Shown here piece by piece: positions 1 to 64,000 of a stretch of 64,000 nt of DNA (positions within the stretch are counted from its first letter, which is position 1; the number at the start of each line of letters is the position of its first letter). The stretch lies in NCBI GenBank assembly GCA_009786125.1, contig WQTU01000139.1, forward strand, positions 8,483 to 72,482, given 5' to 3'. The stretch is from Spirochaetota bacterium (GTDB lineage: Bacteria; Spirochaetota; Spirochaetia; CADAEX01). Both the position numbers and the translations under genes were made by a program. The notes under the pieces were generated by a model. The model saw only the letters and a program-made list of their open reading frames with translations. It ran no database searches and was not told where the DNA came from.

Positions 1-457
1 CCAGATTCCATTCCGGCATTTGTGCAACTTGCTCCAGATACATTCGGGCGATATCGATGCGTTGTTGCAAATAGAAGAATTTAGCAAATTGAGCGAGGCG
101 CAAAAGAAAAAGGTCTCAGTGCGGGCGCAGTGCGCGTGGAGGTGGATAACGAATTTTGCGCCGGAAGATTTTAGGTTTTCGCTTAAATCTGCGACAGATC
201 CGGTTATAACTGTTGACGAGAACTCAGCGAAAATATTAAGAGCTTTGGCGTTAGAAGTAAAAAAGCTTGAAACCCATACAGAAACTTCTCTTGCGGAAGC
301 TATTTATAAAATAGCTCAGGATAACGGCGCAGACCCAAAAGATATTTTTAAGTTGGTGTATACTGTTCTTATTGGAAGAGAAAAAGGGCCAAGACTTGCG
401 GGGTTTATAATGACAGCAGGTAAAAATAAGATACTTCCCTTGCTGGAAAGATATTAA
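1..457 (+). CDS. Class I lysyl-tRNA synthetase-like protein, C-terminal fragment; the gene continues upstream of the window
   Basis: The frame is open from position 2. The C-terminal motif KDIFKLVYTVLIGREKGPRLAGFI resembles the tail of class I (archaeal/spirochaete-type) LysRS. This is recalled similarity only, with no alignment available. Confidence 0.5.
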   Translation, partial: QIPFRHLCNLLQIHSGDIDALLQIEEFSKLSEAQKKKVSVRAQCAWRWITNFAPEDFRFSLKSATDPVITVDENSAKILRALALEVKKLETHTETSLAEAIYKIAQDNGADPKDIFKLVYTVLIGREKGPRLAGFIMTAGKNKILPLLERY

Positions 458-509
458 CAAACAGTGCTTTTGCCAAAGGGTTTTGCCTGGCCCGGTTCCC
501 GACCGCTTT

Positions 510-3500
510 TCATCTTGATAATTCGTCGGCAATTAATTCCGCCTGTTTCAATACTGTCTCGGTTGCAAGCATCTGCATATCAGGCGGATAACCATACTGC
601 CTTAAAATTCTTTTAACAATTACTTTTAATTTTGCCCTAACACTTTCTTTTATTGTCCAATCAATAGAAGCATTTTCTTTGACCTTTTCAAAAAGAACAA
701 CCGCAAGCTCACGAAGTTTGTCCTGTTCCATTAGCTGCTTTGCGCTGTCATTATTTGCAATAGCAGTATAAAATGCGTATTCATAATCCGAAAGCCCCAT
801 CTCTTTGGGCTCTTTATCCATTTCGTGGATTTCTTTTGCCAGTCCAATAAGTTCTTCGATAACTTCAACAGCAGAAATAATTTTGTTCTGATATTTTTTG
901 ATGGAGTTTTCAAGCATTTCCATTAAGGTTTTACTTTGTATCAAGTTCTTTCTAGTGCGTGATTTTATTTCATCGTTAAGTAGTTTCTTTAATACCTCAA
1001 GGGCAATATTTTTATGCTTCATATTTTTAACTTCAAGAAGGAAATCTTCGGAAAGTATGGAAATATCAGGTTTTTTGATTCCCGCAGCATCAAAAATATC
1101 TATTACTTTTTCTGTAACAAGCGCTTTATCAATTACTTGACGAATTGTTGTTTCGATTTCTTCATCTGTTTTTCCAGAACCAAAACAATTAAACTTAACA
1201 AGCCGCGATTTAACTGCCTGAAAAAACGCGATTTCATCTTTAACATCCATTGCCTGTTCATGAGGAGTTGCTATTGAAAAAGCTTGCGATAAAGCCGTTA
1301 CTTCATCAATAAAACGTTTTTTGCCATTTTCAAGACCAAGTATGTGTTCTTCTGCAGAAAGAATATAAGATAATTTTCTTCCGGTATCTGCTTCAAAGTA
1401 TTGTTCATAAGCAAAACCATGAAACATTTGAGAAACAATTTCCAGTTTCTCCAGCATAAGCTGCACTGCTTTTTCTTGATTAACTGCCGGATCGCCTTTG
1501 CCTCCGGCATCTGAATAAAAAGAAAGCGCTTTTTTTAAGTCCGAGGCTATCCCAAGATAATCAACAATCAAACCACCTGTTTTATCTTTATACACTCGGT
1601 TAACGCGGGCAATTGCCTGCATTAAGTTGTGCCCTTTCATTGGCTTGTCAAGGTAAAGAGTGTGGAGCGAAGGCACATCAAATCCGGTAAGCCACATATC
1701 GCGAACAATTACGAGTTTTAGTTCATCCTCGGGATTTTTCATCCTGTCTGCCAAAAGCCGGCGTTGGTCTTTTGTTGTATGGTGCCTGGATATTTCCGCT
1801 CCATCCGAAGACGCAGAAGTCATAATTGTTTTGATTACGCCTTTTTTCAAGTCATCATTATGCCATTCAGGTCTTAATTCTATAATTGCTTTATAAAGTT
1901 CAGCAGCTATTCGGCGGGACATAGCAACAATCATCCCTTTCCCGTCGATTACTTCTTGGCGTTGCTCGAAATGAGCAACGATGTCTTTCGCAACTTGTTT
2001 TATCCTGTCGGCACTGCCAATGAGAGCTTCAAGCTGTGTCCACTTGGCTTTTGCCTTTTGAGTCTCGGATAAATCGTCATATACAAGCTCATCATCAAGC
2101 TCTTTTACAAGCTTTTTTCCTTTGTCACTTAACCTGATTTTCGCAAGACGGCTTTCATAATAGATTCTGACTGTAGCGCCATCAATAACAGCCTGCGCAA
2201 TATCATATACATCAACATAATTGCCAAAAACCGCTGGTGTGTTGACATCGGTGTTTTCTATAGGTGTGCCTGTAAAGCCGAGATATGTTGCATTAGGGAG
2301 CGCATCACGCATATATTTTGCAAAACCATAGACGATTTTTTTACCTATTGCATTGCCGTTTTCGTCTTTGTCATCTATTGTTTTTGCCTTAAATCCATAT
2401 TGTGTTCTGTGAGCTTCATCTGCAATAACGATAATATTGGTTCTCTCCGAAAGTTTTTCGTAAACATTTCCTTCCTCGGGCTGAAACTTCTGAATTGTTG
2501 TAAAAACAATCCCGCCGGATGCAACTCTCAATAACTTTTTTAAATGTTCCCGATCTTCTGCCTGAACAGGTTCTTGCCTAAGCAATTGCCTGGAAGCAGC
2601 AAAAGTATCAAATAGCTGGTCATCAAGGTCATTGCGGTCGGTGATTACAAGAATAGTTGGATTGTCCATAGCAAGAACAATCTTTCCGGCATAAAACACC
2701 ATTGAAAGTGATTTCCCCGAACCTTGGGTATGCCAGACAACGCCGCCTTTTTTATCGCCAACAGGCTGAGATTTTACGCCCGACAAGCCATATTTTTCCG
2801 GCGATTCCCCGACCTCTTCTGCGCCAAAAGAATCTGCTGGCTTTTTAACATAACCAGATGCACGTAACGTTGATTCAACAGCTCTGTTTACAGCATAATA
2901 CTGATGATACGCTGCCAGTTTTTTTACAGTCTGAATTGTTATAATACCTGTTTCTTTATCTTCTTTTTTGGATTTTTCAAAAACAATAAAATGGCGAATT
3001 AAATCCAGTACTGTTTTTTTGTTTAACATTCCGCAAATTAGTGTTTCCAGTTGACCAATGAGCGCAGATGCTTCATTCTTACCATCAGAAGTTTTCCACG
3101 CCATAAAACGGCTGAATCCGGCAGAGATCGTACCTGCTTTTGCTTCAAGCCCATCTGAAATAATTAAAAACCCATTGTACGTAAAAAGAGAAGGGATTGC
3201 TTGTTTATATGTTTCCAATTGAAGAAATGCCGAACGCACAGTAGCATTTTCATCAATTGGGTTTTTAAGCTCCATTACAGTAAGAGGCAAACCATTGATG
3301 AATAAAATTACATCGGGCCGTTTGTTAACATGATTTTCTATAATTGTGTATTGATTTAAAACAACAAAATCATTATTTTCCGGCTCATCAAAATCCATGA
3401 GCCAAACCAAATCGCCTCGGCTGCTTCCGGCTTTTTGATAAGTAACGCTAATGCCCTCGGTTAACATCCTGTGGAAAACTTCGTTATTTGCAACCAAATC

Positions 3501-3740
3501 AATCGAGTTAAGACGCTGAATCTGTTTTATTGCATCTTCCTGCGCATCTGTTGGTATTGTTGGATTTATTCTAGAAACAGCGGCTTTTAATTTTTCAAGC
3601 AAGATAATTTCTTCAAAGGAAGAACGCTGCGCTGTTTCGCTGTCCGGAGCAATATCAGGACCATATATATACTCATAGCCCTGTTTTTCGAGAAGCCTTA
3701 TCGCGAATTCTTCAATACCGGATTCAGTGATTTTATTCAT
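510..3740 (-). CDS. hsdR: Type I restriction enzyme R subunit HsdR
   Basis: 1076 aa. Helicase motifs are present: VWHTQGSGKSLSMVF (Walker A/motif I) and IVIADEAHRTQ (DEAH). Length and C-terminal region are typical of HsdR. It lies in a locus with hsdM and hsdS. Confidence 0.9.
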   Translation of the reverse strand: MNKITESGIEEFAIRLLEKQGYEYIYGPDIAPDSETAQRSSFEEIILLEKLKAAVSRINPTIPTDAQEDAIKQIQRLNSIDLVANNEVFHRMLTEGISVTYQKAGSSRGDLVWLMDFDEPENNDFVVLNQYTIIENHVNKRPDVILFINGLPLTVMELKNPIDENATVRSAFLQLETYKQAIPSLFTYNGFLIISDGLEAKAGTISAGFSRFMAWKTSDGKNEASALIGQLETLICGMLNKKTVLDLIRHFIVFEKSKKEDKETGIITIQTVKKLAAYHQYYAVNRAVESTLRASGYVKKPADSFGAEEVGESPEKYGLSGVKSQPVGDKKGGVVWHTQGSGKSLSMVFYAGKIVLAMDNPTILVITDRNDLDDQLFDTFAASRQLLRQEPVQAEDREHLKKLLRVASGGIVFTTIQKFQPEEGNVYEKLSERTNIIVIADEAHRTQYGFKAKTIDDKDENGNAIGKKIVYGFAKYMRDALPNATYLGFTGTPIENTDVNTPAVFGNYVDVYDIAQAVIDGATVRIYYESRLAKIRLSDKGKKLVKELDDELVYDDLSETQKAKAKWTQLEALIGSADRIKQVAKDIVAHFEQRQEVIDGKGMIVAMSRRIAAELYKAIIELRPEWHNDDLKKGVIKTIMTSASSDGAEISRHHTTKDQRRLLADRMKNPEDELKLVIVRDMWLTGFDVPSLHTLYLDKPMKGHNLMQAIARVNRVYKDKTGGLIVDYLGIASDLKKALSFYSDAGGKGDPAVNQEKAVQLMLEKLEIVSQMFHGFAYEQYFEADTGRKLSYILSAEEHILGLENGKKRFIDEVTALSQAFSIATPHEQAMDVKDEIAFFQAVKSRLVKFNCFGSGKTDEEIETTIRQVIDKALVTEKVIDIFDAAGIKKPDISILSEDFLLEVKNMKHKNIALEVLKKLLNDEIKSRTRKNLIQSKTLMEMLENSIKKYQNKIISAVEVIEELIGLAKEIHEMDKEPKEMGLSDYEYAFYTAIANNDSAKQLMEQDKLRELAVVLFEKVKENASIDWTIKESVRAKLKVIVKRILRQYGYPPDMQMLATETVLKQAELIADELSR

Positions 3741-3746
3741 TAAAAA

Positions 3747-4028
3747 TTATACCAACTCGAAGCGCAATTTTTTTCCTAAAACATGAGCTGCTTTTTTTAA
3801 GGTTAAAAGAGTAATCGACTCATTTTCAGGATCAAGAAGCCGGTTTACTGCAGCACGAGAAGTATCAAGCCGCGCTGCTAAATCGGTCTTTGATAAATGC
3901 TCTTTTTTAATTGCCTCATGCAATTGATATGCAATAATTTTTTTTATAGCTCCGGCTTCTACTTCCTCGCTGATATTTTCTTTAGCCAGAAAGTCATCAA
4001 ATGAACTGCCGATAGTTTTATTTTTCAT
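3747..4028 (-). CDS. higA: HigA-like antitoxin (XRE-family HTH)
   Basis: The HTH segment LSKTDLAARLDTSRAAVNRLL is present. I placed the start at the internal Met (MKNKTIG), which is preceded by GGAGG and lies 2 nt after the toxin stop. The track's longer ORF would overlap the toxin. Confidence 0.7.
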   Translation of the reverse strand: MKNKTIGSSFDDFLAKENISEEVEAGAIKKIIAYQLHEAIKKEHLSKTDLAARLDTSRAAVNRLLDPENESITLLTLKKAAHVLGKKLRFELV

Positions 4029-4030
4029 CT

Positions 4031-4393
4031 TTATACTCCTCCTGAAAATACTAAATCCCGCCGTTTTTTCGCAAGATCTAAGTCTTGTTTTGGTGTTTTT
4101 TGACTCTTTTTTATGATGCTGTGCAATAAAATCATATATTTTTTCCAAAATGTAAAAAAAATCCGGCATATCCCATCACGTAAATCAACTCTGACTTCCC
4201 ATAAATCTTTATCCAGTTTAGTAACTCGCGGATATCCAATTGGCCATAAATACTCAACCGCTTTGATCTCTTCTCCTATGATCTTTTTTTCCTCTTGTGT
4301 CCGATGCTTGAGCCAATCCCTTACCGGCTCATTTCCTGCCGAAGTTTTAAAGAAATACACTGTTAATGCTTTTTCTGCGCTTTTATAAGGCAT
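4031..4393 (-). CDS. higB: HigB/Gp49-family (RelE/ParE superfamily) toxin
   Basis: Recalled similarity to phage Gp49-like/HigB toxins: ...WEVRVDLRDGICRIFFTFWKKYMILLHSIIKKSQKTPKQDLDLAKKR. The toxin lies upstream of the antitoxin, as in higBA. Confidence 0.7.
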   Translation of the reverse strand: MPYKSAEKALTVYFFKTSAGNEPVRDWLKHRTQEEKKIIGEEIKAVEYLWPIGYPRVTKLDKDLWEVRVDLRDGICRIFFTFWKKYMILLHSIIKKSQKTPKQDLDLAKKRRDLVFSGGV

Positions 4394-4545
4394 ATTTAAA
4401 GCGTATCAAAATTGATACAACATGTCAAGCGATTATTTATAATCCCATATAAAACCTTTCACTGCGGATTTATAAGTTCCTTATCTGACATGGAAAAATC
4501 TTCGGCGAATTTTACTGTTGCTTTTCCCTTTAAAGTACCCAGTTC

Positions 4546-4640
4546 TCTTTTTTTGATTTTTTCCAGCAAGATTATTTCTTCAAAAGAAGAATGCTACGGT
4601 GTTTCGCTGTCCGAAGCAATGTCGGGACTATATATGTACT
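4546..4640 (-). pseudogene. Degenerate duplicate of the hsdR 5-prime end (remnant fragment with an in-frame stop)
   Basis: About 85% nucleotide identity to 3589-3672, which encodes HsdR residues ~24-55 (..FEEIILLEKL..). The fragment lacks a start and contains a TAA in frame. Confidence 0.7.
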
Positions 4641-4702
4641 AGTTCGATGGCAAAGGTTTCTATGAGGGGTGGTGGTCATTGTTCAAATATTATGACATAA
4701 GT

Positions 4703-5830
4703 TCAAAATTTATGATATGAGGAATAATATGTAATTCCGTCTATTACTGATCTTTCGGTGTCTTCAACAACAAATCCAACACTATATTTTGCCCTTGTTA
4801 TAGCTACATAAAACTTGGAACGACTTGTGTCTTTCAACTCTGATTGTTTGTTTTTTAACCACTTAAGCATTGGGGCAGTTGGGTATATAAGAATTCTATC
4901 AAAAGAAAGCCCCTTTGATTCCCCAAAGTTCATTACACGATGATTTTCACTTACAGTAGTTCTTCTACTGTCGCGTAATTGCAACGGTTCGTATTGATGT
5001 AAATATTTTTCGACATCTTTCTTTTTTACAAAAAATATTCCATCGTGGTCGGTTGTTCTATTATTTCCCGAAGTTGTTTTCTGCATTGTAGGAAACAGTT
5101 TATTTGACAATTCACAGATTGGTTTTATACATCTGTAATTAACTATGAGCATGGTATCATCTTTTGTTAACTTTTTTTCCTTATCTGTAAAAAAGTTAAC
5201 AATTTTGGCTTTTTTGAATTGTTTGTTTTTTGGTGCGCTATTGGTAGAATAAGTTCCTTGCCGAGGATCACCAACTAACAAAACATTTGAATTGCAATCA
5301 AACAACAATTTTAATAACTCTAAATCGTAACCCGCTAAATCTTGTACTTCGTCAATAAAAACATGTGCATATATTCTTGAAATTCTATCAATAACACTTC
5401 CTTTTGTTTTTTCATTGCAGCGAAATACAAATTTTGAAAGTTTGTCAGAGTAGATTTTTAGTTGATTAGAGAAATAATGTTTTTCAAAATCTTTTTCTTC
5501 CCCAAAATAGATAGGTTGCCCATTTCTCACATAACCTTTTATGCCTGACTGGCTATTTACTAAAATAAGCCCTTTGATTTTCTTATCAAGCAAAATTCCC
5601 TGAAATGGTCTTGCACCATGTTTCAATAGAAATGAAAACCAAGTTTGAACAGTAATATTTTCAGGAATACATTTGTTTAATTCAATAATTTTCGTTTTAA
5701 TTTCAGCCTCATTTGCTTGCGTATAAGTTGTAATCAGCACTTTTTCGTCTTTTATATTTAGTGCTTCATTTACAATGAGACTGGTTTTACCTGAACCCGC
5801 TGCTGCGATTATGAGTTTGTTATTTTTCAT
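4703..5830 (-). CDS. gajB: UvrD-like helicase, Gabija GajB-like
   Basis: Walker A AAAGSGKTS, motif II VFIDEVQDLAGYDL and motif VI-like YVAITRAKYSV are present. It overlaps the upstream OLD-like gene by 11 nt. Confidence 0.6.
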   Translation of the reverse strand: MKNNKLIIAAAGSGKTSLIVNEALNIKDEKVLITTYTQANEAEIKTKIIELNKCIPENITVQTWFSFLLKHGARPFQGILLDKKIKGLILVNSQSGIKGYVRNGQPIYFGEEKDFEKHYFSNQLKIYSDKLSKFVFRCNEKTKGSVIDRISRIYAHVFIDEVQDLAGYDLELLKLLFDCNSNVLLVGDPRQGTYSTNSAPKNKQFKKAKIVNFFTDKEKKLTKDDTMLIVNYRCIKPICELSNKLFPTMQKTTSGNNRTTDHDGIFFVKKKDVEKYLHQYEPLQLRDSRRTTVSENHRVMNFGESKGLSFDRILIYPTAPMLKWLKNKQSELKDTSRSKFYVAITRAKYSVGFVVEDTERSVIDGITYYSSYHKF

Positions 5831-7445
5831 TGCACCAATTGATTACATTGTCAATATAGGCAGGATATCTTATTTGCTTGTCTGAATTGAATATTTTTAA
5901 AGCAGAATTTGTTTTATTGTCTTGCATATATTTGGAAATCTTATCTGCAGTACTGTATTTGCTGTTTTGAATTTCTAAAACCTCACATAAAACAGCAAGT
6001 TTTTTATTGTTTGCATCAACAATTTGAGGCTCTAATGTATCCAGACTGTTGCGATTATCGGCGAAAATTTTGACTACTACAGAATCTTTATATAAGTCAT
6101 ATTTTTTCGTGATTTTGTTTTCGTAATCACCATCATTATCTGTAACTACCGCAACTTGTTTTTGAATTTTTTCCGCAATTTCCAAAAACCGTAAAAATGA
6201 TGTTCTAACCGAAATAACATCAACTCCGTCTTCTATTGGTAATTTCCCATTTTTTACTTGATACGCCTTTTGTACAATCAATTCATCTGAATCACCCTCT
6301 ACCAAGATTGCCTTTTTACATAAAATCAAGCGCAATGTATCATAACCTGATAATTTTTTGAAAAAATTAAAAGTATCATATGGCAAGTCATTTAGCTTGA
6401 TAGTTTGCTTATCATTAAGTAAAATTAAATTCTCTAATCCTAATTTGTTGGAAACAAAACTATTATGAGTAGAGATTAGTATTTGTTTATCGCTGTGGTC
6501 TTGGGTAATATCTTCTATCAATTGGTTAAGTTTTGTATGCGACAAATGGTTTTCGGGCTCTTCAAGCAAAATGATATTTGCTTCTTTTGCTTTTTTATGT
6601 CTTAATGCTAATTTCGTTTTGATTATACACTGCTCACCTTTACCAATATTCTGAAACGGAATTTCTTCTATACAAGTAATTAAACTATTTTCCCAAGCAT
6701 TTTTTGAAGATAGTTCAACCGATAATTCTACTTTTTTATCAGAGATTTTTGATGCATTTTTAATTTTTTCATTGATTGCTTGAATTGCCTCATGCTCAAC
6801 AAAAGTGTCTCTCATTTGTCGGTGGGCTTGTGAAACTTTTACAATTTCTTCTGATTCTAAAAAATCTTTCACTATGCGAGAAATGTAAATATCAGAACCA
6901 TTTTGTAGTTTATTGCTTGCAGAGTCAATCAAGGCAGACTTTATAGGGATTGTCCTAGTGGTAATATTTTCATCTCTCGCGAAACTTGACAATAAAACAT
7001 TATAGTATTCAATTGGAAGAGTTTTTATCCCGCCGATTTTTACTAACTCTTCATACTCCTTCTGATATTTTTCATCAAAAGCGATTTTCAATGAGATACC
7101 TGAAGATTTGGTCTTTTGACTATTGCCGTCTCCTTCAAACTCTGCTAAGTCTTCACCGTCCATATAAATTTCGATTAAAATATGTGGTAAAGATTTATTT
7201 TCTTTATCAGGTTCTAAACTCTGTATGTATTCTGCAACTACCTCATTATTAAATATATATTGAGTAAGTTCATTTTTTAGATATTTTGCGTTGTACAATC
7301 CTGTCAAAGCAAGGTGTATAGCTTCAATAATTGTAGATTTCCCTGATTCATTATTGCCAACAAGAATATTAACACCTTTATTCAAAACCAAATCAAAACT
7401 TTTGAAAATCTTGAAATTTTCAATATGTATTTTGTTAATATTCAT
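5820..7445 (-). CDS. gajA: OLD-family ATP-dependent endonuclease (ABC-type ATPase N-term + Toprim C-term), Gabija GajA-like
   Basis: N-terminus VGNNESGKSTIIEAIHLALTG is P-loop. C-terminus AILVEGDSDELIV ... VVTDNDGD is Toprim (E/DxD). The ATGA overlap with the hsdS stop gives translational coupling. Confidence 0.7.
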   Translation of the reverse strand: MNINKIHIENFKIFKSFDLVLNKGVNILVGNNESGKSTIIEAIHLALTGLYNAKYLKNELTQYIFNNEVVAEYIQSLEPDKENKSLPHILIEIYMDGEDLAEFEGDGNSQKTKSSGISLKIAFDEKYQKEYEELVKIGGIKTLPIEYYNVLLSSFARDENITTRTIPIKSALIDSASNKLQNGSDIYISRIVKDFLESEEIVKVSQAHRQMRDTFVEHEAIQAINEKIKNASKISDKKVELSVELSSKNAWENSLITCIEEIPFQNIGKGEQCIIKTKLALRHKKAKEANIILLEEPENHLSHTKLNQLIEDITQDHSDKQILISTHNSFVSNKLGLENLILLNDKQTIKLNDLPYDTFNFFKKLSGYDTLRLILCKKAILVEGDSDELIVQKAYQVKNGKLPIEDGVDVISVRTSFLRFLEIAEKIQKQVAVVTDNDGDYENKITKKYDLYKDSVVVKIFADNRNSLDTLEPQIVDANNKKLAVLCEVLEIQNSKYSTADKISKYMQDNKTNSALKIFNSDKQIRYPAYIDNVINWCNEK

Positions 7446-8542
7446 GCTCCCACCCTCACTTCCCCACTCATAAGCTTAGGCAAGAGAGTATCGCGGAGTT
7501 TTTCGAGAGTGTGGATTTGTATATTATTGTGTTCTATTTTTTCAAAAATTGAATCTGTAATATTTTCAAATTTTTTCAAATACTCCTCTGGTGGCTTTAT
7601 CAAAGGTAAGTTGTTTAATACTTCAGTTGTCATGCTTGGCACAGCCGAGCCAACATTCATGGAAACTAAATCCAGGTTTTTTACAAAAAAATAAATAAAT
7701 TTGGCAATGTGTGGCTGTTTCATTATTGTATAAAACATGGTATCAACAGTCCAAAACGGTTTGTTTATATAAAAGACATTTCCAAGTGTTCCTTTTCTCG
7801 GTATCAAAACTGATTCTTTATTGTAAAGAGCAGTTTCAGCAAAACGCATAATCCCACCCGATCCATAAACAGGGATGTTGCCATCAAAAAGATGTTTGTG
7901 GTCTTTACCATATTTTATATCAACAAAATAACTGAGAGAAACTTCTCCCCAAACATCCTGCGCTTCTTCTACAAACCACTGGCGGAACAGGGTTTCTGCC
8001 ATGGCTTCAAGTGTTTTGTTCTGGCGATGCAAAAGGTCTATTTTGTCGTCTAAGTTGGAAAGCACCTCGGCAATGGCGCGTTGTTCGGGGAGAGGGGGAA
8101 GGAGGAAAGTATGATTTTTAACAACATCCATTTCCACGCGTTGACGACCAGAACTACCCGTCATTGCAAGAATAGCTACATCACGAAATTCCGGAGAAAT
8201 GGAAAAATAGTATAAATAATGTTTATCGCTTAAATCTGCTTTTTCTCTTAAAACTATATATTCTGTTGAGCCAAAACCTATTTCTCCTGAATCTAAAACA
8301 TCAACATAAGCGGTCTTACCATTTTCCAAGCAAGGAGTTATTCTAGCTATAATAGTATCACCATTTCTGAATTTCGTGCCCCCATTAAAAGGTTCAATAG
8401 AAAATCCAGAAACCTTTTTTGTAAACGGCTTTAAGCATTCCATAGCAATCTTTTTAGCTGCCAGACCTTTCGCTATGGACTCAGCTGGATTTATTAATGC
8501 AATATCCTCTAGTTTATATTCCTGCCACTCACTCATCACCAC
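7442..8542 (-). CDS. hsdS: Type I restriction-modification specificity subunit HsdS
   Basis: Conserved HsdS central/C-terminal helix LPPLPEQRAIAEVLSNLDDKIDLLHRQNKTLEAMAETLFRQWF is present. It sits between hsdM and hsdR. Confidence 0.85.
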   Translation of the reverse strand: MVMSEWQEYKLEDIALINPAESIAKGLAAKKIAMECLKPFTKKVSGFSIEPFNGGTKFRNGDTIIARITPCLENGKTAYVDVLDSGEIGFGSTEYIVLREKADLSDKHYLYYFSISPEFRDVAILAMTGSSGRQRVEMDVVKNHTFLLPPLPEQRAIAEVLSNLDDKIDLLHRQNKTLEAMAETLFRQWFVEEAQDVWGEVSLSYFVDIKYGKDHKHLFDGNIPVYGSGGIMRFAETALYNKESVLIPRKGTLGNVFYINKPFWTVDTMFYTIMKQPHIAKFIYFFVKNLDLVSMNVGSAVPSMTTEVLNNLPLIKPPEEYLKKFENITDSIFEKIEHNNIQIHTLEKLRDTLLPKLMSGEVRVGA

Positions 8543-8714
8543 CGCCTCCTCCGGCTTTCAGCTTTTTTTGCATTTCGCGCAAAGCATCTAAATATGCTTT
8601 TTCTACATCAGTTAAATCATCCAAAAAAGCAATTTGCATATTTTGCACATTGCTTTTTCCGCCAAGTTTAATTGCGTCAACATTGCTGACACAATTTGGT
8701 ATCTGATTACTCAT
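8529..8714 (-). CDS. Small hypothetical protein (61 aa, Gly-rich C-terminus)
   Basis: ORF only. It is tightly packed between RhuM and hsdS (3-nt gap upstream, 14-nt overlap downstream). Confidence 0.25.
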   Translation of the reverse strand: MSNQIPNCVSNVDAIKLGGKSNVQNMQIAFLDDLTDVEKAYLDALREMQKKLKAGGGGGDE

Positions 8715-8717
8715 TTG

Positions 8718-9788
8718 TTAGCCCCCATCTCCGGCTTTTCCTTGTTTTTTCTTCCTCTTCTGCGTCTCTTCTGTCTTGGTCTCAAGTTCAATAAATCTAT
8801 CAAAATCACTTTTGAATAGTTTGTCCTGTACAATGCGATATTTTTCAAATTCGGTTTCTGCATGTTTTTGGGCAATTTCTGCGGAGACCTTTCCGGCATC
8901 ACTTAAAATTTCACGGTCTGTTGCCGCAATGAAGCGGTTAAGCCGGGTTTCCCAATCACTCATAGTCATGGGAATACGCCGAATAGCCATATCTTCTGCA
9001 ATATCCAGATAGGCGTTAACAAGTCGTTCAAGTTGCTTCATTTCAAATTCAGTTAAGTAATTTTTAGCAACAACAACATCGTATTTTTGGATTTTTCCTT
9101 TTGGAGCGTCATTCCAAGAAGTTAAACCCATGTGCTGTTTTTCGGAATTGGCGCGTTCGATAATTAATTCCGCGGCTGTATGACCATGAATAGCCCAGTG
9201 AAGTTTATTTTGCACAGTAGCAAAAAAACGTTTGGTCGCAGCGGCAGTTACATCATAATCAACGGAAGTAGCATAAATATCAGTAATTTTCTGATAGAAT
9301 TTTCGTTCGCTTAGGCGTATTTCTCGGATACGTGCCAGTTGTTCTTCAAAATACTTGTTTGTTAATATGCTGCCGGATTTCAGACGTTCATCGTCCATGA
9401 CGTAGGCTTTAATCGTAAATTCTTCAATTATGTTTGTTGCCCATTTGCGAAATTGAACAGCTCGTTCAGAGTTTACTTTGTAGCCGACAGCAATTATGGC
9501 TTTTAAGTTGTAATGCTTTGTATCATAAGTTTTGCCATCTGAAGCAGTTATCCGGAAATTCCGGATAACTGCTTTTTCGTCCAATTCACTATCAGCAAAT
9601 ATTTTTTTTAAGTGTTCGTTAATAGTACGAACATTTACATCATAAAGCACAGCCATCATCTTTTGCGACAGCCATACGTTTTCGTCAGCATATATTGCCT
9701 CAACTCCATCTTTGCCGCTTGCAGCAATAAAAGTTAAATATTCTGCAGCAGAACTGCGGATAGTGATTTCTTTTTTTGGGGATTTCAT
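8718..9788 (-). CDS. RhuM-family (virulence protein RhuM) DNA-binding protein
   Basis: The sequence IRNFRITASDGKTYDTKHYNLKAIIAVGYKVNSERAVQFRKWATNII matches the RhuM family, which is commonly embedded in type I R-M loci. Confidence 0.75.
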   Translation of the reverse strand: MKSPKKEITIRSSAAEYLTFIAASGKDGVEAIYADENVWLSQKMMAVLYDVNVRTINEHLKKIFADSELDEKAVIRNFRITASDGKTYDTKHYNLKAIIAVGYKVNSERAVQFRKWATNIIEEFTIKAYVMDDERLKSGSILTNKYFEEQLARIREIRLSERKFYQKITDIYATSVDYDVTAAATKRFFATVQNKLHWAIHGHTAAELIIERANSEKQHMGLTSWNDAPKGKIQKYDVVVAKNYLTEFEMKQLERLVNAYLDIAEDMAIRRIPMTMSDWETRLNRFIAATDREILSDAGKVSAEIAQKHAETEFEKYRIVQDKLFKSDFDRFIELETKTEETQKRKKKQGKAGDGG

Positions 9789-9816
9789 AGATTCACCTTT
9801 AATTTATTCCACTCAC

Positions 9817-10530
9817 TCATTGACTTTTCCCCCTCATAGAATATCTCACAATCCATTTGCCGGTTTTATCAGCACCAACACGCTCTATAACCCCTGATTT
9901 TTTCAGTTGAGCAACATTGTATTCCACTCTACGTTTAGTTATTTGAATGGTACCTGCAATTTTTTCAGCAGTAATTTCAGGGTTTTCAATCATTAAGGCA
10001 ACAATTTTCGCTTTTAATTCATCCAATCTATAATTTACACCACCATTTACACCACCATCTAATGCTTCTTCCCTTTTATTGTTATTTCTGATATGAAAGC
10101 AAATTGAAAACATAGTTGCCAAAATATCAAATTCGGGCTCAGGAAGGTTATCGGCAATGCAGCCGCTTTTCATTTTTTCAATACCTCTTCCCCAAGCTTC
10201 AATTTGCCCGGAACGAAAATAATATTTTCCTCTAAAGCTGATGGCATTCGGGTGCAGGCTTATCTTTATGACAATATAATCTAAGCTTTTTTCTGTGTAC
10301 AAATTGACATCAGCTAAAATCCCCATTGTTGAGCGAATTTTATTAGGAAGCTCTTCCAACAATTTTGATGCATTTGATATTCCGACAACTACACCACGAT
10401 TGTTTTTGCCAATTTCAAGAACACCTCCCTGTGCATTAGCAAAACCGCAAATCCACTTCAGGTATTCGTCGCGCCAAGTCTCTTTCCATTCAACAATCTG
10501 ATTTTCTCGGCTTTTAACTTTTTTATTCAT
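9817..10530 (-). CDS. AlbA_2 (Schlafen-like) domain protein with C-terminal winged-HTH
   Basis: N-terminal [27 protein letters not shown] is AlbA_2-like. A C-terminal HTH is present. There is a 4-nt overlap with hsdM. Confidence 0.65.
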
Positions 10531-12068
10531 ATTTTCACCCGTTTTAGGTTTTGCAAAATAGCTTTGTTAAGCCTTTCTTCTTCTTTTAATTGCGCCTCAA
10601 ATTCTGCCTTTAAGCTACTGAACCGTTCCTTAAAATCAAAGTCATCTTCTTCATCCGGAAGCCCAACATATCTGCCCGGTGTTAATACATAATCAAGTTC
10701 TTTGACACGCTCTATATTTGCAGAAAAACAAAACCCTTTTACATCTTCGTATTTTCCTTTAAACTTTCGCCATTCGTGATAAGTTGAAGCGATTTTTTTA
10801 ATATCATCTTGCGACAGCTCTTTTGTTCTGCGGTTAATCAAATGTCCTTCATTGCGTGCATCAATAAACAGAATCTCGTTAGTCCTGTTTCGACTACCTC
10901 CGTTAGCTTTATTGCGGGATAAAAACCACAAACAAGCAGGTATTTGGGTATTCAAAAAAAGCTTGCCGGGAAGATTAACAATACAGTCAACAAGCCGCGC
11001 TTCGATCAAAGCTTTGCGAATATCGCCCTCGCCCGAAGTTTTGGAAGTGAGCGAACCTTTTGCCAGAACAAATCCGGCAGTGCCGCTTGGGCTTAAATGA
11101 TAAAGAAAGTGCTGGATCCACGCATAGTTTGCATTCCCGACAGGGGGAACACCATACTTCCATCTGCCGTCTTTGCGAAGCAGATCCCCGGACCAGTCAC
11201 TGTCATTAAACGGCGGATTGGCAATAACAAAATCTGCCTTTAAATCTTTGTGCGCGTCATTCAAGAAAGAGCCTTCGTTATTCCACTTGACCTGCGAGCT
11301 GTCAATGCCGCGAATAGCAAGATTCATTTTTGCCAGGCGCCATGTTGTCTGATTACTTTCCTGACCAATAATGGATATATCGCTTATTTTACCTTTATGC
11401 TCTGCCACAAATTTTTCTGATTGCACAAACATACCGCCGGACCCGCAGCAAGGATCAAATACGCGGCCTTTGTATGGCTCAAGTATTTCTACCAGAAGTT
11501 CAACAACACTTCGGGGAGTATAGAACTGGCCGCCTTTTTTTCCTTCTGCAAGAGCGAATTCACCTAAAAAATATTCAAACACATGACCAAGCACATCTGC
11601 ACTTCGTGCTTTCGCGTTTCCAAGAGCAATATTTCCAATCAGGTCAATTAATCCGCCAAGGTTTGTGGGATCCAAATTGCCGCGCGCAAATACTTTTGGC
11701 AATACATCTTTCAGCGATGGATTATCTTTTTCGATTGCATCCATTGCATTATCTACATCTTTGCCTATGGTTGGCAATTTTGCCTTAGATTGCAGATATG
11801 TCCAGCGGGCAACTTCGGGAACAAAGAAAACATTTTCTGCTTTGTATTCATCTTTGTCTTCGGGGTCTGAGCCAGCGTATTCGCCTTTTTCGCTTTTTAG
11901 TTTTGCATAAAGTTCTTCGAAAGCATCTGAGATGTATTTTAAAAAAATCAGCCCGAGAACAACATGTTTGTATTCAGCAGCGTCGATATTTTTTCTTAGT
12001 TTGTCGGCAGATTTCCAGAGCTGCTTTTCGATTGGTTCGTTACTGATGTTTTCTTTAGTCTTTGCCAT
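10527..12068 (-). CDS. hsdM: Type I restriction-modification DNA methyltransferase subunit HsdM
   Basis: AdoMet motif [12 protein letters not shown] and catalytic motif IV NPPFN are present. The N-terminal HsdM_N-like region is present. Confidence 0.9.
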
Positions 12069-12104
12069 ATTTTATTCCTCTTTTGCCGGCGAAAAAATAT
12101 CGGG

Positions 12105-12250
12105 AAGTTTGCTCGCGACTCTCACTTATTCGGCGGATGTGCAAGCTCTGCAACATGGACGTCACTGCCTAGCAGTGGATCTGGCGCAGCGACACGGATG
12201 TCGCGATAAAGCGCCAGGCAGCTTGTCCGCGGTTCTTGCTCCGTCAGCGA
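12105..12250. repeat. GC-rich interspersed repeat, A-type module; inverted copy at ~53320-53440
   Basis: cgcgactctcacttattcggcggatgtgcaagctctgcaacatggacgt...ctggcgcagcgacacggatgtcgcgataaagcgccaggcagcttg is near-identical to the reverse complement of 53320-53440. The CTCACTTATTCGGCGGATG sub-module also occurs at 55673-55693 and, inverted, at 50140-50160. Confidence 0.8.
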
Positions 12251-13209
12251 ATGAGCCTGCTTAAAATACCTCTTTTCTTCCGCCAGTTGGAGTTAACTTT
12301 TACCCGTAAATCTATTATAACCGGATACGGAAAAATCGATTTTATTTCCCGTTTTGCAGCTTTTTTGATTGCGCGGATTTTCTCCCCGCCGCTGCCAATA
12401 ATTATTTTCTTTTGCGACTCACTCTCTGCAATCAAAAACGCCCGCACCCAAAGCTCCTCGCCGTGCTGACCCTGGTTCATTTCAATATCCGCGATTTCAA
12501 CATAAACACTGTGGGGGATTTCTTCTTTTGTTCTGTTTACTGCTTTTTCTCTTATTATCTCACTTATTCGAAAAGCAACATCCTGATCCGTATAAACATC
12601 ATCAGGATATAATTTCTCGCCTTCGGGCGCTTTCTCAAACATAACATCAAGAAGTTTATCCACGCCCTCGCCAGTCATTGCCGAAACATGGCAGATGGAA
12701 ATATCTTTAGCCGGCTCTTTTTTGCGAAGATTTTTTTTCAAAAAGTTCCCAAGGCTTTCGAGAAACTCCGGTATGTTTTTCTCCGCTACCGTAATAAGAT
12801 CAATTTTATTTAAAGCAACGATTACAACCGCGTTCAGCGCCGCAAGATATTCGAGTATTTTTTTCTCTTCTTCGCCGGGCTCCCGCGTGCAGTCAGTAAC
12901 GTAAAGAATTATTTCTGCATCATTAACAACAGTCTCGGTTACCTGCTTTAATTCGTTATTTATTTTTTTTTCTGAAATATGATATCCGGGAGTATCCTGA
13001 AAAATCAGCTGCCCCCGTTCTTCAGTTAAGATGCCGCGAATTACATTTCTTGTTGTCTGCGGAGTTGCAGACACAATGGAAACCTTATATCCGCATATCT
13101 TGTTCACGAGAGTCGATTTTCCGGAAGATGGCCTTCCTATAAGTGTAATAAAAGCTGATTTCACTATAAAATATCCTTTTTTGGCGACTAAACTGAAAAC
13201 AATCATCAA
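12244..13209 (-). CDS. era: GTPase Era
   Basis: G1 GRPSSGKSTL and G3 DTPG are present, with a C-terminal KH domain. The true start is probably GTG at 13164 (AAAGGA 9 nt upstream), which gives the canonical Era N-terminus. Confidence 0.9.
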   Translation of the reverse strand: MMIVFSLVAKKGYFIVKSAFITLIGRPSSGKSTLVNKICGYKVSIVSATPQTTRNVIRGILTEERGQLIFQDTPGYHISEKKINNELKQVTETVVNDAEIILYVTDCTREPGEEEKKILEYLAALNAVVIVALNKIDLITVAEKNIPEFLESLGNFLKKNLRKKEPAKDISICHVSAMTGEGVDKLLDVMFEKAPEGEKLYPDDVYTDQDVAFRISEIIREKAVNRTKEEIPHSVYVEIADIEMNQGQHGEELWVRAFLIAESESQKKIIIGSGGEKIRAIKKAAKREIKSIFPYPVIIDLRVKVNSNWRKKRGILSRLIR

Positions 13210-13431
13210 AAATGAAGAGAGTCACCGCTTGTCATTGCTTTCAATTATAATAGGCAGATTGTGTTGTTTTCAAGGTGTGGTTGTCTCAAAACAAAAATAT
13301 GTTTGTACGCTAGATAGTGCACAGAATCAATTAAAATTGCTAAATTTTATTTATCTATATTATCTTTTTTTTAAATTATCAGTATAATATAATTGCAGAT
13401 ATAGCAAACAAGCCCTAAAAAGAGGATAAAA

Positions 13432-14028
13432 ATGAAAAATATATTTAATGACAATGAAGAATGTGAACAAAATGAAAAAAAAGAAGACCCGATATCCGAA
13501 AAGTTTTTAAAGACGCGAACGATTCTTATCTCCGGGGAAATAAACAAGAAAAATGCAGAAAAAGTTGTTACGCAGATGCTGCTGCTCGAAGCAGACAATG
13601 ACAACCCCATTAAAATATTTATAGATTCTCCGGGCGGAGATGTCGATGCAGGGTATGCGATATTCGATATGGCGCGCTTTATCAAACCCGATGTATACAT
13701 GATAGGCATGGGGCTTGTTGCAAGCGCGGGCGCGCTCATACTTCTTGCAGCGCCAAAGGAACGGCGGCTTGGGCTTCCGAATTCGCATTATCTTATTCAT
13801 CAGCCCCTTAGCGGAATAAGGGGAGTTGCGACAGAAATTGAGATTCATGCAAAAGAGCTGGAAAAAACGCGGCAAAAAATCAATAAGCTGATATCTGATG
13901 AGACCGGCAAAAGTTTAAAGCAAGTTACAAAAGACACGGACAGGGATTTCTGGCTGAGTGCGGAAGAAGCTCTGGAGTATGGTCTTATTTCGAAGATAAT
14001 TACTAACAGAAAAGAGCTTGAAGTGTAA
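13432..14028 (+). CDS. clpP: ATP-dependent Clp protease proteolytic subunit ClpP
   Basis: ClpP signature regions are present: IDSPGGDVDAGYAIFD, catalytic Ser in LVASAGALIL, His in IHQP. Confidence 0.95.
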   Translation: MKNIFNDNEECEQNEKKEDPISEKFLKTRTILISGEINKKNAEKVVTQMLLLEADNDNPIKIFIDSPGGDVDAGYAIFDMARFIKPDVYMIGMGLVASAGALILLAAPKERRLGLPNSHYLIHQPLSGIRGVATEIEIHAKELEKTRQKINKLISDETGKSLKQVTKDTDRDFWLSAEEALEYGLISKIITNRKELEV

Positions 14029-14053
14029 TATTGCAGCATTTGCTTACCGTACA

Positions 14054-14560
14054 TTATAATATTACGCCCAACAAAATGAGGAATCCTGGAATAAATGTAC
14101 TTGCTATGCCATTCAAAATTAGAACATGAGGAGTAAGCCTATTAATAAATTTAATCCCCAGCATGATGGCAAAAAAACTTTGTGCCCATAAAATCCCCCA
14201 CATAGCCCAGAGGTAAACCATTATCCAGGGCGCGTTTGTAAAAAAAGCTTCTCCTGCAAATGTGAAAGAAACCAGAGATGCGAATAATCCGTACATTCCG
14301 AAAACTTTCCAGTTTTCGCTATTAAAGAAAATATGCGCTGCAATTATAAAATAATTAAGCGCAAACAGCCACATTGCTGCCGAAAAGCCGAATGTAACAT
14401 GACAGGTTGCAGTGGTAATTTGAAAAACCGCGTTTATTCCAATAATAACCCCGACCAGGGCATTTACCACTCCCCTTACTTTGTTGTCAATTGCCGTAAG
14501 AAAACTAACGCCATTCAATGATAAAGCAAATCCTGCAAATAGTAAGTTGACTCCTAGCAC
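14054..14560 (-). CDS. AmiS/UreI-family urea/amide channel
   Basis: Six-TM 168-aa protein. The N-terminus MLGVNLLFAGFALSLNGVSFLT and the WAMWGILWAQ segment resemble H. pylori UreI (recalled). Confidence 0.7.
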   Translation of the reverse strand: MLGVNLLFAGFALSLNGVSFLTAIDNKVRGVVNALVGVIIGINAVFQITTATCHVTFGFSAAMWLFALNYFIIAAHIFFNSENWKVFGMYGLFASLVSFTFAGEAFFTNAPWIMVYLWAMWGILWAQSFFAIMLGIKFINRLTPHVLILNGIASTFIPGFLILLGVIL

Positions 14561-14810
14561 AAAAACATCTCCTTTATGCCCTGTATATCAGATAACACAA
14601 ACTCAGCATAAAAGAGTGAAATCTCTTTGTCAAGACGCCGCATTGCCTCATGAAAAATGTTACCGAAAATAGTAAATGCCTCATTTAGAAAATGTTGCCC
14701 AAATTAAAATAAGGATGTCTTTAAGAGGGCATCATAATGGGGTTAGGCATGAAAGAAAAAAAGACTGTAACTAAGGAATACCAGCCCCGTTATAAAAAAG
14801 CACCAAAAAA

Positions 14811-15059
14811 ATGGTAATTCTGGACAAGTTCAGCAAGTCGACAGAACACCACAGAAAATCTGCTGTCCGCCTATTAAACAAACAGGCTATGGTCTATATA
14901 GACAGCAAGCAGGTAAAAATTAAGCCTGAGAAAAAGCGACCATCCAACCGAAAGGGAAACCGCATCTACACTGATAATGTCATCTTTTACAGCAAATCGC
15001 TCAATCAAACCGCATCATTACTATGTGGAATGAATAGCTTCGGTAACATTTCTAAATGA
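14811..15059 (+). CDS. Hypothetical small ORF (82 aa), possibly a gene remnant
   Basis: ORF only, in a 500-bp gap. No recognisable motif. Confidence 0.15.
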   Translation: MVILDKFSKSTEHHRKSAVRLLNKQAMVYIDSKQVKIKPEKKRPSNRKGNRIYTDNVIFYSKSLNQTASLLCGMNSFGNISK

Positions 15060-15069
15060 GGTATCTCGG

Positions 15070-15930
15070 CTAATACCTATAATATAGAACTCCAAATTGC
15101 TGTAATCGACCAATTCTGTCATGCGTGTTGGGGTGAGTTGAATACAGAGCTTTCAAAAATGATTCTTGTGGCTCACTTGTTCCGATGGCATCCAAACCTT
15201 TTGCTAATTCAAATCCATAACCTAACTCAGCGGCATATTTGTCGGCATCATATTCATTTTCCCGCGATGACCACATTAAAAACAGCATACAAAATTTTGT
15301 CCAAAGCCATATAATAGCAGCGAAAAACAATCCTATAATAACAGTACCAAAAGAACGACGTCTAATCCCGGAAATAAGAGAAAAAGCACCTATTATTGTG
15401 TATATTAGTTTTATGATTAGAAGTAATGTAGTTAGAATAAAATTGCCACCCCCGATTAAAAGCTGAATCTCATTATGACGATACGCTAAATGTGCTACTT
15501 CATGTGCTAAAATTCCTTGAATAACATCATCAGGTAGCTGAAAAAGCCCCTCGGTTACACAAATTGTCCTTCGCCCGATTGCGTAAGCGTTTGGTTCGGG
15601 GGAATAAATTACTTTCAAAACTATTTTATTTGTAAGCTTTGGTGTTTTTCTTTTTGCTTTATTGTATACAATTTCCAGCAATGGAATCATTCGAATTCTC
15701 ATGTCAACTCTTGTCATTTTTCTGGCTCCAGCCATTAAGCAGAGAATCCATTCGCCGATTGAAGAAAAAGCAATAAATATTGACAGGATATAAATAATGA
15801 CTATGACATACAGAGAATGAAAACCAATACTAGCGAAAAGTCCAATTATGATTAGCGCATTTAGGATAAAAAAAATAATTGTCCCAATACTTGATTTTTT
15901 AAATATATTTTTTGCTATATCCATACTCAT
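15070..15930 (-). CDS. M48-family (HtpX-like) membrane zinc metalloprotease
   Basis: HEVAH (HExxH) plus a downstream EYDADKYAAELG motif, with N-terminal and internal TM helices. It is the last gene of the operon, 16 nt after the FtsK-like gene. Confidence 0.75.
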   Translation of the reverse strand: MSMDIAKNIFKKSSIGTIIFFILNALIIIGLFASIGFHSLYVIVIIYILSIFIAFSSIGEWILCLMAGARKMTRVDMRIRMIPLLEIVYNKAKRKTPKLTNKIVLKVIYSPEPNAYAIGRRTICVTEGLFQLPDDVIQGILAHEVAHLAYRHNEIQLLIGGGNFILTTLLLIIKLIYTIIGAFSLISGIRRRSFGTVIIGLFFAAIIWLWTKFCMLFLMWSSRENEYDADKYAAELGYGFELAKGLDAIGTSEPQESFLKALYSTHPNTHDRIGRLQQFGVLYYRY

Positions 15931-15945
15931 TGTTACTGCCCTTTT

Positions 15946-18900
15946 CTAATCATGAATGGACAGACTTTTAATATATTTTTTTAATTCAGAATTATCGGGC
16001 ATGATATAAGGTTTATATTGGAAGATGTTTTTTACTCCATCAGAGTAATATACTGTATTATCTTTTAAACCAGCAACAGCAACGCCGTCAATGAGATTGT
16101 CAGCATCGCTGTTGCTCAAAGCAAAAATGATTCTTGCAGGAAATTTGGATAAAATGTTTTCACCATAATACATATTTTCCTTGACGCTTTGATATTCAAG
16201 CGAAGAAGTAATAAAATAAATTCCATAATTGGACCCATCGTCAATAAGCTGCAACAGTTTTTCTGAGATGGACAGGGATGGAGAGCCTGCATTTCCTGAT
16301 ACACCGAAATCAGCAAATTCATTTACGGACTTAGTGGCAATATTATCAATATATTCACTTTCATCTACGGACTCACCTTTAAACATTTTTTTTATAAGAT
16401 CAAGAAATTGCAGGTTCTTTATTACAACCAAAGATTGTTTATTATCCCCGCCCTTTTTTCTCTCTGAGTAAATTGTAAATAAATCGTTGATAATTTGAAT
16501 TATTTCTGTTCTGTTTTTTGCAGTCCTGAAACGTAAACTAAAACCGGTTAAACAATCATAAAATGCAGCCGAGATGCTTTCGCCTATTAAACTCTCTCCA
16601 TCTATACAGTAAACATTAGTATTTGTGTTCAGTAATGCTGAAAACATACAAAGGTTAGTAAGATTTTCAGCCATTTTTTCGTTTGCTCCACAAATTAATA
16701 AATTATGCCTTCTGCGCCGATCAAACTGCATAATAAATGGTGGTGCAACCTTTATGAGTGTCCCCATGTATATTTTTATAACGTTATCAGATGAAGAACC
16801 TGTTTTGCTTTGATTCAAATATTCAACAAGTGAAACCGTTCTGTTTCCTTCAAATATTTGCATCGTAGCTGGATAATCTGCATACTTTTCAGAAATAAGA
16901 GACAAATATTTTATTTGTGCTTTTTTTGAGCAATATGCGGCACGGAATCCTATATTATTTGATTCCATGTATTCCAAATTCATTACGGCTGTACCGATAG
17001 GGCCTTTCATCATTTCAATGATTTTATCATCGTTTCGATTTCCGAATAAATACCGTATATCATCCTCACCGCATTTTAAACCAATACGGATACGCATTTG
17101 TTCAATAATGCCATGCGATAGTGTCAGTTCACTTATAATTTTTGTAGTCTGCGTTGCCATCAAAAGATGAATGCCAAAGGCCCGACCTTCGGTGACGATC
17201 CGCTTAGTCAGTTCAGAGCAATTTCTGGCTACTTTGCGATTTGCAGAATCATTAAAAAGAATTTGAAACTCGTCCATGACAACTAAAATACGTGGCAGAG
17301 GATTTCCTGTGCCTTTTATATAATCAAAAAGGCTTGATTGTCCAGAATTTTTAAACAAGTCTCCACGGCGCAGCATTTCGCTGACTAGATTTTCCAATAT
17401 ACTCTCGCCAAATTCCTGCATGGCATCAAGCGCTAATAATTGAATATGCGGCAAATTGAAAGATTCATAAATCTTAAACTCTGTTCCGCTTTTAAAATCC
17501 ATCAAATACAAATGTAACTCATCTGGGCTATGGGATAACATACCACTCATAATTATTGTGTGCAGTAAAGTTGATTTGCCGGAGCCCGTAGCACCGGCGA
17601 TTATCCCATGATGTGATGAACCTTCTCCCAATATCAAGTCTACAGGGTTTTCGCCGTCGCCAATGCCCACGGTAATAGATAGTCTTTTTGCTGTTGAAGA
17701 AGAAAAAAGCGATGGACTTATAATGTCTTCAAGGGATAGACCTTTTTGTTTTAGGTTGGTAATAGCTTCTATGTATTGATTTATAAAATCGGAAATCCTG
17801 TTCTTTGATAGCTCAGGTGCTACATCAACTTGTAATCCAAAAGGTTGAAGAATATATTTTTTTTCAACATATTCCAACAAAGAACAGTGTTTTTTTATCT
17901 CTTCAAGATGTTCATCGATACTCTCATACTTTGAAAATAAGATATTTGGATTATGGCATATAACTGCGTAAATTCCGCATTTGCTGCCATTATTAAGAAT
18001 ATTTATTAACAACTCTATACTTCGGTTGTCAAAATTGCGGGGAAAATCAAATATAATCAACATAATAATAGGTTCGATACGATTAGGCGTGTTACTGTTG
18101 TATTCAATAATATTGGCAAAGCGATTGCCGAGCTTCTCCTGGATAAACTCGTCAATATATCTGTTTAATTTTTGCAGCGTACCTATCATAGCGTCTTGTG
18201 TGGTATAAATTTGTCCGTCAAAAATATCAGGAAGATTTTGGCGAAAATCCAAAAAAGGCGTTATGCTGTTACCCCGGCGTTCAGCATCAAATACGCAAAA
18301 TTTTATTTTTGAAACCGGAACAGAAGATAGAAAGCTCCACATTAAACCGTGTATAAATTTTATTACATGCTGCTGGACTGCTTCCGGGCAAATAATTAAT
18401 AGACTACTTTTTTCTTTAAGGTTAAAAATTGCCGGCAAAATAAAAGTTTGTGAATTTTGTGTTGTCAATTCAGTTTTTATTCTTGCAATCGTATTGTTAT
18501 CTGCTACTAAATCCAAAGGACAGGATAAATACCCTACTGAGATTTCCGCGGGGAAACTGTCTGTAACTGACGGAACTACACCAAAAGTATTGTTATACCT
18601 GTCAAGAGTATTTTTTATTGCACTTATTGCAAATTGAACTTTATCGGCATTTTCACTGTCTATCAGTTCACAGACTATAGAACCTAATAAAGCAATATTG
18701 CCGTGAAAACTACTGTAAGTGAATAAATAATTTTTGATATATCTTGATAAATCATTTCCTGCAAGGGCTTCATTATATGTTACCCGAAGATTGTAGTAGA
18801 GGAACATATCAACCGCTTGTTGGATGATAATACTGTTTTTTACATGGTAAGGCGGCAAGGCATTTCCTGACTGTACTCTATATACAATTACGGTATAAAC

Positions 18901-20226
18901 ACCAAGATTTTTTCCATTTTCAATAATGTTATTTATCGATGCTACATTTTTGTCTCCCAATGCTTCGGGAGAGTCGAAAACAATTAAAACCTTTATATCT
19001 GGTGTTGCCACTGTATTATTGCAAATACTCAGTTTTTCTAATGTTTCCCTTATTTCCTCATTGGATGTTTTTACTCCTCCATTAAACAGTTCCGGTATTT
19101 TTTTGATAAAATCCATATATGAAGACACATTTTTTCCCTGACCTTCTGAATCTATTATGCTGAAAGTCAAATGTGTAACCGGGGCAAAAGCAATAAAACT
19201 CTGTATTATGGAGCTAACAAGTTGGTTTTTAAGATTGCTATTTACCGTATATTTTACAAGTAAATTCAAATTATCGCTTAAAGAAAATACAAGAGGAAAC
19301 CTAAGTAATTTACTTTGTGAAATAATGGCCGCACATTTATCTTTAATAAGTGAAAACAAAATCTTGGAACTCACAAATAATTCTAATGGATAGTCAATAT
19401 TCCCTAAGACAATAGTATCATCCCATGCACAATAGCTTGATGTTATTCCTGTAAAGTTACTAATATAGCGTTCATTAATTGTTTTTAATGAACCTAACAG
19501 ACTATCAGGTAAAATCTTATCTAACTGTTCACAAATCTCATCAGCCAATATTTCTACGTTGCTTTCATACCTTGATTTTATTTTAGACAGTTCTGCTTGA
19601 TACTTTGATTCTATTTCCTCAGTTTTTTTGGCATGAGCATCTTTCTCAGCTTGTGTTGAATCATTGACCAGTTCAGCTATTGTTTTTTTGATTTCTTCCA
19701 TTAAATTTTCTAGTCTTATTTTCAGAACAATTAAATCTTCATAGTCTTGTTTTCGTTGTTTTGAAAAGGCAAAGTTTATACCATCAAAAAGAGCAGGTAA
19801 TTTCTCTTTTGAATATTTTAATGAAAGTGATTCAAATTGTTTTTTAACATTTTCTAAGGCTAAAAAAATGTCAGGATCATCAATGGTGGTTATTTCGGCT
19901 TTTTTTCCCAGCTCCTCTGTTTTAAGATCTCGCGCTTTAACATAATATTTATCAGCATTTGCCAGAGAAGTATCCAATGCCAATACTTCTTTATATATTT
20001 TTTCAGCATTGTTCTTTAATTCGGCACCTTTTTTTCTAGTAACATTAGCACTACTATCATATTGCCCAGCGGCATTTGACATGAATTGATTATATTGTTC
20101 TTCCAAGCTTTTTTTTGAGTTTTCAAAATTATTCCATAATTGCTGAATTCTCTGATCAGATTGTTCTGCAAAGGAATTAATGTTATTAATGAGTCTCAAA
20201 ACTGTTTGATATGTAATTTTACTCAT
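15946..20226 (-). CDS. Giant FtsK/SpoIIIE-family multi-domain ATPase with N-terminal coiled coil (EssC/EccC-like, no TM or FHA)
   Basis: One intact FtsK-type P-loop domain (HHGIIAGATGSGKSTLLHTII; Walker B RILVVMDEFQ) is flanked by three degenerate FtsK-like domains (VLIVFDSPE, IIMLIIFDFPRNFDN, SLVVIKNLQFLD). About 250 aa of N-terminal coiled coil. No hydrophobic TM segment. Confidence 0.7.
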   Translation of the reverse strand: MSKITYQTVLRLINNINSFAEQSDQRIQQLWNNFENSKKSLEEQYNQFMSNAAGQYDSSANVTRKKGAELKNNAEKIYKEVLALDTSLANADKYYVKARDLKTEELGKKAEITTIDDPDIFLALENVKKQFESLSLKYSKEKLPALFDGINFAFSKQRKQDYEDLIVLKIRLENLMEEIKKTIAELVNDSTQAEKDAHAKKTEEIESKYQAELSKIKSRYESNVEILADEICEQLDKILPDSLLGSLKTINERYISNFTGITSSYCAWDDTIVLGNIDYPLELFVSSKILFSLIKDKCAAIISQSKLLRFPLVFSLSDNLNLLVKYTVNSNLKNQLVSSIIQSFIAFAPVTHLTFSIIDSEGQGKNVSSYMDFIKKIPELFNGGVKTSNEEIRETLEKLSICNNTVATPDIKVLIVFDSPEALGDKNVASINNIIENGKNLGVYTVIVYRVQSGNALPPYHVKNSIIIQQAVDMFLYYNLRVTYNEALAGNDLSRYIKNYLFTYSSFHGNIALLGSIVCELIDSENADKVQFAISAIKNTLDRYNNTFGVVPSVTDSFPAEISVGYLSCPLDLVADNNTIARIKTELTTQNSQTFILPAIFNLKEKSSLLIICPEAVQQHVIKFIHGLMWSFLSSVPVSKIKFCVFDAERRGNSITPFLDFRQNLPDIFDGQIYTTQDAMIGTLQKLNRYIDEFIQEKLGNRFANIIEYNSNTPNRIEPIIMLIIFDFPRNFDNRSIELLINILNNGSKCGIYAVICHNPNILFSKYESIDEHLEEIKKHCSLLEYVEKKYILQPFGLQVDVAPELSKNRISDFINQYIEAITNLKQKGLSLEDIISPSLFSSSTAKRLSITVGIGDGENPVDLILGEGSSHHGIIAGATGSGKSTLLHTIIMSGMLSHSPDELHLYLMDFKSGTEFKIYESFNLPHIQLLALDAMQEFGESILENLVSEMLRRGDLFKNSGQSSLFDYIKGTGNPLPRILVVMDEFQILFNDSANRKVARNCSELTKRIVTEGRAFGIHLLMATQTTKIISELTLSHGIIEQMRIRIGLKCGEDDIRYLFGNRNDDKIIEMMKGPIGTAVMNLEYMESNNIGFRAAYCSKKAQIKYLSLISEKYADYPATMQIFEGNRTVSLVEYLNQSKTGSSSDNVIKIYMGTLIKVAPPFIMQFDRRRRHNLLICGANEKMAENLTNLCMFSALLNTNTNVYCIDGESLIGESISAAFYDCLTGFSLRFRTAKNRTEIIQIINDLFTIYSERKKGGDNKQSLVVIKNLQFLDLIKKMFKGESVDESEYIDNIATKSVNEFADFGVSGNAGSPSLSISEKLLQLIDDGSNYGIYFITSSLEYQSVKENMYYGENILSKFPARIIFALSNSDADNLIDGVAVAGLKDNTVYYSDGVKNIFQYKPYIMPDNSELKKYIKSLSIHD

Positions 20227-20254
20227 ATAACGCTCTCCTTAGCCATTTATGATT

Positions 20255-21379
20255 TTACTTCTCATACTTGCATTTTTTGCCGCATTTTTTTGAAAAACCA
20301 ACTTTTAGTGAAGTCGTAACCTGAAGGGGATAGCTAAATATCTCAACCATTTCGCCGCCGATTTTCGGATTACTTGTATTGCTTACAAGCGTATATTGCG
20401 TAAGATTATTCAATAAACGCGGGATATAACCCTCATTGTTTGCATTAAAAATATCGAGTATCAGCTTGATACCGATTGAAGTAGCAAAATTTATATCGAC
20501 TGATATACCAGGCTCAAACTTTACTCCTTCGGTATTTTCTTGATTTGAGTATACATGATGATTGGCCTCGGCTCTTGACGAAAGGCCGCTGCCATCGCCT
20601 AAAGCGCACTCATAACATGGCAAGCCTTTTCCATACAGGTGATAAAAAATCTCACCAGCAAAAGCCCTTTCCCAAAATCCTATAGAAACAAAAGAGGATT
20701 GATAGTATATGCTGATTCTATTTGTGTACACGTCCGCAATGCGGTTGTCAGCACAGCCGATAAAAACTGTGTTTCCAGCTACACAAAACGAATCCATAGT
20801 TTCTTTTGGCAAATTCTGTACGATGCCTTCAAAAGTAATTACCTCTGCACTTGGATTAATATTAAGAATCTTTCTTTTGAGAGCATATACTTTAAAATCA
20901 CCAACATCTTCTATTCCGCATTGATGGCGGCAAATATTATGATATTCTACTATATCTGCATCAACCAAAATAAAATGCTTTACTCCAGCCCGTGCCAACT
21001 CCAGGGCAACCAGGCTGCCGACAGAGCCGCAGCCTAATATTATTGCTTTTTTTTGGCACATTATATCAGATTCTAATATCCCCTTGTTACGTGAGAATAT
21101 ATTTTGATAGAGGCTGTATATTTCACATTTTATTTTTTTTCCATAACTATAAAAATCTATACCTGCACTTGTAATAACTCCACACAGCTTGTTCTTGTTA
21201 CAATTACTGCCTTTCGGTAACACTTTTCCTAGAAGCTCTCCTTTACTTTCCAGTTCGGGAGGAAATACATTATATATGGCAGATTCTTTGTAATACCTGC
21301 CATATATATTCCTTTCATTTTGAGTACTTGCCTGTATGTCTGATATGAATACCGTCTTTTCCATTTGTGGTTTTTTCAT
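20255..21379 (-). CDS. ThiF/MoeB/E1-like adenylyltransferase (ubiquitin-activating-enzyme-like)
   Basis: Rossmann nucleotide loop KKAIILGCGSVGSLVALELARAGVKHFILVDADIVEYHNICRHQ is present, with downstream CxxC (CYEC) and conserved Cys candidates. Confidence 0.8.
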   Translation of the reverse strand: MKKPQMEKTVFISDIQASTQNERNIYGRYYKESAIYNVFPPELESKGELLGKVLPKGSNCNKNKLCGVITSAGIDFYSYGKKIKCEIYSLYQNIFSRNKGILESDIMCQKKAIILGCGSVGSLVALELARAGVKHFILVDADIVEYHNICRHQCGIEDVGDFKVYALKRKILNINPSAEVITFEGIVQNLPKETMDSFCVAGNTVFIGCADNRIADVYTNRISIYYQSSFVSIGFWERAFAGEIFYHLYGKGLPCYECALGDGSGLSSRAEANHHVYSNQENTEGVKFEPGISVDINFATSIGIKLILDIFNANNEGYIPRLLNNLTQYTLVSNTSNPKIGGEMVEIFSYPLQVTTSLKVGFSKKCGKKCKYEK

Positions 21380-21381
21380 TC

Positions 21382-22368
21382 CTATAAATCCTTGTTTTCA
21401 TTTCCTATACCGAACGCACGCAGTAAACCAGACTTAAATGTGACATCTGCGGGGTTAAAGTCTGTTAATAAATTGGTGAATAGCCCTGGGGTATATAAAT
21501 AGCAATCATCGTCATGAGAAAAAACAATCTGCTTCTTATGTGCAACATATATAAAGTGAATCATTGTAACAATGTTACTTGACCCTTTATGAGATAAGCT
21601 TAAAACTCCCTTGTTTTGTTCAATTTTCAAAGCCAATTTTCGATTTTCAGAAAAATATGTTATATCGTCCAGCAAAGAATCAATTAAAAAATCTCGATAT
21701 TTTTCAGCCTCTTCTGGCTTGTAATCATCTTTAGACAGTGTAGTTTTCTGTAATTTTCCTTTGATGCTAACAAGTAAACGTAAAAAATCTATTTCCGGTT
21801 TGTCAAAGGTTTTATTTCCGGAATATAATTTGTCAGCGTAACTATTTATATATCCAAGTGATTTTTCCGCATTTCTTAACGCAAGTAAATGTTCAGGGAT
21901 TAAGTTATCACCCACTTTATAAGCGATTTTAGTATATTTAAGGGGCCATGCTACATGATATGGCGTAATGCGGAACTTTGGATCAATATTAACCAAAACA
22001 GAAACAGCGCCATTGGCAGACATTTTAGCATAATCAGAGTTAGTTCCATCGTCTGTGGAAGAAAACTCGTCAAAAGAACCCGGATGCCTGTGCCATAGCC
22101 CAATTAAAGTCAATTTTGCTTGATATATCTGTACTAATTTGTTTATTAAATGTTCTGTATATTTTTTATCGTACTCGAAGTATGCAACTTGAAAAATCGC
22201 CTTTGGGCCTGGGTCTATTGCTTCTATGACATACCAATTCCCATTCTCAAAGCAGCCTAAAAATATTCCGCCGGTTTCGGTTTTTATTTTTTCTGAGGTT
22301 TCCGAAATAACCGCCGTGTATGCGCGATTAGAAAAAATCACCTGCATAATTTTCCCCCGTTGATACAT
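21382..22368 (-). CDS. JAB/MPN (JAMM) metallo-isopeptidase-like protein with ~200-aa C-terminal extension
   Basis: Perfect JAMM motif H-x-H-x7-S-x2-D in LIGLWHRHPGSFDEFSSTDD, with an upstream conserved Glu (VIEAID). Confidence 0.8.
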   Translation of the reverse strand: MYQRGKIMQVIFSNRAYTAVISETSEKIKTETGGIFLGCFENGNWYVIEAIDPGPKAIFQVAYFEYDKKYTEHLINKLVQIYQAKLTLIGLWHRHPGSFDEFSSTDDGTNSDYAKMSANGAVSVLVNIDPKFRITPYHVAWPLKYTKIAYKVGDNLIPEHLLALRNAEKSLGYINSYADKLYSGNKTFDKPEIDFLRLLVSIKGKLQKTTLSKDDYKPEEAEKYRDFLIDSLLDDITYFSENRKLALKIEQNKGVLSLSHKGSSNIVTMIHFIYVAHKKQIVFSHDDDCYLYTPGLFTNLLTDFNPADVTFKSGLLRAFGIGNENKDL

Positions 22369-22431
22369 ATAAGATATGCAAGTCTAATAACAATCAAACC
22401 TGCATAACTATCCTCCGCATGTAAATTCAGA

Positions 22432-22674
22432 TCAAATAAATCGATCTCGATTCGCTAAACAAAAATTGACAAATGCATCTTTTTTAACAACAAGCTTCAC
22501 TGGAAATGGTAGCCCCTGGTAAACTAAAGAGAATATTGCTTCCACTGCTTTGTCATTTTCAGCTGCCGCTAAAGCAGCAGGCCCTACTTTCTCCTGAAAA
22601 ATCTTTTGTATCTGAGGCCAATGCTCCTCAATAGTTTTCTCGATCTGCTTATTCAGCACATTTCCTAAATCCAT
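22432..22674 (-). CDS. Hypothetical small protein (80 aa) between E2-like and JAB genes
   Basis: ORF with tight packing. Mostly helical with a C-terminal beta-like segment. No C-terminal Gly. Confidence 0.35.
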   Translation of the reverse strand: MDLGNVLNKQIEKTIEEHWPQIQKIFQEKVGPAALAAAENDKAVEAIFSLVYQGLPFPVKLVVKKDAFVNFCLANRDRFI

Positions 22675-22692
22675 ACACCCTCCTCTATAGTC

Positions 22693-23208
22693 TTAGTACA
22701 CACCTTCTATTGCTACTTCGTCACTTACCTCTCCGTTGATCCACATTTCACACAACATTATCCATTTGCACGCCCAACTTAGAGAGGAGGCGGCTGATGT
22801 AGAACGAGTCTGCGATGCTTTAAAATATTTGGGGTCGGCAGTACATATAAAATACTCTTCGTTACGTCCGAAGTTATCGCGGTAAATATGCGGAAGCCCC
22901 AAGCCCAAACCCTTTTCAGGCTTAATCGGTAATGTTTTCGCTATATCAACGAGACGCGGTTTAACGGGCAAAATTTGAATTGAGCCGCCATACATACCTT
23001 CTTCTGCCTGGGGATGGGTATTTTTATAAATCAACATCAAATCCCAAACCATTCCGCCTTTTCCGGTTGGCTGAACCTTTCCGCGCCAATATAGCCTTCC
23101 CGAACCATCTTCGAGTTTATAGAGCTTAAACGATGGGAAATATTTCCCCATTGCCATCTGTTCAGCCTCTAACAAATCAGGGTCACTCTGATACCAATAA
23201 AATCCCAT
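22693..23208 (-). CDS. UBC/E2-like ubiquitin-conjugating-enzyme-fold protein
   Basis: YWRGKVQPTGKGGMVWDLMLIYKNTHP resembles the E2 W.G.I.GP..TPYEGG.F.L.I.FP..YP layout. LPHIYRDNFGRNEEYFICTAD resembles HPNIY..G.ICLD, with a candidate catalytic Cys. A strong RBS (AAGGAGG) precedes the start. Confidence 0.55.
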   Translation of the reverse strand: MGFYWYQSDPDLLEAEQMAMGKYFPSFKLYKLEDGSGRLYWRGKVQPTGKGGMVWDLMLIYKNTHPQAEEGMYGGSIQILPVKPRLVDIAKTLPIKPEKGLGLGLPHIYRDNFGRNEEYFICTADPKYFKASQTRSTSAASSLSWACKWIMLCEMWINGEVSDEVAIEGVY

Positions 23209-23209
23209 T

Positions 23210-23392
23210 TTAACCCCTCCTTGCCAATTTTCCGTCAGGCACCTGAATGGCTGTGTGCCCCTGTTCTTCTGCTTCGCTTTGAAATTCTACTTCACCGGAA
23301 GGGGTGACAACTACATCTTCTCCTCCGCGCAAGGCTGCTGCTAACGCACGGCGTCTTGCTGCGACAGCATCCTCATCCGCATTATTATTCAT
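23210..23392 (-). CDS. Small low-complexity protein (60 aa) ending in Gly; candidate Pup/Ubl-like modifier
   Basis: MNNNADEDAVAARRRALAAALRGG...GKLARRG-stop sits 1 nt upstream of the E2-like start. It is GC-richer than its surroundings. The C-terminal codons overlap the E2 RBS. Confidence 0.3.
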   Translation of the reverse strand: MNNNADEDAVAARRRALAAALRGGEDVVVTPSGEVEFQSEAEEQGHTAIQVPDGKLARRG

Positions 23393-23449
23393 ATTGAACC
23401 TCCTAAAATACTATATTGATGAATCAGTTACTGCTGAATAATTTCTTAA

Positions 23450-23680
23450 CTAGTTGTTGTTACCAGAAGTAACTATTACATCCGAATTATCATACTTTGC
23501 AGCTATTAAATCATTACGTCTTTTTGTAATAATAGCGGTATTAACTTCTGTTATGCGAATGCAATCAGTGAGAACATCAGAAGTAATACCCTCTTTTTTA
23601 TATGACAAGGAATCCTCTTTGATGTTTCCGATGATTTTTACAAGCAGCGACTTTTTCTTTTTTTTGATAACACCACCCAT
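23450..23680 (-). CDS. Small protein (76 aa), candidate beta-grasp/YukD-like ubiquitin-like protein
   Basis: Ubiquitin-sized. Hydrophobic periodicity is consistent with beta strands (SLLVKIIGNI, VLTDCIRITEV, SDVIVTSG). It ends ..TSGNNN. It lies 12 nt after the upstream gene. Confidence 0.3.
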   Translation of the reverse strand: MGGVIKKKKKSLLVKIIGNIKEDSLSYKKEGITSDVLTDCIRITEVNTAIITKRRNDLIAAKYDNSDVIVTSGNNN

Positions 23681-23692
23681 ACAAACTCTTGG

Positions 23693-24622
23693 TTATGCTG
23701 TCGCTCTTTCTCTAGGTTTTTTATCAAAATTTCTGATAATTTCACCATTAGCAGAAATAGTAACCACACTCTCGCGTAATCCTGCTTGAGCCGCTTTCTC
23801 GCCATTCTTAAGAACAGATTGAGCGTATGTATTGTCAAATAATTCGCTGCCTTGCTCGGCCAGCTTAGCCAAATCAACGCCCTTATTATTTTCCATAGCT
23901 AAGGTATATGCAAAATAGTCTCTCATTCGCCGAAGAGCATTTTCATCGCTTGCAATAATCTCATCACATTTCTTTATCTGCCTAAACCGCTTGATGAAAC
24001 GATATATGGTAATAATTGGACTTACAACAGCTAAAAAAAACCCAGAAATAATTCCCAAAAGAAAACCTCCCCCTATATCGCCATCGCGCCCCTTCGCACC
24101 TCCAAAGAAAGCACCTATCATTAATTTAACTATAGTTCCTAATGAAGCGCCAATGAAAACCAAAAAAATAGTGGCAAACACCATATCCTCGGGGAAATCT
24201 GAACCAGCAGTCAAACCTAAGCCAACAATCAAACCTAAAACAGCACCAACAACCATCCATATACGTTCTTTTTTTACTTGCTTCCTGAAAGCCGTAACAT
24301 TATCAATATTTTCCTGTACTAAAATAGCGGTGCATTTATAACACAAAGCAGTTCCAGCATAGTCACCGATACTTACGCCATATGTATCATAACAATCTCG
24401 ACAAATACCTGTTCCACATCCCCTGCATAATGCTGCTGCTTGTTTTGACGGATGGTGACCACACTCAATACCTGCTTCCAATACACACTCGCGGCATAAA
24501 CCTGCATATTTATTACCAGGTTTGCTAAAAAGATTAACACAATTTCTACAAATCCCCTTTCCGCATCTTTTGCATTGCGCTACTGCTTGTTCGTCTTCAT
24601 GAAAATAACATCCAATTGCCAT
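23693..24622 (-). CDS. Membrane protein with N-terminal tandem zinc-ribbon/B-box-like Cys clusters
   Basis: Cys clusters C-x2-H-x8-C-x2-C-x4-C-x2-C and C-x2-C-x7-C-HH-x9-C-x2-C-x4-C-x2-C are followed by 3-4 Gly-rich TM helices and a ~110-aa C-terminal domain. Confidence 0.6.
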   Translation of the reverse strand: MAIGCYFHEDEQAVAQCKRCGKGICRNCVNLFSKPGNKYAGLCRECVLEAGIECGHHPSKQAAALCRGCGTGICRDCYDTYGVSIGDYAGTALCYKCTAILVQENIDNVTAFRKQVKKERIWMVVGAVLGLIVGLGLTAGSDFPEDMVFATIFLVFIGASLGTIVKLMIGAFFGGAKGRDGDIGGGFLLGIISGFFLAVVSPIITIYRFIKRFRQIKKCDEIIASDENALRRMRDYFAYTLAMENNKGVDLAKLAEQGSELFDNTYAQSVLKNGEKAAQAGLRESVVTISANGEIIRNFDKKPRERATA

Positions 24623-24702
24623 TCTAATTTCCTCCTCAATTTCCTTGTGTGTTTATATCTAATGGTTATTGAACCGTATAGACCAAATTTATTTCCCGCA
24701 TT

Positions 24703-24975
24703 CTAAAATTTAACACGGCTGTATGAATCCAGTGATTCTGCCAATCTGTTCAGTTTTGGTTGCGCTGCTTCAAGCGGACCAATAGGCGATTCAATTAAAG
24801 CCGCAATTTTCACCATTAGATTACGGTATTGCTCTCCCTGATAGTCATTCCATTCAGCCGACTGTTGTGATGTCTGTCGGACATCTCTTACGGCTTTTGC
24901 CAGCTCTTTAATGATCGCACCAATATCAGCATTAATTTTACGAATTGCCTCTGAATTTGCTTTGACATTTGACAC
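24703..24975 (-). CDS. WXG100-like small helical-hairpin protein (paralog 1)
   Basis: 90 aa. Central ..AEWNDYQGEQYRNL.. Starts xxVxxxSEAIRK like its paralogs. Confidence 0.45.
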   Translation of the reverse strand: MSNVKANSEAIRKINADIGAIIKELAKAVRDVRQTSQQSAEWNDYQGEQYRNLMVKIAALIESPIGPLEAAQPKLNRLAESLDSYSRVKF

Positions 24976-24989
24976 AATATTCTCCTTTT

Positions 24990-25265
24990 CTATAAGTTGA
25001 CTTTTTCGTATTCTTCAAGCGTTTTGTAGATTTCAACCAGTTTCTCAAGGATCTCAAATAAAGCATCCTTTGGTTCCCGCAATTTATCTGTACACTCTTT
25101 CACGATAATTCCGAGCTGATTATATTTTTGATCTCTCCATCCTTGCCCTGCATCTTTGTAGCTTTGGTCCAACCTTAATGTTGACTTGCTTAAGTCCTGT
25201 ATAACTTCATTGCATATTTTTTCCGCTTTTCTTATAGCTTCTTTTCCGACTGAAACCTGTGCCAT
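24990..25265 (-). CDS. WXG100-like small helical-hairpin protein (paralog 2)
   Basis: 91 aa. Central ..GQGWRDQKYNQL.. N-terminal KEAIRKAEKI parallels paralog 1. Confidence 0.45.
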   Translation of the reverse strand: MAQVSVGKEAIRKAEKICNEVIQDLSKSTLRLDQSYKDAGQGWRDQKYNQLGIIVKECTDKLREPKDALFEILEKLVEIYKTLEEYEKVNL

Positions 25266-25286
25266 ACAAATTCTCCTTTAAAACTC

Positions 25287-26036
25287 CTAGAAATTCTCAC
25301 TTAAATACTTATCAACTGCAGCAATACATTTCTCAATATTGCCTACATTTTGTTCCGTGCCTGAAACTGCCTGTGTTTCAAATGATTTTGAAGCAGATAA
25401 CATTGTGTTTATATTGTCATTCATTTTTGCAAGGGAAGCATTCATTCTTTCCTGCTTATTTCTCAATCTGTCTAAAAACCTTTCAGTTGTGCGAAGTTCA
25501 TCTTCCTTTTTCGCTTTTTCGGCTTGTATCACATGTACTTTTTGTTGTAATTGTAAACCGCACTCTTTTAATTTGAATAATTCATTTTCTGAACTTCTGA
25601 TTTCAGACTCTGTTTGATATAATTGATTCCTTCTATCATCGATTTGCTTTTGGATTTTCTCTTTTACCTCGCCTTCTGCTCTTGCAGCGGCTTGTTCCAT
25701 TTCCGAAATTTGCTTCTTAATGTGCATAGCGTTTGTCTGATTAGCCGTTAAATCGTTTTGTGCTGATACCAGTTTTTGTTCTGTCGATTTTATTTCGTTA
25801 TTCATTTGATTTATTGTATCGGCAAGTCTATTTATTTCTGCTTTGTACTGATTAATTCTATTTGTTGTCTCCTCAATTTTTTGCTTGATTTTCTGCATTT
25901 CTAAGTCTGCGGATTTGGAAACAACAGATATTTGTTGCCCTATTCTTGTTGAAAAGCCCGAAATATCAATATAGTAATCATTAAGTGCGGCTTTTACTTT
26001 TGTAAGAGCGTCTTTTGAAACGCTAATTTCGGACAT
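25287..26036 (-). CDS. Coiled-coil protein (249 aa) with N-terminal WXG/LXG-like helical region
   Basis: Extended heptad-like Q/E/K-rich sequence. The N-terminus MSEISVSKDALTKVKAALNDYY resembles its small neighbours. Confidence 0.4.
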   Translation of the reverse strand: MSEISVSKDALTKVKAALNDYYIDISGFSTRIGQQISVVSKSADLEMQKIKQKIEETTNRINQYKAEINRLADTINQMNNEIKSTEQKLVSAQNDLTANQTNAMHIKKQISEMEQAAARAEGEVKEKIQKQIDDRRNQLYQTESEIRSSENELFKLKECGLQLQQKVHVIQAEKAKKEDELRTTERFLDRLRNKQERMNASLAKMNDNINTMLSASKSFETQAVSGTEQNVGNIEKCIAAVDKYLSENF

Positions 26037-26038
26037 AG

Positions 26039-26275
26039 TTAAACTTCCTCTGCCGCTATGGCAAAAAATTTATCTATTCCGGAACAAGCTCTTTCGCCGC
26101 TCTCTATAACGGTTTTTGATGTTTTTGCCAACTCGCCAATCCGTGCCTGCAGCGAAGCATAATTGCCATCGTTCCATATATCCCCAACTCTGTTGATTTT
26201 TTCACTTACTTTTCCGGTTGACAGTTTGAAAGCATCAAGCTCCTTTTTTATAGCTGAAGCGTGGTTAATTACCAT
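26039..26275 (-). CDS. WXG100-like small helical-hairpin protein (paralog 3)
   Basis: 78 aa. Central ..GDIWNDGNYASLQARIGEL.. (W-N-D-G). Confidence 0.45.
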   Translation of the reverse strand: MVINHASAIKKELDAFKLSTGKVSEKINRVGDIWNDGNYASLQARIGELAKTSKTVIESGERACSGIDKFFAIAAEEV

Positions 26276-26480
26276 CTGGTAACCTGCCTTTATCTACAGG
26301 AACACCATTTACTGGGAATTCATAAGCATCCTTGATCAATTCTTGGTCATTTATCTCTTCTAGCATGTGTTGAGCTAAAGCAAAGAACCCTTCTTTTAGC
26401 GACTTTGGGAGCACGTTATATTGTGACCAAAGCAAGGAAAACCGTGCTTTGGGAGATAAATTCGATAAATTTTGCATCAT
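26265..26480 (-). CDS. Hypothetical small protein (71 aa), first gene of the operon
   Basis: ORF with an 11-nt overlap with the next gene. A divergent promoter region lies upstream. Confidence 0.3.
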   Translation of the reverse strand: MMQNLSNLSPKARFSLLWSQYNVLPKSLKEGFFALAQHMLEEINDQELIKDAYEFPVNGVPVDKGRLPDGN

Positions 26481-26582
26481 ACACTCAGTTGTTAAGCGAT
26501 TATATACTAAAATATTAAGTGCTGTAAAGATAGATTTGAATAATTCTTGTTATTTATCCGAAATCTTGCTAACTTATAAAGT

Positions 26583-26933
26583 ATGCTAGATCCGGCTATT
26601 CCTACTGTGAATGAAAGAATCCGACAGGTTCGTTCTGTTTTAGGGCTATCTCAGGTTAAATTTTCTTCAATTATAGCTCTGTCTAGCGGTTATATAGCTG
26701 GAGTAGAGACAGGTCGAATTTCTGTAAATAGCAGAATGATAAAACTGATATGTTCCTCCTTTAGGGTAAATGAATCTTGGCTGAGACATGGTGAAGGAGA
26801 GATGTTTTCAGAAGATATTATTGAAGATAAGCAGTTCAATAACCTGGTTAATACAGTACGGGCTCTGCCTCCAAAATATCAAGAGTTTCTATTCGAGGTT
26901 TTGGATATGCTGGTAAAACTGAAGGATAAATAA
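26583..26933 (+). CDS. XRE/Cro-C1-type HTH transcriptional regulator, divergent from the operon
   Basis: HTH ERIRQVRSVLGLSQVKFSSIIALSSGYIAGVETGRIS is present. A 102-bp shared intergenic region separates it from the 26480 operon start. Confidence 0.7.
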   Translation: MLDPAIPTVNERIRQVRSVLGLSQVKFSSIIALSSGYIAGVETGRISVNSRMIKLICSSFRVNESWLRHGEGEMFSEDIIEDKQFNNLVNTVRALPPKYQEFLFEVLDMLVKLKDK

Positions 26934-27174
26934 CTTCATTAACCGCTTCTACTGTTAAAAGAAGCCGTGGCTTTACCGGTTCTTCTGCCCGGGCAGAGAA
27001 TGTAAAAATAATAACAAAGACAATTAAAAAGAGAAAACGAGAATTGGATATATATTCATAAAAGCATCGTATCAGATTAAAAAAACAGGATTTTTTACAA
27101 AAAGCGGAAAAAATTGAATCGAAAATCAAAAACAGACAGTTTCCTTATGCAGCACAGCATAAAGGAGAAGTTTC

Positions 27175-28248
27175 ATGAAGAGTTTTTTAAGAGCATCGGT
27201 TTTTATTTTATCGGTTTTACTACTCACATCATTTTCAAAGTGTTCTTTTTTTCCTGAAGAGGGACAACCGAAAGAACTGGTGATTGTCTCGTACAATGTT
27301 TTTAATCTTTTTGATGATGTAAGAAACGGGACAGAGTATCCGGAGTTTGACCCTACGAACGGGATGTGGACATCTTCGATGTATAGGCAGCGCCTGCAAA
27401 ATACGGCAAAAGTTATTGCCGCGACAGCGCCCGGCCGCGGACCGGATATAATCTGCCTTCAAGAAATTGAAAACAGAAAGGTTCTGCGAGACCTTGCGAC
27501 AATATGGCTTAAGAATTATTCGTATCAATATTATGTATCTGCAGATAACGAAAGAAGCGCGATAACAACAGGAATAATAAGCAGGTATCCAATAAAAAGA
27601 ACGCTGAATCATTCTTTGTTTTTGGATGATTTTACTAACCTCAGAATTATCACAGAAACTGTTATTGAGATAGGCGATACTGATTTTTACATATTTAACT
27701 CTCATTTGAAATCAAAACTTGGGGGTGTTGAATTTACAGAGGCTGCGCGGATAAAAGCTGCGGAAGCTATAGCCGCAAGATGCAGGGAAATATACCGCGA
27801 AAATCCGCGGGCAAAAATAATTGTAACAGGAGACTTGAATGTAAACATAGATGAGTATATCCGGCAAGAGAGGCGCTATTTGACGGCAATAATGCCGTTG
27901 GACGAAATGTGTATATTTGCCGGCGAAGATGTTCTGGTTGTAACGAGGAACAGACATGAGGCTGTTTTGGCTGGAGATTCTGTTGTTTTTTATTCTCCCT
28001 GGTACAGGTGGTTTGACGAGGGGAATGAGGTTGGGAGTTTTATGTTCAGAGGCAGTTGGCAGACTCTGGATCATTTTCTTTTGACCGCACCGTTTTTTAA
28101 TGGAAGAAAATGGGAATATTCCGGGTTTAGGGTATTAAATAATCCGGAACTTGCCTGTTCGCTTGGTTATCCGCGCAGGTGGAACAACAGAATGCAGAGC
28201 GGCTATTCAGACCATTTTCCCATAGTGCTTTATTTAACCAGAAACTGA
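27175..28248 (+). CDS. Secreted endonuclease/exonuclease/phosphatase (EEP) family protein
   Basis: Signal peptide, then VIVSYNVFNLFDD ... DIICLQEIEN, typical of the EEP fold. Confidence 0.7.
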   Translation: MKSFLRASVFILSVLLLTSFSKCSFFPEEGQPKELVIVSYNVFNLFDDVRNGTEYPEFDPTNGMWTSSMYRQRLQNTAKVIAATAPGRGPDIICLQEIENRKVLRDLATIWLKNYSYQYYVSADNERSAITTGIISRYPIKRTLNHSLFLDDFTNLRIITETVIEIGDTDFYIFNSHLKSKLGGVEFTEAARIKAAEAIAARCREIYRENPRAKIIVTGDLNVNIDEYIRQERRYLTAIMPLDEMCIFAGEDVLVVTRNRHEAVLAGDSVVFYSPWYRWFDEGNEVGSFMFRGSWQTLDHFLLTAPFFNGRKWEYSGFRVLNNPELACSLGYPRRWNNRMQSGYSDHFPIVLYLTRN

Positions 28249-28249
28249 C

Positions 28250-28420
28250 CAATGGCCGGGAATTTTCCGCCGAGCCACGGAGTGGCGAAGGTTCCCCTCC
28301 GGCAAAGTGCCAATGTGCTGCCTTTACCCGTCGGCTTCGCCGCCATTCCGGAGTTTATCCCAGAGCCTGCCCCCGTTGAAAAACTGGGAAAATCGGGACC
28401 AGCGAAGGGGACTTTTGGGA
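28250..28420. repeat. GC-rich intergenic element (R4-type), related to 29820-29945
   Basis: A GC-rich block in AT-rich context. It shares ggttcccc(t/g)ccgg(c)aaag-like segments with 29880-29940. Confidence 0.5.
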
Positions 28421-28525
28421 AATATCAGACGTTGGTTGAGAAAGGTACGATATTTAGTACAAAATATTGACTATACCGCATTATGTGGTATAGTTACAAT
28501 ATATCCAATATTTTAGAGGAATATT

Positions 28526-28819
28526 ATGGTAAATTTAGCACAAGATATAAAATCTATTTCTTACGTAAAGGCACATACTACCGAAATCGTAAATTATGTA
28601 GGGAATACAAAATCCCCTGTTGTAATTACTCAAAATGGGGAAGCAAAAGCAGTAATTATCGATATAGAAAGTTATCAAAAAACACTTAATGCAATACATT
28701 TGGCGAAATTATTGAGTTTTAGCGAAAAGGATATTAAGAATAAAAAAACAATAAATCACGAGGCTGCGAAAAAAATATTTAAAGAGACATTGGGTCGAAG
28801 AAACGATGCGAAAAATTGA
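28526..28819 (+). CDS. Phd/YefM-family antitoxin
   Basis: ...EIVNYVGNTKSPVVITQNGEAKAVIIDIESYQ is the Phd/YefM fold signature. It overlaps the downstream toxin by 14 nt. Confidence 0.7.
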   Translation: MVNLAQDIKSISYVKAHTTEIVNYVGNTKSPVVITQNGEAKAVIIDIESYQKTLNAIHLAKLLSFSEKDIKNKKTINHEAAKKIFKETLGRRNDAKN

Positions 28820-29141
28820 ATGGACACAAGATGGCGTAGATTCATTTAATGAAATACTTGAATATTACAAGAACAATGCCGGAGAAAGTGTTGCAAATAA
28901 TATATATGATAAAATAATCAAAAAAATAGATCTTCTGGAGAATGATAAAGTTAAAACAAAGCAGGTTCAGGAATTAAAGGATATCGGAATATTTGATATT
29001 TATGAAATTGTTATATATCCATGGAAAGTGTACTGCAAAATTGAAAATGACAACAAAAGCGCATATATAATGTTTGTGCTAGACGCAAGAAGAAATATAG
29101 AAGAAATACTGCTATCAAAAGTAATTGATAACAAAATATAG
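28806..29141 (+). CDS. RelE/ParE-family toxin
   Basis: 111 aa. N-terminus KIEWTQDGVDSFNEILEYY is as in ParE/RelE. It is paired with the Phd-like gene. Confidence 0.65.
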   Translation: MRKIEWTQDGVDSFNEILEYYKNNAGESVANNIYDKIIKKIDLLENDKVKTKQVQELKDIGIFDIYEIVIYPWKVYCKIENDNKSAYIMFVLDARRNIEEILLSKVIDNKI

Positions 29142-29150
29142 TCAGAGGGG

Positions 29151-29822
29151 TTAACCCAGCAGGAAGTTTTTGAATTCTTCTACAGAATTAAGGTAAACAA
29201 CGCTGTTCTCTTTCATGTAGGCTTTTATCTCCGGAATATTGTATGCCCAGCCTGCTGCTGCAACATCAACGCCTGCACTGCGTCCCATAATAACTGCTGG
29301 TTTAAGGTCATCAATTATTACAGAATCTTTGGGGGCAATTCCAAAAGCCTCAAGCGCACTTAATACAGGCCAGGGAGCTGGCTTGCGCTTAGTTGCATCG
29401 GTTGTCCAGCCAAAAATCATATCAGGAAAAAATGATTCATCTCCGCAAAACCCCTTGGCTCTGTAATCCCTTTCAATAAGGTCTTTATCTGAATGAGAAA
29501 CAACAACAACTTTTCCGCCAAGTTTTTTATACTGAATAAGCGTTTCTATAATTCCAGGGAAAAAGTCCGGAATAATTGTTTTTGCATAGTCGCGCCAAAT
29601 ATTGTATTCAATCTGGATTTCCTCATCTGTCATGCCCAATTCGCCTTTCATATATCCCATAATTCCAGGGTCAAAGTTTTTTCTAAACCAGTCATCAAGA
29701 GAAAGATGCGGGAGATGGGGGCGCATTATTTTCATAACTTCTATATGCGCCTTGTAATGAATCGAAGGAGTGCTGTCTACAGCAGTATCATCATGATCAA
29801 GAAAGATGCACTTGTATCTCAA
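29151..29822 (-). CDS. HAD-superfamily hydrolase (5-prime end uncertain)
   Basis: HAD motif I FLDHDDTAVDS is present. The track ORF extends to 29948 through a GC-rich repeat. That N-terminal extension is probably not coding. Confidence 0.55.
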   Translation of the reverse strand: MRYKCIFLDHDDTAVDSTPSIHYKAHIEVMKIMRPHLPHLSLDDWFRKNFDPGIMGYMKGELGMTDEEIQIEYNIWRDYAKTIIPDFFPGIIETLIQYKKLGGKVVVVSHSDKDLIERDYRAKGFCGDESFFPDMIFGWTTDATKRKPAPWPVLSALEAFGIAPKDSVIIDDLKPAVIMGRSAGVDVAAAGWAYNIPEIKAYMKENSVVYLNSVEEFKNFLLG

Positions 29823-29945
29823 TGTCCGCCCCTGGCAGGAACTTCCCGTTGAGCAAGCATTAGCGGGTGCGCGAAGTCCCGACTTTGAGTCGGGGAAGTC
29901 CAGCCCACAAGGCTGGGAAGGTTCCCCGCCGGAAAGCAATTTACT
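29820..29945. repeat. GC-rich intergenic element (R4-type)
   Basis: ccgcccctggcagg...gcgggtgcgcgaagtcccgactttgagtcggggaagtcc... contains the hairpin gtcccgactt/gagtcgggg. It is related to 28250-28420. Confidence 0.5.
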
Positions 29946-31785
29946 CAAAGTCTTCTCGTATAACGTCTATGGCGCTCTGTATAGCTCCAAACGGAGGACT
30001 TATCTGTATGCCTTTTACGGCTGGTTTCACCTTGGCAAGAATTTCGCGGGCAATTAAAATGCCCTCTCTTACGCCTTCCTCTTTTGTCTGAGTCTTTTCC
30101 ATCCGCTTCATAATATGATCCGGAATAGTAACGCCAGGAACTTCGTTATTGAGAAAAAGAGCATTGCGGTACGAGGCAAGCGGCCATATTCCTGCAATTA
30201 CAGGAAGCTTTGTCTCTTTTATTTTATCCAGAAAATTCAAAAGATGTTCAAAATCAAAAACCGGCTGAGTAATAAAATAATCTGCGCCAACCTCTGCTTT
30301 CTGAAAACAGCGCTCAATTTCGCGCTCAAGCCCTGTTGTTGCAGGATTTGCCCCTGCGCCAATTACAAAACTTGTTTGGCCAGCGAGCTCTTTGCCGCCA
30401 AAATCGATTCCTTTGTTGAGCCTTTTTGCGAGCGCAATAAGCCCTATGGCGTCAACGTCAAAAACTCCGGTAACGTCCGGGTAGTTCCCGATTTTTGGCG
30501 GGTCGCCTGTAATTATAAAAGCATTTCGCAAGCCAACAGCCTGAAAACCAAGCAGCTCGGACTGAATCCCTATAAGGTTTTTATCCCGGCAGCAAATATG
30601 CGGGATTGTCTCGATCCCTGCTTTTCTTTCTATTTCGAGCGCTGTTATTCCAACAGAAATTCTCGAAGAAGCGCGCGGTCCGTCCGGTAAATTAATATAC
30701 TGAATCCCTTTTTTCTTTAATTCTGCAGAGCGCTCAATAATTTTTGTTAAATCCGTACCCATAGGCGGGATGAGCTCCACTGTTGTAATCCAGCTTCCGT
30801 CAGCAAGCGCTTTTCCGAGAGAAGTGCGGTTTGCCAATGGCACCTCTTCTTTTTCCTGCACTGCTTTCTCAGCTACAGAAGTAACTTTAACTTCAGAAAC
30901 AGCCGCACCCAGGAAGAGAACCATTTTCCCCGCCTCTTTAATATGAGCCGGCGTTGTACCGCAGCATCCGCCTATAATAGAAGCTCCTGCTTCCATAAAT
31001 TTAAGCGCATAGTTACCGAAATAAGCCGGGGATGCAAGGTACATATTTCTGTTGTCGATTTCGCGCGGCAAGCCTGCGTTTGGCATAACGGCAATTGGTT
31101 TTTTTACAAAAGGTTTTATAGCCATCAGTATTTCGAGAATGTGGTCGGGACCTACCGCGCAGTTAACGCCAACTGCATCTATGGCGCTTTCTGCCTCAAG
31201 CTGCTGCGCAATGGAAGGAGCCTGCCTTTTGTATTCTTCAACATTAAAGGGACCGAGAGTAAACTGCGCCTGAACCGGTATATCCGGAGCAAGCGATTTC
31301 GCAACCTTCACAGCAAGAAGCAGCTCATCTGTTTCCCGAAAGGATTCAAAAATAATAAGGTCTATATCTTCACTAACAAGGGCAGCGATCTGGGTTTTAA
31401 ATGCTTCTTCTGCATCTTTTATACTAATCGGACCAAGAGGAGCAAGCCGCTGCCCGAGCGGTCCCGCAGAACCGGCAACATAGATATCGTTGCCCGCTTC
31501 TTTTCTTGCAAGCCGCGCCGCTGCCCTGTTTATCTCTTCTGTTCTGTTTTCAATTTGATATGTTTTAAGTTTTATTGGATTTGCGCCAAAACTGTTTGTT
31601 TCGATAACTTGCGCGCCTGCGTCGATGTAGCGCCTGTGGATATTGCCAACAAGTGCTGGGTTGGAAACAGTGACCTCTTCAAAACAGCTGTTTAGCGGAA
31701 CGCCCTCTTCGTAAAGCATTGTTCCCATTGCGCCGTCAAAAAGAACTACTCCTTTTTTGATTCTCTCAAGATATTTTATTCTCAC
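29941..31785 (-). CDS. Bifunctional homocysteine S-methyltransferase / 5,10-methylenetetrahydrofolate reductase (YitJ-like)
   Basis: N-terminal Hcy S-methyltransferase domain (VLFDGAMGTMLYEEG) and C-terminal MTHFR domain. 614 aa, as for B. subtilis YitJ. Confidence 0.8.
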   Translation of the reverse strand: MRIKYLERIKKGVVLFDGAMGTMLYEEGVPLNSCFEEVTVSNPALVGNIHRRYIDAGAQVIETNSFGANPIKLKTYQIENRTEEINRAAARLARKEAGNDIYVAGSAGPLGQRLAPLGPISIKDAEEAFKTQIAALVSEDIDLIIFESFRETDELLLAVKVAKSLAPDIPVQAQFTLGPFNVEEYKRQAPSIAQQLEAESAIDAVGVNCAVGPDHILEILMAIKPFVKKPIAVMPNAGLPREIDNRNMYLASPAYFGNYALKFMEAGASIIGGCCGTTPAHIKEAGKMVLFLGAAVSEVKVTSVAEKAVQEKEEVPLANRTSLGKALADGSWITTVELIPPMGTDLTKIIERSAELKKKGIQYINLPDGPRASSRISVGITALEIERKAGIETIPHICCRDKNLIGIQSELLGFQAVGLRNAFIITGDPPKIGNYPDVTGVFDVDAIGLIALAKRLNKGIDFGGKELAGQTSFVIGAGANPATTGLEREIERCFQKAEVGADYFITQPVFDFEHLLNFLDKIKETKLPVIAGIWPLASYRNALFLNNEVPGVTIPDHIMKRMEKTQTKEEGVREGILIAREILAKVKPAVKGIQISPPFGAIQSAIDVIREDFE

Positions 31786-31968
31786 GATTTCTCCTGATTC
31801 TTCTATTCTAATCGTCTATATTATAGAAAGTATTAAACCACAAAGCAAGTCCCGGAATGTAATGGGTGTCGTACGGAGAAGGCACAAAGGCGCGGGTTTT
31901 GTCAGAAAAAATTGAAGCAGAATTCAGCGGAAGCCATGATACACGATACAAGCCCAACGCCTAAGAAG

Positions 31969-32721
31969 CTAAAAAATCGTTCCCTCGTTTTTCTGATACT
32001 TTTTTATAACAGAAGCAAGATCGAATTTCCCATCGTAAAAAGCTTTTCCGGTAATAATTCCTGCTATCTTGCCTTTTGCGGCAGCATCTTGGGTAATTTT
32101 TTGAAAATCATCTTCGCAGCTTATGCCGCCGGAGACTATAACAGGAAGTCCGGATTCTTCGGCTATTCGTTTTGTATTTTCAGTATCCGGCCCGGATAAA
32201 GTTCCGTCTCTTGAGATGTTTGTATAAATAATACTGCAAAACCCGGCTTCTGCTGCTTTTTTGGCAAGATCACTATCTTTAAGCCCGGAACCCTCTTCCC
32301 AGCCGGAAATGCGGACTTCTCCGTTAAGAGCATCTATTCCGGCAATAAATTTGCTGCCGCCATATTTCTTGATCCAGCTTAAACATTTCTCAGGCTCTCT
32401 TGCAAAAACAGTTCCAAGAATAAGCCTGTCGATCCCTATGGAAAGTAATTCGCTAATATCTTCTTCGCTTCGAATACCGCCGCCAAGCTCAAGAACAGCT
32501 TTTACCTTTTTTCTGATGTTTGAAATAATCTTCCTGTTGTTAATGCCTTTTCCGCGAGCAGCATCGAGATCAACAATATGTATGCGTTTTGCGTCGGCTG
32601 CCTCCAGGGCTGCGGCAACAGCAACAGCGTCATCGTTATACACTGTTACCTTGCTGTAGTCGCCCTTATAAAGCCTTACGCATTTTCCGCCAAGAATATC
32701 AATGGCCGGTATTATAAGCAT
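31969..32721 (-). CDS. hisA: ProFAR isomerase HisA
   Basis: MLIIPAIDILGGKCVRL...VIVSGGIS... is typical of HisA/HisF TIM-barrel phosphate sites. Confidence 0.85.
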   Translation of the reverse strand: MLIIPAIDILGGKCVRLYKGDYSKVTVYNDDAVAVAAALEAADAKRIHIVDLDAARGKGINNRKIISNIRKKVKAVLELGGGIRSEEDISELLSIGIDRLILGTVFAREPEKCLSWIKKYGGSKFIAGIDALNGEVRISGWEEGSGLKDSDLAKKAAEAGFCSIIYTNISRDGTLSGPDTENTKRIAEESGLPVIVSGGISCEDDFQKITQDAAAKGKIAGIITGKAFYDGKFDLASVIKKYQKNEGTIF

Positions 32722-32723
32722 TG

Positions 32724-34412
32724 TTATTTTGCCACCTTATGTCTTTTTACCTTTTTGGTCGAAGTCATTTCAAGCGGGGCATCCAATATTCCTATTTTCG
32801 TTATCCACATATATTGCGGAGACTGCTTGTTGACTTCGCTTACAATTTTTTCCATTTTTGCATAAATTTCTTCTTTTGTACAATTATTTCTTAATTCTTC
32901 GGAAGGGTAAAACATTATTTCAATCTCTTCTGCTACATCGTTTTTATTTTTTAAATATCCGCGAACAAAAACCTGTTCTGCTTCGTCACAAAGCTGGAAT
33001 TTATCCTCGATTTCTTCGGGAAAAACATTTTTTCCGCCGCCTGTAACAATCAAAGATTTTTTTCTTCCTGTAAGATATAGATAATTTTCAGAATCAAGAT
33101 AACCCACATCGCCTGTATAGAGAAAACCATCTTCCTTCAAAACTTCTTTTGTGGCTTCCGGGTTTCTATAATATCCCTGCATAACAATAGGTCCTTTTAT
33201 GGCTATCTCGCCTCTGCCAACGCTATCAGGCTCGACTATTTTTACCTCCACGCCCGGGATTATTTTCCCAACAGATTTTATTTTGAAATGCTCCACAGGG
33301 TTTAACGCGGCAATCGGAGATGTTTCTGTAAGTCCATAGCCCTGAACAAAATTTATTCCAAGCTGATTATATATTTTAAATGTAGAAGGATTGAGAGGAC
33401 CGCCGCCACTAATACAAATTCTTATTGTAGAGAGAGAAGCTTTGTCGAGAACGCTTTTGAAAAGCTTTTTCCCAATATTTATTCCAAAAAGTTTCTTTAC
33501 GATGCCGCTTACAAAAAGAAGATATCTTATAATACCATATACAATGACTCCTTTTGCCCTTACTCCTTTCAGAATCCCTTTTAATACTCTGTTAAAAAGC
33601 ATTGGCACGCCAAGAAACATGGTAACTTTACCCTGTTTCAAATCCGCAAGCATTTGCGTTACAACCAGCTTTGAGCCAAAAACTATCTCTGCACCAACAG
33701 ATATTGACTCTATAAAAACAGCAAGCATTGAATAAGAGTGGTGGAGAGGAAGAATAGCATAAAAAACATCTGTGTGAAAAATATTTAAATTCATCTGCGC
33801 TAAAAGACAGTCGTTAACAAAATTTGAATGAGTAAGCATAACCCCTTTAGGATTGCCGGTTGTTCCGGAAGTAAAAAGAATTGCTGCTAAATCATCAGGT
33901 GAAACCAAAACTGGCTTATCAACAGGCTCTCCTATTACATCAAAAATATAATTTGGTTTTGCTTTCGATAATGAAAACTTTACAAAATCTTTTCCGGGAG
34001 TTATTCCTACGCCGTCGTATTTTTCTTCATCTATAATTATTATTCTGGTATCGGTAAATGCTATAAGGTTTTCCATTTCTGTTTCGAGAAACTGATAGTC
34101 CAGAGGAATTACTACCCCGCCTGCTGCAATAATGCCAAGATAAGACACTGCCCATTCAATAGAATTTTTTCCTGTAAGCGCTACAAAGTCTCCTTTTTTA
34201 ACTCCATTGTCCATAAGAGTTTTGGCAACAGCAAAAATCTTCTTTTTTGCTTCTGTGAATGACAAAATTGTTGTTTCGGGGTAAAAAGAGGTAAAACAAT
34301 TTTTATTGGGAAATCTTGCTTCGGAAACAAGAAACAGCTCCAAAACAGTAGGAAGTTTGCCGGTAAATACTTTTCCGCGAAACTGTTCCAAGTATGCAAA
34401 TGTACTATACAT
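32724..34412 (-). CDS. AMP-dependent acyl-CoA synthetase/ligase (FadD-like)
   Basis: LFTSGTTGNPKGVMLTHSNF, YGLTETSP and YTGDVG motifs are present. Confidence 0.85.
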   Translation of the reverse strand: MYSTFAYLEQFRGKVFTGKLPTVLELFLVSEARFPNKNCFTSFYPETTILSFTEAKKKIFAVAKTLMDNGVKKGDFVALTGKNSIEWAVSYLGIIAAGGVVIPLDYQFLETEMENLIAFTDTRIIIIDEEKYDGVGITPGKDFVKFSLSKAKPNYIFDVIGEPVDKPVLVSPDDLAAILFTSGTTGNPKGVMLTHSNFVNDCLLAQMNLNIFHTDVFYAILPLHHSYSMLAVFIESISVGAEIVFGSKLVVTQMLADLKQGKVTMFLGVPMLFNRVLKGILKGVRAKGVIVYGIIRYLLFVSGIVKKLFGINIGKKLFKSVLDKASLSTIRICISGGGPLNPSTFKIYNQLGINFVQGYGLTETSPIAALNPVEHFKIKSVGKIIPGVEVKIVEPDSVGRGEIAIKGPIVMQGYYRNPEATKEVLKEDGFLYTGDVGYLDSENYLYLTGRKKSLIVTGGGKNVFPEEIEDKFQLCDEAEQVFVRGYLKNKNDVAEEIEIMFYPSEELRNNCTKEEIYAKMEKIVSEVNKQSPQYMWITKIGILDAPLEMTSTKKVKRHKVAK

Positions 34413-34439
34413 AATAAAATTTCTCCTTCAAATTATCCT

Positions 34440-34540
34440 GCTGTAATCTTACTACCCCAAGAGCCGAGTGTCGCGTTGACACCGAAAGCGAGCAAACGTA
34501 GTTCCGGCGCTCGCTTTCGCGTGCTTTGCGCATAGTAGCA
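34440..34540. repeat. GC-rich intergenic element
   Basis: gagccgagtgtcgcgttgacaccgaaagcgagcaaacgtagttccggcgctcgctttcgcgtgctttgcgc shares gagtgtcgcg / gtgcttgc-like motifs with the repeat family. Confidence 0.45.
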
Positions 34541-34761
34541 TTTACTTTCCAAGCATTGAAGTCTTTTTTATATATAGTTACATAGTAAAATCTTCATGTT
34601 TAAAAAAGCATAATCCAGGACAATTATACAAACTTATTATTTAATACTATAATTTTTTCTTGCGCAAGCTGTTTTTACAACTTTTTTAAAAAATTTGTAT
34701 ACTTCAAGGAATTTAAATCAAGGTGATGAGATGCTAAATTACGTGGTTAATTTTTACAAAA

Positions 34762-35055
34762 TTATAGTTCTTCTTCGGTGTCAGCCGGGTTTTCCAGAAT
34801 GTTTTTTATATAGAATTCCAATGCTGTAAGCCTGAGCGATACGCTATCTTCGTTAGATTTGCCTGCCTGAAATGACTTTAAAACCCCGATAAGGTTATCA
34901 ATAAGACCTTTTCCTGCCTTCATGTTTAATTCGGCAGCGTCCGCACCTATTTTTTCAAGTTTTTCCATACTCGCAGGGGCTATCTTAAAAGCAGAAGAAT
35001 TTATCTCTGAGATGATTGTATTTAATTCCTGGCACAGATTTTTTACATTACCCAT
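34762..35055 (-). CDS. Hypothetical protein (97 aa)
   Basis: ORF only. Confidence 0.35.
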   Translation of the reverse strand: MGNVKNLCQELNTIISEINSSAFKIAPASMEKLEKIGADAAELNMKAGKGLIDNLIGVLKSFQAGKSNEDSVSLRLTALEFYIKNILENPADTEEEL

Positions 35056-35090
35056 GACAATCTCCTAACCTTAATATTATGATACAGACA

Positions 35091-35135
35091 TAATATAATA
35101 TAATATAATATAATATAATATAATATAATATTTTT
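35091..35135. repeat. Pentanucleotide microsatellite (TAATA)9 in the promoter region of the 97-aa gene
   Basis: Direct reading taatataatataatataatataatataatataatataatat, 36-80 nt upstream of the start at 35055. Confidence 0.9.
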
Positions 35136-35422
35136 CTTTTTTTTATGTGCACTAATTTTTTTTATTAATCCACGGCAAACGCATGAAAAAAACCAAAAAA
35201 CATGATAAAATAGCAGTCAAGAGATGGGCTATCAATGAAAAAGCACTGAAATTCCCAAAAGTTGGTTGGTTTTGGAGTGCGCTAAAGCAATTTTTTTCGT
35301 TTTTTTTGACCAGCTAAAGTTTTCCCCGACTTTCACCGGGATAAATTATAACCGGAGCAGTGCTTTATCTAAAGCTTGCTCCTCCTTCGTCGGAGTAAAT
35401 TATAGGCAAAGTAGAACTTTGC

Positions 35423-36865
35423 CTATAATTTATCTATAAGCATGGAGCATTTTCCCGAAGGTATAGGAAGCGTCTTTTTCTTAACCCCAATTATGTTAAT
35501 CGTAAAATAGTATAGTTTTTCGGACTCAAGCCTAATCTCCCAACCGCGCCCGCTCTTGTTCGCAAGAATCGTAATCATGTTGCGCTTGAGCGATAAATCC
35601 TCTATGCCCATTATTTCTATAGTAGGAACTATCCAGTCAACTGTTTTTCTTGGCAGACTTATATACAGACCTATAACATTTTCAATCATCAGTGTAATTG
35701 TACTTAAAGCTGTATAGTTCAAAAAAAGCTCTCGCGGAAAATTATCAGCCTTATTATTACTTGGCACATAACCAACCGGCGGCTTGGCAGGACCTTCCCG
35801 CATGGGAAGATACGCTTCGTAAATATTGCCTTTTTTCTCTCCCTCCAGATGAAGAGTATCGAGAATAAAATAGAGATGCCTTATAGTACATTCCCTTGCA
35901 AGATCGTTCCGCGCATATTTTTCCAGACCTTTAATAATCATAAACGTAAGATGCGAAAAAACAGAGCCGCGAAAACCATTGCCGTCTTCGCTAAAAAATT
36001 CCGAGCGCGTGGAGAGAGACGGAAAAGGGTTTTCTGTTACAAATTCATCACTTGAAAGCTTGCTAATCATGAAATTAGCTTTATCTTCGTTTGGGATTTC
36101 CGCAAGAAGAGTCCAGTAAGAAGCGATAGTTTCCACTTTTGCGAAATTGCCCTCCTCGTCAAGGTCGTAGTAGAAGCGATCCTCGGCATCCCACATAAGA
36201 GCGTTTATTCTGGTCTTAAGCGAAAAATATTTCTTTTTATACCTAAAACTTACTTCTTTATCATTAAGAATATCGCCAATAGCAGAGAGATAAAGCGCAT
36301 TTATTGCCTGCATTGCATTAAAATCAATAAGATAGCAGGCTTTTTCCCTTGGCGTATTGCCCATTACAACCGACGCAAGAGGCGTTGCGTAAAGCCCATT
36401 TTCCCTCTGAAATGTTACTTCAAGCCAGCCATAATATTTTTCAAGAGTCGGAAGTATTTCCTTTAAGCGCTTTTTAAGCCCGATTTTGTGGTAGAGGTTA
36501 TATTCTGCCCACGAAAAAAGCGGCGGATGAACCACTTCTGGATTATCTTCCCTTACAATTGGCTTGCCATCTTCTTCGCTATATAATCCTCTGATAGCAC
36601 CGGACTCTTCTTGCTTGGAATAAAAGTTATCCAGAGACGCAAAAGGAGAAAATATATTATTGCTGTAAACCAAAAAGAACGTCGAAAGACACGCTTCATA
36701 CTGACTTATATAATTACTTTTAGGGTAATTAAAGTATTTTTGCTGTAATACATTTCTTTTCGACCCTTTTTTCCAGAAATCATAAAGCCATGTCCAGGTT
36801 TTGTTATATATATCAACAAAGTCTTGATCGTAAAAATGAACAATAGGAAACCCTGTTTTAGACAC
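35423..36865 (-). CDS. Glycoside hydrolase, (alpha/alpha)6-barrel type (GH63/mannosylglycerate-hydrolase-like)
   Basis: 480 aa. The assignment rests on general composition and recalled resemblance only. Confidence 0.35.
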   Translation of the reverse strand: MSKTGFPIVHFYDQDFVDIYNKTWTWLYDFWKKGSKRNVLQQKYFNYPKSNYISQYEACLSTFFLVYSNNIFSPFASLDNFYSKQEESGAIRGLYSEEDGKPIVREDNPEVVHPPLFSWAEYNLYHKIGLKKRLKEILPTLEKYYGWLEVTFQRENGLYATPLASVVMGNTPREKACYLIDFNAMQAINALYLSAIGDILNDKEVSFRYKKKYFSLKTRINALMWDAEDRFYYDLDEEGNFAKVETIASYWTLLAEIPNEDKANFMISKLSSDEFVTENPFPSLSTRSEFFSEDGNGFRGSVFSHLTFMIIKGLEKYARNDLARECTIRHLYFILDTLHLEGEKKGNIYEAYLPMREGPAKPPVGYVPSNNKADNFPRELFLNYTALSTITLMIENVIGLYISLPRKTVDWIVPTIEIMGIEDLSLKRNMITILANKSGRGWEIRLESEKLYYFTINIIGVKKKTLPIPSGKCSMLIDKL

Positions 36866-37037
36866 CTATCCTTAACTCCTTCACCAGAGCATAGTTGTAC
36901 CATAATCAAAAATCAAAAGTGATATTTTTTACTGTTATGGACATTATTACACTAGATAATAAAATGAGGATAATAAAATATTATCAGAGAAAAGTCTACA
37001 AGTCAATTTTCTTTTTTTATTTTTTTATTGACCGACG

Positions 37038-37100
37038 AAGAGAGGGTCGCGGGCAAGCTAGCTTGCACATGACCGAGCGAGGAGGTCAAAAAAGTATTAT
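37038..37100 (+). repeat. GC-rich interspersed repeat, R2-type with GAGGAGG and AAAAAGTATTATAC tail
   Basis: gagagggtcgcgggcaagctagcttgcacatgaccgagcgaggaggtcaaaaaagtattatac. Copies at 43049-43104 (inverted) and 50344-50412. Confidence 0.8.
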
Positions 37101-37485
37101 ACATATAATACCTTTTCTCGATAAGCGCTCCTCCGGCCTTTTTAGGTGCATTTTTCCAGAAAATTCACCTTTGCTCACAATATTTCGCACTAAGGATGCC
37201 ATGTCATCCCGTTGAAAAACGGAATCCACACAATGGCCTCTCGGCTTCACGTCGCAACGAAGTTTCCAGCGAAATCGCGTGCGGCCAACTGGTAAAACCG
37301 GTGACAACCACCCTTCGGAAGGCTGGAGACTGGGATGCGAGCCATCCGCAGTGTCAGCGAGGACTCGGAGAGCAGCACAGTCGCAAGCCGCGCGATATCA
37401 CGGTCTTTGCACGATGAAAATTGATTTCCATGACAAAACCCATCTTTTAATTGTTAAAAAATAGACAATGTAGTAGTGTGAAAGC

Positions 37486-39405
37486 GTGGAATTTTTGCCA
37501 ATTACCATAGAAGAAGCAAAAAAACGGGGCTGGGGCGAGCTTGATTTTGTCCTGGTTACAGGCGATGCTTATGTGGATCACCCTTCGTTCGGGGCAGCTA
37601 TAATTGCCCGCGTGCTTGAAAACAAAGGATACAGCATTGGAATTATTGCCCAGCCAGAGACGGGAACAGGCAAGCCCGATGCGTTCAAGGTTTTTGGCAA
37701 GCCGAAGCTGGGTTTTCTCGTAACTTCCGGAAATATCGATTCAATGGTTGCGAAATACACCTCGTTCAAAAAAAAACGCAGCGAAGACCTTTATTCTCCC
37801 GGCGGCGCACCTGATAAGCGGCCGGAAAGAGCGCTTATCGCCTACACTTCTGCGATACGTCAGGCTTACGGCAATATCCCCGTAATTCTCGGCGGGCTTG
37901 AAGCATCTTTGCGAAGGCTCGCGCACTATGATTACTGGAGCAACTCCATTCGGCGCAGCATACTGATTGATTCAAAGGCAGATATTCTGGTTTACGGAAT
38001 GGCAGAGAAAAGCATAAAAGAGATAGCGCAACGCCTTAAACAAGGCGAAGCGATTAAAACCATTACCAATGTGCGCGGAACTGTGTGGAAAACTTCTGCT
38101 CGCCCCGAACCCGGCAGCGGCGGCAAGGCAATCGAGTTTCTGCTTTCTTTTGAAGAAGCTTCCAAAGAGAAAAAACTCTTTGCCCAAAATTTTGCCGCAG
38201 CTTACAAAAACAACGACCCCATCACAGCCTCTGTTCTTGCAGAACAGACCGGCAATCAATATGTTGTGCAAAACCAGCCCGCCTTCCCCCTTACAAGAGA
38301 AGAGCTCGACGCAGTATACAGCCTTCCATACACAAGAGAAGCCCACCCCTCTTATGACAGCAAAGGCGGAGTTCCGGCGTTACTGGAAGTAAAGTTCAGC
38401 ATCGCAAGTTCGCGCGGCTGCTTTGGAAGCTGCAGCTTTTGCGCGCTCGCTTTTCATCAGGGTAAAAGAGTAGTCAGCCGAAGCCATGATTCCATACTGA
38501 TGGAAGCCAGGCAAATTGCCAGCATGGCAGACTTTAAAGGTTATATCCACGATGTCGGCGGGCCAACAGCAAATTTCCGAAACCCTTCGTGCAAAAAGCA
38601 GCTTGAAAAAGGAAGCTGCAGCCGCAGATGCCTAACGCCATCACCCTGCAAAAATCTTGAAGTAAGCCACAAGGAATATGTTGAGCTGTTAAGAAAATTA
38701 AGAAAAGTTGAGAAGGTTAAAAAAGTATTTATACGCTCCGGAATAAGGTTTGATTATCTACTGCTCGACCCGGATGTTGCGTCCAATAAAGCAGGGAATT
38801 TTCTGGAAGAACTTTGCGAGCACCACATAAGCGGGCAGCTTAAAGTAGCGCCTGAGCATATCTCCAACAAAGTGCTTGAGCTTATGGGCAAACCAAACAG
38901 AAAAATCTACGAAGAGTTCGTGATGCGATTTAAAAAAGAGAATGCACTGCTGGGGAAAAAGCAATATCTTATTCCATATTTTCTTTCTGCGCATCCCGGA
39001 TCAACTCTGGAAGATGCAATTGAGCTTGCCCTGCATCTTAAGGAAAGCAGATATATCCCGGATCAGGTGCAGGATTTTTACCCTACTCCGGGCACTCTTT
39101 CAAGCTGCATCTATTACACAGGATTAGATCCGCTAACTTTGAAAAAAGTCCATGTTCCGCTAACCGAAGAAGAAAAGAAAATGCAGAAAGCGCTAATTCA
39201 TTATAACAGGCCGGAAAACTATAATCTTGTTCGCAAAGCTCTTGAGAAAGCAAACCGCAAAGATTTAATCGGAAACCATTCAGGCGCGCTCATACCGCAC
39301 TGGAACAAGACAAAACCCGGCGACAGCGCTCGCTCTGCGAAGTCAAGCCCCAAACCTGCCAATAGCTCCCGCGGCGCAGCCCCCCGCAAAGCAAAGTCAA
39401 AGTAA
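37486..39405 (+). CDS. ygiQ: YgiQ-family (UPF0313) radical SAM protein
   Basis: N-terminus LPITIEEAKKRGWGELDFVLVTGDAYVDHPSFGAAIIARVLE is near-canonical for YgiQ. A radical-SAM Cys cluster is present. C-terminal basic Ser/Lys/Ala-rich tail. Confidence 0.9.
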   Translation: MEFLPITIEEAKKRGWGELDFVLVTGDAYVDHPSFGAAIIARVLENKGYSIGIIAQPETGTGKPDAFKVFGKPKLGFLVTSGNIDSMVAKYTSFKKKRSEDLYSPGGAPDKRPERALIAYTSAIRQAYGNIPVILGGLEASLRRLAHYDYWSNSIRRSILIDSKADILVYGMAEKSIKEIAQRLKQGEAIKTITNVRGTVWKTSARPEPGSGGKAIEFLLSFEEASKEKKLFAQNFAAAYKNNDPITASVLAEQTGNQYVVQNQPAFPLTREELDAVYSLPYTREAHPSYDSKGGVPALLEVKFSIASSRGCFGSCSFCALAFHQGKRVVSRSHDSILMEARQIASMADFKGYIHDVGGPTANFRNPSCKKQLEKGSCSRRCLTPSPCKNLEVSHKEYVELLRKLRKVEKVKKVFIRSGIRFDYLLLDPDVASNKAGNFLEELCEHHISGQLKVAPEHISNKVLELMGKPNRKIYEEFVMRFKKENALLGKKQYLIPYFLSAHPGSTLEDAIELALHLKESRYIPDQVQDFYPTPGTLSSCIYYTGLDPLTLKKVHVPLTEEEKKMQKALIHYNRPENYNLVRKALEKANRKDLIGNHSGALIPHWNKTKPGDSARSAKSSPKPANSSRGAAPRKAKSK

Positions 39406-39421
39406 GCAATCGTTTCCTGCC

Positions 39422-40723
39422 CTACGTTAGCTCTTTTGTTTTTCCTGCGAGATACAATGGAATATTCGTAAATCTTTCGCCCCTATGATATTCATTTTTT
39501 GAGTAGAGCACTGCTTTTTTTGGCGAGTATTTGTCCAGATACTTACTGAAACTGGCTGATTGCACATTTCCGCTGCTTTTTACCTCAACAGGAATTATGT
39601 TTAAGCTCTCTTGCAGCAAAAAATCAATCTCGTTTGCAGTTGTCTCCTTTTGAGAGAAAAATTTCGGCTCAACATCAAACATATCGCGTATCTGCTGCAA
39701 AACATAGTTTTCGGTCAAAGGTCCCTTAAATTGATAATCAAATTTTATTAGTATTGCCTCGTTACTGACACCGGCTGAGTGTTTTAACAAGCCTGTATCA
39801 AACATGAATAATTTAAAGTTCCCCGGTTGCTGAAAAACATTCAACGGATGTTCATTTTTACTAACATTGCAAACTCGTATAACCATGCCTGCCGAGACAA
39901 GCCATTCGATAGCTTCTTCAAACTCTCTTGCGCGCGCTCCTTCTTTTACGCAACCGTAGATAAATTTTTCGTTTGCTTTTGCAAGCTGGGTTACTATGCT
40001 GCGAAAAACAAGAAGTATTCGTCCGCTGTTAATCTTTCCGTTGTACTTTGAAAAATCATTTTCATAAAGCGTTAAAAGCTCGCTTTGAACCTGCTTAACT
40101 TTTTCCGGGTCTTTTGTATTTACCCATGTTAAAACACATTCCGGCATACCGCCGATTATAAGATAATAGTTATACGCTTCCAGTAACTTATTGTGGAATA
40201 TTTTTTCGATTGGCGTTTCTTTGTTTATTGAATTGTAATAGCCGTAAAGCGGTTCGTCAATTGCTGCCAGAAATTCATCAAAAACAAGGGGATATACGTT
40301 GATTATATTTACTTTTCCAACCGGATAAGATTTGGGCTGGCTAAGAAGCGTGCCCAACATACTGCCCGCCGAAACAATGTGATAATCATTCGCTTTCTCG
40401 CAAAAGTATTTTAAACTGTTCAGCGCCTCGGGACATTCCTGTATCTCGTCAAAAACTATTAAATGCTTTTTAGGCTCAATTTTCTTTCCGCTCAACATGC
40501 CAAGGCGTTCAATTATGCGCAGAGGATCTTTGTTTGTCTGGAATATTGAGCCCAACGCCTCTTCTTCGTCAAAGTTAAAAACAAAGGTATAATCGTAATA
40601 AAGCTTGCCAAACTCGTGCATTACCCAGGTTTTGCCTGTTTGCCGGGCGCCTTTAAGCACAACAGGTTTCCTGTTTGGGCTGTTTTTCCAGTTTAAAAGC
40701 GTGTTTAATACATTTCTCTTCAC
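39422..40723 (-). CDS. AAA+ ATPase, COG1373/DUF4143 family
   Basis: P-loop VVLKGARQTGKTW. Length and architecture are typical of ATPase + DUF4143. Confidence 0.8.
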   Translation of the reverse strand: MKRNVLNTLLNWKNSPNRKPVVLKGARQTGKTWVMHEFGKLYYDYTFVFNFDEEEALGSIFQTNKDPLRIIERLGMLSGKKIEPKKHLIVFDEIQECPEALNSLKYFCEKANDYHIVSAGSMLGTLLSQPKSYPVGKVNIINVYPLVFDEFLAAIDEPLYGYYNSINKETPIEKIFHNKLLEAYNYYLIIGGMPECVLTWVNTKDPEKVKQVQSELLTLYENDFSKYNGKINSGRILLVFRSIVTQLAKANEKFIYGCVKEGARAREFEEAIEWLVSAGMVIRVCNVSKNEHPLNVFQQPGNFKLFMFDTGLLKHSAGVSNEAILIKFDYQFKGPLTENYVLQQIRDMFDVEPKFFSQKETTANEIDFLLQESLNIIPVEVKSSGNVQSASFSKYLDKYSPKKAVLYSKNEYHRGERFTNIPLYLAGKTKELT

Positions 40724-40809
40724 ACTGATACTTTACACAATATTTAGGCTTTTTAAAAGTACTTTTTACACAATTTTTAGCTTTTTGAGAGCAAATTTTA
40801 CACATTTTG

Positions 40810-40900
40810 TTGATAGCCTCTCGGCTTCACGTCGCAACGAAGTCGTGTTTTTCGTCTGCGTCCGCACCCAAGACTCTGGTGTCCTGCCTATAAACTGGTA
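40810..40900. repeat. GC-rich intergenic element (R3-type, GCCTCTCGGCTTCACGTCGCAACGAAGT)
   Basis: The 28-nt core is identical to 37238-37266. Confidence 0.7.
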
Positions 40901-41126
40901 ACTTTCTCCGTTTCGAACCATTATAATTTATAGAAGTAGCAGCATAATCGATACTTATAAGAACGATGATAACACCTGTAACAAAGATATAAATAGACAG
41001 AACTAGAAGCACTAAGGATTTTTTTGACATTTTAGCCAGCTTTTGCCCCCATGTTTTATGATACACATTAACAAAAAAACTATAAATTCTATATTATATT
41101 GATATAAAGTCAGGCAAACCAGCCCG

Positions 41127-41660
41127 CTACTTTCGGGTGTAAACATTCAGGGTAAAGTCTGTAAAATCTTTTTCTTCTATTATATTCCACTCTGCTAAGT
41201 TAAATTCAGGAAAGTATGTATCTCCTGCATAATCTTTTTTTATCAAAGAGATATAGAGGATTTGGGCAAAAGGCAGGGCTTGCTCATAAACAGATGCGCC
41301 GCCAATAATAAAAGGGGTGCCATCAGTTCTAAAAGAAGCCTGGATAGCATCTTCCAAGGATTTAAAGTAGTACACTTTCCCGGGCTCGTATTGTGCAGCA
41401 CTAGACTCGCTTGCCTGTCTTGTAACTACAAAATTTTTTCTTCCGGGCAGCGGTTTGCCAATAGAATCATAAGTTTTTCTGCCCATCAGTATAATATTGC
41501 CCATTGTAACTTGCTTAAAGAGCTTGAGGTCTTCCGGGATATGCCAGGGCAATTTGTTTTCGCAGCCAATTACGCGATTTTTTGTCATGGCAACAATAAT
41601 CGAAATTGGTTTTTCGATAAGCCCCGGATCTGCGTCGGGGTTACGTAAGGAGAGGGACAT
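41127..41660 (-). CDS. folA: Dihydrofolate reductase
   Basis: IIVAMTKNRVIGCENKLPWHIPEDLKLFK..MGRKTYDSIG is the DHFR signature. 1-nt overlap with thyA. Confidence 0.85.
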   Translation of the reverse strand: MSLSLRNPDADPGLIEKPISIIVAMTKNRVIGCENKLPWHIPEDLKLFKQVTMGNIILMGRKTYDSIGKPLPGRKNFVVTRQASESSAAQYEPGKVYYFKSLEDAIQASFRTDGTPFIIGGASVYEQALPFAQILYISLIKKDYAGDTYFPEFNLAEWNIIEEKDFTDFTLNVYTRK

Positions 41661-42523
41661 TAAACCGCAACCTCAAATTTTATTACTGGATGAGGGTCGT
41701 AACCTATAAGTTCAAAGTCTTCGAACGTAAGCTGGGCAAAGGGCTTGTCTGCGATTTTTACTTTGGGGAGCTCGCGGGGGGTACGCAGGAGCTGGGTTTT
41801 AAGCCCTTCGATGTGGTTTTCGTAAATATGAGCATCAACCAGCGTGTGGGCAAATTCTCCGGGAAGAAAGCCGCTTTCTTTTGCGAGCATCATTGTAAGC
41901 AGGGAGTAGCACGCAAGGTTAAAGGGGACGCCCAGGGCTATGTCTGCGGATCTTTGCGTAAGGTGGCAGCTAAGCTTATCGCCTGCAACATAAAAACAAA
42001 ATGTGTAATGGCATGGCGGAAGAAGGCTTTCCGCAGCATTTGCAGGGTGCCATGCAGAGACAACCAGGCGTCGCGCTGCTTTGGAAGCAGGATTCTGCTT
42101 TATCTCTTTAAGGGAGTCTATAATGTATGCTATTTGGTCAAAAACTTTTTCGCCTGTGTGTTCATCAGTATTAATCCATTTCTCAGACCAGGCTTCCATA
42201 TCAAGTCCTTTGGCAGGCACGGGGAATCTTCTCCAAAATCTGCCATAAGCTGTTTCAAGGCGGCCTTCGGAATCTGCCCAGGCATCCCAAATCTTTGTGT
42301 GGTCTCTCAAATTTCTGATGTGCTCTTCGCCAGAAAGGTACCAAAGAAGCTCCCTGAGCATGGAGTTAAAAAAAATTTTTTTTGTTGTTATCAGCGGATA
42401 TGATTCTGAAATATCTACCTTATAAAAGCAGGAAAAACAGCTAAGTGTTGCAACTCCGGTGCGGTTTACTTTTCTTGTGCCATTTTCAAGTACATATTTT
42501 ACTAGATCGTGATATTGTTTCAT
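41660..42523 (-). CDS. thyA: Thymidylate synthase
   Basis: MKQYHDLVKYVLENGTRKVNRTGVATLS... is ThyA. Confidence 0.9.
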   Translation of the reverse strand: MKQYHDLVKYVLENGTRKVNRTGVATLSCFSCFYKVDISESYPLITTKKIFFNSMLRELLWYLSGEEHIRNLRDHTKIWDAWADSEGRLETAYGRFWRRFPVPAKGLDMEAWSEKWINTDEHTGEKVFDQIAYIIDSLKEIKQNPASKAARRLVVSAWHPANAAESLLPPCHYTFCFYVAGDKLSCHLTQRSADIALGVPFNLACYSLLTMMLAKESGFLPGEFAHTLVDAHIYENHIEGLKTQLLRTPRELPKVKIADKPFAQLTFEDFELIGYDPHPVIKFEVAV

Positions 42524-42556
42524 TAAAAACTCCCCGCCGCTTTTGGGCGTTCTTTT

Positions 42557-43171
42557 TTATGCAGATTTAAATACCCGCAAGTGATAGCCATAAAGAACAG
42601 GAATAACTTCTCCTCTGTGTTCCCGTGTTTCTTTTAGTCTTGCCACCACAATAAGCCCGGAATTCAGCGCGATTTCCATGGGACCAGGCGCGCCTCTGCG
42701 TCTTTCGGGAAACATGGCTTGAAACTCTCTGCCGCTAAAGACAATTATGGCTCTGAAGATTAAAACATCGGAAACCCCTACCCACTCCCCGTCTATAAGC
42801 TCGATCTCAACAGTATAAGTGGCTGGCGTGTTGTCAATAACAGTAAAAGAAACAAAAGAACCATTCAGGATAAGGTATCTATTTCGGACAGGTCCCAAGT
42901 CTCCGCTTTGCACATGGGCTGTAAGCTCTCTCATGGATATTCCAAAATTAACATAATTATCAAAACCGGGCGCAGAGCCGGCAAAAAGAGCGCTGCTGCA
43001 ACATATAAAAAGTATTATACCGCAGAGCAATCCCTGTGGTATAATACTTTTTGTTAGCCTCCTCACTCGGTCATGTGCAAGCTCTGCTTGCCCGCGGTTC
43101 TCGCTACGGCGGCTAATAAAAAACAGAAAAAAAGGAGCAAAAATTCTTTTTTGCATTAAATATTCCTCCAA
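42557..43171 (-). CDS. Hypothetical secreted/lipoprotein-like protein (5-prime end uncertain)
   Basis: Signal-like segment LLCGIILFICCSSALFAGSA. The first ~40 codons of the track ORF run through an R2 repeat and a 12-bp inverted repeat and are probably not coding. Confidence 0.4.
   Translation of the reverse strand: MEEYLMQKRIFAPFFLFFISRRSENRGQAELAHDRVRRLTKSIIPQGLLCGIILFICCSSALFAGSAPGFDNYVNFGISMRELTAHVQSGDLGPVRNRYLILNGSFVSFTVIDNTPATYTVEIELIDGEWVGVSDVLIFRAIIVFSGREFQAMFPERRRGAPGPMEIALNSGLIVVARLKETREHRGEVIPVLYGYHLRVFKSA
43049..43104 (-). repeat. GC-rich interspersed repeat, R2-type (inverted copy)
   Basis: The reverse complement reads agccgccgtagcgagaaccgcgggcaagcagagcttgcacatgaccgagtgaggagg, followed by ctaacaaaaagtattatacc. 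Confidence 0.8.
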
Positions 43172-43354
43172 AGTTAAATAAAAGTATAGAAAAATATGTA
43201 TAAATATTATAAGATATTTACAAAATAAACTAGAAATAATATCATTATTTGATATAAAGCACCGATAATATCAAATAGAGATGATAGTGTTTATCAATCA
43301 TTTGACAAAACAGCAAAAAACTTATATTATTAAGATAAAAAATAAGTTTGTGTT

Positions 43355-43939
43355 TTGCAAATTATTTTTTGGATAGAAGGGAAATTTATGTCGAATAATG
43401 AAATCGTGCCTGGATTTGATGACGAAAAAGATGACAGCCTAAAAATCAGGTTACAAAAAGTTGAGTCCGATAATAAAGTCATTGTAATATATCTTACTGG
43501 TTATATTGATACATATAACTCCAACTCTTTCCAAAAAAGAATTTCCAAAGCTGTGGAAGCTGGATTTACTAAGCTGATTTTCAACTGCAATGGGCTTAAT
43601 TATGTATCAAGTACAGGTATAGGCTCTTTTACGGCGTTTCTTAAGACATTAAAGCCAAGGGGCGGAGATATTGTTCTTCTGGAAATACAACCAAAAGTTT
43701 ATGAAGTTTTTCAGCTTCTTGGATTTTCGCAGTTTTTCAATATTAAAGACTCTTTTGACGATGCTATAGACTTTTTCAACAAAGGAAATATCCAAAAAAC
43801 ATCAGATTTATTTCCTAAAATATTCAAATGCCCTATTTGCTCGAAAAAGCTTAAAGCAATTAAGGCAGGCAGATTCCGATGTTCTGAATGCAAGACAATT
43901 CTTGCTATCGATAATAATGGTCAGGTTTTTCTAGGGTAA
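43355..43939 (+). CDS. STAS-domain (anti-sigma-factor-antagonist-like) protein with C-terminal zinc ribbon
   Basis: STAS-like core (VIVIYLTGYIDTYNS...LNYVSSTGIGSF) with CPIC...CSEC at the C-terminus. The start is probably the internal Met at ~43388. Confidence 0.55.
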   Translation: MQIIFWIEGKFMSNNEIVPGFDDEKDDSLKIRLQKVESDNKVIVIYLTGYIDTYNSNSFQKRISKAVEAGFTKLIFNCNGLNYVSSTGIGSFTAFLKTLKPRGGDIVLLEIQPKVYEVFQLLGFSQFFNIKDSFDDAIDFFNKGNIQKTSDLFPKIFKCPICSKKLKAIKAGRFRCSECKTILAIDNNGQVFLG

Positions 43940-44160
43940 TATTGCTAATAATCTGTTGATTCCTATATTATTGAGACAATAGTGATTTTTAAATATTAGA
44001 ATACCCAAGCTGTCGCATTGCTCTCATAATTACTTATAATTATTTTGACTTCACACTATTTTCTCCAAAAATTTACAAGCCTGCTTTTTGCAATGATAGC
44101 TTGTGGGTATCTGAAATAGTTATTGCAAGTCATACAGCAGCATGGTAAAATTCTGCTTGA

Positions 44161-45078
44161 ATGACTTCCCAAAAAATGTCTATTATAAAAAGTGCTTTAT
44201 ATTTTCTATTTTTCATTGTCATAGCTTTTTTTATTACTTTTGCCAAAAATTTCATGCCCAATGATGCTGAAAAAGGAATTAATTTAATCATTTTTCTAAA
44301 AAACAATCTCTCATTGATTATCCTGCTCTGCGCAATTTTTTGCATTCCTGCTTTTTGGAAGAACAAAAGAACAAACAGTGTATTAAAATACTTTGCAATA
44401 GCCTTGTTGTTGTCATTATTGCTTTCAGGTGCAGCTATTTTTTTTCCTTTTAAAAGCCAGGCTGTCTCTTTTGAGGTGGAGTCCGGGCGTTTTTATACAT
44501 CAGGCAGAAACATTATTTTTGCTGATAAAGTCCAAGACAACCAATTGTCAGGGGTTATAGTAAGCAAAAGAGATTTTCCAGGAAGCCGGATCGGAACTTT
44601 TTCCGGCATCTATTCTGTTTCAGACGATAAACTGTTAAGAATTCAGGGAATTGATGACAGATTTATTGTTGGAGAACCGGGCTTTCCCGGCAAATTCTTT
44701 GGCTTTCTTATAAAACACTCTTCTTTTATGGCTGAAAGCGTGGGGAAATCCGGCAACTCCGATTTATTGACAACATTTATAAAGGCTTTTGCGATAATAG
44801 CAACTATCTCCTCCATATCTTTTTTTCTCTCAACAGGAAAATGGCCTTTAATTAATTATTTTTTTTCCCAATCGTTGATTTTCTGTTTTCTTTGGTTTAA
44901 TTATTTTATTCAAAAGACTCCTTTTCCAGGCTTTTTGCAGCCAATAAAAAATTTAATTTTTTTTGACCCTGGTTCATATTATTTTGCATATATTGTAATT
45001 TCTTTTTCTGTTCTATTAATAAAAATATTATTGCTCATGAAGCCCGGTCCCGGCGCAAAACAGAAGGCTCGCACATGA
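44161..45078 (+). CDS. Hypothetical polytopic membrane protein
   Basis: Multiple hydrophobic helices. ATGA overlap with the next gene. Confidence 0.45.
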   Translation: MTSQKMSIIKSALYFLFFIVIAFFITFAKNFMPNDAEKGINLIIFLKNNLSLIILLCAIFCIPAFWKNKRTNSVLKYFAIALLLSLLLSGAAIFFPFKSQAVSFEVESGRFYTSGRNIIFADKVQDNQLSGVIVSKRDFPGSRIGTFSGIYSVSDDKLLRIQGIDDRFIVGEPGFPGKFFGFLIKHSSFMAESVGKSGNSDLLTTFIKAFAIIATISSISFFLSTGKWPLINYFFSQSLIFCFLWFNYFIQKTPFPGFLQPIKNLIFFDPGSYYFAYIVISFSVLLIKILLLMKPGPGAKQKART

Positions 45079-46766
45079 AGCTAGCAACCAGCAGAAATAT
45101 AAAATATCTTCTTCTTACTCATCTTGCTTTTCTGGTTCTTATAGCGCTTTATGCCTTTTTTCTGCTTCCAAGACCTGCTGTCGAAATACTAATTCCCCCT
45201 TTTCTTTTAATATCATCTCTTTTGATTTTTTCATCTCTTTTTTTGCCAATTTCCGCAGGCGCTATCTTTATTCTTATTGTATTGGCAGAAAAAAATAAAT
45301 ACGCTGGCGAAGAAGAAGACGGGGCGGCGCGGCTTATTTCATTTCTCCCTGCCCTAGTTCCAACACTGCTAGTTTACATTTTTCTCGTTTTTTTTGGGGA
45401 ACCCAGATTGATTGAGAGAAAGAAGTGGTTTGAAGAACTTTCCAATTCCGGGGTGTTTTATTTTCAGCAGGCAGAAAAAAATCTGGCAGCCGGAAATGTG
45501 GAAAAAGCATTAATTTTTATAGACCTATATTTACATATTGATAGAAACAATACGCGAGCTATTGATCTTAGAAATGAAATAAGAATTGCCTGGCCGATTG
45601 TTTTTCCGGATGAAATCATCGAGGACAGAATGCAAGCTATCCCGGGCGACGATAGAACAGGTCAACGGCTTCTTGAAATGGCAGAGGAGTTTTATACGCG
45701 GGGGAAATATTCGTCTGCTGCTTTTTATGCGCAAATGGCGGGCGGGTTTAGAAACACCAGGGTCAGGGCTGGTCAGCTTCTGGAAAGAGCGGCAGAAAAC
45801 CTCTTGGTTTTTGCTCCTGCCAGAATAGCAGAACAGAGGCTCTTTAGCGGGAAAATTGATCTTGCAAGCCGCATTGAATCGAGGGATCTTTACGGGGCAT
45901 ATTACCTTTTTCATACACTTTCCGATGAGTTTCCGCTTGATCGGGAACTGGCAGGTCTGGGAGAGAAGCTTTTTTTATTACTTTCGGAAAATGCTTTTTT
46001 TTATGAGGATGTGCAAAGGATATATTTTGCACCGGGAAAACATGATATTGCTTTTATAAACAATGCAGATAACGGGAAAGAACTTGTTTTTGCCAGAAAA
46101 ATTGTTTTTACAGGCAATAATGTCTATCTTTTTGATATTAACATAATAAATCTTAATTCATCAGGCGAAATAGAAAGACATATTAAATCGCAGTATGGCA
46201 AAGTTATGAGAAATACGCTTTACATGCTGTGCGTAGGAAGGGAAAGAAGATTATTTCTATATCCAGAGATTATTACAGGAAACAGGAATGAAAGGGTTTC
46301 ATCTATTGACCTCAATATTCCTCAAGAAGCTTTTATGTATCTTGGAATAGAGGGAAACAGGTTTTCAAAAATGAGAACTTCTTTTTTGATACAGAACCTT
46401 GAGCTGCTTTCAAAAATAGGTGCAGGAAAGTATGCTCCTGCTGAGGCTCTTTTTATAAGATTTATACGGTCTTTTAACTATATTTTTGTCTTGCTATTGG
46501 TTATAACAGCGGGAATATCTTTTTTAAAGAGAAGAACAAACAAAACTTATCTGGCGCTTTTAATGCTTCCGGCTGTAGTATTTGCAATTTATTTTCTTGA
46601 AAAATGCATTATATATCTTAAAAGCGAAATATTGCTGATTTTTATGAGGCAAATAGGAATGCTTGGGGCTGCTTTGTGCCTGATTACGATAATAATAATA
46701 GAGCTTGCAGCAGCAATTTTTTATACAGTATATAAAGCTTCTTCTATTGAGAGTTATAAAGAGTAG
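45075..46766 (+). CDS. Hypothetical membrane protein with a central TPR-like soluble region
   Basis: N- and C-terminal TM clusters. Coupled to the upstream gene. Confidence 0.45.
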   Translation: MKLATSRNIKYLLLTHLAFLVLIALYAFFLLPRPAVEILIPPFLLISSLLIFSSLFLPISAGAIFILIVLAEKNKYAGEEEDGAARLISFLPALVPTLLVYIFLVFFGEPRLIERKKWFEELSNSGVFYFQQAEKNLAAGNVEKALIFIDLYLHIDRNNTRAIDLRNEIRIAWPIVFPDEIIEDRMQAIPGDDRTGQRLLEMAEEFYTRGKYSSAAFYAQMAGGFRNTRVRAGQLLERAAENLLVFAPARIAEQRLFSGKIDLASRIESRDLYGAYYLFHTLSDEFPLDRELAGLGEKLFLLLSENAFFYEDVQRIYFAPGKHDIAFINNADNGKELVFARKIVFTGNNVYLFDINIINLNSSGEIERHIKSQYGKVMRNTLYMLCVGRERRLFLYPEIITGNRNERVSSIDLNIPQEAFMYLGIEGNRFSKMRTSFLIQNLELLSKIGAGKYAPAEALFIRFIRSFNYIFVLLLVITAGISFLKRRTNKTYLALLMLPAVVFAIYFLEKCIIYLKSEILLIFMRQIGMLGAALCLITIIIIELAAAIFYTVYKASSIESYKE

Positions 46767-46796
46767 CCGGATTTTTTTAGGCTTCAAGATGCCTAC

Positions 46797-47081
46797 TTGC
46801 CTTATATGGACTCTGGAGGCATAATTATATTTATGGGTAACATTTGGATAATAAATGGTATTACCCAACGGTTAAGCTCCACCTGGACAAACGCTTTTTC
46901 TGTTTTTGTATCTGGCAATGATGTTTTTATAATGGGCAGAGAAGCAGGAACTCCAGTTTTCCGGAGAAATGGCACAGTTCAGCGTTTAAGCACTCCTGCT
47001 AGTGCGAATGTTTTTCATTTTTATGTATCCCCGGCAGGCGATGTTTTTATGGTAGGATCTGAAACGATTTATTGCTGGTAG
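46797..47081 (+). CDS. Hypothetical small protein with internal ~22-aa repeats (beta-propeller-blade-like)
   Basis: GNDVFIMGREAGTPVFRRNGTVQRLS / AGDVFMVGSETIY repeats. Possibly a fragment. Confidence 0.25.
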   Translation: MPYMDSGGIIIFMGNIWIINGITQRLSSTWTNAFSVFVSGNDVFIMGREAGTPVFRRNGTVQRLSTPASANVFHFYVSPAGDVFMVGSETIYCW

Positions 47082-47201
47082 TTTTGAAATTACTTTTGAT
47101 AATAATTGTTATAAAATATATTTGCAAACATTATTGACGCAGCGTACGCTACATAGCAAACGATATACACTGCGTCGCCGAACAGGCGGCACCTAGAACA
47201 T

Positions 47202-48488
47202 TTACGCGATATCTGAGTCTTTTTTTTCTATTCTTGCGCCCAGTTTTTTAAGCCGCGAAACAAGGTTTTCATAGCCGCGCTCAACCTGGAAAACATTTCG
47301 TATTTCGCTTCTTCCTTCTGCGCACAGAGCTGCAATAACCATTGCCATGCCTGCTCTTATGTCCGGCGAAACAAGCTGACTGCCTTTAAGCCTTGCAGGC
47401 CCGCTGACAACTGCTCTGTGCGGGTCACACAAAATAATTTTCGCGCCCATTCCTATAAGCTTGTCTACAAAAAACATTCTTGATTCATACATTTTTTCAT
47501 GTATAAGAACTGTTCCCTCAACCTGAGTCGCTACTACAACCATAATGCTTGTGAGATCCGGCGGGAAACCCGGCCAGGGAGCGTCATCAATCCTGGGAAT
47601 ATGCCCGCCAAAGTCAGAAACAACCTGAAGCCTCTGCCCGGAGTTTATTTTTATTACAGAGCCATCTGTCTCCCAGTGTATCCCAAGCTTTGCATAAGCA
47701 ATTTTAACCATTCTAAGGTCCGAAGGTATTGCGTCTTCAATTTCTAGTTCGCCGCGCGTAACTGCTGCAAGACCTATAAACGAACCTACTTCTATAAAAT
47801 CAGAGCCGATTCTAAATTTTGTACCTGAAAGTTTTTTTACGCCATCTATAAAAAGTATGTTTGAGCCTATTCCCGTAATTTTTGCTCCCATTGAGACGAG
47901 CATTCTGCACAAATCCTGAACATGAGGTTCGGATGCAGCATTTTGTATAATTGTTTTGCCTTCTGCAAGAACAGATGCCATTATTGCATTCTCGGTTGCT
48001 GTAACAGAAGCTTCATCGAGAAAAAGATCTGCGCCAACCAGTTTGTTGGTAGTAAGCTTAAAAAACCCGTCGATCTCTATTCTTGCTCCAAGTTCTTCGA
48101 AAGCCAGAAAATGGGTATCGAGCCTGCGCCTTCCGATTACATCGCCTCCAGGAGGCGGGAATACAGCTTTCCCTGTTCTTGCAAGCAGGGGGCCGGCAAA
48201 CAAAATCGATGCACGTATGGACTTTGCTTCTTCCTGAGGAAGTTCGGATTTTATATCATCGCTTTTTATTGAGTATTCGTTTGATTTAATTTTTGTAACA
48301 GTTGCGCCAAGCTTGGTCGCTATAGAAAGCATGACAGACACATCTTCTATTTCAGGAACATTTTCAAGAATTACTTCGCCGTCCGCAAGAAGCGCTGCGG
48401 CAATACAGGGAAGAGCAGCGTTTTTATTACCACTTGCTTTTATTTTTCCTTTTATGGGGAAAGAGCCATCAATAAAATATTTGCACAT
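47202..48488 (-). CDS. murA: UDP-N-acetylglucosamine 1-carboxyvinyltransferase
   Basis: N-terminus [31 protein letters not shown].. is characteristic of MurA (EPSP-synthase fold). 428 aa. Confidence 0.85.
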
Positions 48489-48634
48489 ATTGGGACTTTA
48501 TATTTTTTAGAATTTATTGTCAACAATGATTTTTTTTATACTGATAATTCCACTACTCCGCCTTGCGGGGTTACTACATTTTCCTGCACCCAATTGCGCC
48601 AGCGAAAAGGGTTTTGGGTTAGTACCTATCAGCT

Positions 48635-49960
48635 TTAATGAACAAAAAAGAAAAATCTGTTATCTTCAAATGGATTTTCTGCCATATAAATTCTTACAAG
48701 GTAAATTTCTTCGTTTATTATAATATCGGTATCCATATTTTCGGAGGATATTGCTACGCCGCCATTTCGCAGCAGAACTCTCACGTATGTAGTAAAACTG
48801 TACAGACCATCCCGATCTCTTCTAAAAGGGCTTTCATATATTTCGGGAAAAATAAAACTAATCTCGTTACCAGCCGCCAACATTCTGTTTATATCGATTA
48901 AAAATGAGTACTCCCATTTTACAGGGTAAAAAATTCTTTGCATGATTCTTTCCTGCCCGATTCTTGCTGCATTGAGCTTTTCTAAAACAGGCGGAGCAAC
49001 TGCTCTTCTAATAAATCTATCTGTTCGCCTTGCTTCCAGGTGCATCTGTGACTCCCTAAGAAATACACGAAGATCTTTTACTGTATTCACTGTTTTTACA
49101 GATCTAAATCTTTCCCCGTCAAATATATACCAGGTAATGAAAGTCTCAACGCCAAGCCCGTCAACAAATACTTTATTATGGCGCAAGAGATCGATTACTC
49201 CAGTATTGTTGATATCCTCTTTTCTTGTTGAGTCTGACAACGTATTTCTTATGGAAGTTATTGAATATGCCTGTCTTCCTTTTATAACTATATCTTCGTG
49301 TGTGCCGGCGCTTGTTACAAAGGTTGCAGATATTCCGTAAATTTTATTGTTTCTGTCTATCTTCAGTTCTTTTAATGAAGAAAAAGCTCCGGTGCCTTCC
49401 AAAATAATATTTTGCTCATGTATAAATTTTTTTTCATTATTAGTTTCATGATATCTGAATACTGCCAGGATAAATTGCCGCTGATAAATATCACTTCTGT
49501 AGATATTTCGCAGATCGCTTACAACACTTCGCAATATGCCTGAAGTTTCATTCTCCAAAATACTTTCTGCAAACAAAGCAAAAAACTCTGTATGCCCATT
49601 ATTATTAATGTCGCGGGCAACGAAAACAGGCCGTCTGTTATCTATTACAGGCAGGAATCTTTTATTCCCAATCCGTATTTGCTGCCTCATAACGCTGTTA
49701 AAAAAAAGCTGCATTTCTTGCGGAGTAAAGTGGGTCTTGGGGGTTCCCTGCAGTATTTTTTTTTCGCCTTCTCTTCCGGTTTCTTTTTTTTGCTCCGAAG
49801 ATTCCAAAGAAGAGCCGGTTACGCATGAGATAGTTAAAATAATGAGCATAATGCTTATGCTTAATTTGCCGGATATGCTAAATAAGTCAAATATGCTTAA
49901 AAACCGGCGATTTTTTGTTTTATTTTGCAAAAAAACTGTTTTCCCTCTTAAAAAATTCAA
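48635..49960 (-). CDS. Hypothetical secreted protein/lipoprotein
   Basis: Signal peptide MLIILTISCVTGSS. The start is probably internal (~49852). Confidence 0.45.
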   Translation of the reverse strand: MNFLRGKTVFLQNKTKNRRFLSIFDLFSISGKLSISIMLIILTISCVTGSSLESSEQKKETGREGEKKILQGTPKTHFTPQEMQLFFNSVMRQQIRIGNKRFLPVIDNRRPVFVARDINNNGHTEFFALFAESILENETSGILRSVVSDLRNIYRSDIYQRQFILAVFRYHETNNEKKFIHEQNIILEGTGAFSSLKELKIDRNNKIYGISATFVTSAGTHEDIVIKGRQAYSITSIRNTLSDSTRKEDINNTGVIDLLRHNKVFVDGLGVETFITWYIFDGERFRSVKTVNTVKDLRVFLRESQMHLEARRTDRFIRRAVAPPVLEKLNAARIGQERIMQRIFYPVKWEYSFLIDINRMLAAGNEISFIFPEIYESPFRRDRDGLYSFTTYVRVLLRNGGVAISSENMDTDIIINEEIYLVRIYMAENPFEDNRFFFFVH

Positions 49961-50084
49961 TTATGGCAACTAATTATAATCAAATTTTAGACTTTTTTCC
50001 ACAATTTTTATATATTAATACAGCAAATTAATATAGCAAAAAATACTTATTTAAACAGAAAAAAAATGATAATTTGTATTTCTG

Positions 50085-50420
50085 AAAGAAGCGAGAGTCG
50101 CGCCGAAGCCGGACCCGAAGGGGACGTGCTTGCACGGGCATCCGCTGAATAAGTGAGGGTCGCGGGCGTGCTTGCACGCACATGACCGAACGATGAGGTG
50201 GACAAAGAGGCTTTGCCTCTTATGTACCGAGCGAATGAGGAAACAAATGGTCGCGTACGCGTACCCCGCAGCTTTGGCTGCGGAGCATGCGCCGTAGGCG
50301 CAGGGTGTGCAGGGCAAAGCCCTGCGGTATTCGTCGACGAAACGAGAGTTGCGGGCAAGCAAAGCTTGCACATAACCGAGTGAGGAGACGAACACGAGGT
50401 ATAATACCATTTATTTGATT
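50085..50420. repeat. Cluster of GC-rich interspersed repeat modules (R5-inverted, R1, R2, then GGTATAATACC) upstream of lysC
   Basis: catccgctgaataagtgag (inverse of CTCACTTATTCGGCGGATG). R1 at 50176-50239 (gcacatgaccgaacgatgaggtggacaaag..cttatgtaccgagcgaatgagg). R2 at 50344-50387. tataat at 50401-50406, ~45 nt before the lysC ATG. Confidence 0.85.
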
Positions 50421-50449
50421 CGTCAATTCTAAAAACATAGGAAAAGTAA

Positions 50450-51835
50450 ATGATTAAAGTACTGAAATTCGGCGGAAGTTCTGTGCAAGATGCTGAAAAA
50501 ATTAAACATGTCTGCTCGATAGTTATCGAAGAAAGCAAAAAATCAAGGGTTGCAGTTGTTTTTTCAGCGATGAAGGGAATCACAGACCTGCTTCTTAATT
50601 CTGCTAAAATTGCCGCAGAAGGAAAAACCAATTATATAGAAAATATTGGTACGCTGCTTTTAAGGCAGGAAAAAGCTGTAAACGAACTTATGAGCGGCAA
50701 TTTTGCACAGGAAGCAATGGCAAGCATAAAAGAGATGATCGAAGAACTTGAAAGTCTTCTTAAAGGAGTTGAGCTTGTAAGAGAGTGTTCTCCAAGAAGC
50801 CTTGATCTTATTGCAAGCTTTGGAGAAAGGCTTAATAACTTTCTTATTGCATCATATCTAAATTCGATTGGGCAAAAAGCTCATTATGTGGATTCACGGG
50901 AAATTATAAAAACAAATAAGCAGTATACGCGGGCTATTGTTTACTACGAAGAAACATATAAAAACATAAAGCAGCGGATTTTCAAGGAAGAAGGGATTCC
51001 TGTAATTACTGGTTTTATTGCGTCTGCAGAAGATGGTTCAACAACTACTTTGGGAAGAAACGGCTCGGACTTTTCTGCGTCAATAATTGCTGCAGGAGTA
51101 GGCGCAAACATAATTGAAATATGGACAGATGTTGATGGCGTATTAAGCGCAGATCCCAAAATTGTAAAAAGCGCTTTTGTGGTTCCGGAAATAAGTGTGG
51201 AAGAGGCGATGGAGCTTTCTTACTTTGGCGCTAAGGTAATTCACCCCAGCACAGTTATTCCTGCTTTCGAAAAAGGAATTCCCATGTGTATAAAAAATAC
51301 CCTTAATCCTTCTGCGCCGGGAACAATGATTGTTAAAAAGCCCAAGGCTCACAATATGCCTATAATTGGTATTGCAAGCATTAACGATGTTTCAATTATC
51401 AATGTTGTTGGCGGCGGAATGATTGGTCAGCCGGGATTTGCTTCCAAAGTTTTTGAAACTTTTACAAAAAATAATATAAATATGATAATGATTTCCCAGG
51501 CTTCTTCTGAGCATACGATATGTATTGTATGTCTTGCTGATGATGCGAAAAAAGCAATTGCGCTTATGAAAGAGGATTTGAGTTTTGAGCTTAAGTCCAA
51601 GGCAATTGAAAAATTTGAACTCAAAGAAAATCTTGTAATTGTATCGATAATCGGTGAAAATATGAGAGGCACTCCGGGAGTTGCGGGAAAATTGTTCAGC
51701 ACTTTGGGCGATAACAACATAAATGTTTATGCGATTGCGCAAGGGTCTTCCGAACGAAATATTTCGTTTGTAATTAAAAAAGAAGAGACAGAGAAATCTA
51801 TCAATGTTATTCACAAATCTTTTTTGGGTGTGTAG
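50450..51835 (+). CDS. lysC: Aspartate kinase
   Basis: MIKVLKFGGSSV... amino-acid kinase fold with C-terminal ACT domains. Confidence 0.9.
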   Translation: MIKVLKFGGSSVQDAEKIKHVCSIVIEESKKSRVAVVFSAMKGITDLLLNSAKIAAEGKTNYIENIGTLLLRQEKAVNELMSGNFAQEAMASIKEMIEELESLLKGVELVRECSPRSLDLIASFGERLNNFLIASYLNSIGQKAHYVDSREIIKTNKQYTRAIVYYEETYKNIKQRIFKEEGIPVITGFIASAEDGSTTTLGRNGSDFSASIIAAGVGANIIEIWTDVDGVLSADPKIVKSAFVVPEISVEEAMELSYFGAKVIHPSTVIPAFEKGIPMCIKNTLNPSAPGTMIVKKPKAHNMPIIGIASINDVSIINVVGGGMIGQPGFASKVFETFTKNNINMIMISQASSEHTICIVCLADDAKKAIALMKEDLSFELKSKAIEKFELKENLVIVSIIGENMRGTPGVAGKLFSTLGDNNINVYAIAQGSSERNISFVIKKEETEKSINVIHKSFLGV

Positions 51836-51862
51836 GTTTTTGGTGTAAAATGAGGGAGAAAT

Positions 51863-53179
51863 ATGAAATTTTATAGCACAAGAAATAAAAATCATTTGGT
51901 TAGTTTTAAAGAAGCGATATTCCAGGGGCTTTCGCCCGAAGGCGGATTATATAATCCTGAGGAAATGCCTGATCTTTCAAATTTGTTTAATTCAATGGAT
52001 GAAAAAACTTCTTTTGTTGATTCATCGGCAATGTTTGCTTATGAAATTTTAAAAGATGATCTTTCTGCAGAGAGAGTGCAAAATATCTGCAAAAAAGCTT
52101 TTCCGTTTAAGCCGGAAATTACCGATGCCGGAGATAACATTTTTATACTTGAGCTTTATCATGGTCCTTCTTGCGCTTTTAAAGATTTTGGCGCTTCTTT
52201 TCTTGCTGCATCCATGGAAGAGCTGTTAACAGGGGATGACAGAAAAGCCATAATACTTACAGCAACTTCGGGTGATACAGGCAGCGCAGTAGCTCAAGCT
52301 TTTTTTAACAAAAAAAATATTGATGTTGTAATATTATATCCTTCGGGAAGAGTAAGTAATCTTCAGGAGAAGCAGCTTACAACACTTGGCGGAAACGTTA
52401 CTGCGCTTGAGGTAAGGGGTTCTTTTGATGACTGCCAGAAAATGGTGAAGGAGGCTTTTCTTAGCAAGGGACTTGCGGCACTTCCGCTTACTTCTGCGAA
52501 TTCGATTAACCTTGGCAGGCTTATTCCGCAGGCTTTTTATTATGTCTATGCCATAAATCAGCTTAAGAAAAAGTTCGCAGACATAATTTTTACTGTGCCG
52601 AGCGGGAACTTTGGGAATCTTACTGCGGGTGTGCTTGCTGCAAAGTGGGGGCTTCCTGTGAAAAAGTTTATTGCGGCAACCAACGCAAACAAGGAAGTGC
52701 CTGAGTATCTTGAATCGGGAATATACTCACCGCGGCAGTCTGTGCAAACTTATTCGAACGCAATGGATGTGGGTAACCCAAGCAACTTTGAACGGCTTAA
52801 AGATATTTTTAATGATGATTACAAAAAGATGGGAGAAATGCTTGTTGGCGAATGGGTTAGCGATGATGAGACTCTTGATGCAGTAAAAAGTTATTATAAG
52901 GATAAAAGACGCTTTATTGATCCTCACACAGCTGTAGGGTATGTGGCTTCGCAAAGATATGCCAGGAAACTATCGGGCTCTTGTGCCAAAAATAGTGCGA
53001 TAATAGCTTTGTCAACAGCTCATCCTGGGAAATTCCTCGAAGTTGTTGAGCTTGCTACAGGGGTAAAGCAGATTTTGCCGCCGCAGCTTGAGAAGGTTCT
53101 TAGCCTTAAAAAAGAATCTGTATTGATTGATAATACAACCGAGGCGCTAAGTAATTATTTGCTGGAAAAATTTAGCTGA
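51863..53179 (+). CDS. thrC: Threonine synthase
   Basis: N-terminus MKFYSTRNKNHLVSFKEAIFQGLSPEGGLYNPEE is as in ThrC. A PLP-lysine region is present. Confidence 0.85.
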   Translation: MKFYSTRNKNHLVSFKEAIFQGLSPEGGLYNPEEMPDLSNLFNSMDEKTSFVDSSAMFAYEILKDDLSAERVQNICKKAFPFKPEITDAGDNIFILELYHGPSCAFKDFGASFLAASMEELLTGDDRKAIILTATSGDTGSAVAQAFFNKKNIDVVILYPSGRVSNLQEKQLTTLGGNVTALEVRGSFDDCQKMVKEAFLSKGLAALPLTSANSINLGRLIPQAFYYVYAINQLKKKFADIIFTVPSGNFGNLTAGVLAAKWGLPVKKFIAATNANKEVPEYLESGIYSPRQSVQTYSNAMDVGNPSNFERLKDIFNDDYKKMGEMLVGEWVSDDETLDAVKSYYKDKRRFIDPHTAVGYVASQRYARKLSGSCAKNSAIIALSTAHPGKFLEVVELATGVKQILPPQLEKVLSLKKESVLIDNTTEALSNYLLEKFS

Positions 53180-53204
53180 TATAAACACAGAAGAGGGCAC
53201 AGGC

Positions 53205-53232
53205 TAAAACCGACCATTGGTCTTTTTTTTCA
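53205..53232 (+). terminator. Weak candidate intrinsic terminator after thrC
   Basis: Short GACC/GGTC stem followed by T8. The stem is weak. Confidence 0.3.
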
Positions 53233-53289
53233 CTAATTTCCCAACCATTTAGGTCTCGCCTAGCCTCGAAGGTTTAAGAACAAATTTAA

Positions 53290-53520
53290 TTGAGTCCCAC
53301 AAATTTATTTCTGAATGGAGCGAAAGCCGCAAGCAAGCTGCCTGGCGCTTTATCGCGACATCCGTGTCGCAGCGCCAGACACAACGTCCATGTTGCAGAG
53401 CTTGCACATTCGCCGAAGAAGTGAGTGTCGCGGACGTGCTTGCAAGCACATGACCAAACGATAAGGTGGACAAAGGCACTATGCTCCTTATGTACTGAGC
53501 GAGTGAGGCGCCTAAAAAGA
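53290..53520. repeat. GC-rich interspersed repeat cluster (A-type inverted + R5-inverted + R1)
   Basis: 53320-53440 is the reverse complement of the 12105-12250 element. R1 copy at 53447-53508 (gcacatgaccaaacgataaggtggacaaaggcactatgctccttatgtactgagcgagtgagg). Confidence 0.85.
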
Positions 53521-54069
53521 GTTATCAATAAGTTCGCACACTATATGATATGCCAACAAGTGTGTTTCCTGTATCCTTGCTGTTACAGGCGCCGGAACAA
53601 CAAATGAGATATTGCATTTGCTTTTTATTGTTCCGCCATCTTTTCCAAGAAAACCAATTGTTTTACAGCCTATCTCAAGCGCTTTATCTGCGGCTTTAAA
53701 TATATTCGGGCTGTTTCCGGATGTAGAAAAGCAGACAAAAACATCTCCGGGTTTTGCAATAGCTTCGACCTGCCTGGAAAAGACATTTTCATAACCATAA
53801 TCATTCGCAATTGCAGTTAACGCAGAAGTATCTGTTGTTAAAGCTATGCCGGGAAGCCCTCTTCTCTCTTTTTTAAACCTGCCGGACATTTCTGCAGCAA
53901 AATGCTGGCAATCTGCTGCGCTGCCGCCATTCCCTGCGAATAATACTTTATTCCCATTATTGACTGCTTCTACGATTACAGAAGCAATTTCCTCCAACAC
54001 AGCAGATTCTCTTTTAAGATAATCAACTGCTTTAATATGCTCTTCAAGAATATTTTCAATTAAACTCAT
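53512..54069 (-). CDS. gmhA: Phosphoheptose isomerase (SIS domain)
   Basis: ..LFAGNGGSAADCQHFAAEMSGRF.. is GmhA. The start is taken at MSLIENI, since the track ORF extends upstream through a repeat. Confidence 0.8.
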   Translation of the reverse strand: MSLIENILEEHIKAVDYLKRESAVLEEIASVIVEAVNNGNKVLFAGNGGSAADCQHFAAEMSGRFKKERRGLPGIALTTDTSALTAIANDYGYENVFSRQVEAIAKPGDVFVCFSTSGNSPNIFKAADKALEIGCKTIGFLGKDGGTIKSKCNISFVVPAPVTARIQETHLLAYHIVCELIDNSF

Positions 54070-54097
54070 AGCTATTCTCCGTTTAGAACACTTATAA

Positions 54098-54289
54098 TTA
54101 TTCTTTCTTTTTTGCACAAAATGCCCAAATGAAAACAAAAACCCACAACGCTACTGTCCACCCGCCAAAAAGATTTACTAAAAATATCAAAAATGTTGCC
54201 ACAGAATTTCTGCCAGCCGCTATGATAGTTGGCAAAAAATAAATACACAAAGCAGCAATGCCAAGTAATATAATAAAAATTATTTCCAT
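54098..54289 (-). CDS. Small 2-TM membrane protein (63 aa)
   Basis: Two hydrophobic helices with a KKKE tail. ORF-level evidence only. Confidence 0.3.
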   Translation of the reverse strand: MEIIFIILLGIAALCIYFLPTIIAAGRNSVATFLIFLVNLFGGWTVALWVFVFIWAFCAKKKE

Positions 54290-54299
54290 TTCTATTCCC

Positions 54300-55508
54300 T
54301 TATTCCCCTGCTTTAAAATTATACACAGGCTTAATGTGCAGAAGAATTTCAGCAGTAGGCGTAATCTGTTTCACAATCGATTCCATGCTTTTGTATGCCA
54401 TTGGCGCTTCATCAAGCGTATCCTTTCCTATACAGGTTGTGAATATGCCCGCCATTTCTTCTCTGTATTTATCCATCGAAAGCGCGCTGAATGCAGCTGT
54501 GCGGCTCATAATTCTGCCGGCGCCATGCGGAGCAGACTGGTTCCAGTCATCGTTACCTTTGCCAATGCAAATCAGGCTGCCGTCGCGCATATTCATCGGA
54601 ATCAATAATTTTTCACCCTGCTTCGCCGACACTGCGCCTTTTCGCAAAATCATGGTATCTGTATCAATATAATTATGAATCGTTGTAAATTCACTGTTTT
54701 TTGTTAATCTCATTTGGGTTAAAATCACATCCACCATTGCCTTGCGGTTAAGAACAGCAAAGCGCTGAATAATCTTCATATCGTGAATATAATCATCGAA
54801 TAAATCTCCGGTAACGTATGTTAAATCCTTGGGAACAGGCAAAGAACGCGCGCTTTCGCGTTTCATCTGTTTTACAGCAGAATCTATTTCCTTTTTCCGG
54901 CCGTCCCTTTTAAGCTGTGCAACAAGCTCGTCAATCTGTGCGTCCAGGTTGCCGGAAAGCTGTTTTAAAGCTTTATCCTGATAATAGTCTGCAACCTCTG
55001 TTCCCAAATGGCGGCTGCCTGAATGCACCACAACAAAGAGTGTTCCGTTATCTGCGCGACCAACCTCGACAAAGTGATTTCCGCCACCTAACGTGCCGAT
55101 GCTGTGGCGGGCGCGGCTTAGGTTAACCTTTGCAGCGCATCGCAACCGGGTCAAGTCGATTTCCGAATTAAGAGCGTGAAGATCGCGGCGTATTCCGCGC
55201 CCGGATGGAATATTTCTGCGAATTGCGCTATCCAGTTTTTCAAAGCTGATTTCTTTTTCTGCAAGCTCAACTGTTTCCATGCCGCAGCCTATATCAACAC
55301 CCACCATGCCCGGAACAATTTTATCCGTGATCGTCATTGTTGTACCGATTGTGCAGCCTTTCCCTGCGTGTACATCCGGCATTATGCGTATTTTGCTGTC
55401 AGAAAATACAGCTTGATCGCAAACTATTCGAATTTGTTCCCATGCTTTGTCATCCAATTCATCACAAAAACAAAGAGCAGTATTATGTGTGCCTTTTACT
55501 TCAATCAT
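54300..55508 (-). CDS. rtcB: RNA-splicing ligase RtcB
   Basis: MPDVHAGKGCTIGTTMT..GVDIGCGM and the C-terminal HGAGR region are RtcB hallmarks. Confidence 0.9.
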   Translation of the reverse strand: MIEVKGTHNTALCFCDELDDKAWEQIRIVCDQAVFSDSKIRIMPDVHAGKGCTIGTTMTITDKIVPGMVGVDIGCGMETVELAEKEISFEKLDSAIRRNIPSGRGIRRDLHALNSEIDLTRLRCAAKVNLSRARHSIGTLGGGNHFVEVGRADNGTLFVVVHSGSRHLGTEVADYYQDKALKQLSGNLDAQIDELVAQLKRDGRKKEIDSAVKQMKRESARSLPVPKDLTYVTGDLFDDYIHDMKIIQRFAVLNRKAMVDVILTQMRLTKNSEFTTIHNYIDTDTMILRKGAVSAKQGEKLLIPMNMRDGSLICIGKGNDDWNQSAPHGAGRIMSRTAAFSALSMDKYREEMAGIFTTCIGKDTLDEAPMAYKSMESIVKQITPTAEILLHIKPVYNFKAGE

Positions 55509-55555
55509 ATTTATTTATACCAATTTTTCGAATAATTTCAAATCTTTTTTTATAT

Positions 55556-55590
55556 AAAAGGTATCATACCGCGGTATGATACCTTTTGTT
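55556..55590. promoter_or_regulatory. Perfect 24-bp palindrome GGTATCATACCGCGGTATGATACC flanked by A4/T4 (operator-like or bidirectional hairpin) in the rtcB/formyltransferase divergent intergenic region
   Basis: Direct reading aaaaggtatcataccgcggtatgataccttttg. Related GGTATAATACC/GGTATTATACC palindromes at 50399-50409 and 57486-57496. Confidence 0.6.
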
Positions 55591-55591
55591 T

Positions 55592-55720
55592 CCTCACGCG
55601 CTCGGTTCACAAGTGGCATAGCCCCTTTGCCCACCTCATCGTTCGGTCATGTGCAAATTACATTTGCCCGCAACTCTCACTTATTCGGCGGATGAGCGTG
55701 CTTGCACGTCGCGACACTCG
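55592..55720. repeat. GC-rich interspersed repeat (R1 inverted copy + R5 module)
   Basis: The reverse complement of 55592-55654 reads gcacatgaccgaacgatgaggtgggcaaaggggctatgccacttgtgaaccgagcgcgtgagg. ctctcacttattcggcggatg at 55673-55693. Confidence 0.85.
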
Positions 55721-55835
55721 CTTTGTTCGGAAATAAAACAAGAGATATACGAACAGCATAAATTATGCCTTGACCATGTTGTGTTTAATCAAGTAAAGTG
55801 CTTGAATATGTATTATGAATATTTTTATTTGAATT

Positions 55836-56630
55836 ATGTTAGGTGGACGAATGTTAAAAACAGTTATTTTTACGCAAGAAGACAAGTTTTTTATTCCCGC
55901 AAATATTCAAAAAATAATTGATAATTCCGAGGTTTTGTTGATAGTTAATAACAATTGTAAATTTGCTTTGCAAAATAAAGTTTCGGATTTTTTGAAGTGG
56001 TTCGGATTTTTCCAGGTCGCGAAAATGGGATTTGCCGAGATTTTCCGCACTTTTATTGGATGGCTGGATTTTGTCTGCAGATACAAGCTTTGCCGCGGGT
56101 TATGTTCTGTTAAAGCAGTTGCGAAAAAAAACAAAATAAAATATATAAAAATGCCCAATATCAATAATCCTGCATTTTTTGAACAAATCAAAGCGATTAA
56201 CCCGGATGTAATATTATCTTTCTCAATGCCGCAGGTTATAAAAGACCCTTTGCTTAGTTTTCCGAAATTTGGCATTTTAAATGTGCATGGCAGCCTTCTG
56301 CCGGATAACCGCGGCTGTTTGCCAAGTTTCTGGTATTTGTTTCAGGGCAAGGAAGAGGCTGGCGCGACTGTTCATTTTATGTCTGCGAAAATCGATGACG
56401 GTGATATTGTTGATCAGGAAAAAGTCTTCATCGGTGACTGCAAAACCATGTTTCAAGTAATAGCGCGCACCAAAAAGGTCGGCGGAGAATTGATGGTTAG
56501 GGTGCTTCATGCCCTTGAGCAGGGAACGCTCAACCGGCGGCCCAATCCGCAGGATCAAGGGTGCTACAATACATGGCCTACTGTTGAGCAGACCAGACAA
56601 TTCAGAAAAGACGGGAAAAAATTGATTTGA
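55836..56630 (+). CDS. Formyltransferase-domain protein (Fmt/ArnA-N-like; possibly sugar N-formyltransferase)
   Basis: ILNVHGSLLPDNRGCLPSFWYL..GATVHFMSAKIDDGDIV is the formyl_trans_N catalytic region. The start is probably at MLKTVIF (55851). Confidence 0.7.
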   Translation: MLGGRMLKTVIFTQEDKFFIPANIQKIIDNSEVLLIVNNNCKFALQNKVSDFLKWFGFFQVAKMGFAEIFRTFIGWLDFVCRYKLCRGLCSVKAVAKKNKIKYIKMPNINNPAFFEQIKAINPDVILSFSMPQVIKDPLLSFPKFGILNVHGSLLPDNRGCLPSFWYLFQGKEEAGATVHFMSAKIDDGDIVDQEKVFIGDCKTMFQVIARTKKVGGELMVRVLHALEQGTLNRRPNPQDQGCYNTWPTVEQTRQFRKDGKKLI

Positions 56631-56643
56631 GGATATTCGAATA

Positions 56644-57483
56644 ATGCATAAAGTTTTTTTAACAATGGATTTTGAGGACTGGACAGATGTGCCTTATTTT
56701 AAAGGTCATCTTGATTCAGACAAGCGTTTAGCTCGCCATGCGCTCCCCTTTATGCAAGAAATGGCGGACATGGGTATATTCTTCACTGTTTTTGCGTTAG
56801 GTCGTTATGCCAAAGACGATCCTGAAACTATACGCTCTCTTGCAAAGATGGGTCACGAGATCGCGTGTCACGGACTAGATCACACTTTGCTTTATAACCT
56901 TTCGCCGGAAGATTTTGTACAAGCCTCGCGCGAGGCTAAAATCCGCCTTGAAGAATTATCCGGAAAGCCGGTTATTGGTTACAGAGCACCCTGTTTCTCC
57001 ATGCAGAACGACAAGCTTTCAGCGTTATGGGAGTTGGGGTTTAAATATGATGCGTCAATGATCAGGTTTAAAGAGCACAGGTATTACAATGTTATGGATT
57101 TGTCCAGATTTAAAAAACGTGACGGGTTAATACATGAAATAGACGGGCATATTGAGTTTGAAACGCCCACAGTGAATATTTTCGGTAAGTATATTCCGTT
57201 TACGGGCGGCGGATATTTCAGACTCTTTCCTTTATTTATTTTAAAGTTTCTTGCAAAAAGATATTTGAAAAAAGAAGGTAACTACATGCTTTATATTCAC
57301 CCGTGGGAGCTTGCCAAAGATTCACCGGAAACTGCAAGCAAAATAAAGCTAATCAATCAGTTTGTGTTTAAGGTCGGAAGGAAAAGACTCGTCGGAAAGC
57401 TAAAAAAATTCATCTTGTGGCTGCAAAAACAGAACGTACAGTTTATACGCATGGGAGATTTCTGCAATATTTCATCGAAATAA
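56644..57483 (+). CDS. Polysaccharide deacetylase (NodB-like/ArnD-like) family protein
   Basis: TMDFEDW..MGHEIACHGLDH motifs are typical of the NodB-homology/DUF3473 family. Confidence 0.65.
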   Translation: MHKVFLTMDFEDWTDVPYFKGHLDSDKRLARHALPFMQEMADMGIFFTVFALGRYAKDDPETIRSLAKMGHEIACHGLDHTLLYNLSPEDFVQASREAKIRLEELSGKPVIGYRAPCFSMQNDKLSALWELGFKYDASMIRFKEHRYYNVMDLSRFKKRDGLIHEIDGHIEFETPTVNIFGKYIPFTGGGYFRLFPLFILKFLAKRYLKKEGNYMLYIHPWELAKDSPETASKIKLINQFVFKVGRKRLVGKLKKFILWLQKQNVQFIRMGDFCNISSK

Positions 57484-57498
57484 ATGGTATTATACCAT

Positions 57499-58692
57499 TT
57501 ATTTACTCTCTCGTTCTGTCATAGCATTAATGTAAATATCTTTTATTATTTCAATTGTTTTGTCTTCATTAAAATTTTCAAGACAATGTTTTTTTGCATT
57601 TGTCCCAAGTTCTTTTCTTATATCATCGTTTGTTAATAAACAATACATTTTCTCTGCAAATTTTTCACAATCATTAAGTTCCACAAGATATCCATTATAA
57701 TTATCCACAATAACTTCATTTGTCCCAATTACATTTGTCCCAATACATGGAATCGAATAATACATAGATTCCATTAGACTGCGCGGCATCCCTTCGTTAA
57801 TCGAAGTCAATACAGAAATATCAGCAATTTCAAGGTACTCTGCTACTTCTTTCCGCTGTAATTTCCCTGTAAAAACAACATTTTCAGACAAGTTATATTG
57901 CGTTACTATTTTCTCCAAATACTGGTATTCGCCTTCCCCTATGATATAAATTATAAATTTATTGTATTGATACTGAGTTCTTAATAAATTGGCAACTTCT
58001 AACAGCATTTTATGATTCTTAACCGGCTCTATTCTAGCAACGCATATAATTATTTTTACATCATTGTCTCTGCTGCCGGAGATTCCGCTAAAATGATCAA
58101 AATTTATTCCATTTTTTATCATGTGGAATTTAGTTTTTTTGGGTTTAAACTTCATGGACAATTCATACTCATATTTGTTTTGGAACAAAAGTGCATCGGT
58201 TATAAATGCCAGCATTTTCTCTATCCAGTAAAATATTTTTCTTTTAAATCCTTTCAGTCTAAAAAAATAGTATCCATGAACCTGGTGTATTATATATATT
58301 TTCTTTTTTCTGAATAAATTTATATACCAACACACAATTCTTCCAAGCGCACCTGCTTTGGAAGTATGGGTATGAATAATATGGGGAGAGTTGTTTTTAA
58401 TAATTTTATATAATTCAACAAACTCGCAAATAATATTAAAAATCCCAAGTTCCCTGCTAATTTTCATTGTTAAAACCGGAACACCTGCTTCTGCAATTCG
58501 GTGCGCCTCTTCGCCTTCCGGGCAAATTATTGAATTATTAAATCTTATATCATTATGAACCATTTTTACACGACTAAAAAGAAGCCTTTCCGCGCCTTTT
58601 CCGGTATTTATGAAATCAATTACTTGAATTTTATTCATCTTATATTTTCTCCAAATTAAGGTTTTTAAATCTTCCGGTGCTTTTTGCTTCAA
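57499..58692 (-). CDS. Glycosyltransferase family 4 (GT-B, retaining)
   Basis: E-x7-E region EGMPRSLMESMYYSIPCIGTNVIG. 4-nt overlap with the downstream epimerase gene. Confidence 0.8.
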   Translation of the reverse strand: MKQKAPEDLKTLIWRKYKMNKIQVIDFINTGKGAERLLFSRVKMVHNDIRFNNSIICPEGEEAHRIAEAGVPVLTMKISRELGIFNIICEFVELYKIIKNNSPHIIHTHTSKAGALGRIVCWYINLFRKKKIYIIHQVHGYYFFRLKGFKRKIFYWIEKMLAFITDALLFQNKYEYELSMKFKPKKTKFHMIKNGINFDHFSGISGSRDNDVKIIICVARIEPVKNHKMLLEVANLLRTQYQYNKFIIYIIGEGEYQYLEKIVTQYNLSENVVFTGKLQRKEVAEYLEIADISVLTSINEGMPRSLMESMYYSIPCIGTNVIGTNEVIVDNYNGYLVELNDCEKFAEKMYCLLTNDDIRKELGTNAKKHCLENFNEDKTIEIIKDIYINAMTERESK

Positions 58693-59663
58693 TCATAATA
58701 ATCTATCCCTTTCATAAGCTCTCTGTTTTCATGATACCACTCAACGGATTTAGTTACACCTTCATCAATTTCTGTTATAGGCTGCCAGCCGAGAAGCTTG
58801 TGTGCTTTTGATATATCTGCCATTGTTTCTTTCATATCAGCTTTGTTAAACGGGAAATATTCAATTACAGCTTTTTTGTTTGTTTTTTCTTCGATTGATT
58901 TAATGAAATCATTAATTGTTACCGGACTTCTGCCGCCACCCAAGTTTATTATTTCATATCCCAACGGAGCAAGAGCTTTTATTGTTCCTTCCGCAATATC
59001 ATCAATATAAGTAAAGTCTCTTGATTGATTCCCGTCACCATAAAGCTTAAGCGGCTTCCCTTCAACAATCGAGTGTATGAAACGAAGCGGACTCATATCC
59101 GGCCTGCCGGCAGGACCATAAACCGTAAAGTATCTTACAACAGTAACATCAACCCCATAAAGATAGTGATATGTATAGGATAAAACTTCCGCAGCTTTTT
59201 TAGATGCTGCATACGGAGAAATAGGTTCATTTACCGGATATTTTTCAGAAAACGGAATTGGTTCCCCGGAGTATAATGAAGAAGTTGACGCAAGCACAAA
59301 TTTATTTATTTTATGTTCAACACAGAGTTTTAGAAGATTCAGGGTTCCTTGCACATTGGTTGAAAAATAAATATCAGGATTTTCTATACTTGCACGCACC
59401 CCTGCTCTTGCCGCAAGATTGATAACTGCATCGAATTTTTTTTCTTCAAATAGTTTTTTTAATTCAAGATAATTTTCTATATCTATTTGCCGGAACTCAA
59501 TATATTTTTTTGCAAGATGTTTGAGCCTGTGTTCTTTTAGCCTGACATCGTAATAATCATTTACATTATCAATGCCTGTTACTTTATAACCATAATCTGC
59601 CAGTTTTTCACAAGTTCTGCTGCCAATAAAACCTGCTGACCCTGTTACAAGTATATTTTTCAC
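58689..59663 (-). CDS. NAD-dependent nucleotide-sugar epimerase/dehydratase (SDR family)
   Basis: VTGSAGFIGS Rossmann motif. Catalytic YxxxK (YAASKKAAE). Confidence 0.8.
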   Translation of the reverse strand: MKNILVTGSAGFIGSRTCEKLADYGYKVTGIDNVNDYYDVRLKEHRLKHLAKKYIEFRQIDIENYLELKKLFEEKKFDAVINLAARAGVRASIENPDIYFSTNVQGTLNLLKLCVEHKINKFVLASTSSLYSGEPIPFSEKYPVNEPISPYAASKKAAEVLSYTYHYLYGVDVTVVRYFTVYGPAGRPDMSPLRFIHSIVEGKPLKLYGDGNQSRDFTYIDDIAEGTIKALAPLGYEIINLGGGRSPVTINDFIKSIEEKTNKKAVIEYFPFNKADMKETMADISKAHKLLGWQPITEIDEGVTKSVEWYHENRELMKGIDYYD

Positions 59664-60199
59664 TTTAACAGCCTTTTTATTATATTTTCTATCTCATAGA
59701 AATCTTTAACAGAATAATCAGCAGATGTCTCTTCATTATCTGTATTTATTAAAATTGTTTTCATGCCGGCATTTTTTCCAAACTCTACATCGCTTTCCCT
59801 GTCGCCTATTAAAATAGCTTTTTTTAAATCAATGGCAGGAAAATCATTTTTTGCCATATATGCCATTCCTGGATTAGGTTTCCTGCACTGGCAATTTTCA
59901 TCTTTAAGATGCGGGCAAAAATAAATTCTGTTAATTTTTTTTGCCAGAGTTCCAAGCGCGTCCAGCATTTTATTATGTACTACTTCAAGTTCCTCGATTG
60001 TCATAAGACCTTTGCCAATTCCCTGCTGGTTCGTAACTATAAAAATATGCTTAAACCCAGATGCAATTTTTGGAAAGACATCGAGAAAATCTTTTTTAAA
60101 TTTAAAGTCATTAAAGTCGTATATATATGCATCCGGCATTCTTTCGTTAATAACACCATCTCTGTCAAGAAAAAGAGTCCATGCAGCCTTTTCACACAT
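59660..60199 (-). CDS. gmhB: D-glycero-D-manno-heptose 1,7-bisphosphate phosphatase
   Basis: HAD motif FLDRDGVIN plus the Zn-binding CPHLKDENCQCRKP insert typical of GmhB/HisB-N. Confidence 0.8.
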   Translation of the reverse strand: MCEKAAWTLFLDRDGVINERMPDAYIYDFNDFKFKKDFLDVFPKIASGFKHIFIVTNQQGIGKGLMTIEELEVVHNKMLDALGTLAKKINRIYFCPHLKDENCQCRKPNPGMAYMAKNDFPAIDLKKAILIGDRESDVEFGKNAGMKTILINTDNEETSADYSVKDFYEIENIIKRLLK

Positions 60200-60203
60200 A
60201 ATA

Positions 60204-61148
60204 TTATTTATAATACCCCTGATCTTTGGTTAATATTTTCAAATATTGAGATGCACCTTTATGAATATCTGTCATCTCTTTATCATATTTTCCAATTTTT
60301 CTTAAATCTTCAAGATCTGCCTTTGTATATGCCTGATATTTGCCTTTTAATTTCTCCGGGAAAGGTATTTCCTCTATTCTTATCTCTTTATCAGCAAACT
60401 GCTCTTTTATGGCAATTGCAGCATCATAAAAGCTTTTGCACTGTCCTGTACCACAATTAAATATTCCCGAAATATTGTTATCAAGAAAATGGAGATTGAT
60501 TTTTACTATATCATCCACAAAAACAAAATCTCTTAAAAAATTCTTACTTCCTTCAAATACTTTTATAACACCTGTCTCTTTTGCCTGGTTGCAAAAGTGA
60601 AAAAAAACAGAAGCCATCTTTCCTTTGTGATTTTCTTGCGGCCCGTAAACATTAAAATACCTAAGTCCTACAATCTGGTTTTTACTTGATTTTGCGTTGT
60701 CCCTTACATATTGATCAAATAAGTATTTTGAATACGCATATATATTCAGGGGATACTCGTTACTTCTCTCTTCTTTAAAGCCTTTGTCTCCGTTTCCGTA
60801 CACCGAAGCAGATGAAGCATAAATGAATTTTATGTTTTTTCTGCTGCAGAAATTATAAAGCTGTTTGCTAAACTCATAATTATTTTTCATCATAAAAGCG
60901 CCGTCAGTTTCCATTGTATCTGAACATGCACCCTGATGGGAAATAGCTGAAATATTATCAATAGAATCCAGCTTATTTAAAAAATCTTCTGTGAGTAAAA
61001 TATCTTTGAATTTTAAACTATTAAGATTAAGGTGCTTTTCACTATGTCTTAAATTATCAACTATAATTATATCTTCAATACCTCTGTCATTTAGCCCTTT
61101 AACAATATTGCTGCCAATAAATCCGGCTCCTCCGGTTACTATTATCAT
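60204..61148 (-). CDS. hldD: ADP-L-glycero-D-manno-heptose 6-epimerase
   Basis: MIIVTGGAGFIGSNIVKGLNDRGIEDIIIVDNL is near-identical in pattern to the HldD/RfaD N-terminus. Confidence 0.9.
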   Translation of the reverse strand: MIIVTGGAGFIGSNIVKGLNDRGIEDIIIVDNLRHSEKHLNLNSLKFKDILLTEDFLNKLDSIDNISAISHQGACSDTMETDGAFMMKNNYEFSKQLYNFCSRKNIKFIYASSASVYGNGDKGFKEERSNEYPLNIYAYSKYLFDQYVRDNAKSSKNQIVGLRYFNVYGPQENHKGKMASVFFHFCNQAKETGVIKVFEGSKNFLRDFVFVDDIVKINLHFLDNNISGIFNCGTGQCKSFYDAAIAIKEQFADKEIRIEEIPFPEKLKGKYQAYTKADLEDLRKIGKYDKEMTDIHKGASQYLKILTKDQGYYK

Positions 61149-62593
61149 TTATTGTTTCTCCTGTATTTTTTTAATTATATTTGTACTTGAATATCCATCA
61201 AGAAATTTTACAAGCTTTACTTCTTTTACATATTCGTTGCCAACAACAGATTCAACAGAATAATCTCCGCCTTTAACAAGAACATCCGGGGTTATCTTTT
61301 TTATTATTTCAAGCGGAGTATCTGTATCAAAAACAACAACATAATCTATAAAAGAAAAGTTTGTAAGAACTGTAAGCCTGTCGGAAAGATTATTTATTGG
61401 TCTGGATTCGCCTTTAAGTCTTTTAATTGATGAATCACTGTTAAGACCAAGAATAAGAATATCGCCGAAAGATTTTGCTTCTTTTAAAACTTTTACATGA
61501 CCTGCATGGAAAAGATCAAAGCAGCCATTGGTAAAAACTATTTTTTTACCTCTACCCCTAAGGCCTGCAACCAAGGATTCCAACTCATTTAAACCAACAA
61601 CTTTTTTTCTTTCTTCGTCAAAAGATTGTTCTATCTCTTCTGCAGAAACAGATGCTGTCCCCAATTTTCCGACAACAATACCTGCTGCTTTATTGGTAAC
61701 CAGAAGAGATTCTTCGAGATTAAATTTCGCTCCTAGACATACAGACAATATTGCAACAACTGTATCACCTGCTCCTGATACATCAAAAACTTCTTTTGCT
61801 TTTGTTGGCATGTGAATAATTGATTTGCCGTCAAAACAGCTCATTCCTTTCTCAGACCTCGTTACTAGAAGTTTTTGGAGATTATATTTTTCTGCGATAT
61901 AACATATATATTTCTCGATGTCTTCGTCGTTATTTGATATTTCTTTGCCGACCATTGCTTTAAATTCTGAAAAATTTGGCGTAACAATATAACTGCCTGA
62001 ATACTTTTCCCAGTTTGTTCCTTTGGGATCAACTATTGTTGGGATATTTTTTTCTTTGCATACATTTATTATAAATTGGCAAAGTTCTTTTGAGCAAATT
62101 CCTTTTCCATAGTCTGATAGGATAACTGCTGTTCTGTTCTGTTCTGTTCTGTTCTGTTCATCGCAGTTTTTTCTACCTGCTGCATGAAGGCTTTCTTAAG
62201 AAACTCTTCTGCCTCTTTGTTATCTTCTACTGGGTCTTCAAAATCCATTCTTACAATTTGCTGACGCTCGCCTATAATTCTTGCTTTTGTTATTGTAGGT
62301 TTTTTTATAGAAATAAAATCACGTTCTATCTTTTTCTCGGCTAACAGTTTTTCAAGCTTTTTTCTGTTTTCATCATCGCCTGCATAACCTAACAGAAAAG
62401 CAGATGCTCCAACATCTGCAATATTTACAGCAACATTCGCAGCGCCGCCGGGAGTGTAAGTAATGTGATCAACTTTAACTACAGGCACCGGCGCTTCCGG
62501 AGAAAGCCTGTTTACTTTCCCATAGTAATAAATATCAAGCATTATATCGCCAATTACAATTATGCGAATATTATCAAAATTCAAGCTTCCCAT
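61149..62593 (-). pseudogene. hldE: Bifunctional heptose 7-phosphate kinase / heptose 1-phosphate adenylyltransferase HldE, frameshifted at an internal (AGAAC)n repeat (putative phase-variable, currently OFF)
   Basis: The kinase N-terminus (62593-62161, IGDIMLDIYYYGKVNRLSPEAPVPVV..) and the kinase C-terminus plus adenylyltransferase (DVSGAGDT; FTNGCFDLFHAGH) are split in the ORF track. A third frame just after the repeat reads VILSDYGKGICSKELCQFIINVCKEKNIPTIVDPKGTNWEKY..., continuous with HldE homology. Confidence 0.8.
62126..62160. repeat. Pentanucleotide repeat (GTTCT)5 perfect, 7 with flanking near-units, inside hldE
   Basis: ctgct gttct gttct gttct gttct gttct gttca read directly. It encodes NRTEQNRTEQ on the coding strand. 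Confidence 0.95.
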
Positions 62594-62652
62594 ATATAAT
62601 CCTTGCTTGTCTTCATAATTTTATGGGTATATATAAAAGACTAACCCTTTTA

Positions 62653-63807
62653 TTATCTATCAGAGTCTAATAATTCAGAAGCTGCTGTTATTATTTTTTC
62701 AGCAGGAATAGAAGTTAAGCATTTTCTTTCAAACGGGCAACTTCTGCTGCCATTTAAGTCCCAGCAATTAAAACAATCACAGTTTTCGTTTTTTACAACT
62801 CTTACAGTTTTAGACAAGCCTCCCAGGGGCACGCATCGCTTATCATCTGTAGGACCAAAAATTGATATAACAGGTATTCCTGTAGCTGCAGCTATGTGGG
62901 AAGGACCTGTATCTGCGCTTATAAGTAGTTTTGCATGGCTTAACACAGCTGCAAGAATTCTTATATTAGATATATCATCAAATATTTTAACTTTGCTCTT
63001 AATTTTAGAAAAATCATTTTTTTCAATAAAAAACTTTTCATCCGGACCACACAGAAGAACAAACTCGTATGCATTGGAAAATTTTTCCAGCACTTCTTCT
63101 ATAAATTTAAGGGGAATTGCTTTTACCGCTGCTGCTTTTGCAAATCCTCCATGTATAATAATCATTCTGGATTTATCAACACTGTGTTTTTCCAAATAAT
63201 TAATTGCTTGTTCATTTTCCTGTTTTGTTATACTAATTCTTGGAACCTCTATTTTACTATTTTCATCTGTCAAATATTTTAAAGCAGCTAAATTGAGCTC
63301 TATTTCACTTTTCCCTTCTTCGTATTCAATATTTATTGCATTTTCTATTGCTGCTACATTTTTATATTTTACAAAAATAATTTTTTTAGCAAGACCTATT
63401 TTTTTTAGAAAAGCAGACCAGCCATCACAGGAATAAGGAATAATTACATATTTATAAAAATCAATAAAAGCTATCTGATTATTATGTCTTTTAGTAATCA
63501 ATAATTCCAGCAAAAAAGTCAACAGTTTTTTTCTATCACCGTCATAAGTATATGCCTCATCGTACAGTTTTCTATCGTCAGTAACTAGCAATATATTGGA
63601 TTTATTGCCAGCAACAATAATTTTGTAATTTGGCTTTAATCTTCTTAATTCTGTTAACAAAGGAATTGTCATAATTGTATTGCCAAGACCAGATGTAAGA
63701 ATTAAAAGTATATTTTTTTTACGAGAAAAACGACCAAAAATCATTTTAAAAGCTAGTCTGCAAATTTTTAATAAAAACACTATTTGACAAATCTCCTCTT
63801 TGTGCAA
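62653..63807 (-). CDS. ADP-heptose:LPS heptosyltransferase (GT9 family)
   Basis: N-terminus ILLILTSGLGNTIMTIPLL. C-terminus LISADTGPSHIAAATGIPVISIFGPTD is the GT9 signature. The start is probably the internal Met at 63744. Confidence 0.8.
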   Translation of the reverse strand: MHKEEICQIVFLLKICRLAFKMIFGRFSRKKNILLILTSGLGNTIMTIPLLTELRRLKPNYKIIVAGNKSNILLVTDDRKLYDEAYTYDGDRKKLLTFLLELLITKRHNNQIAFIDFYKYVIIPYSCDGWSAFLKKIGLAKKIIFVKYKNVAAIENAINIEYEEGKSEIELNLAALKYLTDENSKIEVPRISITKQENEQAINYLEKHSVDKSRMIIIHGGFAKAAAVKAIPLKFIEEVLEKFSNAYEFVLLCGPDEKFFIEKNDFSKIKSKVKIFDDISNIRILAAVLSHAKLLISADTGPSHIAAATGIPVISIFGPTDDKRCVPLGGLSKTVRVVKNENCDCFNCWDLNGSRSCPFERKCLTSIPAEKIITAASELLDSDR

Positions 63808-63817
63808 ACTTGTAGAA

Positions 63818-63853
63818 TTTGTTTGTTTGTTTGTTTATTTATTTATTTTTTTT
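63818..63853. repeat. Compound tetranucleotide repeat (TTTG)4(TTTA)3T8 just upstream of the heptosyltransferase gene
   Basis: tttgtttgtttgtttgtttatttatttatttttttt read directly, 10-110 nt upstream of the candidate starts. Confidence 0.9.
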
Positions 63854-64000
63854 ATTTATAATTCTTTTTGGCATTTTCTTTTTTATTTCTCTAATAATTT
63901 TACCTGTAAACTCTTTGACGATTTCTCCGTTAACAACTTTAATAACACGCGTAGTTGATACATCTTTTGTTCTTGGAACAATAACAAGTTTTCCTTGCGC

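Follow-up and report, generated by a model that had tools for sequence, protein, structure and literature searches.

We analyzed a 64,000-nucleotide stretch of DNA (the window) from a Spirochaetota MAG and found at positions 510–12068 a single co-oriented block on the minus strand, containing an intact type I restriction–modification (R-M) operon. The gene order is hsdM, an AlbA_2–wHTH gene, a RhuM gene, a 61-aa ORF, hsdS, GajA-like and GajB-like genes, a dead 5' fragment of hsdR, a putative dead antitoxin tail, higB and higA, and finally hsdR (Table 1). Strong Pfam, PADLOC and TIGR00348 profile matches confirmed the nine main genes and their domains, and the genes named in an earlier note on this DNA were all present on this strand and at the expected coordinates. 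Three features are additional to that note: the 61-aa ORF, a copy of the hsdR 5' end (4552–4640) and an antitoxin-like remnant in the gajB–higB spacer.

Table 1. Features of the co-oriented block
Position	Strand	Feature	Evidence
434..450	-	Hairpin resembling a terminator, beyond the hsdR end; may close the operon	Consensus scan only; site count no higher than in shuffles
510..3740	-	hsdR, restriction subunit, intact, 1076 aa	Pfam HSDR_N, SWI2_SNF2, T1R_D3-like, T1RH-like_C; TIGR00348 589 bits
3747..4028	-	higA-like HTH (Xre) antitoxin, 93 aa from ATG at 4028	Pfam HTH_3, HTH_37, HTH_26, E about 1e-4
4031..4393	-	higB-like toxin, Gp49/RelE family, 120 aa	Pfam Gp49 E 2e-17
4459..4551	-	Antitoxin-like C-terminal remnant '..LGTLKGKATVKFAEDFSMSDKELINPQ*'	Translation; in-frame fusion to hsdR remnant
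4552..4680	-	Pseudogenized hsdR 5' copy, ~codons 9–52, frameshift and in-frame stop	Direct repeat D2; translation and alignment
4703..5830	-	gajB-like minimal SF1/UvrD-type helicase, 375 aa	PADLOC GajB PDLC00148, 480 bits, positions 2–359 of 369
5820..7445	-	gajA-like class 2 OLD nuclease, ABC ATPase + Toprim, 541 aa	PADLOC GajA PDLC00102, 710 bits, positions 1–531 of 532
7442..8542	-	hsdS, specificity subunit, 366 aa from GTG / 364 aa from ATG at 8536	Pfam Methylase_S, two stretches; PADLOC Specificity_I E 5e-85
8529..8714	-	61-aa ORF between RhuM and hsdS, putatively coupled	ORF list; stop overlaps hsdS start region
8718..9788	-	RhuM-family protein (slot 1), 356 aa	Pfam Virulence_RhuM E 1.9e-108; PADLOC candidate PDC-S05 E 3e-151
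9817..10530	-	AlbA_2 (Schlafen-like) + winged-HTH protein (slot 1), short, 237 aa	SLFN_AlbA_2 E 6e-9, HTH_24 E 1.6e-5, partial HATPase_c_4
10527..12068	-	hsdM, type I R-M methyltransferase, 513 aa	Pfam N6_Mtase E 8e-111, HsdM_N; PADLOC MTase_I 662 bits

The earlier note had placed all of the inserted genes between hsdS and hsdR; this is correct for the GajA/GajB-like pair and HigBA, while the RhuM and AlbA_2 genes lie between hsdM and hsdS. The separation of hsdS and hsdR, put at about 3.7 kb, measures 3,701 nt from stop to start, and gajA indeed starts inside the hsdS stop, the two forming an ATGA overlap at 7445–7442. A second ATGA overlap joins the hsdM stop to the start of the AlbA_2 gene, gajA shares 11 nt with gajB, and the higA stop lies 6 nt from the hsdR ATG. 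These overlaps suggest co-transcription and translational coupling within the block. The hairpin beyond hsdR is weak evidence for the operon end, since such sites are not in excess over shuffled sequences.

Relatives of the hsdR product (n = 80) are 75–87% identical and mostly of similar length (~1060–1125 aa), and DNA homology to relatives covers the hsdM region over about 12068–10567. Longer AlbA_2 proteins, of 484–632 aa, are present in the corresponding operons of relatives, among which RhuM is a repeated cargo. The 61-aa ORF matched nothing in a Pfam search or among the fetched loci; it is also gene-called in an identical Logan contig (L001), where the higA-like gene is likewise called at 93 aa.

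Identity of the OLD/helicase pair

The two genes following hsdS can, on profile and motif evidence, be called Gabija-like, a class 2 OLD nuclease with a UvrD-type helicase, although very distant from the characterized Bacillus cereus system. The label, which agrees with the earlier classification, holds because both products match the PADLOC models over their full length, the genes are adjacent, their motifs are intact and the GajA fold is matched. The GajA-like product has Pfam matches to OLD-like_TOPRIM and AAA_15 and retains the Walker A motif GNNESGKS at residue 30, IILLEEP at 291, the Toprim motif VEGDS at 382 and DND at 436. The helicase matches UvrD-helicase, Viral_helicase1 and UvrD_C and retains the SF1 motifs GSGKT at 12, DEVQD at 160, GDPRQ at 187 and VAITRA at 342. 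Structure models of both proteins were poor (pLDDT 53); in Foldseek the predicted GajA structure best matched Gabija GajA (8x5i, 8u7i and 8sm3), with class 1 Ts OLD close behind in score, and further matched the C-terminal regions of the Bp and Xcc class 2 OLD proteins, a class reportedly treated by Schiltz et al. in 2019.

Several observations would suit a class 2 OLD system that is separate from Gabija, works by another mechanism and is absorbed by the broad GajA and GajB models of PADLOC. Neither phmmer nor a profile search of the PDB matched B. cereus GajA or GajB, despite the presence of those structures, and the score of class 1 Ts OLD nearly equals that of GajA. The helicase has 375 aa versus 493 for 8sm3_B and only about 70 residues between motifs IV and V, leaving no room for a 2B domain. 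B. cereus GajB ranked only 35th (E 3e-3), after HelD, UvrD and Dna2, although this ranking is of little weight because the helicase model is of low confidence. We consider a separate system possible but rather unlikely: the Gabija architecture of an ABC ATPase–Toprim OLD protein followed by a UvrD-family helicase is kept as an overlapping, conserved pair, both genes fill the Gabija models, and Gabija GajA structures lead the Foldseek list. Transfer of the mechanism from Gabija is nevertheless uncertain, given the lack of sequence similarity to the B. cereus proteins and the poor models.

In 78 of 80 related loci, spanning Bacteroidota, Firmicutes, Campylobacterota, CPR and methanogens, GajA was followed immediately by a short GajB. 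About 65 of the loci had no adjacent type I R-M within their 10-kb flanks, and about 12 adjoined a type I R-M operon, co-oriented and with several different R-M gene orders. The G+C content of gajAB is 0.30–0.32 (gajA 0.30) versus 0.38 for the window. GajAB is a mobile two-gene module, probably acquired horizontally at this locus.

Cargo and scars at the hsd junctions

We compared the hsdS–hsdR interval (slot 2) in 55 close relatives of hsdR for which one contig includes both genes. The relatives are metagenome contigs of unknown taxonomy, and "turnover" therefore refers to variation across the gene family, not to strain-level polymorphism. Variable cargo of 0.5–6.2 kb occupied slot 2 in 51 relatives and the junction was uninterrupted in the remaining four; the hsdM–hsdS interval (slot 1) carried cargo in 27 of 39. 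The slot-2 cargo amounted to 97 ORFs in 58 families, and those with Pfam matches largely had defense, Abi or TA-type domains. Cargo types in the relatives include Abi_C, RhuM, TIR, reverse transcriptase, Shedu, Mrr and PrrC-like AAA_13 proteins, the last filling slot 2 in two relatives. The R-M loci of the relatives sit in other genomic contexts, with era upstream in none. The earlier suggestion that the hsdS–hsdR junction is a hotspot for defense cargo holds at the level of these sequence comparisons.

At the edges of the cargo, DNA homology to relatives ends at the hsdS stop and picks up again at the hsdR ATG. The hsdS 3' end, '..GAAGTGAGGGT..AGCATGA', is conserved and common to relatives. 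In L087, one of the empty junctions, AGCATGA leads straight into hsdR, whose ATG occupies the position of the gajA ATG in the window. Between gajB and higB, positions 4552–4640 match the hsdR 5' end at 3585–3673 (89 nt, 85% identity), and the two copies resemble each other more than the hsdR 5' end of any relative. Judged by its sequence, the pseudo-fragment at 4552–4680 is probably a recombination scar; comparable hsdR 5' copies were found in five other relatives and hsdS 3' copies in four. The adjoining remnant, which had no homologue in the fetched loci, we take to be an antitoxin tail, a weak assignment from its likeness to antitoxin C-termini.

We consider it likely that at this locus the two internal junctions of an intact, chromosomal type I R-M operon act as slots for exchanged defense and TA cargo, including the horizontally acquired Gabija-type pair. 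Slot 1 holds the AlbA_2–wHTH, RhuM and 61-aa ORF genes, and slot 2 a compact Gabija-type module, probably acquired horizontally, followed by HigBA. The gajA gene takes the exact position of the hsdR start codon in cargo-free relatives and would therefore inherit the Shine–Dalgarno-like sequence and the ATGA overlap encoded in the hsdS 3' end, with the presumed coupling. Cargo would be swapped by recombination, with the conserved hsdS 3' and hsdR 5' ends as putative homology handles, leaving duplicated, decaying hsdS and hsdR ends such as the pseudo-fragment. By analogy with published systems, the R-M complex would restrict unmethylated DNA, and the GajAB pair, RhuM and the TA module may add a complementary or second line of protection, such as in cases where the R-M enzyme is inhibited by a phage.

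A closer partnership would have GajAB tied to the R-M complex, by physical contact or by regulation, and silent until a phage anti-restriction protein (Ocr, Stp) disables it, as in PrrC–EcoprrI. The translational abutment of hsdS and gajA is also seen at L141 and L020, which makes three divergent loci together with the window, and the dozen or so attachments to co-oriented R-M operons of differing gene order point in the same direction. Most loci of the clade lack a type I R-M in their 10-kb flanks, however, so GajAB cannot depend on HsdMS/R, and the dozens of unrelated slot-2 cargos are more in keeping with a permissive site than with a specific partner; we regard such coupling as unlikely.

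Alternatively, the cargo could be a set of addictive or mobile hitch-hikers accreted without cooperative benefit, the 3.7-kb insertion perhaps partly decoupling or silencing hsdR. The HigBA addiction module directly before hsdR, the dead remnants (pseudo-hsdR and antitoxin tail), which point to sloppy, repeated insertion, and the varied surroundings of the whole R-M locus among relatives would agree with this. We find it doubtful, as all three hsd genes and every cargo gene are intact with their catalytic motifs conserved, the recognizable cargo of relatives is largely of defense, Abi or TA type, and hsdR is mostly full length in cargo-bearing loci. That the nested order is ancestral for this R-M family is largely refuted and very improbable: slot-2 cargo is the rule in the hsdR clade and the order hsdS-gajA-gajB-hsdR' is shared with L141 and L020, but the cargo varies between almost all relatives, empty junctions exist, GajA is only 62–70% identical over the three loci versus 72–81% for hsdM, and gajAB is compositionally foreign and found across many phyla away from R-M.

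Comparison with known systems

In EcoprrI–PrrC an anticodon nuclease lies between hsdS and hsdR, the C. jejuni 'rlo' genes are restriction-linked ORFs, and PrrC depends on the R-M complex for its function. The locus studied here shares with them the hsdS–hsdR position of the cargo and an ABC-ATPase-type effector. According to a RefSeq-wide census of defense systems nested within type I R-M, BREX, DISARM and Hma loci (Payne, Hughes, Fineran & Jackson 2024, bioRxiv 10.1101/2024.01.29.577857), PrrC occurs almost only inside type I R-M loci. Unlike PrrC, the GajAB module is mostly found without R-M, and hence no R-M dependence is implied.

Like Gabija of B. cereus VD045, the pair consists of overlapping genes, the first for an ABC ATPase + Toprim nuclease and the second for a UvrD-family helicase. 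It differs in having no detectable sequence-level similarity to GajA/GajB and in its helicase, which is too short for a 2B domain and has a Cys4 insert in some clade members.

Complementary protection has been verified experimentally for two nested systems, TgvAB in the type I R-M of V. cholerae VPI-2 (PMC11411939) and RptR-regulated DarTG2 in that of EPEC (PMC12255303). Both resemble our locus in that a two-gene defense or TA system sits among type I R-M genes; the cargo families are GmrSD-like and DarTG there versus OLD/helicase, RhuM and HigBA here. In comparison with the RptR-regulated locus, the only HTH proteins here are the AlbA_2–wHTH protein and HigA.

Payne et al. 2024 voice the idea that embedded ABC-ATPase systems, Gabija among them, may serve as a back-up for the host system, and triggering of the back-up by anti-restriction proteins is proposed both there and for TgvAB (PMC11411939) and DarTG2/RptR (PMC12255303). 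The census describes the same situation, co-oriented non-hsd genes between type I R-M core genes comprising known systems, PDC candidates and unknowns, and RhuM, PDC-S05 in PADLOC, belongs to a cargo class of this type. We describe a single locus of a Spirochaetota MAG, in which four modules fill two slots, and its junction anatomy, the reuse of ATGA and the duplicated hsdR-5'/hsdS-3' scars, does not appear in the consulted parts of the census. The concept of embedding is already published and the locus is a clear example of a known phenomenon; its less-described detail is the duplicated hsdR-5'/hsdS-3' scars that flank the cargo.

The restriction–modification operon and its embedded genes

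ORF listing and profile searches resolved one co-oriented block on the minus strand (510-12068) and bore out the gene list of the earlier note. Judged from the architecture of its three subunits, the type I restriction–modification (R-M) system is intact. HsdS contains two Methylase_S stretches (Pfam), corresponding to two target-recognition domains, and matches the PADLOC model Specificity_I over positions 1-398 of 403, and HsdR carries HSDR_N, SWI2_SNF2/ResIII, T1R_D3-like and T1RH-like_C domains (Pfam), scores 589 bits against TIGR00348 (cutoff 285) and is full length, like most of its relatives. The cargo genes are also intact. The earlier note had placed the cargo between hsdS and hsdR; this holds for the Gabija-like pair and HigBA, which lie within the 3,701 nt separating the two genes, but RhuM and the AlbA_2 gene lie between hsdM and hsdS. 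Records identical in sequence to hsdR (MCL2295340), gajB (MCL2295343) and hsdM (MCL2295349) share a 181-kb contig of an NCBI Spirochaetes/Spirochaetota MAG, and the locus is also present in the Logan assembly L001. The island is flanked by housekeeping genes.

Predicted genes of the R-M island, its flanks and a neighbouring cluster, in window coordinates
Gene	Position	Strand	Length (aa)	Profile matches and remarks
3' part of gene with anticodon-binding domain	20-457			Flank
hsdR	510-3740	-	1076	All four expected domains
higA-like Xre-HTH antitoxin gene	3747-4028	-	93	HTH_3
Gp49/HigB toxin gene	4031-4393	-	120	Gp49
GajB-like UvrD-type helicase	4703-5830	-	375	PADLOC GajB PDLC00148, 480 bits, full length
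GajA-like OLD-family ABC-ATPase/Toprim	5820-7445	-	541	PADLOC GajA PDLC00102, 710 bits, full length
hsdS	7442-8542	-	366	Methylase_S
ORF without assigned function	8529-8714	-	61	
RhuM	8718-9788	-	356	PADLOC candidate PDC-S05
AlbA_2 + winged-HTH gene	9817-10530	-	237	SLFN_AlbA_2, HTH_24
hsdM	10527-12068	-	513	Pfam N6_Mtase, E 8e-111; HsdM_N, E 1.6e-27
Era GTPase gene	12244-13209			Flank; clpP beyond
M48 peptidase gene	15070-15930	-		Second cluster
FtsK/HerA-like ATPase gene	15946-20226	-	1426	Second cluster; PADLOC SspH/mad8/HerA P-loop matches
ThiF/E1 gene	20255-21379	-		Second cluster; PADLOC E1-E2 models
Prok-JAB gene	21382-22368	-		Second cluster
E2-like gene	22693-23208	-		Second cluster

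Stop and start codons overlap as ATGA at the junctions of hsdM with the AlbA_2 gene and of hsdS with gajA, the latter as the earlier note had claimed, and there is an 11-nt overlap of gajA with gajB. From these overlaps, hsdM through gajB would form one co-translated unit. Only 6 nt separate the higA stop from the hsdR ATG; a second unit may consist of higBA-hsdR. A terminator scan found no terminator-like site between gajB and higB, with sites at background level, while a sigma-70 promoter scan gave fewer sites than in shuffles; the operon structure was resolved by neither scan.

RhuM is, by its profile matches, a full-length RhuM domain protein (PF13310 positions 1-249 of 252, E 1.9e-108; PDC-S05, E 3e-151) in a defense context, with a putative role in defense. 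HigB matches Gp49 (E 2e-17) and HigA matches HTH_3, HTH_37 and HTH_26 at about 1e-4 (Pfam). The toxin gene comes first, with a 2-nt gap from the higB stop to the higA start, and this tight pairing of an upstream Gp49 toxin gene with an Xre-HTH antitoxin gene is the layout of a HigBA-type system, a predicted toxin–antitoxin (TA) module. Using tblastn, we found no homologues of the 61-aa ORF, HigB, HigA or an antitoxin-like remnant in the 160 fetched loci; a single HigB-like ORF, in the locus L073, was picked up by an iterated profile. The 61-aa ORF, which sits between RhuM and hsdS and is called as a gene in L001, had no family match; it has a Gly-rich acidic C-terminal tail and its stop overlaps the hsdS start region. 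The AlbA_2-HTH protein looks like an internally shortened form of the AlbA_2/HATPase_c_4/HTH proteins (484-632 aa) that relatives encode in the same operons, and keeps just a fragment of the HATPase_c_4 domain.

At a distance of 3 kb from the R-M island, we observed a second putative defense-type cluster (15070-23208, minus strand), a putative ubiquitin-like conjugation operon without any CD-NTase.

Cargo between the hsd genes of related operons

A metagenome scan with HsdR retrieved 80 related loci with amino-acid identities of 75-87%, for which we called ORFs and assigned labels from iterated profiles. Nearly all of the 80 share the layout hsdM-[0-2 genes]-hsdS-[0-6 ORFs]-hsdR, and we refer to the hsdM–hsdS and hsdS–hsdR intervals as slots 1 and 2, respectively. 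In the 55 loci where hsdS and hsdR are both present, slot 2 holds cargo of 0.5-6.2 kb in 51 and is empty in four (-4 to +13 nt); slot 1 is occupied in 27 and empty in 12 of the 39 loci having hsdM and hsdS. The cargo is variable: the 97 ORFs in slot 2 fall into 58 families at 30% identity, and slot 1 contributes 18 families. In both slots, the Pfam content consists mostly of defense, Abi or TA domains. Abi_C was found in 8 of 80 nonredundant slot-2 proteins and RhuM in 6, followed by DUF4917 and SMC_N-type ATPases (three each), PrrC/RloC-like AAA_13, DEAD helicases, Mrr_cat, DUF4325, TIR_2, reverse transcriptase and AlbA_2 (two each) and REase-ARP, AbiTii, PDDEXK_3, Pycsar-type TIR, HEPN_Apea, Shedu SduA_C and SEFIR (one each). 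Slot 1 of the relatives includes YhcG/DUF1016 nucleases, HEPN/MNT pairs, ORF6N/KilA-N, Abi_2 and AAA_21+HNH. An aggregated PADLOC scan of the relatives' cargo was dominated by PDC-S05 models that were redundant, and it contributed little. The genes between the hsd genes fit embedded defense cargo in the sense of Payne et al. 2024 (guilt-by-embedding): they are non-core, vary between homologous host systems and, for the island ORFs scanned against Pfam, lack transposase and integrase domains.

At the DNA level, the window matches its relatives in hsdM, in two parts of hsdS (the conserved middle and the final ~80 nt) and in hsdR starting at the ATG; the homology ends exactly at the hsdS stop. 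The empty locus L087 reads '...GAAGTGAGGGTTATAGCATGA' followed by hsdR, and the window reads '...GAAGTGAGGGTGGGAGCATGA' followed by gajA. The comparison indicates that the first cargo gene takes the exact start position of hsdR, a precise reuse of the junction, and gajA would inherit a GAGG motif and the ATGA overlap, both encoded by the conserved HsdS C terminus.

The earlier note had suggested that defense modules accrete inside the R-M locus and proposed a search of related genomes for an uninterrupted hsdS–hsdR junction. Such junctions exist, L087 joining hsdS directly to hsdR, and together with the reuse of the hsdR start they argue for accretion and not for an ancestral arrangement; the hotspot idea is also supported by the variable cargo. 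A classical integrative element was rejected, as the window contains no tRNA and no transposase or integrase domain was matched among the island ORFs scanned against Pfam. The window locus is a clean natural case of defense stacked in defense, with four modules in two slots. With slot-2 cargo being the rule (93% of relatives), candidate defense genes can be mined easily and in large number from the hsdR clade.

Repeated hsdR and hsdS ends

The earlier note missed that the gajB–higB spacer (309 nt) is not empty. It contains one copy of an 89-nt direct repeat (4552-4640 and 3585-3673, 85% identity), the other copy being hsdR codons about 23-52. In translation, the spacer copy (4552-4680) reaches about codon 9, is interrupted by a frameshift as well as an in-frame stop and continues into a short tail that resembles the C terminus of an antitoxin. 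We interpret this copy of the hsdR 5' end, on its sequence, as a recombination scar. The two copies in the window are mutually closest, with 85% identity versus at most 76% to any of 78 relatives, which indicates that the duplication arose in the window's lineage. Comparison with the hsdR 5' ends of relatives gave no direction as to which copy was resident and which incoming.

We then scanned each relative for additional copies of its own hsdR 5' and hsdS 3' ends. Copies of the hsdR 5' end were found in 6 of 75 loci, the window and five relatives (L123, L128, L136, L141 and L152), the relatives' copies being 63-103 nt long, 87-95% identical and located just ahead of the final cargo module. In four further loci (L091, L092, L099 and L100), a copy of the hsdS 3' end (58-73 nt, 83-90%) follows the first cargo gene. 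The three loci with the order hsdS-gajA-gajB (the window, L141 and L020) have an hsdR-5' remnant directly after gajB and then a module that differs between them: HigBA in the window, a RhuM fragment in L141 and, in L020, RhuM preceded by an hsdS-3' copy. These patterns suggest duplicative insertion or cassette capture in which conserved operon junctions may serve as homology handles, although the exact mechanism is one that we infer.

The locus L020 comes from a contig labelled Candidatus Methanophagaceae archaeon and contains, at 136-9140, hsdM (81% amino-acid identity to that of the window), hsdS, GajA, GajB, an hsdR-5' remnant of 58 codons, an hsdS-3' copy and RhuM. Its presence in an ANME-binned contig reflects either interdomain transfer or misbinning.

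A bolder reading, which we consider rather unlikely, is that the R-M clade acts as an integron-like platform, with the hsdS 3' and hsdR 5' ends as portable handles for the duplicative capture and stacking of cassettes. The conserved hsdS 3' end would then also supply the ribosome-binding site and the ATGA start. Such a platform would explain the decaying end copies flanking cargo in about 10 of 75 loci and the hsdR-5' remnant after gajB in three loci, between which GajA identity has fallen to 62-70%. As a corollary, hsdR, located 6 nt after higA, may be under TA promoter control.

The Gabija-like pair and comparison with known systems

The GajA-like protein combines AAA_15 and OLD-like_TOPRIM domains (Pfam) and has intact motifs: Walker A GNNESGKS (30-37), IILLEEP, Toprim VEGDS and DND. 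These motifs, with E383 and D436-x-D438, are invariant in the family alignment. The GajB-like protein has UvrD-helicase/UvrD_C domains (Pfam) and intact SF1 motifs (GSGKT, DEVQD, GDPRQ and VAITRA), with motifs IV and V only about 70 residues apart, leaving no room for a 2B domain. The check by GajA and GajB HMMs, proposed in the earlier note, gave full-length matches to both PADLOC models, and the pair has the composition of Gabija: an ABC ATPase with an OLD-type Toprim retaining its acidic residues, followed immediately by a UvrD-like SF1 helicase. In some members of the short-GajB clade (P0162, P0225 and P0237), an insert of ~20 residues separates motifs Ia and II and includes four cysteines in a zinc-ribbon-like arrangement (CxxC...CxxC; alignment A2 columns ~104-125); this insert is absent from the GajB-like protein of the window.

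Neither single-sequence phmmer searches nor family profiles retrieved GajA or GajB of Bacillus cereus VD045 from the PDB. The matches were limited to PtuA, the retron Ec83 ATPase, Rad50 and Ts OLD for GajA (P-loop/generic) and to UvrD, Rep, PcrA and AddA for GajB (generic). AlphaFold models from shallow alignments (12 and 14 sequences) had a pLDDT of 53 each, with only the GajA Toprim domain confident. A Foldseek search with this GajA model ranked Gabija GajA first (8x5i, 8u7i and 8sm3, E 1e-10 to 7e-9), with class 1 Ts OLD and the C-terminal regions of class 2 OLD proteins close behind. The GajB model retrieved generic SF1 helicases with B. cereus GajB in the 35th place, a ranking not trustworthy due to the poor model from a shallow alignment. 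By architecture and PADLOC models, we file the pair as a putative Gabija-like, class 2 OLD system. The pair shares these features with B. cereus Gabija but lacks a sequence-level match to it in the PDB searches; it is a divergent compact clade, to which the mechanism of the B. cereus system cannot be carried over directly. The 375-aa helicase partner could be a minimal model for Gabija-type mechanisms.

Scanning genomes with the GajA alignment, we found 80 loci (52-84% identity) in Bacteroidota, Paenibacillus and clostridia, Campylobacterota, Proteobacteria, CPR bacteria and Planctomycetes as well as in the archaea Methanosarcina/Methanogenium. In 78 of these, GajA is immediately followed by a homologue of the window's GajB, about 370 aa in length; GajAB is a conserved, widely transferred two-gene module. 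In the window, it is foreign and mobile, with a G+C of 0.30-0.32 (GC3 0.25) versus 0.38 for the window and its closest homologues (84-88%) including Dysgonomonadaceae and Prevotellaceae MAGs. Type I R-M operons are directly attached, in several gene orders, in about 12 of the 80 loci, so we rejected the idea of a module specific to type I R-M. Large methyltransferases adjoin about seven more, and the remaining roughly 60 had no R-M-type gene within 10 kb by tblastn and iterated-profile labels, which distant families could escape. In the locus L012 of Arachidicoccus rhizosphaerae (10001-19156), GajA and GajB are separated by two extra ORFs of 524 and 250 aa that may represent an insertion element, and an hsdR 74% identical to that of the window is convergent to gajB.

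Payne et al. 2024 (bioRxiv 10.1101/2024.01.29.577857) describe type I R-M, BREX and DISARM as frequently containing embedded genes and PrrC as almost exclusively embedded in type I R-M; they also propose that an Ocr-type anti-restriction protein may inhibit the host system while triggering embedded PARIS or Gabija. With about 12 of 80 loci adjoining type I R-M, GajAB differs from a PrrC-like obligate R-M-dependent effector. From this literature, embedded systems would provide immunity of a complementary or back-up kind. Experimental parallels are TgvAB within the type I R-M of Vibrio cholerae VPI-2 (PMC11411939) and DarTG2 within that of EPEC (PMC12255303). The embedding phenomenon and its rationale have already been published, and the window locus leaves current concepts unchanged. 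Modestly new are the two-slot anatomy of the hsdR clade, whose hsdS–hsdR slot is 93% occupied, and the way in which a ribosome-binding site and ATGA start encoded in hsdS are reused. The same holds for the scars left by duplicated hsdR 5' and hsdS 3' ends and for the Gabija-like clade, compact and with its 375-aa helicase.

Follow-up and report, generated by a model that had tools for sequence, protein, structure and literature searches.

The gap between gajB and higB in a cargo-laden type I restriction-modification (R-M) operon holds a truncated second copy of the 5′ end of hsdR, which is an inert pseudogene fragment and which is probably the scar of a merger between two versions of one and the same operon. 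The fragment (hereafter the stub) is an ordinary scar without likely function. Read as a record, it would tell that the Gabija genes once stood directly before an hsdR start, and that HigBA together with the present hsdR start has a different history.

Organization of the R-M operon and its cargo

The window, i.e. the whole stretch of 64,000 nt analyzed herein, carries all the genes of its first 12 kb on the minus strand, and these make up one type I R-M operon interrupted by cargo, in the following order.

12068-10527, minus strand: hsdM (homology annotation)
10530-9817, minus strand: AlbA_2/wHTH cargo gene (homology annotation)
9788-8718, minus strand: rhuM-family cargo gene, between hsdM and hsdS (PADLOC PDC-S05)
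8542-7442, minus strand: hsdS (homology annotation)
7445-5820, minus strand: gajA, 541 aa, its start overlapping the hsdS stop (PADLOC)
5830-4703, minus strand: gajB, 375 aa (short form; covers PADLOC PDLC00148 in full length), with its stop TGA at 4705-4703
4702-4394: gap between gajB and higB, 309 nt
4393-4031, minus strand: higB-like toxin gene, Gp49/DUF891, 120 aa (Pfam)
4028-3747, minus strand: higA-like HTH antitoxin gene, 93 aa (Pfam)
3740-510, minus strand: intact hsdR, 1076 aa, with HSDR_N, SWI2/SNF2 ATPase and T1RH-like_C domains (TIGR00348)

Gabija was defined as the adjacent genes for GajA (ABC ATPase plus TOPRIM) and GajB (UvrD-like helicase), and PADLOC detected both as adjacent, full-length genes (2.9e-214 for GajA and 1.3e-144 for GajB). 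Judged from the Pfam matches of its products (Gp49, 2e-17; HTH_37/HTH_3, about 3e-5) and from the location of the toxin gene upstream of the HTH antitoxin gene, higBA is a HigBA-like type II toxin-antitoxin pair. The ATG of the intact hsdR lies 6 nt past the higA stop with no terminator in between, and hsdR expression may thus be tied to the higBA promoter. The Gabija genes (4703-7445) have a GC content of 0.30-0.32 and a GC3 of 0.25 as compared with 0.38 for the window, while the hsd genes and HigBA are less AT-rich; this AT-richness hints that Gabija came separately, and probably more recently, from a foreign source, but the composition does not settle the order of events. The island is flanked by housekeeping genes, with era (12244-13209) and clpP upstream, and downstream by a cut-off ORF (20-457) with an anticodon-binding domain. 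All the island genes were annotated, and neither among them nor in the flanks was any integrase, transposase, invertase or recombinase found.

Anatomy of the hsdR stub

The stub and its surroundings consist of the following elements.

4552-4679, minus strand: pseudo-hsdR stub, codons 1-52 (profile match, frame translation and alignment to relatives)
4552-4640, minus strand: repeat core of the stub, region of codons 23-52 (self-blastn, E 1.35e-22)
3585-3673, minus strand: counterpart of the core in the intact hsdR, codons 23-52 (repeat finder, frame translation)
4641-4639, minus strand: in-frame TAG at hsdR codon 23, GAG to TAG (hsdR-frame translation)
4596-4594, minus strand: in-frame TAG at hsdR codon 38, CAG to TAG (hsdR-frame translation)
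4551-4444, minus strand: filler, 108 nt, joined to stub codon 52
4443-4394, minus strand: conserved stretch upstream of higB, TTGACA followed by the palindrome GTATCAAttTTGATAC

A match of about 90 nt to the start of hsdR, at roughly 85% identity, had been described for this gap in the first-pass annotation, and it was confirmed by each method employed. The repeat finder gave a direct, ungapped repeat of 89 nt with 85% identity (3585-3673 and 4552-4640), with which the MAFFT alignment agrees, and self-blastn of the window recovered the same repeat at 85.4% identity, ranking it second in strength among those that involve the first 13 kb. When HsdR was compared with the window by tblastn, residues 24-52 were found at 4638-4552 with 79% identity. 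A DNA profile made from 74 related hsdR genes (their first 180 nt, the sequence of the window being excluded) matched 4665-4555 in nhmmer (E 4.8e-15) within an envelope of 4679-4545. By these similarities the fragment is the 5′ end of a gene of the hsdR family.

The extent first given to the fragment, 4546-4640, stands for the core repeat at 4552-4640, but its left edge is at 4552 and the stub reaches up to 4679. An in-frame stop had also been reported, and there are in fact two TAG codons, at codons 23 and 38. The accompanying statement that the fragment has no start applies inside those coordinates only, because the profile envelope takes in an ATG at 4679-4677, which is probably the start codon of the stub. 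This ATG is located 23 nt past the gajB stop, where the coding strand reads ATGACCACCACC; together with the degenerate codons 2-7 it shows weak similarity to hsdR, within the profile envelope only and outside the aligned core. Past a frameshift the stub reads LIETFAIEL, which resembles the N-terminus of related proteins such as that of locus L006 (MTTSKITESAIETFAIELLEK) in the comparison set introduced below, and codons 8-16 (IETFAIEL) were assigned to 4665-4641. A clean deletion of 20 nt follows, corresponding to model positions 48-67 of the nhmmer profile, and codons 23-52 then extend from 4641 to 4552; a smaller deletion is present in addition near the 5′ end. The similarity to hsdR stops past codon 52, at 4552, and a run of A residues (4549-4556), a candidate microhomology, lies at the join between stub and filler. 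With codons 1-52 only, a deletion and two TAG codons, the stub has no intact frame, and it includes neither nuclease nor motor domains. The junction is base-for-base the same in the Logan assemblies SRR5247064 and SRR5247065, three assemblies thus showing one arrangement, and its identity in two independent Logan assemblies indicates that it is not an artefact of one assembly.

Filler and upstream region of higBA

The 108-nt filler continues the reading frame of the stub up to a stop (…KRELGTLKGKATVKFAEDFSMSDKELINPQ, then the stop codon). It gave no Pfam match at E up to 10, and tblastn against all the fetched loci gave a single weak match, in L006 (E 0.028). In the protein database its peptide was found solely as the 36-aa gene call of this very locus by JGI, and upstream of other HigBA cassettes the filler is not conserved. 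A resemblance of the filler to the C-terminus of a DUF2281-like antitoxin was considered and dropped in view of the Pfam result.

The adjoining stretch 4394-4443 is presumed to be the higBA promoter/operator, and the left edge of a conserved cassette, because it carries TTGACA together with the palindrome; the consensus promoter scan did not call it. Within a set of 80 metagenomic HigBA relatives, matches of 27-48 nt to this stretch (79-95% identity) were found in 28 loci. Conservation among the 80 relatives begins about 50 nt before higB and ends at the higA stop, with unrelated flanks, and no conserved element downstream of higA was detected in 60 HigBA loci. Since the conservation ends at the higA stop and the flanks are unrelated, HigBA is a minimal and promiscuous cassette. 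None of the 80 relatives adjoins an hsdR of this family. The HigBA cassettes on metagenome contigs (L087-L166) are 65-79% identical to that of the window and occur in roughly 60 genomic contexts; many of them originate from few metagenomes, including Ga0099364, which is also the source of the L007 Treponema MAG.

Comparison of the stub with the resident hsdR

The two copies differ by 13 substitutions in 30 codons, 6 of the 13 being synonymous. When both were compared with 74 relatives, the stub was found to keep the family consensus at E15 and P37, where the resident gene has R and A, respectively, while the resident keeps the consensus at the positions where the stub has S27, S32, H39 and I51. 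The copies also have rare states in common, namely I45 (2 of 74 relatives), I46 (8 of 74) and K50 (9 of 74). Among about 200 relatives (80 genome loci plus 120 further proteins), no allele was found closer to the stub than the resident: stub and resident are 85% identical in nucleotide sequence, as against at most 83% over shorter stretches for other relatives. As judged from these sequences, the two copies may be regarded as sister alleles that belong to one sub-lineage and diverged some time ago. The consensus residues that the stub keeps and the resident has lost imply that the copies split long ago or came from different alleles. With respect to the latter choice, the upstream partners differ (gajB for the stub and higA for the resident) and the divergence amounts to 15%, yet the resident is the nearest known relative of the stub.

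Proposed origin of the stub

The difference in upstream partners, gajB for one hsdR start and higA for the other, argues for the merger of two operon versions and not for a simple local duplication. From this difference, from the anatomy and the pseudogene state of the stub and from the recurrence of stubs in related operons, all of which were observed, we infer a mechanism and an order of events as follows. One parental version would have been hsdS-gajA-gajB-hsdR and the other X-higB-higA-hsdR, in which X stands for some other gene, both parents being reconstructed. In the hsdR that followed gajB, codon 52 would have been connected by a single non-homologous join to the 108-nt filler, the DNA preceding higBA, and ordinary homologous recombination within one of the conserved hsd genes would have resolved the other end of the exchanged segment; this gene would be hsdR if higBA-hsdR was incoming, and hsdS or hsdM if Gabija plus stub was incoming. 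Two mirror-image versions of this event fit the structure equally well. In one of them, filler-higBA-hsdR would have entered the operon by means of an anchor in hsdR, and its left end would have been attached to the resident gajB-linked hsdR at codon 52; in the other, hsdS-gajAB-hsdR(1-52) would have entered through an anchor in hsdS or hsdM, and its right end would have been attached ahead of the resident higBA. Both belong to the class of homology-facilitated illegitimate recombination (HFIR), and either would yield a product in which one intact hsdR is kept and both cargo modules are stacked. The stub would have decayed later through two deletions and the gain of two stop codons.

The layout in the window is that of a displacement scar (stub, filler, higBA and intact hsdR), and six related loci are laid out alike. 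The interpretation of the fragment as a recombination scar, already put forward in the first-pass annotation, is supported, with a decayed hsdR 5′ end lying between two cargo modules in one hsdM-hsdS-hsdR operon. The suggestion that it marks the insertion of Gabija and HigBA as one unit has to be abandoned, because the stub, which begins 23 nt after gajB, separates the two modules, and the intact hsdR begins 6 nt after higA. As to the relic of a second R-M unit that was also considered, this idea survives only if the unit is understood as another version of this very operon; no other hsd fragments were found in the window.

Neither of the parental arrangements was recovered from the searched collections. 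No sister genome with either of them and no HsdR relative above 84% identity were found therein, and none of the four closest GajB relatives (80-87% identical) precedes an hsdR, their contexts being an integrase, an AlwI-type R-M system, an Eco57I-type enzyme and unrelated genes. Short-form Gabija was found associated with this R-M family in a second and different way in Arachidicoccus (L079:13281-19111), in which GajA and GajB homologues (64-69%) are located directly downstream of a same-family hsdR on the opposite strand.

Alternative explanations

Among the alternatives, a local duplication (tandem or unequal sister-chromatid) of the hsdR 5′ region followed by decay, which would involve no second operon version, is unlikely. 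Such a duplication agrees with the resident hsdR being the closest known relative of the stub at both nucleotide and protein levels and with the rare residues I45, I46 and K50 common to both copies, but a duplicated segment that reached from codon 52 back past higBA would have copied higBA as well, and none is present upstream of the stub; the stub ATG is located 23 nt past gajB, extra precise deletions would be needed, and the stub holds consensus residues that are lost from the resident. We consider as slightly less probable still a Campbell-type integration, in which a circle carrying filler-higBA plus hsdR codons 1-52 was inserted at the hsdR 5′ end through one homologous crossover. The same final structure would result, with the stub ending where the homology ends and the intact gene downstream; several stubs of relatives end at about codon 33, and a repeat in L006 consists of the RhuM 3′ end plus hsdR codons 1-49 (237 nt, 95%). 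There is no sign of a circular form or an excision function, however, and the homology is about 150 nt only; the stub ends differ among loci, the remnants do not cluster across loci, and the differing contexts (gajB and higA) are explained no better than by the merger. Two kinds of mobile element were rejected outright. Target-site duplication by a transposon or IS does not agree with a repeat of 89-128 nt at 85% identity, with the lack of a transposase, or with the HigBA relatives, which share no ends outside the promoter and the two genes. An integron gene cassette was dismissed since there are 6 nt between the higA stop and the hsdR ATG, no conserved downstream element in 60 HigBA loci, and no integrase.

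A functional non-coding element (regulatory RNA, attenuator or terminator) or a translated micro-protein between gajB and higBA is very improbable, even though the 309-nt gap separates genes of an operon, an ATG with an out-of-frame ORF of 35 codons is present, and JGI called a 36-aa gene over the filler. The stub RNA is predicted to fold no more stably than its shuffles (z -0.19), Rfam, terminator and promoter scans of the stub region were all negative, with no promoter consensus therein, and the peptide has neither a Pfam match nor an outside homologue. Hardly worth entertaining is a programmed variation, be it an exchange of the hsdR 5′ end in a shufflon-like manner, as considered in the first-pass annotation, or by phase variation, or else a switch by deletion between the direct repeats. 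Programmed rearrangements are known for type I systems, mostly of hsdS, and two similar copies do lie 967 nt apart in the window. Phase-variable hsdS shufflons, which are likewise marked by partial hsd copies near a full gene, exchange target-recognition domains between inverted repeats by means of a site-specific recombinase, and none of these features is present here: the copies are direct and not inverted, they are 85% identical with a longest exact block of 14 nt as read from the alignment, no recombinase is encoded in or beside the island, and all three assemblies are alike. Because of the stops and frameshifts in the stub, any exchange would inactivate hsdR; a deletion between direct repeats of 85% identity with exact blocks of at most 14 nt should be rare, and its product would again be a defective hsdR. 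Just as implausible is a chance similarity or an assembly chimera of two strains. Chance is ruled out by the self-blastn (E 1e-22) and the independent profile (E 5e-15). The genome is metagenome-assembled and strain mixtures can make false joins, but the stub is a decayed pseudogene and no functional second allele, the two separate Logan assemblies agree exactly at the junction, and the same gajB and the filler peptide were also found on contigs of 181 kb and 138 kb (JGI), respectively.

Recurrence of hsd gene-end fragments in related operons

For comparison we employed 80 genome loci of this hsdR family, labelled with L-numbers, from both MAGs and isolates of many phyla, of which the HsdR proteins are 72-84% identical in amino acid sequence to that of the window. 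Where both genes are visible, hsdS and hsdR are separated by more than 300 nt in 47 of 54 loci and by more than 1 kb in 37 of the 54, and the distance between hsdM and hsdS exceeds 300 nt in 34 of 48. These wide gaps indicate that cargo is the rule in this hsdR family.

An extra N-terminal stub of hsdR was detected in six of the 80 loci (L006, L015, L017, L021, L028 and L068), which come from several phyla. All six are located on the same strand as the operon and upstream of cargo (a RhuM gene) and the intact hsdR, and they are 70-98% identical in nucleotide sequence to the 5′ end of their own resident hsdR. The extra fragments of HsdS (L007, L021, L067, L068 and L076) are all C-terminal, as are those of HsdM (L053 and L081), and no internal hsd gene fragments were seen among the related loci, so that only the gap-facing gene ends are echoed, i.e. 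the 5′ end of hsdR and the 3′ ends of hsdS and hsdM. These gene-end echoes suggest a simple mechanism of embedding, composed of a homologous anchor and an illegitimate join.

Two of the loci are particularly complex. In L068 (7467-7766), a single ORF of 99 codons consists of an hsdR stub (codons 1 to about 58) fused to the last 26 or so codons of hsdS, and is followed by RhuM copies and then by the intact hsdR; such a fusion is what one would expect if a segment of another operon had been joined to the interior of a resident gene. L006 (8800-11440) carries in order a TIR-like gene, a stub, a frameshifted RhuM gene, a second stub, a second RhuM gene and the intact hsdR. The second stub belongs to a 237-nt repeat of 95% identity that spans the RhuM 3′ end and hsdR codons 1-49, and the two RhuM-plus-stub units are 78.5% identical over 894 nt. 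The large cargo gene of L006 was judged putatively TIR-like by eye from its N-terminal sequence.

The stubs end at different positions depending on the locus (codons 33, about 49, 52 and about 58), and stubs from different loci were not found to cluster together. The lack of clustering speaks for repeated events and against a single inherited scar, so that a common ancestral event behind the stubs of the relatives is not supported. A possible generalization, which we offer tentatively and with less confidence than the merger in the window itself, is that in this widely transferred hsdM-hsdS-hsdR family defence cargo was embedded and stacked mainly by one-sided homologous recombination at the conserved hsd ends, with the echoes as its footprints, the operons as collectors of cargo much like the Rhs/CDI/T6SS arrays, and the possible hotspot at codons 33-36 (see below) included. 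If this is true, stubs could be used for reconstructing the order of cargo acquisition.

Several observations were made around hsdR codons 33-36 (…ATTGCNCCGGAC…; CCGGAC), which is a candidate hotspot of breakpoints. The stubs at L015:10090-10135, L017:2370-2425, L021:3560-3600 and L028:10090-10150 end immediately past CCGGAY, and a GC-rich hairpin follows. Apart from a four-copy repeat of L023 that looks unrelated, only L015, L017 and L021 were found to carry a hairpin motif past codon 33 (CCTGYCTGCG…CGCGRCAGG). Six of the 74 intact hsdR genes (L006, L018, L044, L047, L066 and L076) carry in-frame GC-rich or repeated insertions at codons 33-37, which in L076 are tandem units of RDVPVPRAQEVQERPPD. 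The L023 repeats, on a Spirochaetota MAG, are four near-identical copies of about 150 nt or more (4980-5190, 6045-6255, 9265-9475 and 10220-10430) starting with CGGACAGGAYGTCC…; they separate small ORFs just downstream of hsdR with the look of a cassette array or MITEs, and their start resembles the in-frame insertions in hsdR of L044 and L076.

Relation to known systems

Defence genes embedded in type I operons have been described before. PrrC in EcoprrI is such a defence gene embedded in a type I R-M operon. Further cases are TgvAB on VPI-2 of V. cholerae (PMC11411939) and the embedded candidates of Payne et al. (2024, bioRxiv 10.1101/2024.01.29.577857). In the window, as in these loci, cargo on the same strand (Gabija, HigBA, RhuM of PDC-S05 and the AlbA_2 protein) is inserted between hsdM, hsdS and hsdR; unlike in these loci, the interest of the stub is in how the cargo arrived and not in new cargo. 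The consulted passages of the TgvAB paper describe content and function, with no mention of recombination scars found, and a term search of the Payne et al. preprint likewise gave no mention of recombination scars or duplicated hsd ends. Our literature search found no recombination scars at hsd loci, and no mechanism of embedding is given in the searched papers on genes embedded in type I R-M operons.

The closest parallels are the displaced 'orphan' modules of Rhs, CDI (cdiA-CT/cdiI) and T6SS arrays, for which an origin by HFIR has been proposed (Kirchberger et al. 2017, PMC5361080, with Jackson 2009 and Poole 2011 cited there). In those arrays, as proposed here, a conserved region serves as the homologous anchor while the other end joins illegitimately, the old part is pushed aside as a truncated fragment that still includes some of the conserved region, a single copy stays functional, and repeated events lead to stacks (as in L006 here). 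The arrays have a conserved 5′ toxin region, and what is displaced are 3′ toxin ends with immunity genes that are possibly still useful, whereas the piece displaced in the window comes from the 5′ end of a gene for a restriction subunit and can hardly have kept any function, and the accumulating material is unrelated defence cargo between operon genes. HFIR in transformation and conjugation was described by de Vries & Wackernagel (2002) and Prudhomme et al. (2002), as cited in PMC5361080. The experimental products agree with the structure proposed here in having one homologous anchor and one illegitimate end, with foreign DNA inserted and the resident part retained alongside, but they are demonstrated short-term products, while the window holds only an old and decayed product.

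Other features of the window

The intergenic element upstream of the hsdM start (12114-12242) is repeated within the window, with other copies at 53317-53432, 55663-55706 and 50128-50167 that are 81-87% identical. Inside rhuM, a near-perfect palindrome of 33 nt (97%) was noted at 9542-9574. Near the R-M island, a 1426-aa protein with an FtsK/SpoIIIE domain is encoded, followed by ThiF (E1-like) and prokaryotic JAB proteins (15946-22368, minus strand), and this trio may represent another defence or conjugation-type module.

Follow-up and report, generated by a model that had tools for sequence, protein, structure and literature searches.

An EccC/EssC-like ATPase lacking a membrane anchor is encoded in a conserved operon together with a predicted ubiquitin-like conjugation module

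The window analysed here, a 64,000-nucleotide stretch of a Spirochaetota genome, carries on its (-) strand, as for all features given with coordinates below, a genuine open reading frame (15946..20226) encoding a 1426-residue, predicted soluble ATPase of the FtsK/EccC family. Pfam recognises a single FtsK_SpoIIIE domain in it (aa 870-1027, E 1e-25); among NCBIfam profiles it matches EccCa (E 1.8e-34) and EssC (E 2.7e-26, covering aa 871-1297), both far under their equivalog cut-offs, with scores 4-8 fold below them, and its top PDB match, through the active domain, is EccC (4nh0, E 1.4e-30). A motif scan finds exactly one GxxxxGK[ST] (GATGSGKS, aa 878-885), within a Walker A GATGSGKST (aa 878-886; 17569..17595), and exactly one hhhhDE, the Walker B LVVMDE (aa 981-986; 17269..17286). 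Both are invariant across 32 homologs, with the Walker A at the equivalent position in each; one homolog (L024) shows an extra loose-pattern Walker A match at aa 968.

The protein consists of a conserved helical N-terminal domain followed by four P-loop folds of FtsK/EccC type in tandem; ATP binding and hydrolysis are predicted for the third alone, which is D1-like. Da (aa 255-565; 18532..19464) and Db (aa 566-835; 17722..18531) are tandem copies of one degenerate domain (hhalign probability 99.9%, E 9e-37) and represent duplicated pseudo-ATPase modules. They are followed by the active domain Dc (aa 836-1105; 16912..17721), which is most similar to EccC D1 by Pfam, profile, PDB and Foldseek comparisons, and by the C-terminal Dd (aa 1106-1426; 15949..16911), a dead D2/D3-like module. 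An AlphaFold2 model of aa 836-1426 (pLDDT 80) aligns with two- and three-domain structures of EccC/EssC over 590-674 columns (Foldseek, E 7e-24, TMq 0.64). An earlier note on this DNA, which had proposed four FtsK-like domains in an EssC/EccC-like arrangement, only the third with intact Walker motifs and the others without a P-loop, is thus borne out on all these points. Its statement that the three degenerate domains keep an hhhhD strand holds for Da (LIVFDS at aa 413, in the context LIVFDSP, with D418 and P420 invariant) and Db (LIIFDF at aa 721, LIIFDFP, with D727, F728 and P729 invariant) and fails for Dd, which has no clear hhhhD and carries CGANEKMAE at the P-loop site. In long homologs, a AAA+ module of the SpoVK/CbbX/EccA class is inserted in Da; EccA is an accessory ATPase of T7SSa.

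The N-terminal region (aa 1-250; 19477..20226) had been described as a coiled coil of about 250 residues, and this is the least secure part of that description. A crude heptad score is raised to 0.3-0.6 across aa 1-224, compared with about 0-0.2 elsewhere in the protein, proline and glycine are sparse, and database searches return nothing beyond weak similarity to coiled-coil proteins, with no PDB or Pfam family recognised. However, the region carries invariant residues (A74, D92, K93, K97, K137, Y138, S155, R158, K159, Y162, L165, I166, L168 and E178) and is therefore not a generic coiled coil: judged from the alignment, it is probably a helical domain, conserved across the family and marked by invariant motifs rich in Lys and Arg, and a candidate receptor for a partner or tag with a plausible role in oligomerisation or partner binding.

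That the protein might be an ordinary membrane-embedded EssC, with transmembrane (TM) helices or FHA domains overlooked or its gene start mis-called, appears extremely improbable. Its peak 19-residue Kyte-Doolittle hydropathy of 1.64 does slightly exceed the classical threshold of 1.6, but the peak lies inside a helix-strand of the confidently modelled P-loop fold of domain 1. Peaks across the 32 homologs, all of which share a common N-terminus uniformly devoid of hydrophobic segments, range from 1.36 to 1.81, as opposed to 2.37 and 2.63 for two membrane proteins of the same operon. Moreover, the preceding gene ends 29 nt ahead of the ATPase start codon, so that there is no room for a longer N-terminus, and Pfam detects no FHA domain at E<=1. 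The data support an EssC/EccC-like multi-domain ATPase that has neither FHA domains nor a membrane anchor and hence, as the earlier note had suspected, does not belong with the classical T7SS ATPases embedded in the membrane.

Comparison with the type VIIa/VIIb coupling ATPases EccC and EssC (YukB), the nearest relatives in both sequence and structure, refines this picture. Like the DUF-D1-D2-D3 arrangement of EccC, the window protein is a chain of four P-loop-like modules whose catalytic unit is D1-like, and its gene likewise adjoins WXG100-family genes, with WXG-fused toxins also present in the family. Unlike them, it has a 250-aa helical domain in place of TM helices and FHA domains; moreover, two pseudo-ATPase modules rather than one precede the active one, and the single module that follows has lost its P-loop. 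The proposed likeness of the dead domains to regulatory D2/D3 is imprecise: two of the three lie upstream of the D1-like domain and positionally resemble the EccC "DUF" pseudo-ATPase. In EccC, D2 and D3 are reported to retain their P-loops and to bind ATP (Rosenberg et al. 2015).

An ATPase of this type was already noted in a single footnote on "mobile versions of T7SS" (Zhang et al. 2012, PMC3482391), to which the distant predicted-soluble ATPases that we inspected (P0031, P0032 and examples on Caballeronia and Helicobacter plasmids) correspond: they have one active middle domain and adjoin WXG100 and toxin/immunity genes, without E1 or E2. The window family shares with the footnote proteins a soluble nature, a lone active FtsK domain between dead ones, nearby solo WXG proteins and toxins and an occurrence beyond Firmicutes and Actinobacteria. 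Db is widespread among three-domain relatives (1460 matches in a representative search) and detects hundreds of such 1100-1350-aa proteins, many of which match Db alone. The window family differs in having four domains rather than three, owing to the extra duplicated dead domain, in its own conserved N-terminal helical domain, in its low identity to these proteins (24-28%) and in being flanked by E1, E2, JAB, a GKLA tag and mostly an M48 protease, none of which is mentioned in PMC3482391.

These relationships also bear on whether the protein could serve a mobile element, either as its DNA translocase or as its conjugative coupling protein (FtsK/SpoIIIE, TraB or TcpA type). The FtsK_SpoIIIE match, the structural likeness to the FtsK motor and TcpA and the presence of distant relatives on plasmids agree with such a role; on the other hand, the top sequence matches are EccC and EssC rather than FtsK, the protein has neither an FtsK gamma domain nor a 4TM domain, relaxase, T4SS and replication genes are absent from all loci, and no close relative occurs among 72,556 plasmids. 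We consider this identity very improbable.

The ATPase gene belongs to an operon of the order o78 - cc249 - o91 - o90 - Zn/TM - tag - E2 - JAB - E1 - ATPase - [cargo] - M48, kept in at least 37 GTDB species plus metagenome loci from four or more phyla; hosts include gut Firmicutes such as Faecalibacterium prausnitzii, Fibrobacteria, Phycisphaerales and the Spirochaete of the window. WXG-like genes are, as had been indicated, part of the operon. It opens with the WXG100-like 78-aa protein o78 (26039..26275), assigned by synteny and HMM and followed by the syntenic 249-aa cc249 (25287..26036), which combines a WXG-like N-terminus, matched by the o91 HMM at E 1e-4, with a long coiled coil (coiled-coil Pfam/NCBIfam matches). 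Next are the WXG100-like 91-aa o91 (24990..25265; synteny and HMM), prototype of the toxin-cargo N-terminal domain, and the WXG100-like 90-aa o90 (24703..24975; Pfam WXG100 E 0.008), whose L004 ortholog has precomputed WXG100 matches. The WXG100-like paralogs of the operon cross-match one another by HMM. Downstream of o90, a membrane protein present in essentially all loci (23693..24622; hydropathy 2.37) combines a Zn-ribbon, suggested by weak B-box/Zn-finger Pfam matches, a TM region and a conserved C-terminal domain, and is a candidate membrane partner of the ATPase. At the other end of the operon lies an HtpX-like M48 membrane Zn-metalloprotease (15070..15930; Pfam M48 E 2.7e-23, NCBIfam HtpX matches under cut-offs) with a HEVAH motif, about four TM segments (hydropathy 2.63) and invariant H143, E144, H147 and E226; its gene is syntenic in most loci.

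Most Firmicute loci encode between one and three polymorphic toxins immediately after the ATPase gene, each with a WXG100-type N-terminal domain (Pfam WXG100 matches 8 of 25 cargo proteins, best E 3.5e-6) and a C-terminus of the Colicin-DNase/WHH, Endonuclea_NS_2, ADPrib_exo_Tox (2.6e-32), Gln_amidase, Peptidase_C39_2 or zincin family; a gap of immunity-gene size often follows. Some cargo genes in L004, L013, L030 and L003 leave no space for an immunity gene before M48, and no o91-like cargo ORF was found between the ATPase gene and M48 in the window, L001, L012 or L014-L017; the window locus has complete machinery and no toxin cargo.

Between the WXG100-like genes and the ATPase gene lies what appears to be a complete conjugation set of E1, E2, JAB and a roughly 55-aa tag, with predicted catalytic residues intact. 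The E1-like adenylating enzyme (20255..21379; Pfam ThiF E 9.5e-25, PADLOC E1-E2 E 1.8e-25) has a ThiF fold preceded by about 100 additional N-terminal residues, with GCGSVG, D211 and four cysteines invariant; its nearest PDB relatives are MccB (5e-11) and Cap2 (9e-9). The JAB/JAMM isopeptidase (21382..22368; Pfam Prok-JAB E 2.5e-7, PADLOC JAB E 1.7e-12) has a C-terminal extension, invariant E31, H93, H95, S103 and D106, and weak best PDB matches of Rpn11 type. The putative E2 (22693..23208) is assigned from HMM matches (E about 1e-8; PADLOC E2 E 9.6e-9, and a weak precomputed Pfam E2-CBASS match in orthologs) and a conserved His...Cys motif, H107 and C122 being among 91 invariant positions; it has no PDB sequence match. 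The candidate conjugatable tag (23210..23392) is a 60-aa protein that, in an alignment of 36 loci, starts with a conserved amphipathic helix, AARRRALAEALR, and ends its core in ...VPDGKLA, here followed by RRG. GKLA is found in 112/120 sequences among 129 database clusters, and this C-terminus is usually masked by a short tail of 0-7 variable residues (0 aa in 22, 3 aa in 58, 4 aa in 24, other in 8). Neither beta-grasp nor CD-NTase homology was detected in the tag, which matches no Pfam family. Neither this module nor the M48 protease beside the ATPase gene had been remarked on in the earlier note.

The module resembles type II CBASS Cap2/Cap3, Bil and Bub in its ThiF-type E1, with Cap2 among the nearest solved relatives, its His...Cys E2, its JAMM peptidase with full catalytic motif and a modifier ending in a small residue (here Ala), exposed directly or after removal of the short tail. 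It differs in its small modifier, with the lack of homology noted above, in an E1 nearest to the peptide-adenylating MccB, and in being combined with an FtsK-type motor, WXG100 proteins and M48, where those operons have a nucleotide-signalling or phage-assembly-targeting module. To our knowledge, experimentally studied bacterial E1/E2/JAB operons all act in phage defence and none in secretion. The locus might mediate anti-phage abortive infection, with phage or host proteins tagged upon infection following the pattern of CBASS type II or Bil, the ATPase acting as a sensor or motor comparable to the FtsK-type domains of SspH/DptH, and the WXG-fused toxins (nucleases, ADP-ribosyltransferases and others) as intracellular suicide effectors. 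PADLOC models of CBASS type match E1, E2 and JAB, and two of these, E1 and JAB, are also matched by the anti-phage model "6A-MBL cap2_3" of NCBIfam; in the window, 3-4 kb separate the operon from a defence island (type I R-M, a pair of OLD-family ATPase and UvrD-like helicase, RhuM, Schlafen/AlbA), the system occurs on two IMG/VR contigs, and the missing immunity-sized gaps would fit. However, PADLOC gives no system-level match and its single matches are to generic domains, elsewhere the operon is bordered by housekeeping genes and not by defence islands, immunity-sized gaps do follow toxins in many loci, and four conserved WXG100 paralogs together with toxins that join a WXG100 trafficking domain to a variable C-terminus are a hallmark of exported polymorphic toxins (PMC3482391). 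Altogether, a defence role seems unlikely.

Another alternative is a proteasome-like unfoldase/protease in which proteins are marked with the tag, the tag is captured by the helical N-domain of the ATPase (compare the Mpa coiled coil and Pup), the motor feeds the substrate to M48 at the membrane, JAB recycles the tag as Rpn11 does, and the WXG-like proteins are adaptors or regulated substrates. Consistent with this, tag, E1/E2, JAB, a ring-type ATPase with helical N-domain and a protease occur together in every complete locus, the weak top PDB matches of JAB are of Rpn11 type, an amphipathic helix opens the tag, and the HtpX-like topology of M48 would, as in the HtpX family, place its active site on the cytoplasmic side. 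Yet the known functions of EccC-type motors of the FtsK/HerA clade are export and DNA pumping, with partnership to a protease not among them, toxin/immunity cassettes are left unexplained, any contact between ATPase and M48 would be conjectural, and M48 is absent from a few otherwise complete loci (L022-L024, L027, L043) in which several kb past the ATPase gene are covered. We consider such a machine improbable.

The reading we favour, and hold to be probable, is that the ATPase is the motor of an as yet unnamed type VII-like (WXG100/FtsK) system which exports proteins or delivers toxins and to which ubiquitin-like conjugation is obligately coupled. In its favour are the architecture of the ATPase, the kept gene order, the WXG100 nature of the small proteins and cargo N-termini, the polymorphic toxin C-termini, the intact conjugation module with its tag signature, the distant ATPases beside WXG100 and toxin/immunity genes, and the EccA-class insertion of long homologs. 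The motor would hexamerise and dock at the membrane by its N-terminal domain, via the Zn-ribbon TM protein and/or M48; its degenerate domains would recognise WXG100-type substrates, as EccC D3 does EsxB, and the single active domain would power their export. JAB may trim the tag precursor to expose the Ala, which E1 would adenylate and E2 transfer, with the tag, onto a lysine of a system component or substrate; tagging could then gate or target transport, and JAB might also reverse it. Counting against export are the lack of any recognisable EssA, EssB, EsaA, EccB, EccD or EccE homolog or obvious channel protein, the missing membrane anchor, the cargo-free loci, the toxins without room for an immunity gene and the phage-defence role of the E1/E2/JAB operons studied by experiment; in addition, several hosts (the Spirochaete, Fibrobacteria and Phycisphaerales) are diderm, so that a T7SS-like machine would reach the periplasm only. 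The T7SSb-T7SSj variants, whose ubiquitin-like protein is of YukD/EsaB type (Garrett et al. 2024, PMC11217815), similarly bring together an ATPase of T7SS type, WXG100 proteins and a small component related to ubiquitin; unlike the window system, their ATPases are membrane-bound and their ubiquitin-like protein has no conjugatable C-terminus and no E1, E2 or DUB, and the words ThiF, JAB and M48 are absent from that paper. Our literature search found neither a description of an FtsK/EccC-type ATPase tied to E1-E2-JAB-tag conjugation nor a paper linking bacterial E1-E2-JAB operons with an FtsK-type motor, WXG100 or M48; the pairing is thus apparently undescribed, and could reveal a function of ubiquitin-like proteins in T7SS-type secretion.

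A further 76-aa ORF (23450..23680), between the tag and Zn-ribbon genes, is confined to a termite-gut subgroup, with BLAST matches in L005 and L009 only; on reading the sequences, a 79-aa ORF at the same position in L001 resembles it.

The gene at 15946-20226 (minus strand) is a single open reading frame encoding a 1426-aa ATPase that is identical to protein P0001 of an NCBI metagenome-assembled genome, whose sole annotation is 'FtsK/SpoIIIE domain-containing protein [Spirochaetes bacterium]'. Pfam recognizes a single FtsK_SpoIIIE domain in it (aa 870-1027, E 1.1e-25), and NCBIfam returns partial matches to EccCa (E 1.8e-34), EssC (E 2.7e-26 over aa 871-1297) and EccCb that stay far under all three EccC/EssC equivalog cut-offs (119.5 bits against 509 for TIGR03924, 91.5 against 778 for TIGR03928 and 63.2 against 347 for TIGR03925). 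The top solved relative is the cytoplasmic region of T. curvata EccC (PDB 4nh0, E 1.4e-30), whose first ATPase domain aligns best.

Beyond an N-terminal helical region (aa 1-250), the chain was divided into domains Da (aa 255-565), Db (aa 566-835), Dc (aa 836-1105) and Dd (aa 1106-1426). Profile-profile comparison within the family identifies Da and Db as a tandem duplication (hhalign probability 99.9%, E 9e-37) and finds no similarity of either to Dc or Dd, so that structure was needed to test for P-loop folds. The two halves of the Da-Db model align serially to domains D2-D3 of EssC and EccC (Foldseek E 5e-15, ~640 columns), with a low TM of 0.30, which indicates that the inter-domain geometry of the model is unlike that of the crystal structures; a model of aa 836-1426 (pLDDT 80) matches the multi-domain structures of EccC/EssC over 590-674 columns (Foldseek E 7e-24, TMq 0.64), and this alignment to their tandem domains identifies Dd as a fourth FtsK-type fold. 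Structure models thus bear out the four tandem FtsK-like domains claimed in an earlier note on this sequence, and show a predicted arrangement of four such folds with Dc as the single active site.

The same note's claim of only one intact Walker A/B pair also holds, for the 1426 residues contain one Walker A motif (GATGSGKS, aa 878) and one Walker B motif (LVVMDE, aa 981-986), both kept in 32 homologues: a Walker A motif is conserved at the equivalent position in each of these proteins, G878-T886 and D985/E986 are invariant, and the ATPase of orthologous locus L024 has a second, loose-pattern Walker A match at aa 968. At the P-loop position of Dd the sequence reads CGANEKMAE, with no GxxxxGK[ST]. 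The suggestion that the degenerate domains all keep an hhhhD-like strand stands in part, with two such strands seen outside a P-loop context (LIVFDS at aa 413 and LIIFDF at aa 721) and only those two.

Hydropathy shows the ATPase to lack a predictable membrane anchor. Its peak 19-residue Kyte-Doolittle value is 1.64, and the peaks of the 32 homologues range from 1.36 to 1.81, against 2.37 and 2.63 for the two membrane proteins of the operon. That an anchor was nevertheless missed is effectively excluded, since the hydropathy peak lies inside folded Da, in a helix-strand modelled at pLDDT ~90, and the stop codon of the preceding E1 gene only 29 nt before the ATPase start codon argues against a mis-called N-terminus. 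Pfam yields no FHA domain at E<=1, and canonical relatives that do bear one (P0034 and P0035) are only distant matches; the absence of both transmembrane helices and FHA domains had been correctly anticipated. The ~250-aa coiled coil proposed to precede the ATPase domains needs qualification: heptad periodicity is raised and Pro/Gly are scarce in aa 1-250, but the region carries the invariant motifs DKYYVKTKxKK and KYSxDILPxLINGLNYLFSSQRKKDYEELIVLKNTV, which set it apart from a generic coiled coil as a specific, predicted helical domain. Its profile gives only weak coiled-coil noise against PDB and Pfam.

Type VII secretion (T7SS) is defined by a membrane-embedded EccC/EssC ATPase, a class characterized by N-terminal transmembrane helices and, in the EssC/T7SSb type, by N-terminal FHA domains. 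The window ATPase shares with this class its tandem FtsK-like domains, including a catalytically intact D1-like domain (Dc scores best against EccCa/D1), as well as its WXG100 neighbors, with four WXG100-like paralogues in the operon and WXG100-fused toxins at orthologous loci; it differs in lacking FHA domains and, by hydropathy, N-terminal transmembrane helices. Whereas EccC consists of a DUF followed by D1-D3, of which D2 and D3 keep nucleotide-binding P-loops, the order here is two dead domains, the active one and a single downstream domain (Dd) without P-loop. The view that this is an EssC/EccC-like ATPase but not a classical membrane-embedded one is therefore supported with the corrections made here, EccC being its best relative. 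A role as DNA translocase is effectively excluded: FtsK/SpoIIIE translocases combine a 4TM N-terminal domain and a single alpha-beta motor with a KOPS-binding winged-helix (gamma) domain, and the window ATPase has no Pfam match to FtsK_4TM or Ftsk_gamma and reaches 30.8 bits in the FtsK equivalog model, against a cut-off of 1566.

A precedent is found in a footnote of Zhang et al. 2012 (PMC3482391), which mentions soluble 'mobile T7SS' YueA-like ATPases with three FtsK/HerA domains, the middle one alone active, that are linked to solo WXG proteins and occur in lineages outside Firmicutes/Actinobacteria. Db-Dc-Dd match this pattern, to which the window family adds the extra duplicated dead domain Da in front; it likewise extends beyond Firmicutes, where it also occurs, to Spirochaetes, Phycisphaerales and Fibrobacteria. 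With its four domains, the ATPase is a new variant of these soluble T7SS-type motors, a class that has scarcely been described. Searched with Da+Db (E<=1e-3), a set of 1.84 billion representative proteins gave 1460 matches, in which ~30 representatives of ~1450 aa match both domains and hundreds of 1100-1350-aa proteins match Db alone. Homologues P0031 and P0032, together with relatives on Caballeronia and Helicobacter plasmids, have one central Walker A and no transmembrane segment, and adjoin WXG100 or toxin/immunity genes (a WXG100 gene in Caballeronia; a small 89-aa protein, an HNH toxin and an SMI1/KNR4 immunity gene in Helicobacter); with this architecture and these neighbors they fit the footnote class. 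No E1, E2 or JAB gene was found near these four.

In the window, the operon genes lie on one strand (minus) with short or overlapping intergenic gaps. Besides the ATPase they encode an HtpX-like M48 protease (15070-15930), a ThiF-type E1 (20255-21379), a JAB peptidase (21382-22368), a predicted E2 (22693-23208; PADLOC E2, E 1e-8), a 60-aa candidate modifier, hereafter the tag (23210-23392), a Zn-ribbon membrane protein (23693-24622) and four mutually related WXG100-like proteins of 90, 91, 249 and 78 aa (o90, o91, cc249 and o78), the 249-aa one with a long coiled coil. A scan centred on E2, with each GTDB species represented by one genome, yielded 37 loci; compared with a synteny script, essentially all have the order o78 - cc249 - o91 - o90 - Zn/TM - tag - E2 - JAB - E1 - ATPase - [cargo] - M48, with which the metagenomic contexts of five ATPase homologues agree. 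The hosts span at least four phyla and include termite-gut genomes of Defluviitaleaceae, Phycisphaerales and Fibrobacteria, Clostridia and Bacilli from rabbit, goat and human gut, and the isolates Lachnospiraceae MGB1 and Faecalibacterium prausnitzii ATCC 27768; gut commensals among them are F. prausnitzii, Lachnospiraceae, Ruminococcus and Christensenellaceae. On the window, PADLOC gave generic domain matches only and no system-level match.

Three further small reading frames, all on the minus strand, were considered as ubiquitin-like proteins or operon members and set aside. An 80-aa frame between E2 and JAB (22432-22674) has no homologue in any of ~40 orthologous loci, and the E2-JAB gap that holds it, 325 nt in the window, is far smaller in the metagenomic loci with inspected gene calls, for example ~60 nt in locus L001 and 2 nt in L004; a 71-aa frame at the operon edge (26265-26480) likewise has no counterpart in these loci, and both may be lineage-specific or non-coding. 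A basic 76-aa frame just upstream of the tag gene (23450-23680; starting MGxVIKKKKKS and ending TSGNNN) has ~76-80-aa counterparts in the same position (L005 4492-4731; L001 6898-7137), but is confined to the termite-gut subgroup (BLAST matches in L005 and L009, a similar frame in L001) and is not core. Elsewhere in the window, 510-12068 (minus strand) forms a defence island with hsdR of a type I R-M system (510-3740), a UvrD-like helicase gene (4703-5830), an OLD-family ATPase/TOPRIM gene (5820-7445), hsdS (7442-8542), RhuM (8718-9788), a Schlafen/AlbA_2-wHTH protein (9817-10530) and hsdM (10527-12068), the OLD-family and helicase genes making up a Gabija-like pair.

At 21 loci, the ATPase gene is directly followed by one to three genes for cargo proteins of 200-418 aa. 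Over their first ~95 residues these share homology with the 91-aa WXG-like protein (W43, E85 and Y86 are invariant or nearly so, and 8 of 25 have a Pfam WXG100 match), whereas the C-termini are mutually unrelated toxin domains: Colicin-DNase/WHH, Endonuclea_NS_2, ADP-ribosyltransferase (E 2.6e-32), glutamine deamidase, C39-like peptidase and a zincin with the motif HELGHMIDH. Many loci leave a gap of 270-890 nt between cargo and M48, which could accommodate an immunity gene. The arrangement corresponds to the T7SS-substrate polymorphic-toxin layout set out in Zhang et al. 2012 (PMC3482391). The 64-kb window itself contains no WXG-fused toxin, the WXG-like family HMMs matching the four operon paralogues only.

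As judged by their catalytic residues, the conjugation enzymes appear intact. Invariant across the operon homologues are H107 and C122 of E2; GCGSVG (Rossmann GxGxxG), the catalytic D211 and four cysteines of E1; E31, H93, H95, S103 and D106 of JAB, which has the JAMM motif E ... HxHx7Sx2D; and, in the M48 protease, HExxH and E226. The E2 profile finds no solved E2 in the PDB by sequence, and E1 has MccB (E 5e-11) as its nearest solved relative, followed by Cap2 (E 9e-9). In MccB, an N-terminal clamp holds a short peptide (microcin C7), whose C-terminus the enzyme adenylates; MccB and the window E1 both have a ~100-aa N-terminal domain before the ThiF fold, and by analogy the extension of the window E1 could be an MccB-like clamp for a small tag of a fold other than the beta-grasp. 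JAB occurs in a short form (172-207 aa) in a Bacilli/Clostridia subgroup (L012-L018) and in a long one (314-358 aa) elsewhere, including the window; the ~190-aa C-terminal extension of the long form has no family match.

The tag family comprises 129 clusters without Pfam domain or name. At ~55 aa the tag is shorter than a canonical beta-grasp, and its core, ...AARRRALAEALRxGxxVVVTPxGEVE...IQVPDGKLA, ends in GKLA in 112 of 120 sequences. The final Ala is followed directly by a stop codon in 22 sequences, by a 3-aa tail in 58, by 4 aa in 24 and by 2 or 5-7 aa in 8, the tails being hypervariable (RRG, GRG, NWRG, KED) and their presence uncorrelated with JAB length. Ubiquitin, NEDD8, SUMO and Atg8 are precursors with a C-terminus exposed by a peptidase, and by analogy with them the tag bears the hallmark of a modifier precursor; from this hallmark and the adjacent JAB, E1 and E2 we infer that the tag is the conjugated species.

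The ATPase is probably the motor, as a hexamer, of an exporter of T7SS type and would reach the membrane via partners; its dead domains would bind substrate or partners, and tag conjugation would gate or target transport. In a bolder and less likely reading, the operon would represent a new class of bacterial export/toxin-delivery machine in which covalent tagging is a built-in targeting or gating signal ('ubiquitin-directed secretion'). JAB would process the ~55-aa modifier, the MccB/Cap2-like E1 would activate it and E2 would transfer it, with lysines in the ATPase motif DKYYVKTKxKK and in the cargo motif WxDKKYK as candidate acceptors; the tag would then steer substrates to, or switch on, the soluble FtsK-type motor, which would dock on the Zn-ribbon membrane protein and the HtpX-like protease. 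The main rival, a phage-defence system with intracellular toxins, is rather unlikely: to our knowledge, all characterized bacterial E1/E2/JAB operons act in defence, and that of the window lies near a defence island, but the trafficking-domain logic of WXG100 and the immunity-sized gaps speak for export. Less probable still is a proteasome-like assembly of tag, motor and protease, which is attractive on the parts list but leaves the toxins unexplained.

Literature searches, with targeted reading of the Aravind papers of 2006 and 2012, the T7SSc-j survey of 2024 and the Corbett-lab Bub/Ubl preprint (PMC11601603), found no link drawn between FtsK/WXG and E1/E2/JAB proteins. That such a motor is obligately coupled to ubiquitin-like conjugation, with a mini-modifier of a novel kind, seems not to have been described. 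As far as sequence can tell, a T7SS-type motor has here lost its anchor and gained a full, catalytically intact E1-E2-DUB set together with a processable-looking modifier. Nearly every T7SS variant has a ubiquitin-fold protein that is not conjugated, and ubiquitin-directed secretion, if true, would provide a functional precedent for these enigmatic YukD/EsaB/EccD modules of canonical T7SS; should conjugation control export, it would constitute a new principle for bacterial secretion and polymorphic-toxin delivery in gut communities. Were the operon to serve defence or proteolysis instead, it would give ubiquitin-like pathways of bacteria a new effector arm, and in both cases its small proteins form a tractable set with which to ask what such modules do beside FtsK-type motors.

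Within the ATPase family, a subgroup of 1750-1770 aa (P0003-P0008, P0010, P0011, P0013, P0014, P0019 and P0021; for example L005 10001-15316) carries a ~330-aa AAA+ module inserted in Da at the equivalent of aa ~400 (SpoVK 3e-79, CbbX 1e-65, EccA 5e-64), an unusual domain-in-domain arrangement that parallels the separate EccA ATPase of T7SSa. No close relative of the ATPase was found on plasmids by tblastn, the best match having 28% identity over 39% of the query. The more distant Caballeronia sp. SBC2 plasmid locus (pSBC2-5, 21861-37537; L046) encodes a 927-aa, three-domain soluble relative with a different accessory set round the same kind of motor: apart from the WXG100 gene, two VWA proteins, a PP2C phosphatase, a Ser/Thr kinase, a DUF1887 CARF protein and a large AAA protein. 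Two IMG/VR contigs classed as viral (UViG_3300029114_000157 and UViG_3300029579_000156; L048 and L049) carry the Faecalibacterium-type operon, with an E2 that is 73% identical, and in the first of them the tag is preceded by genes other than the usual WXG/Zn-ribbon set.
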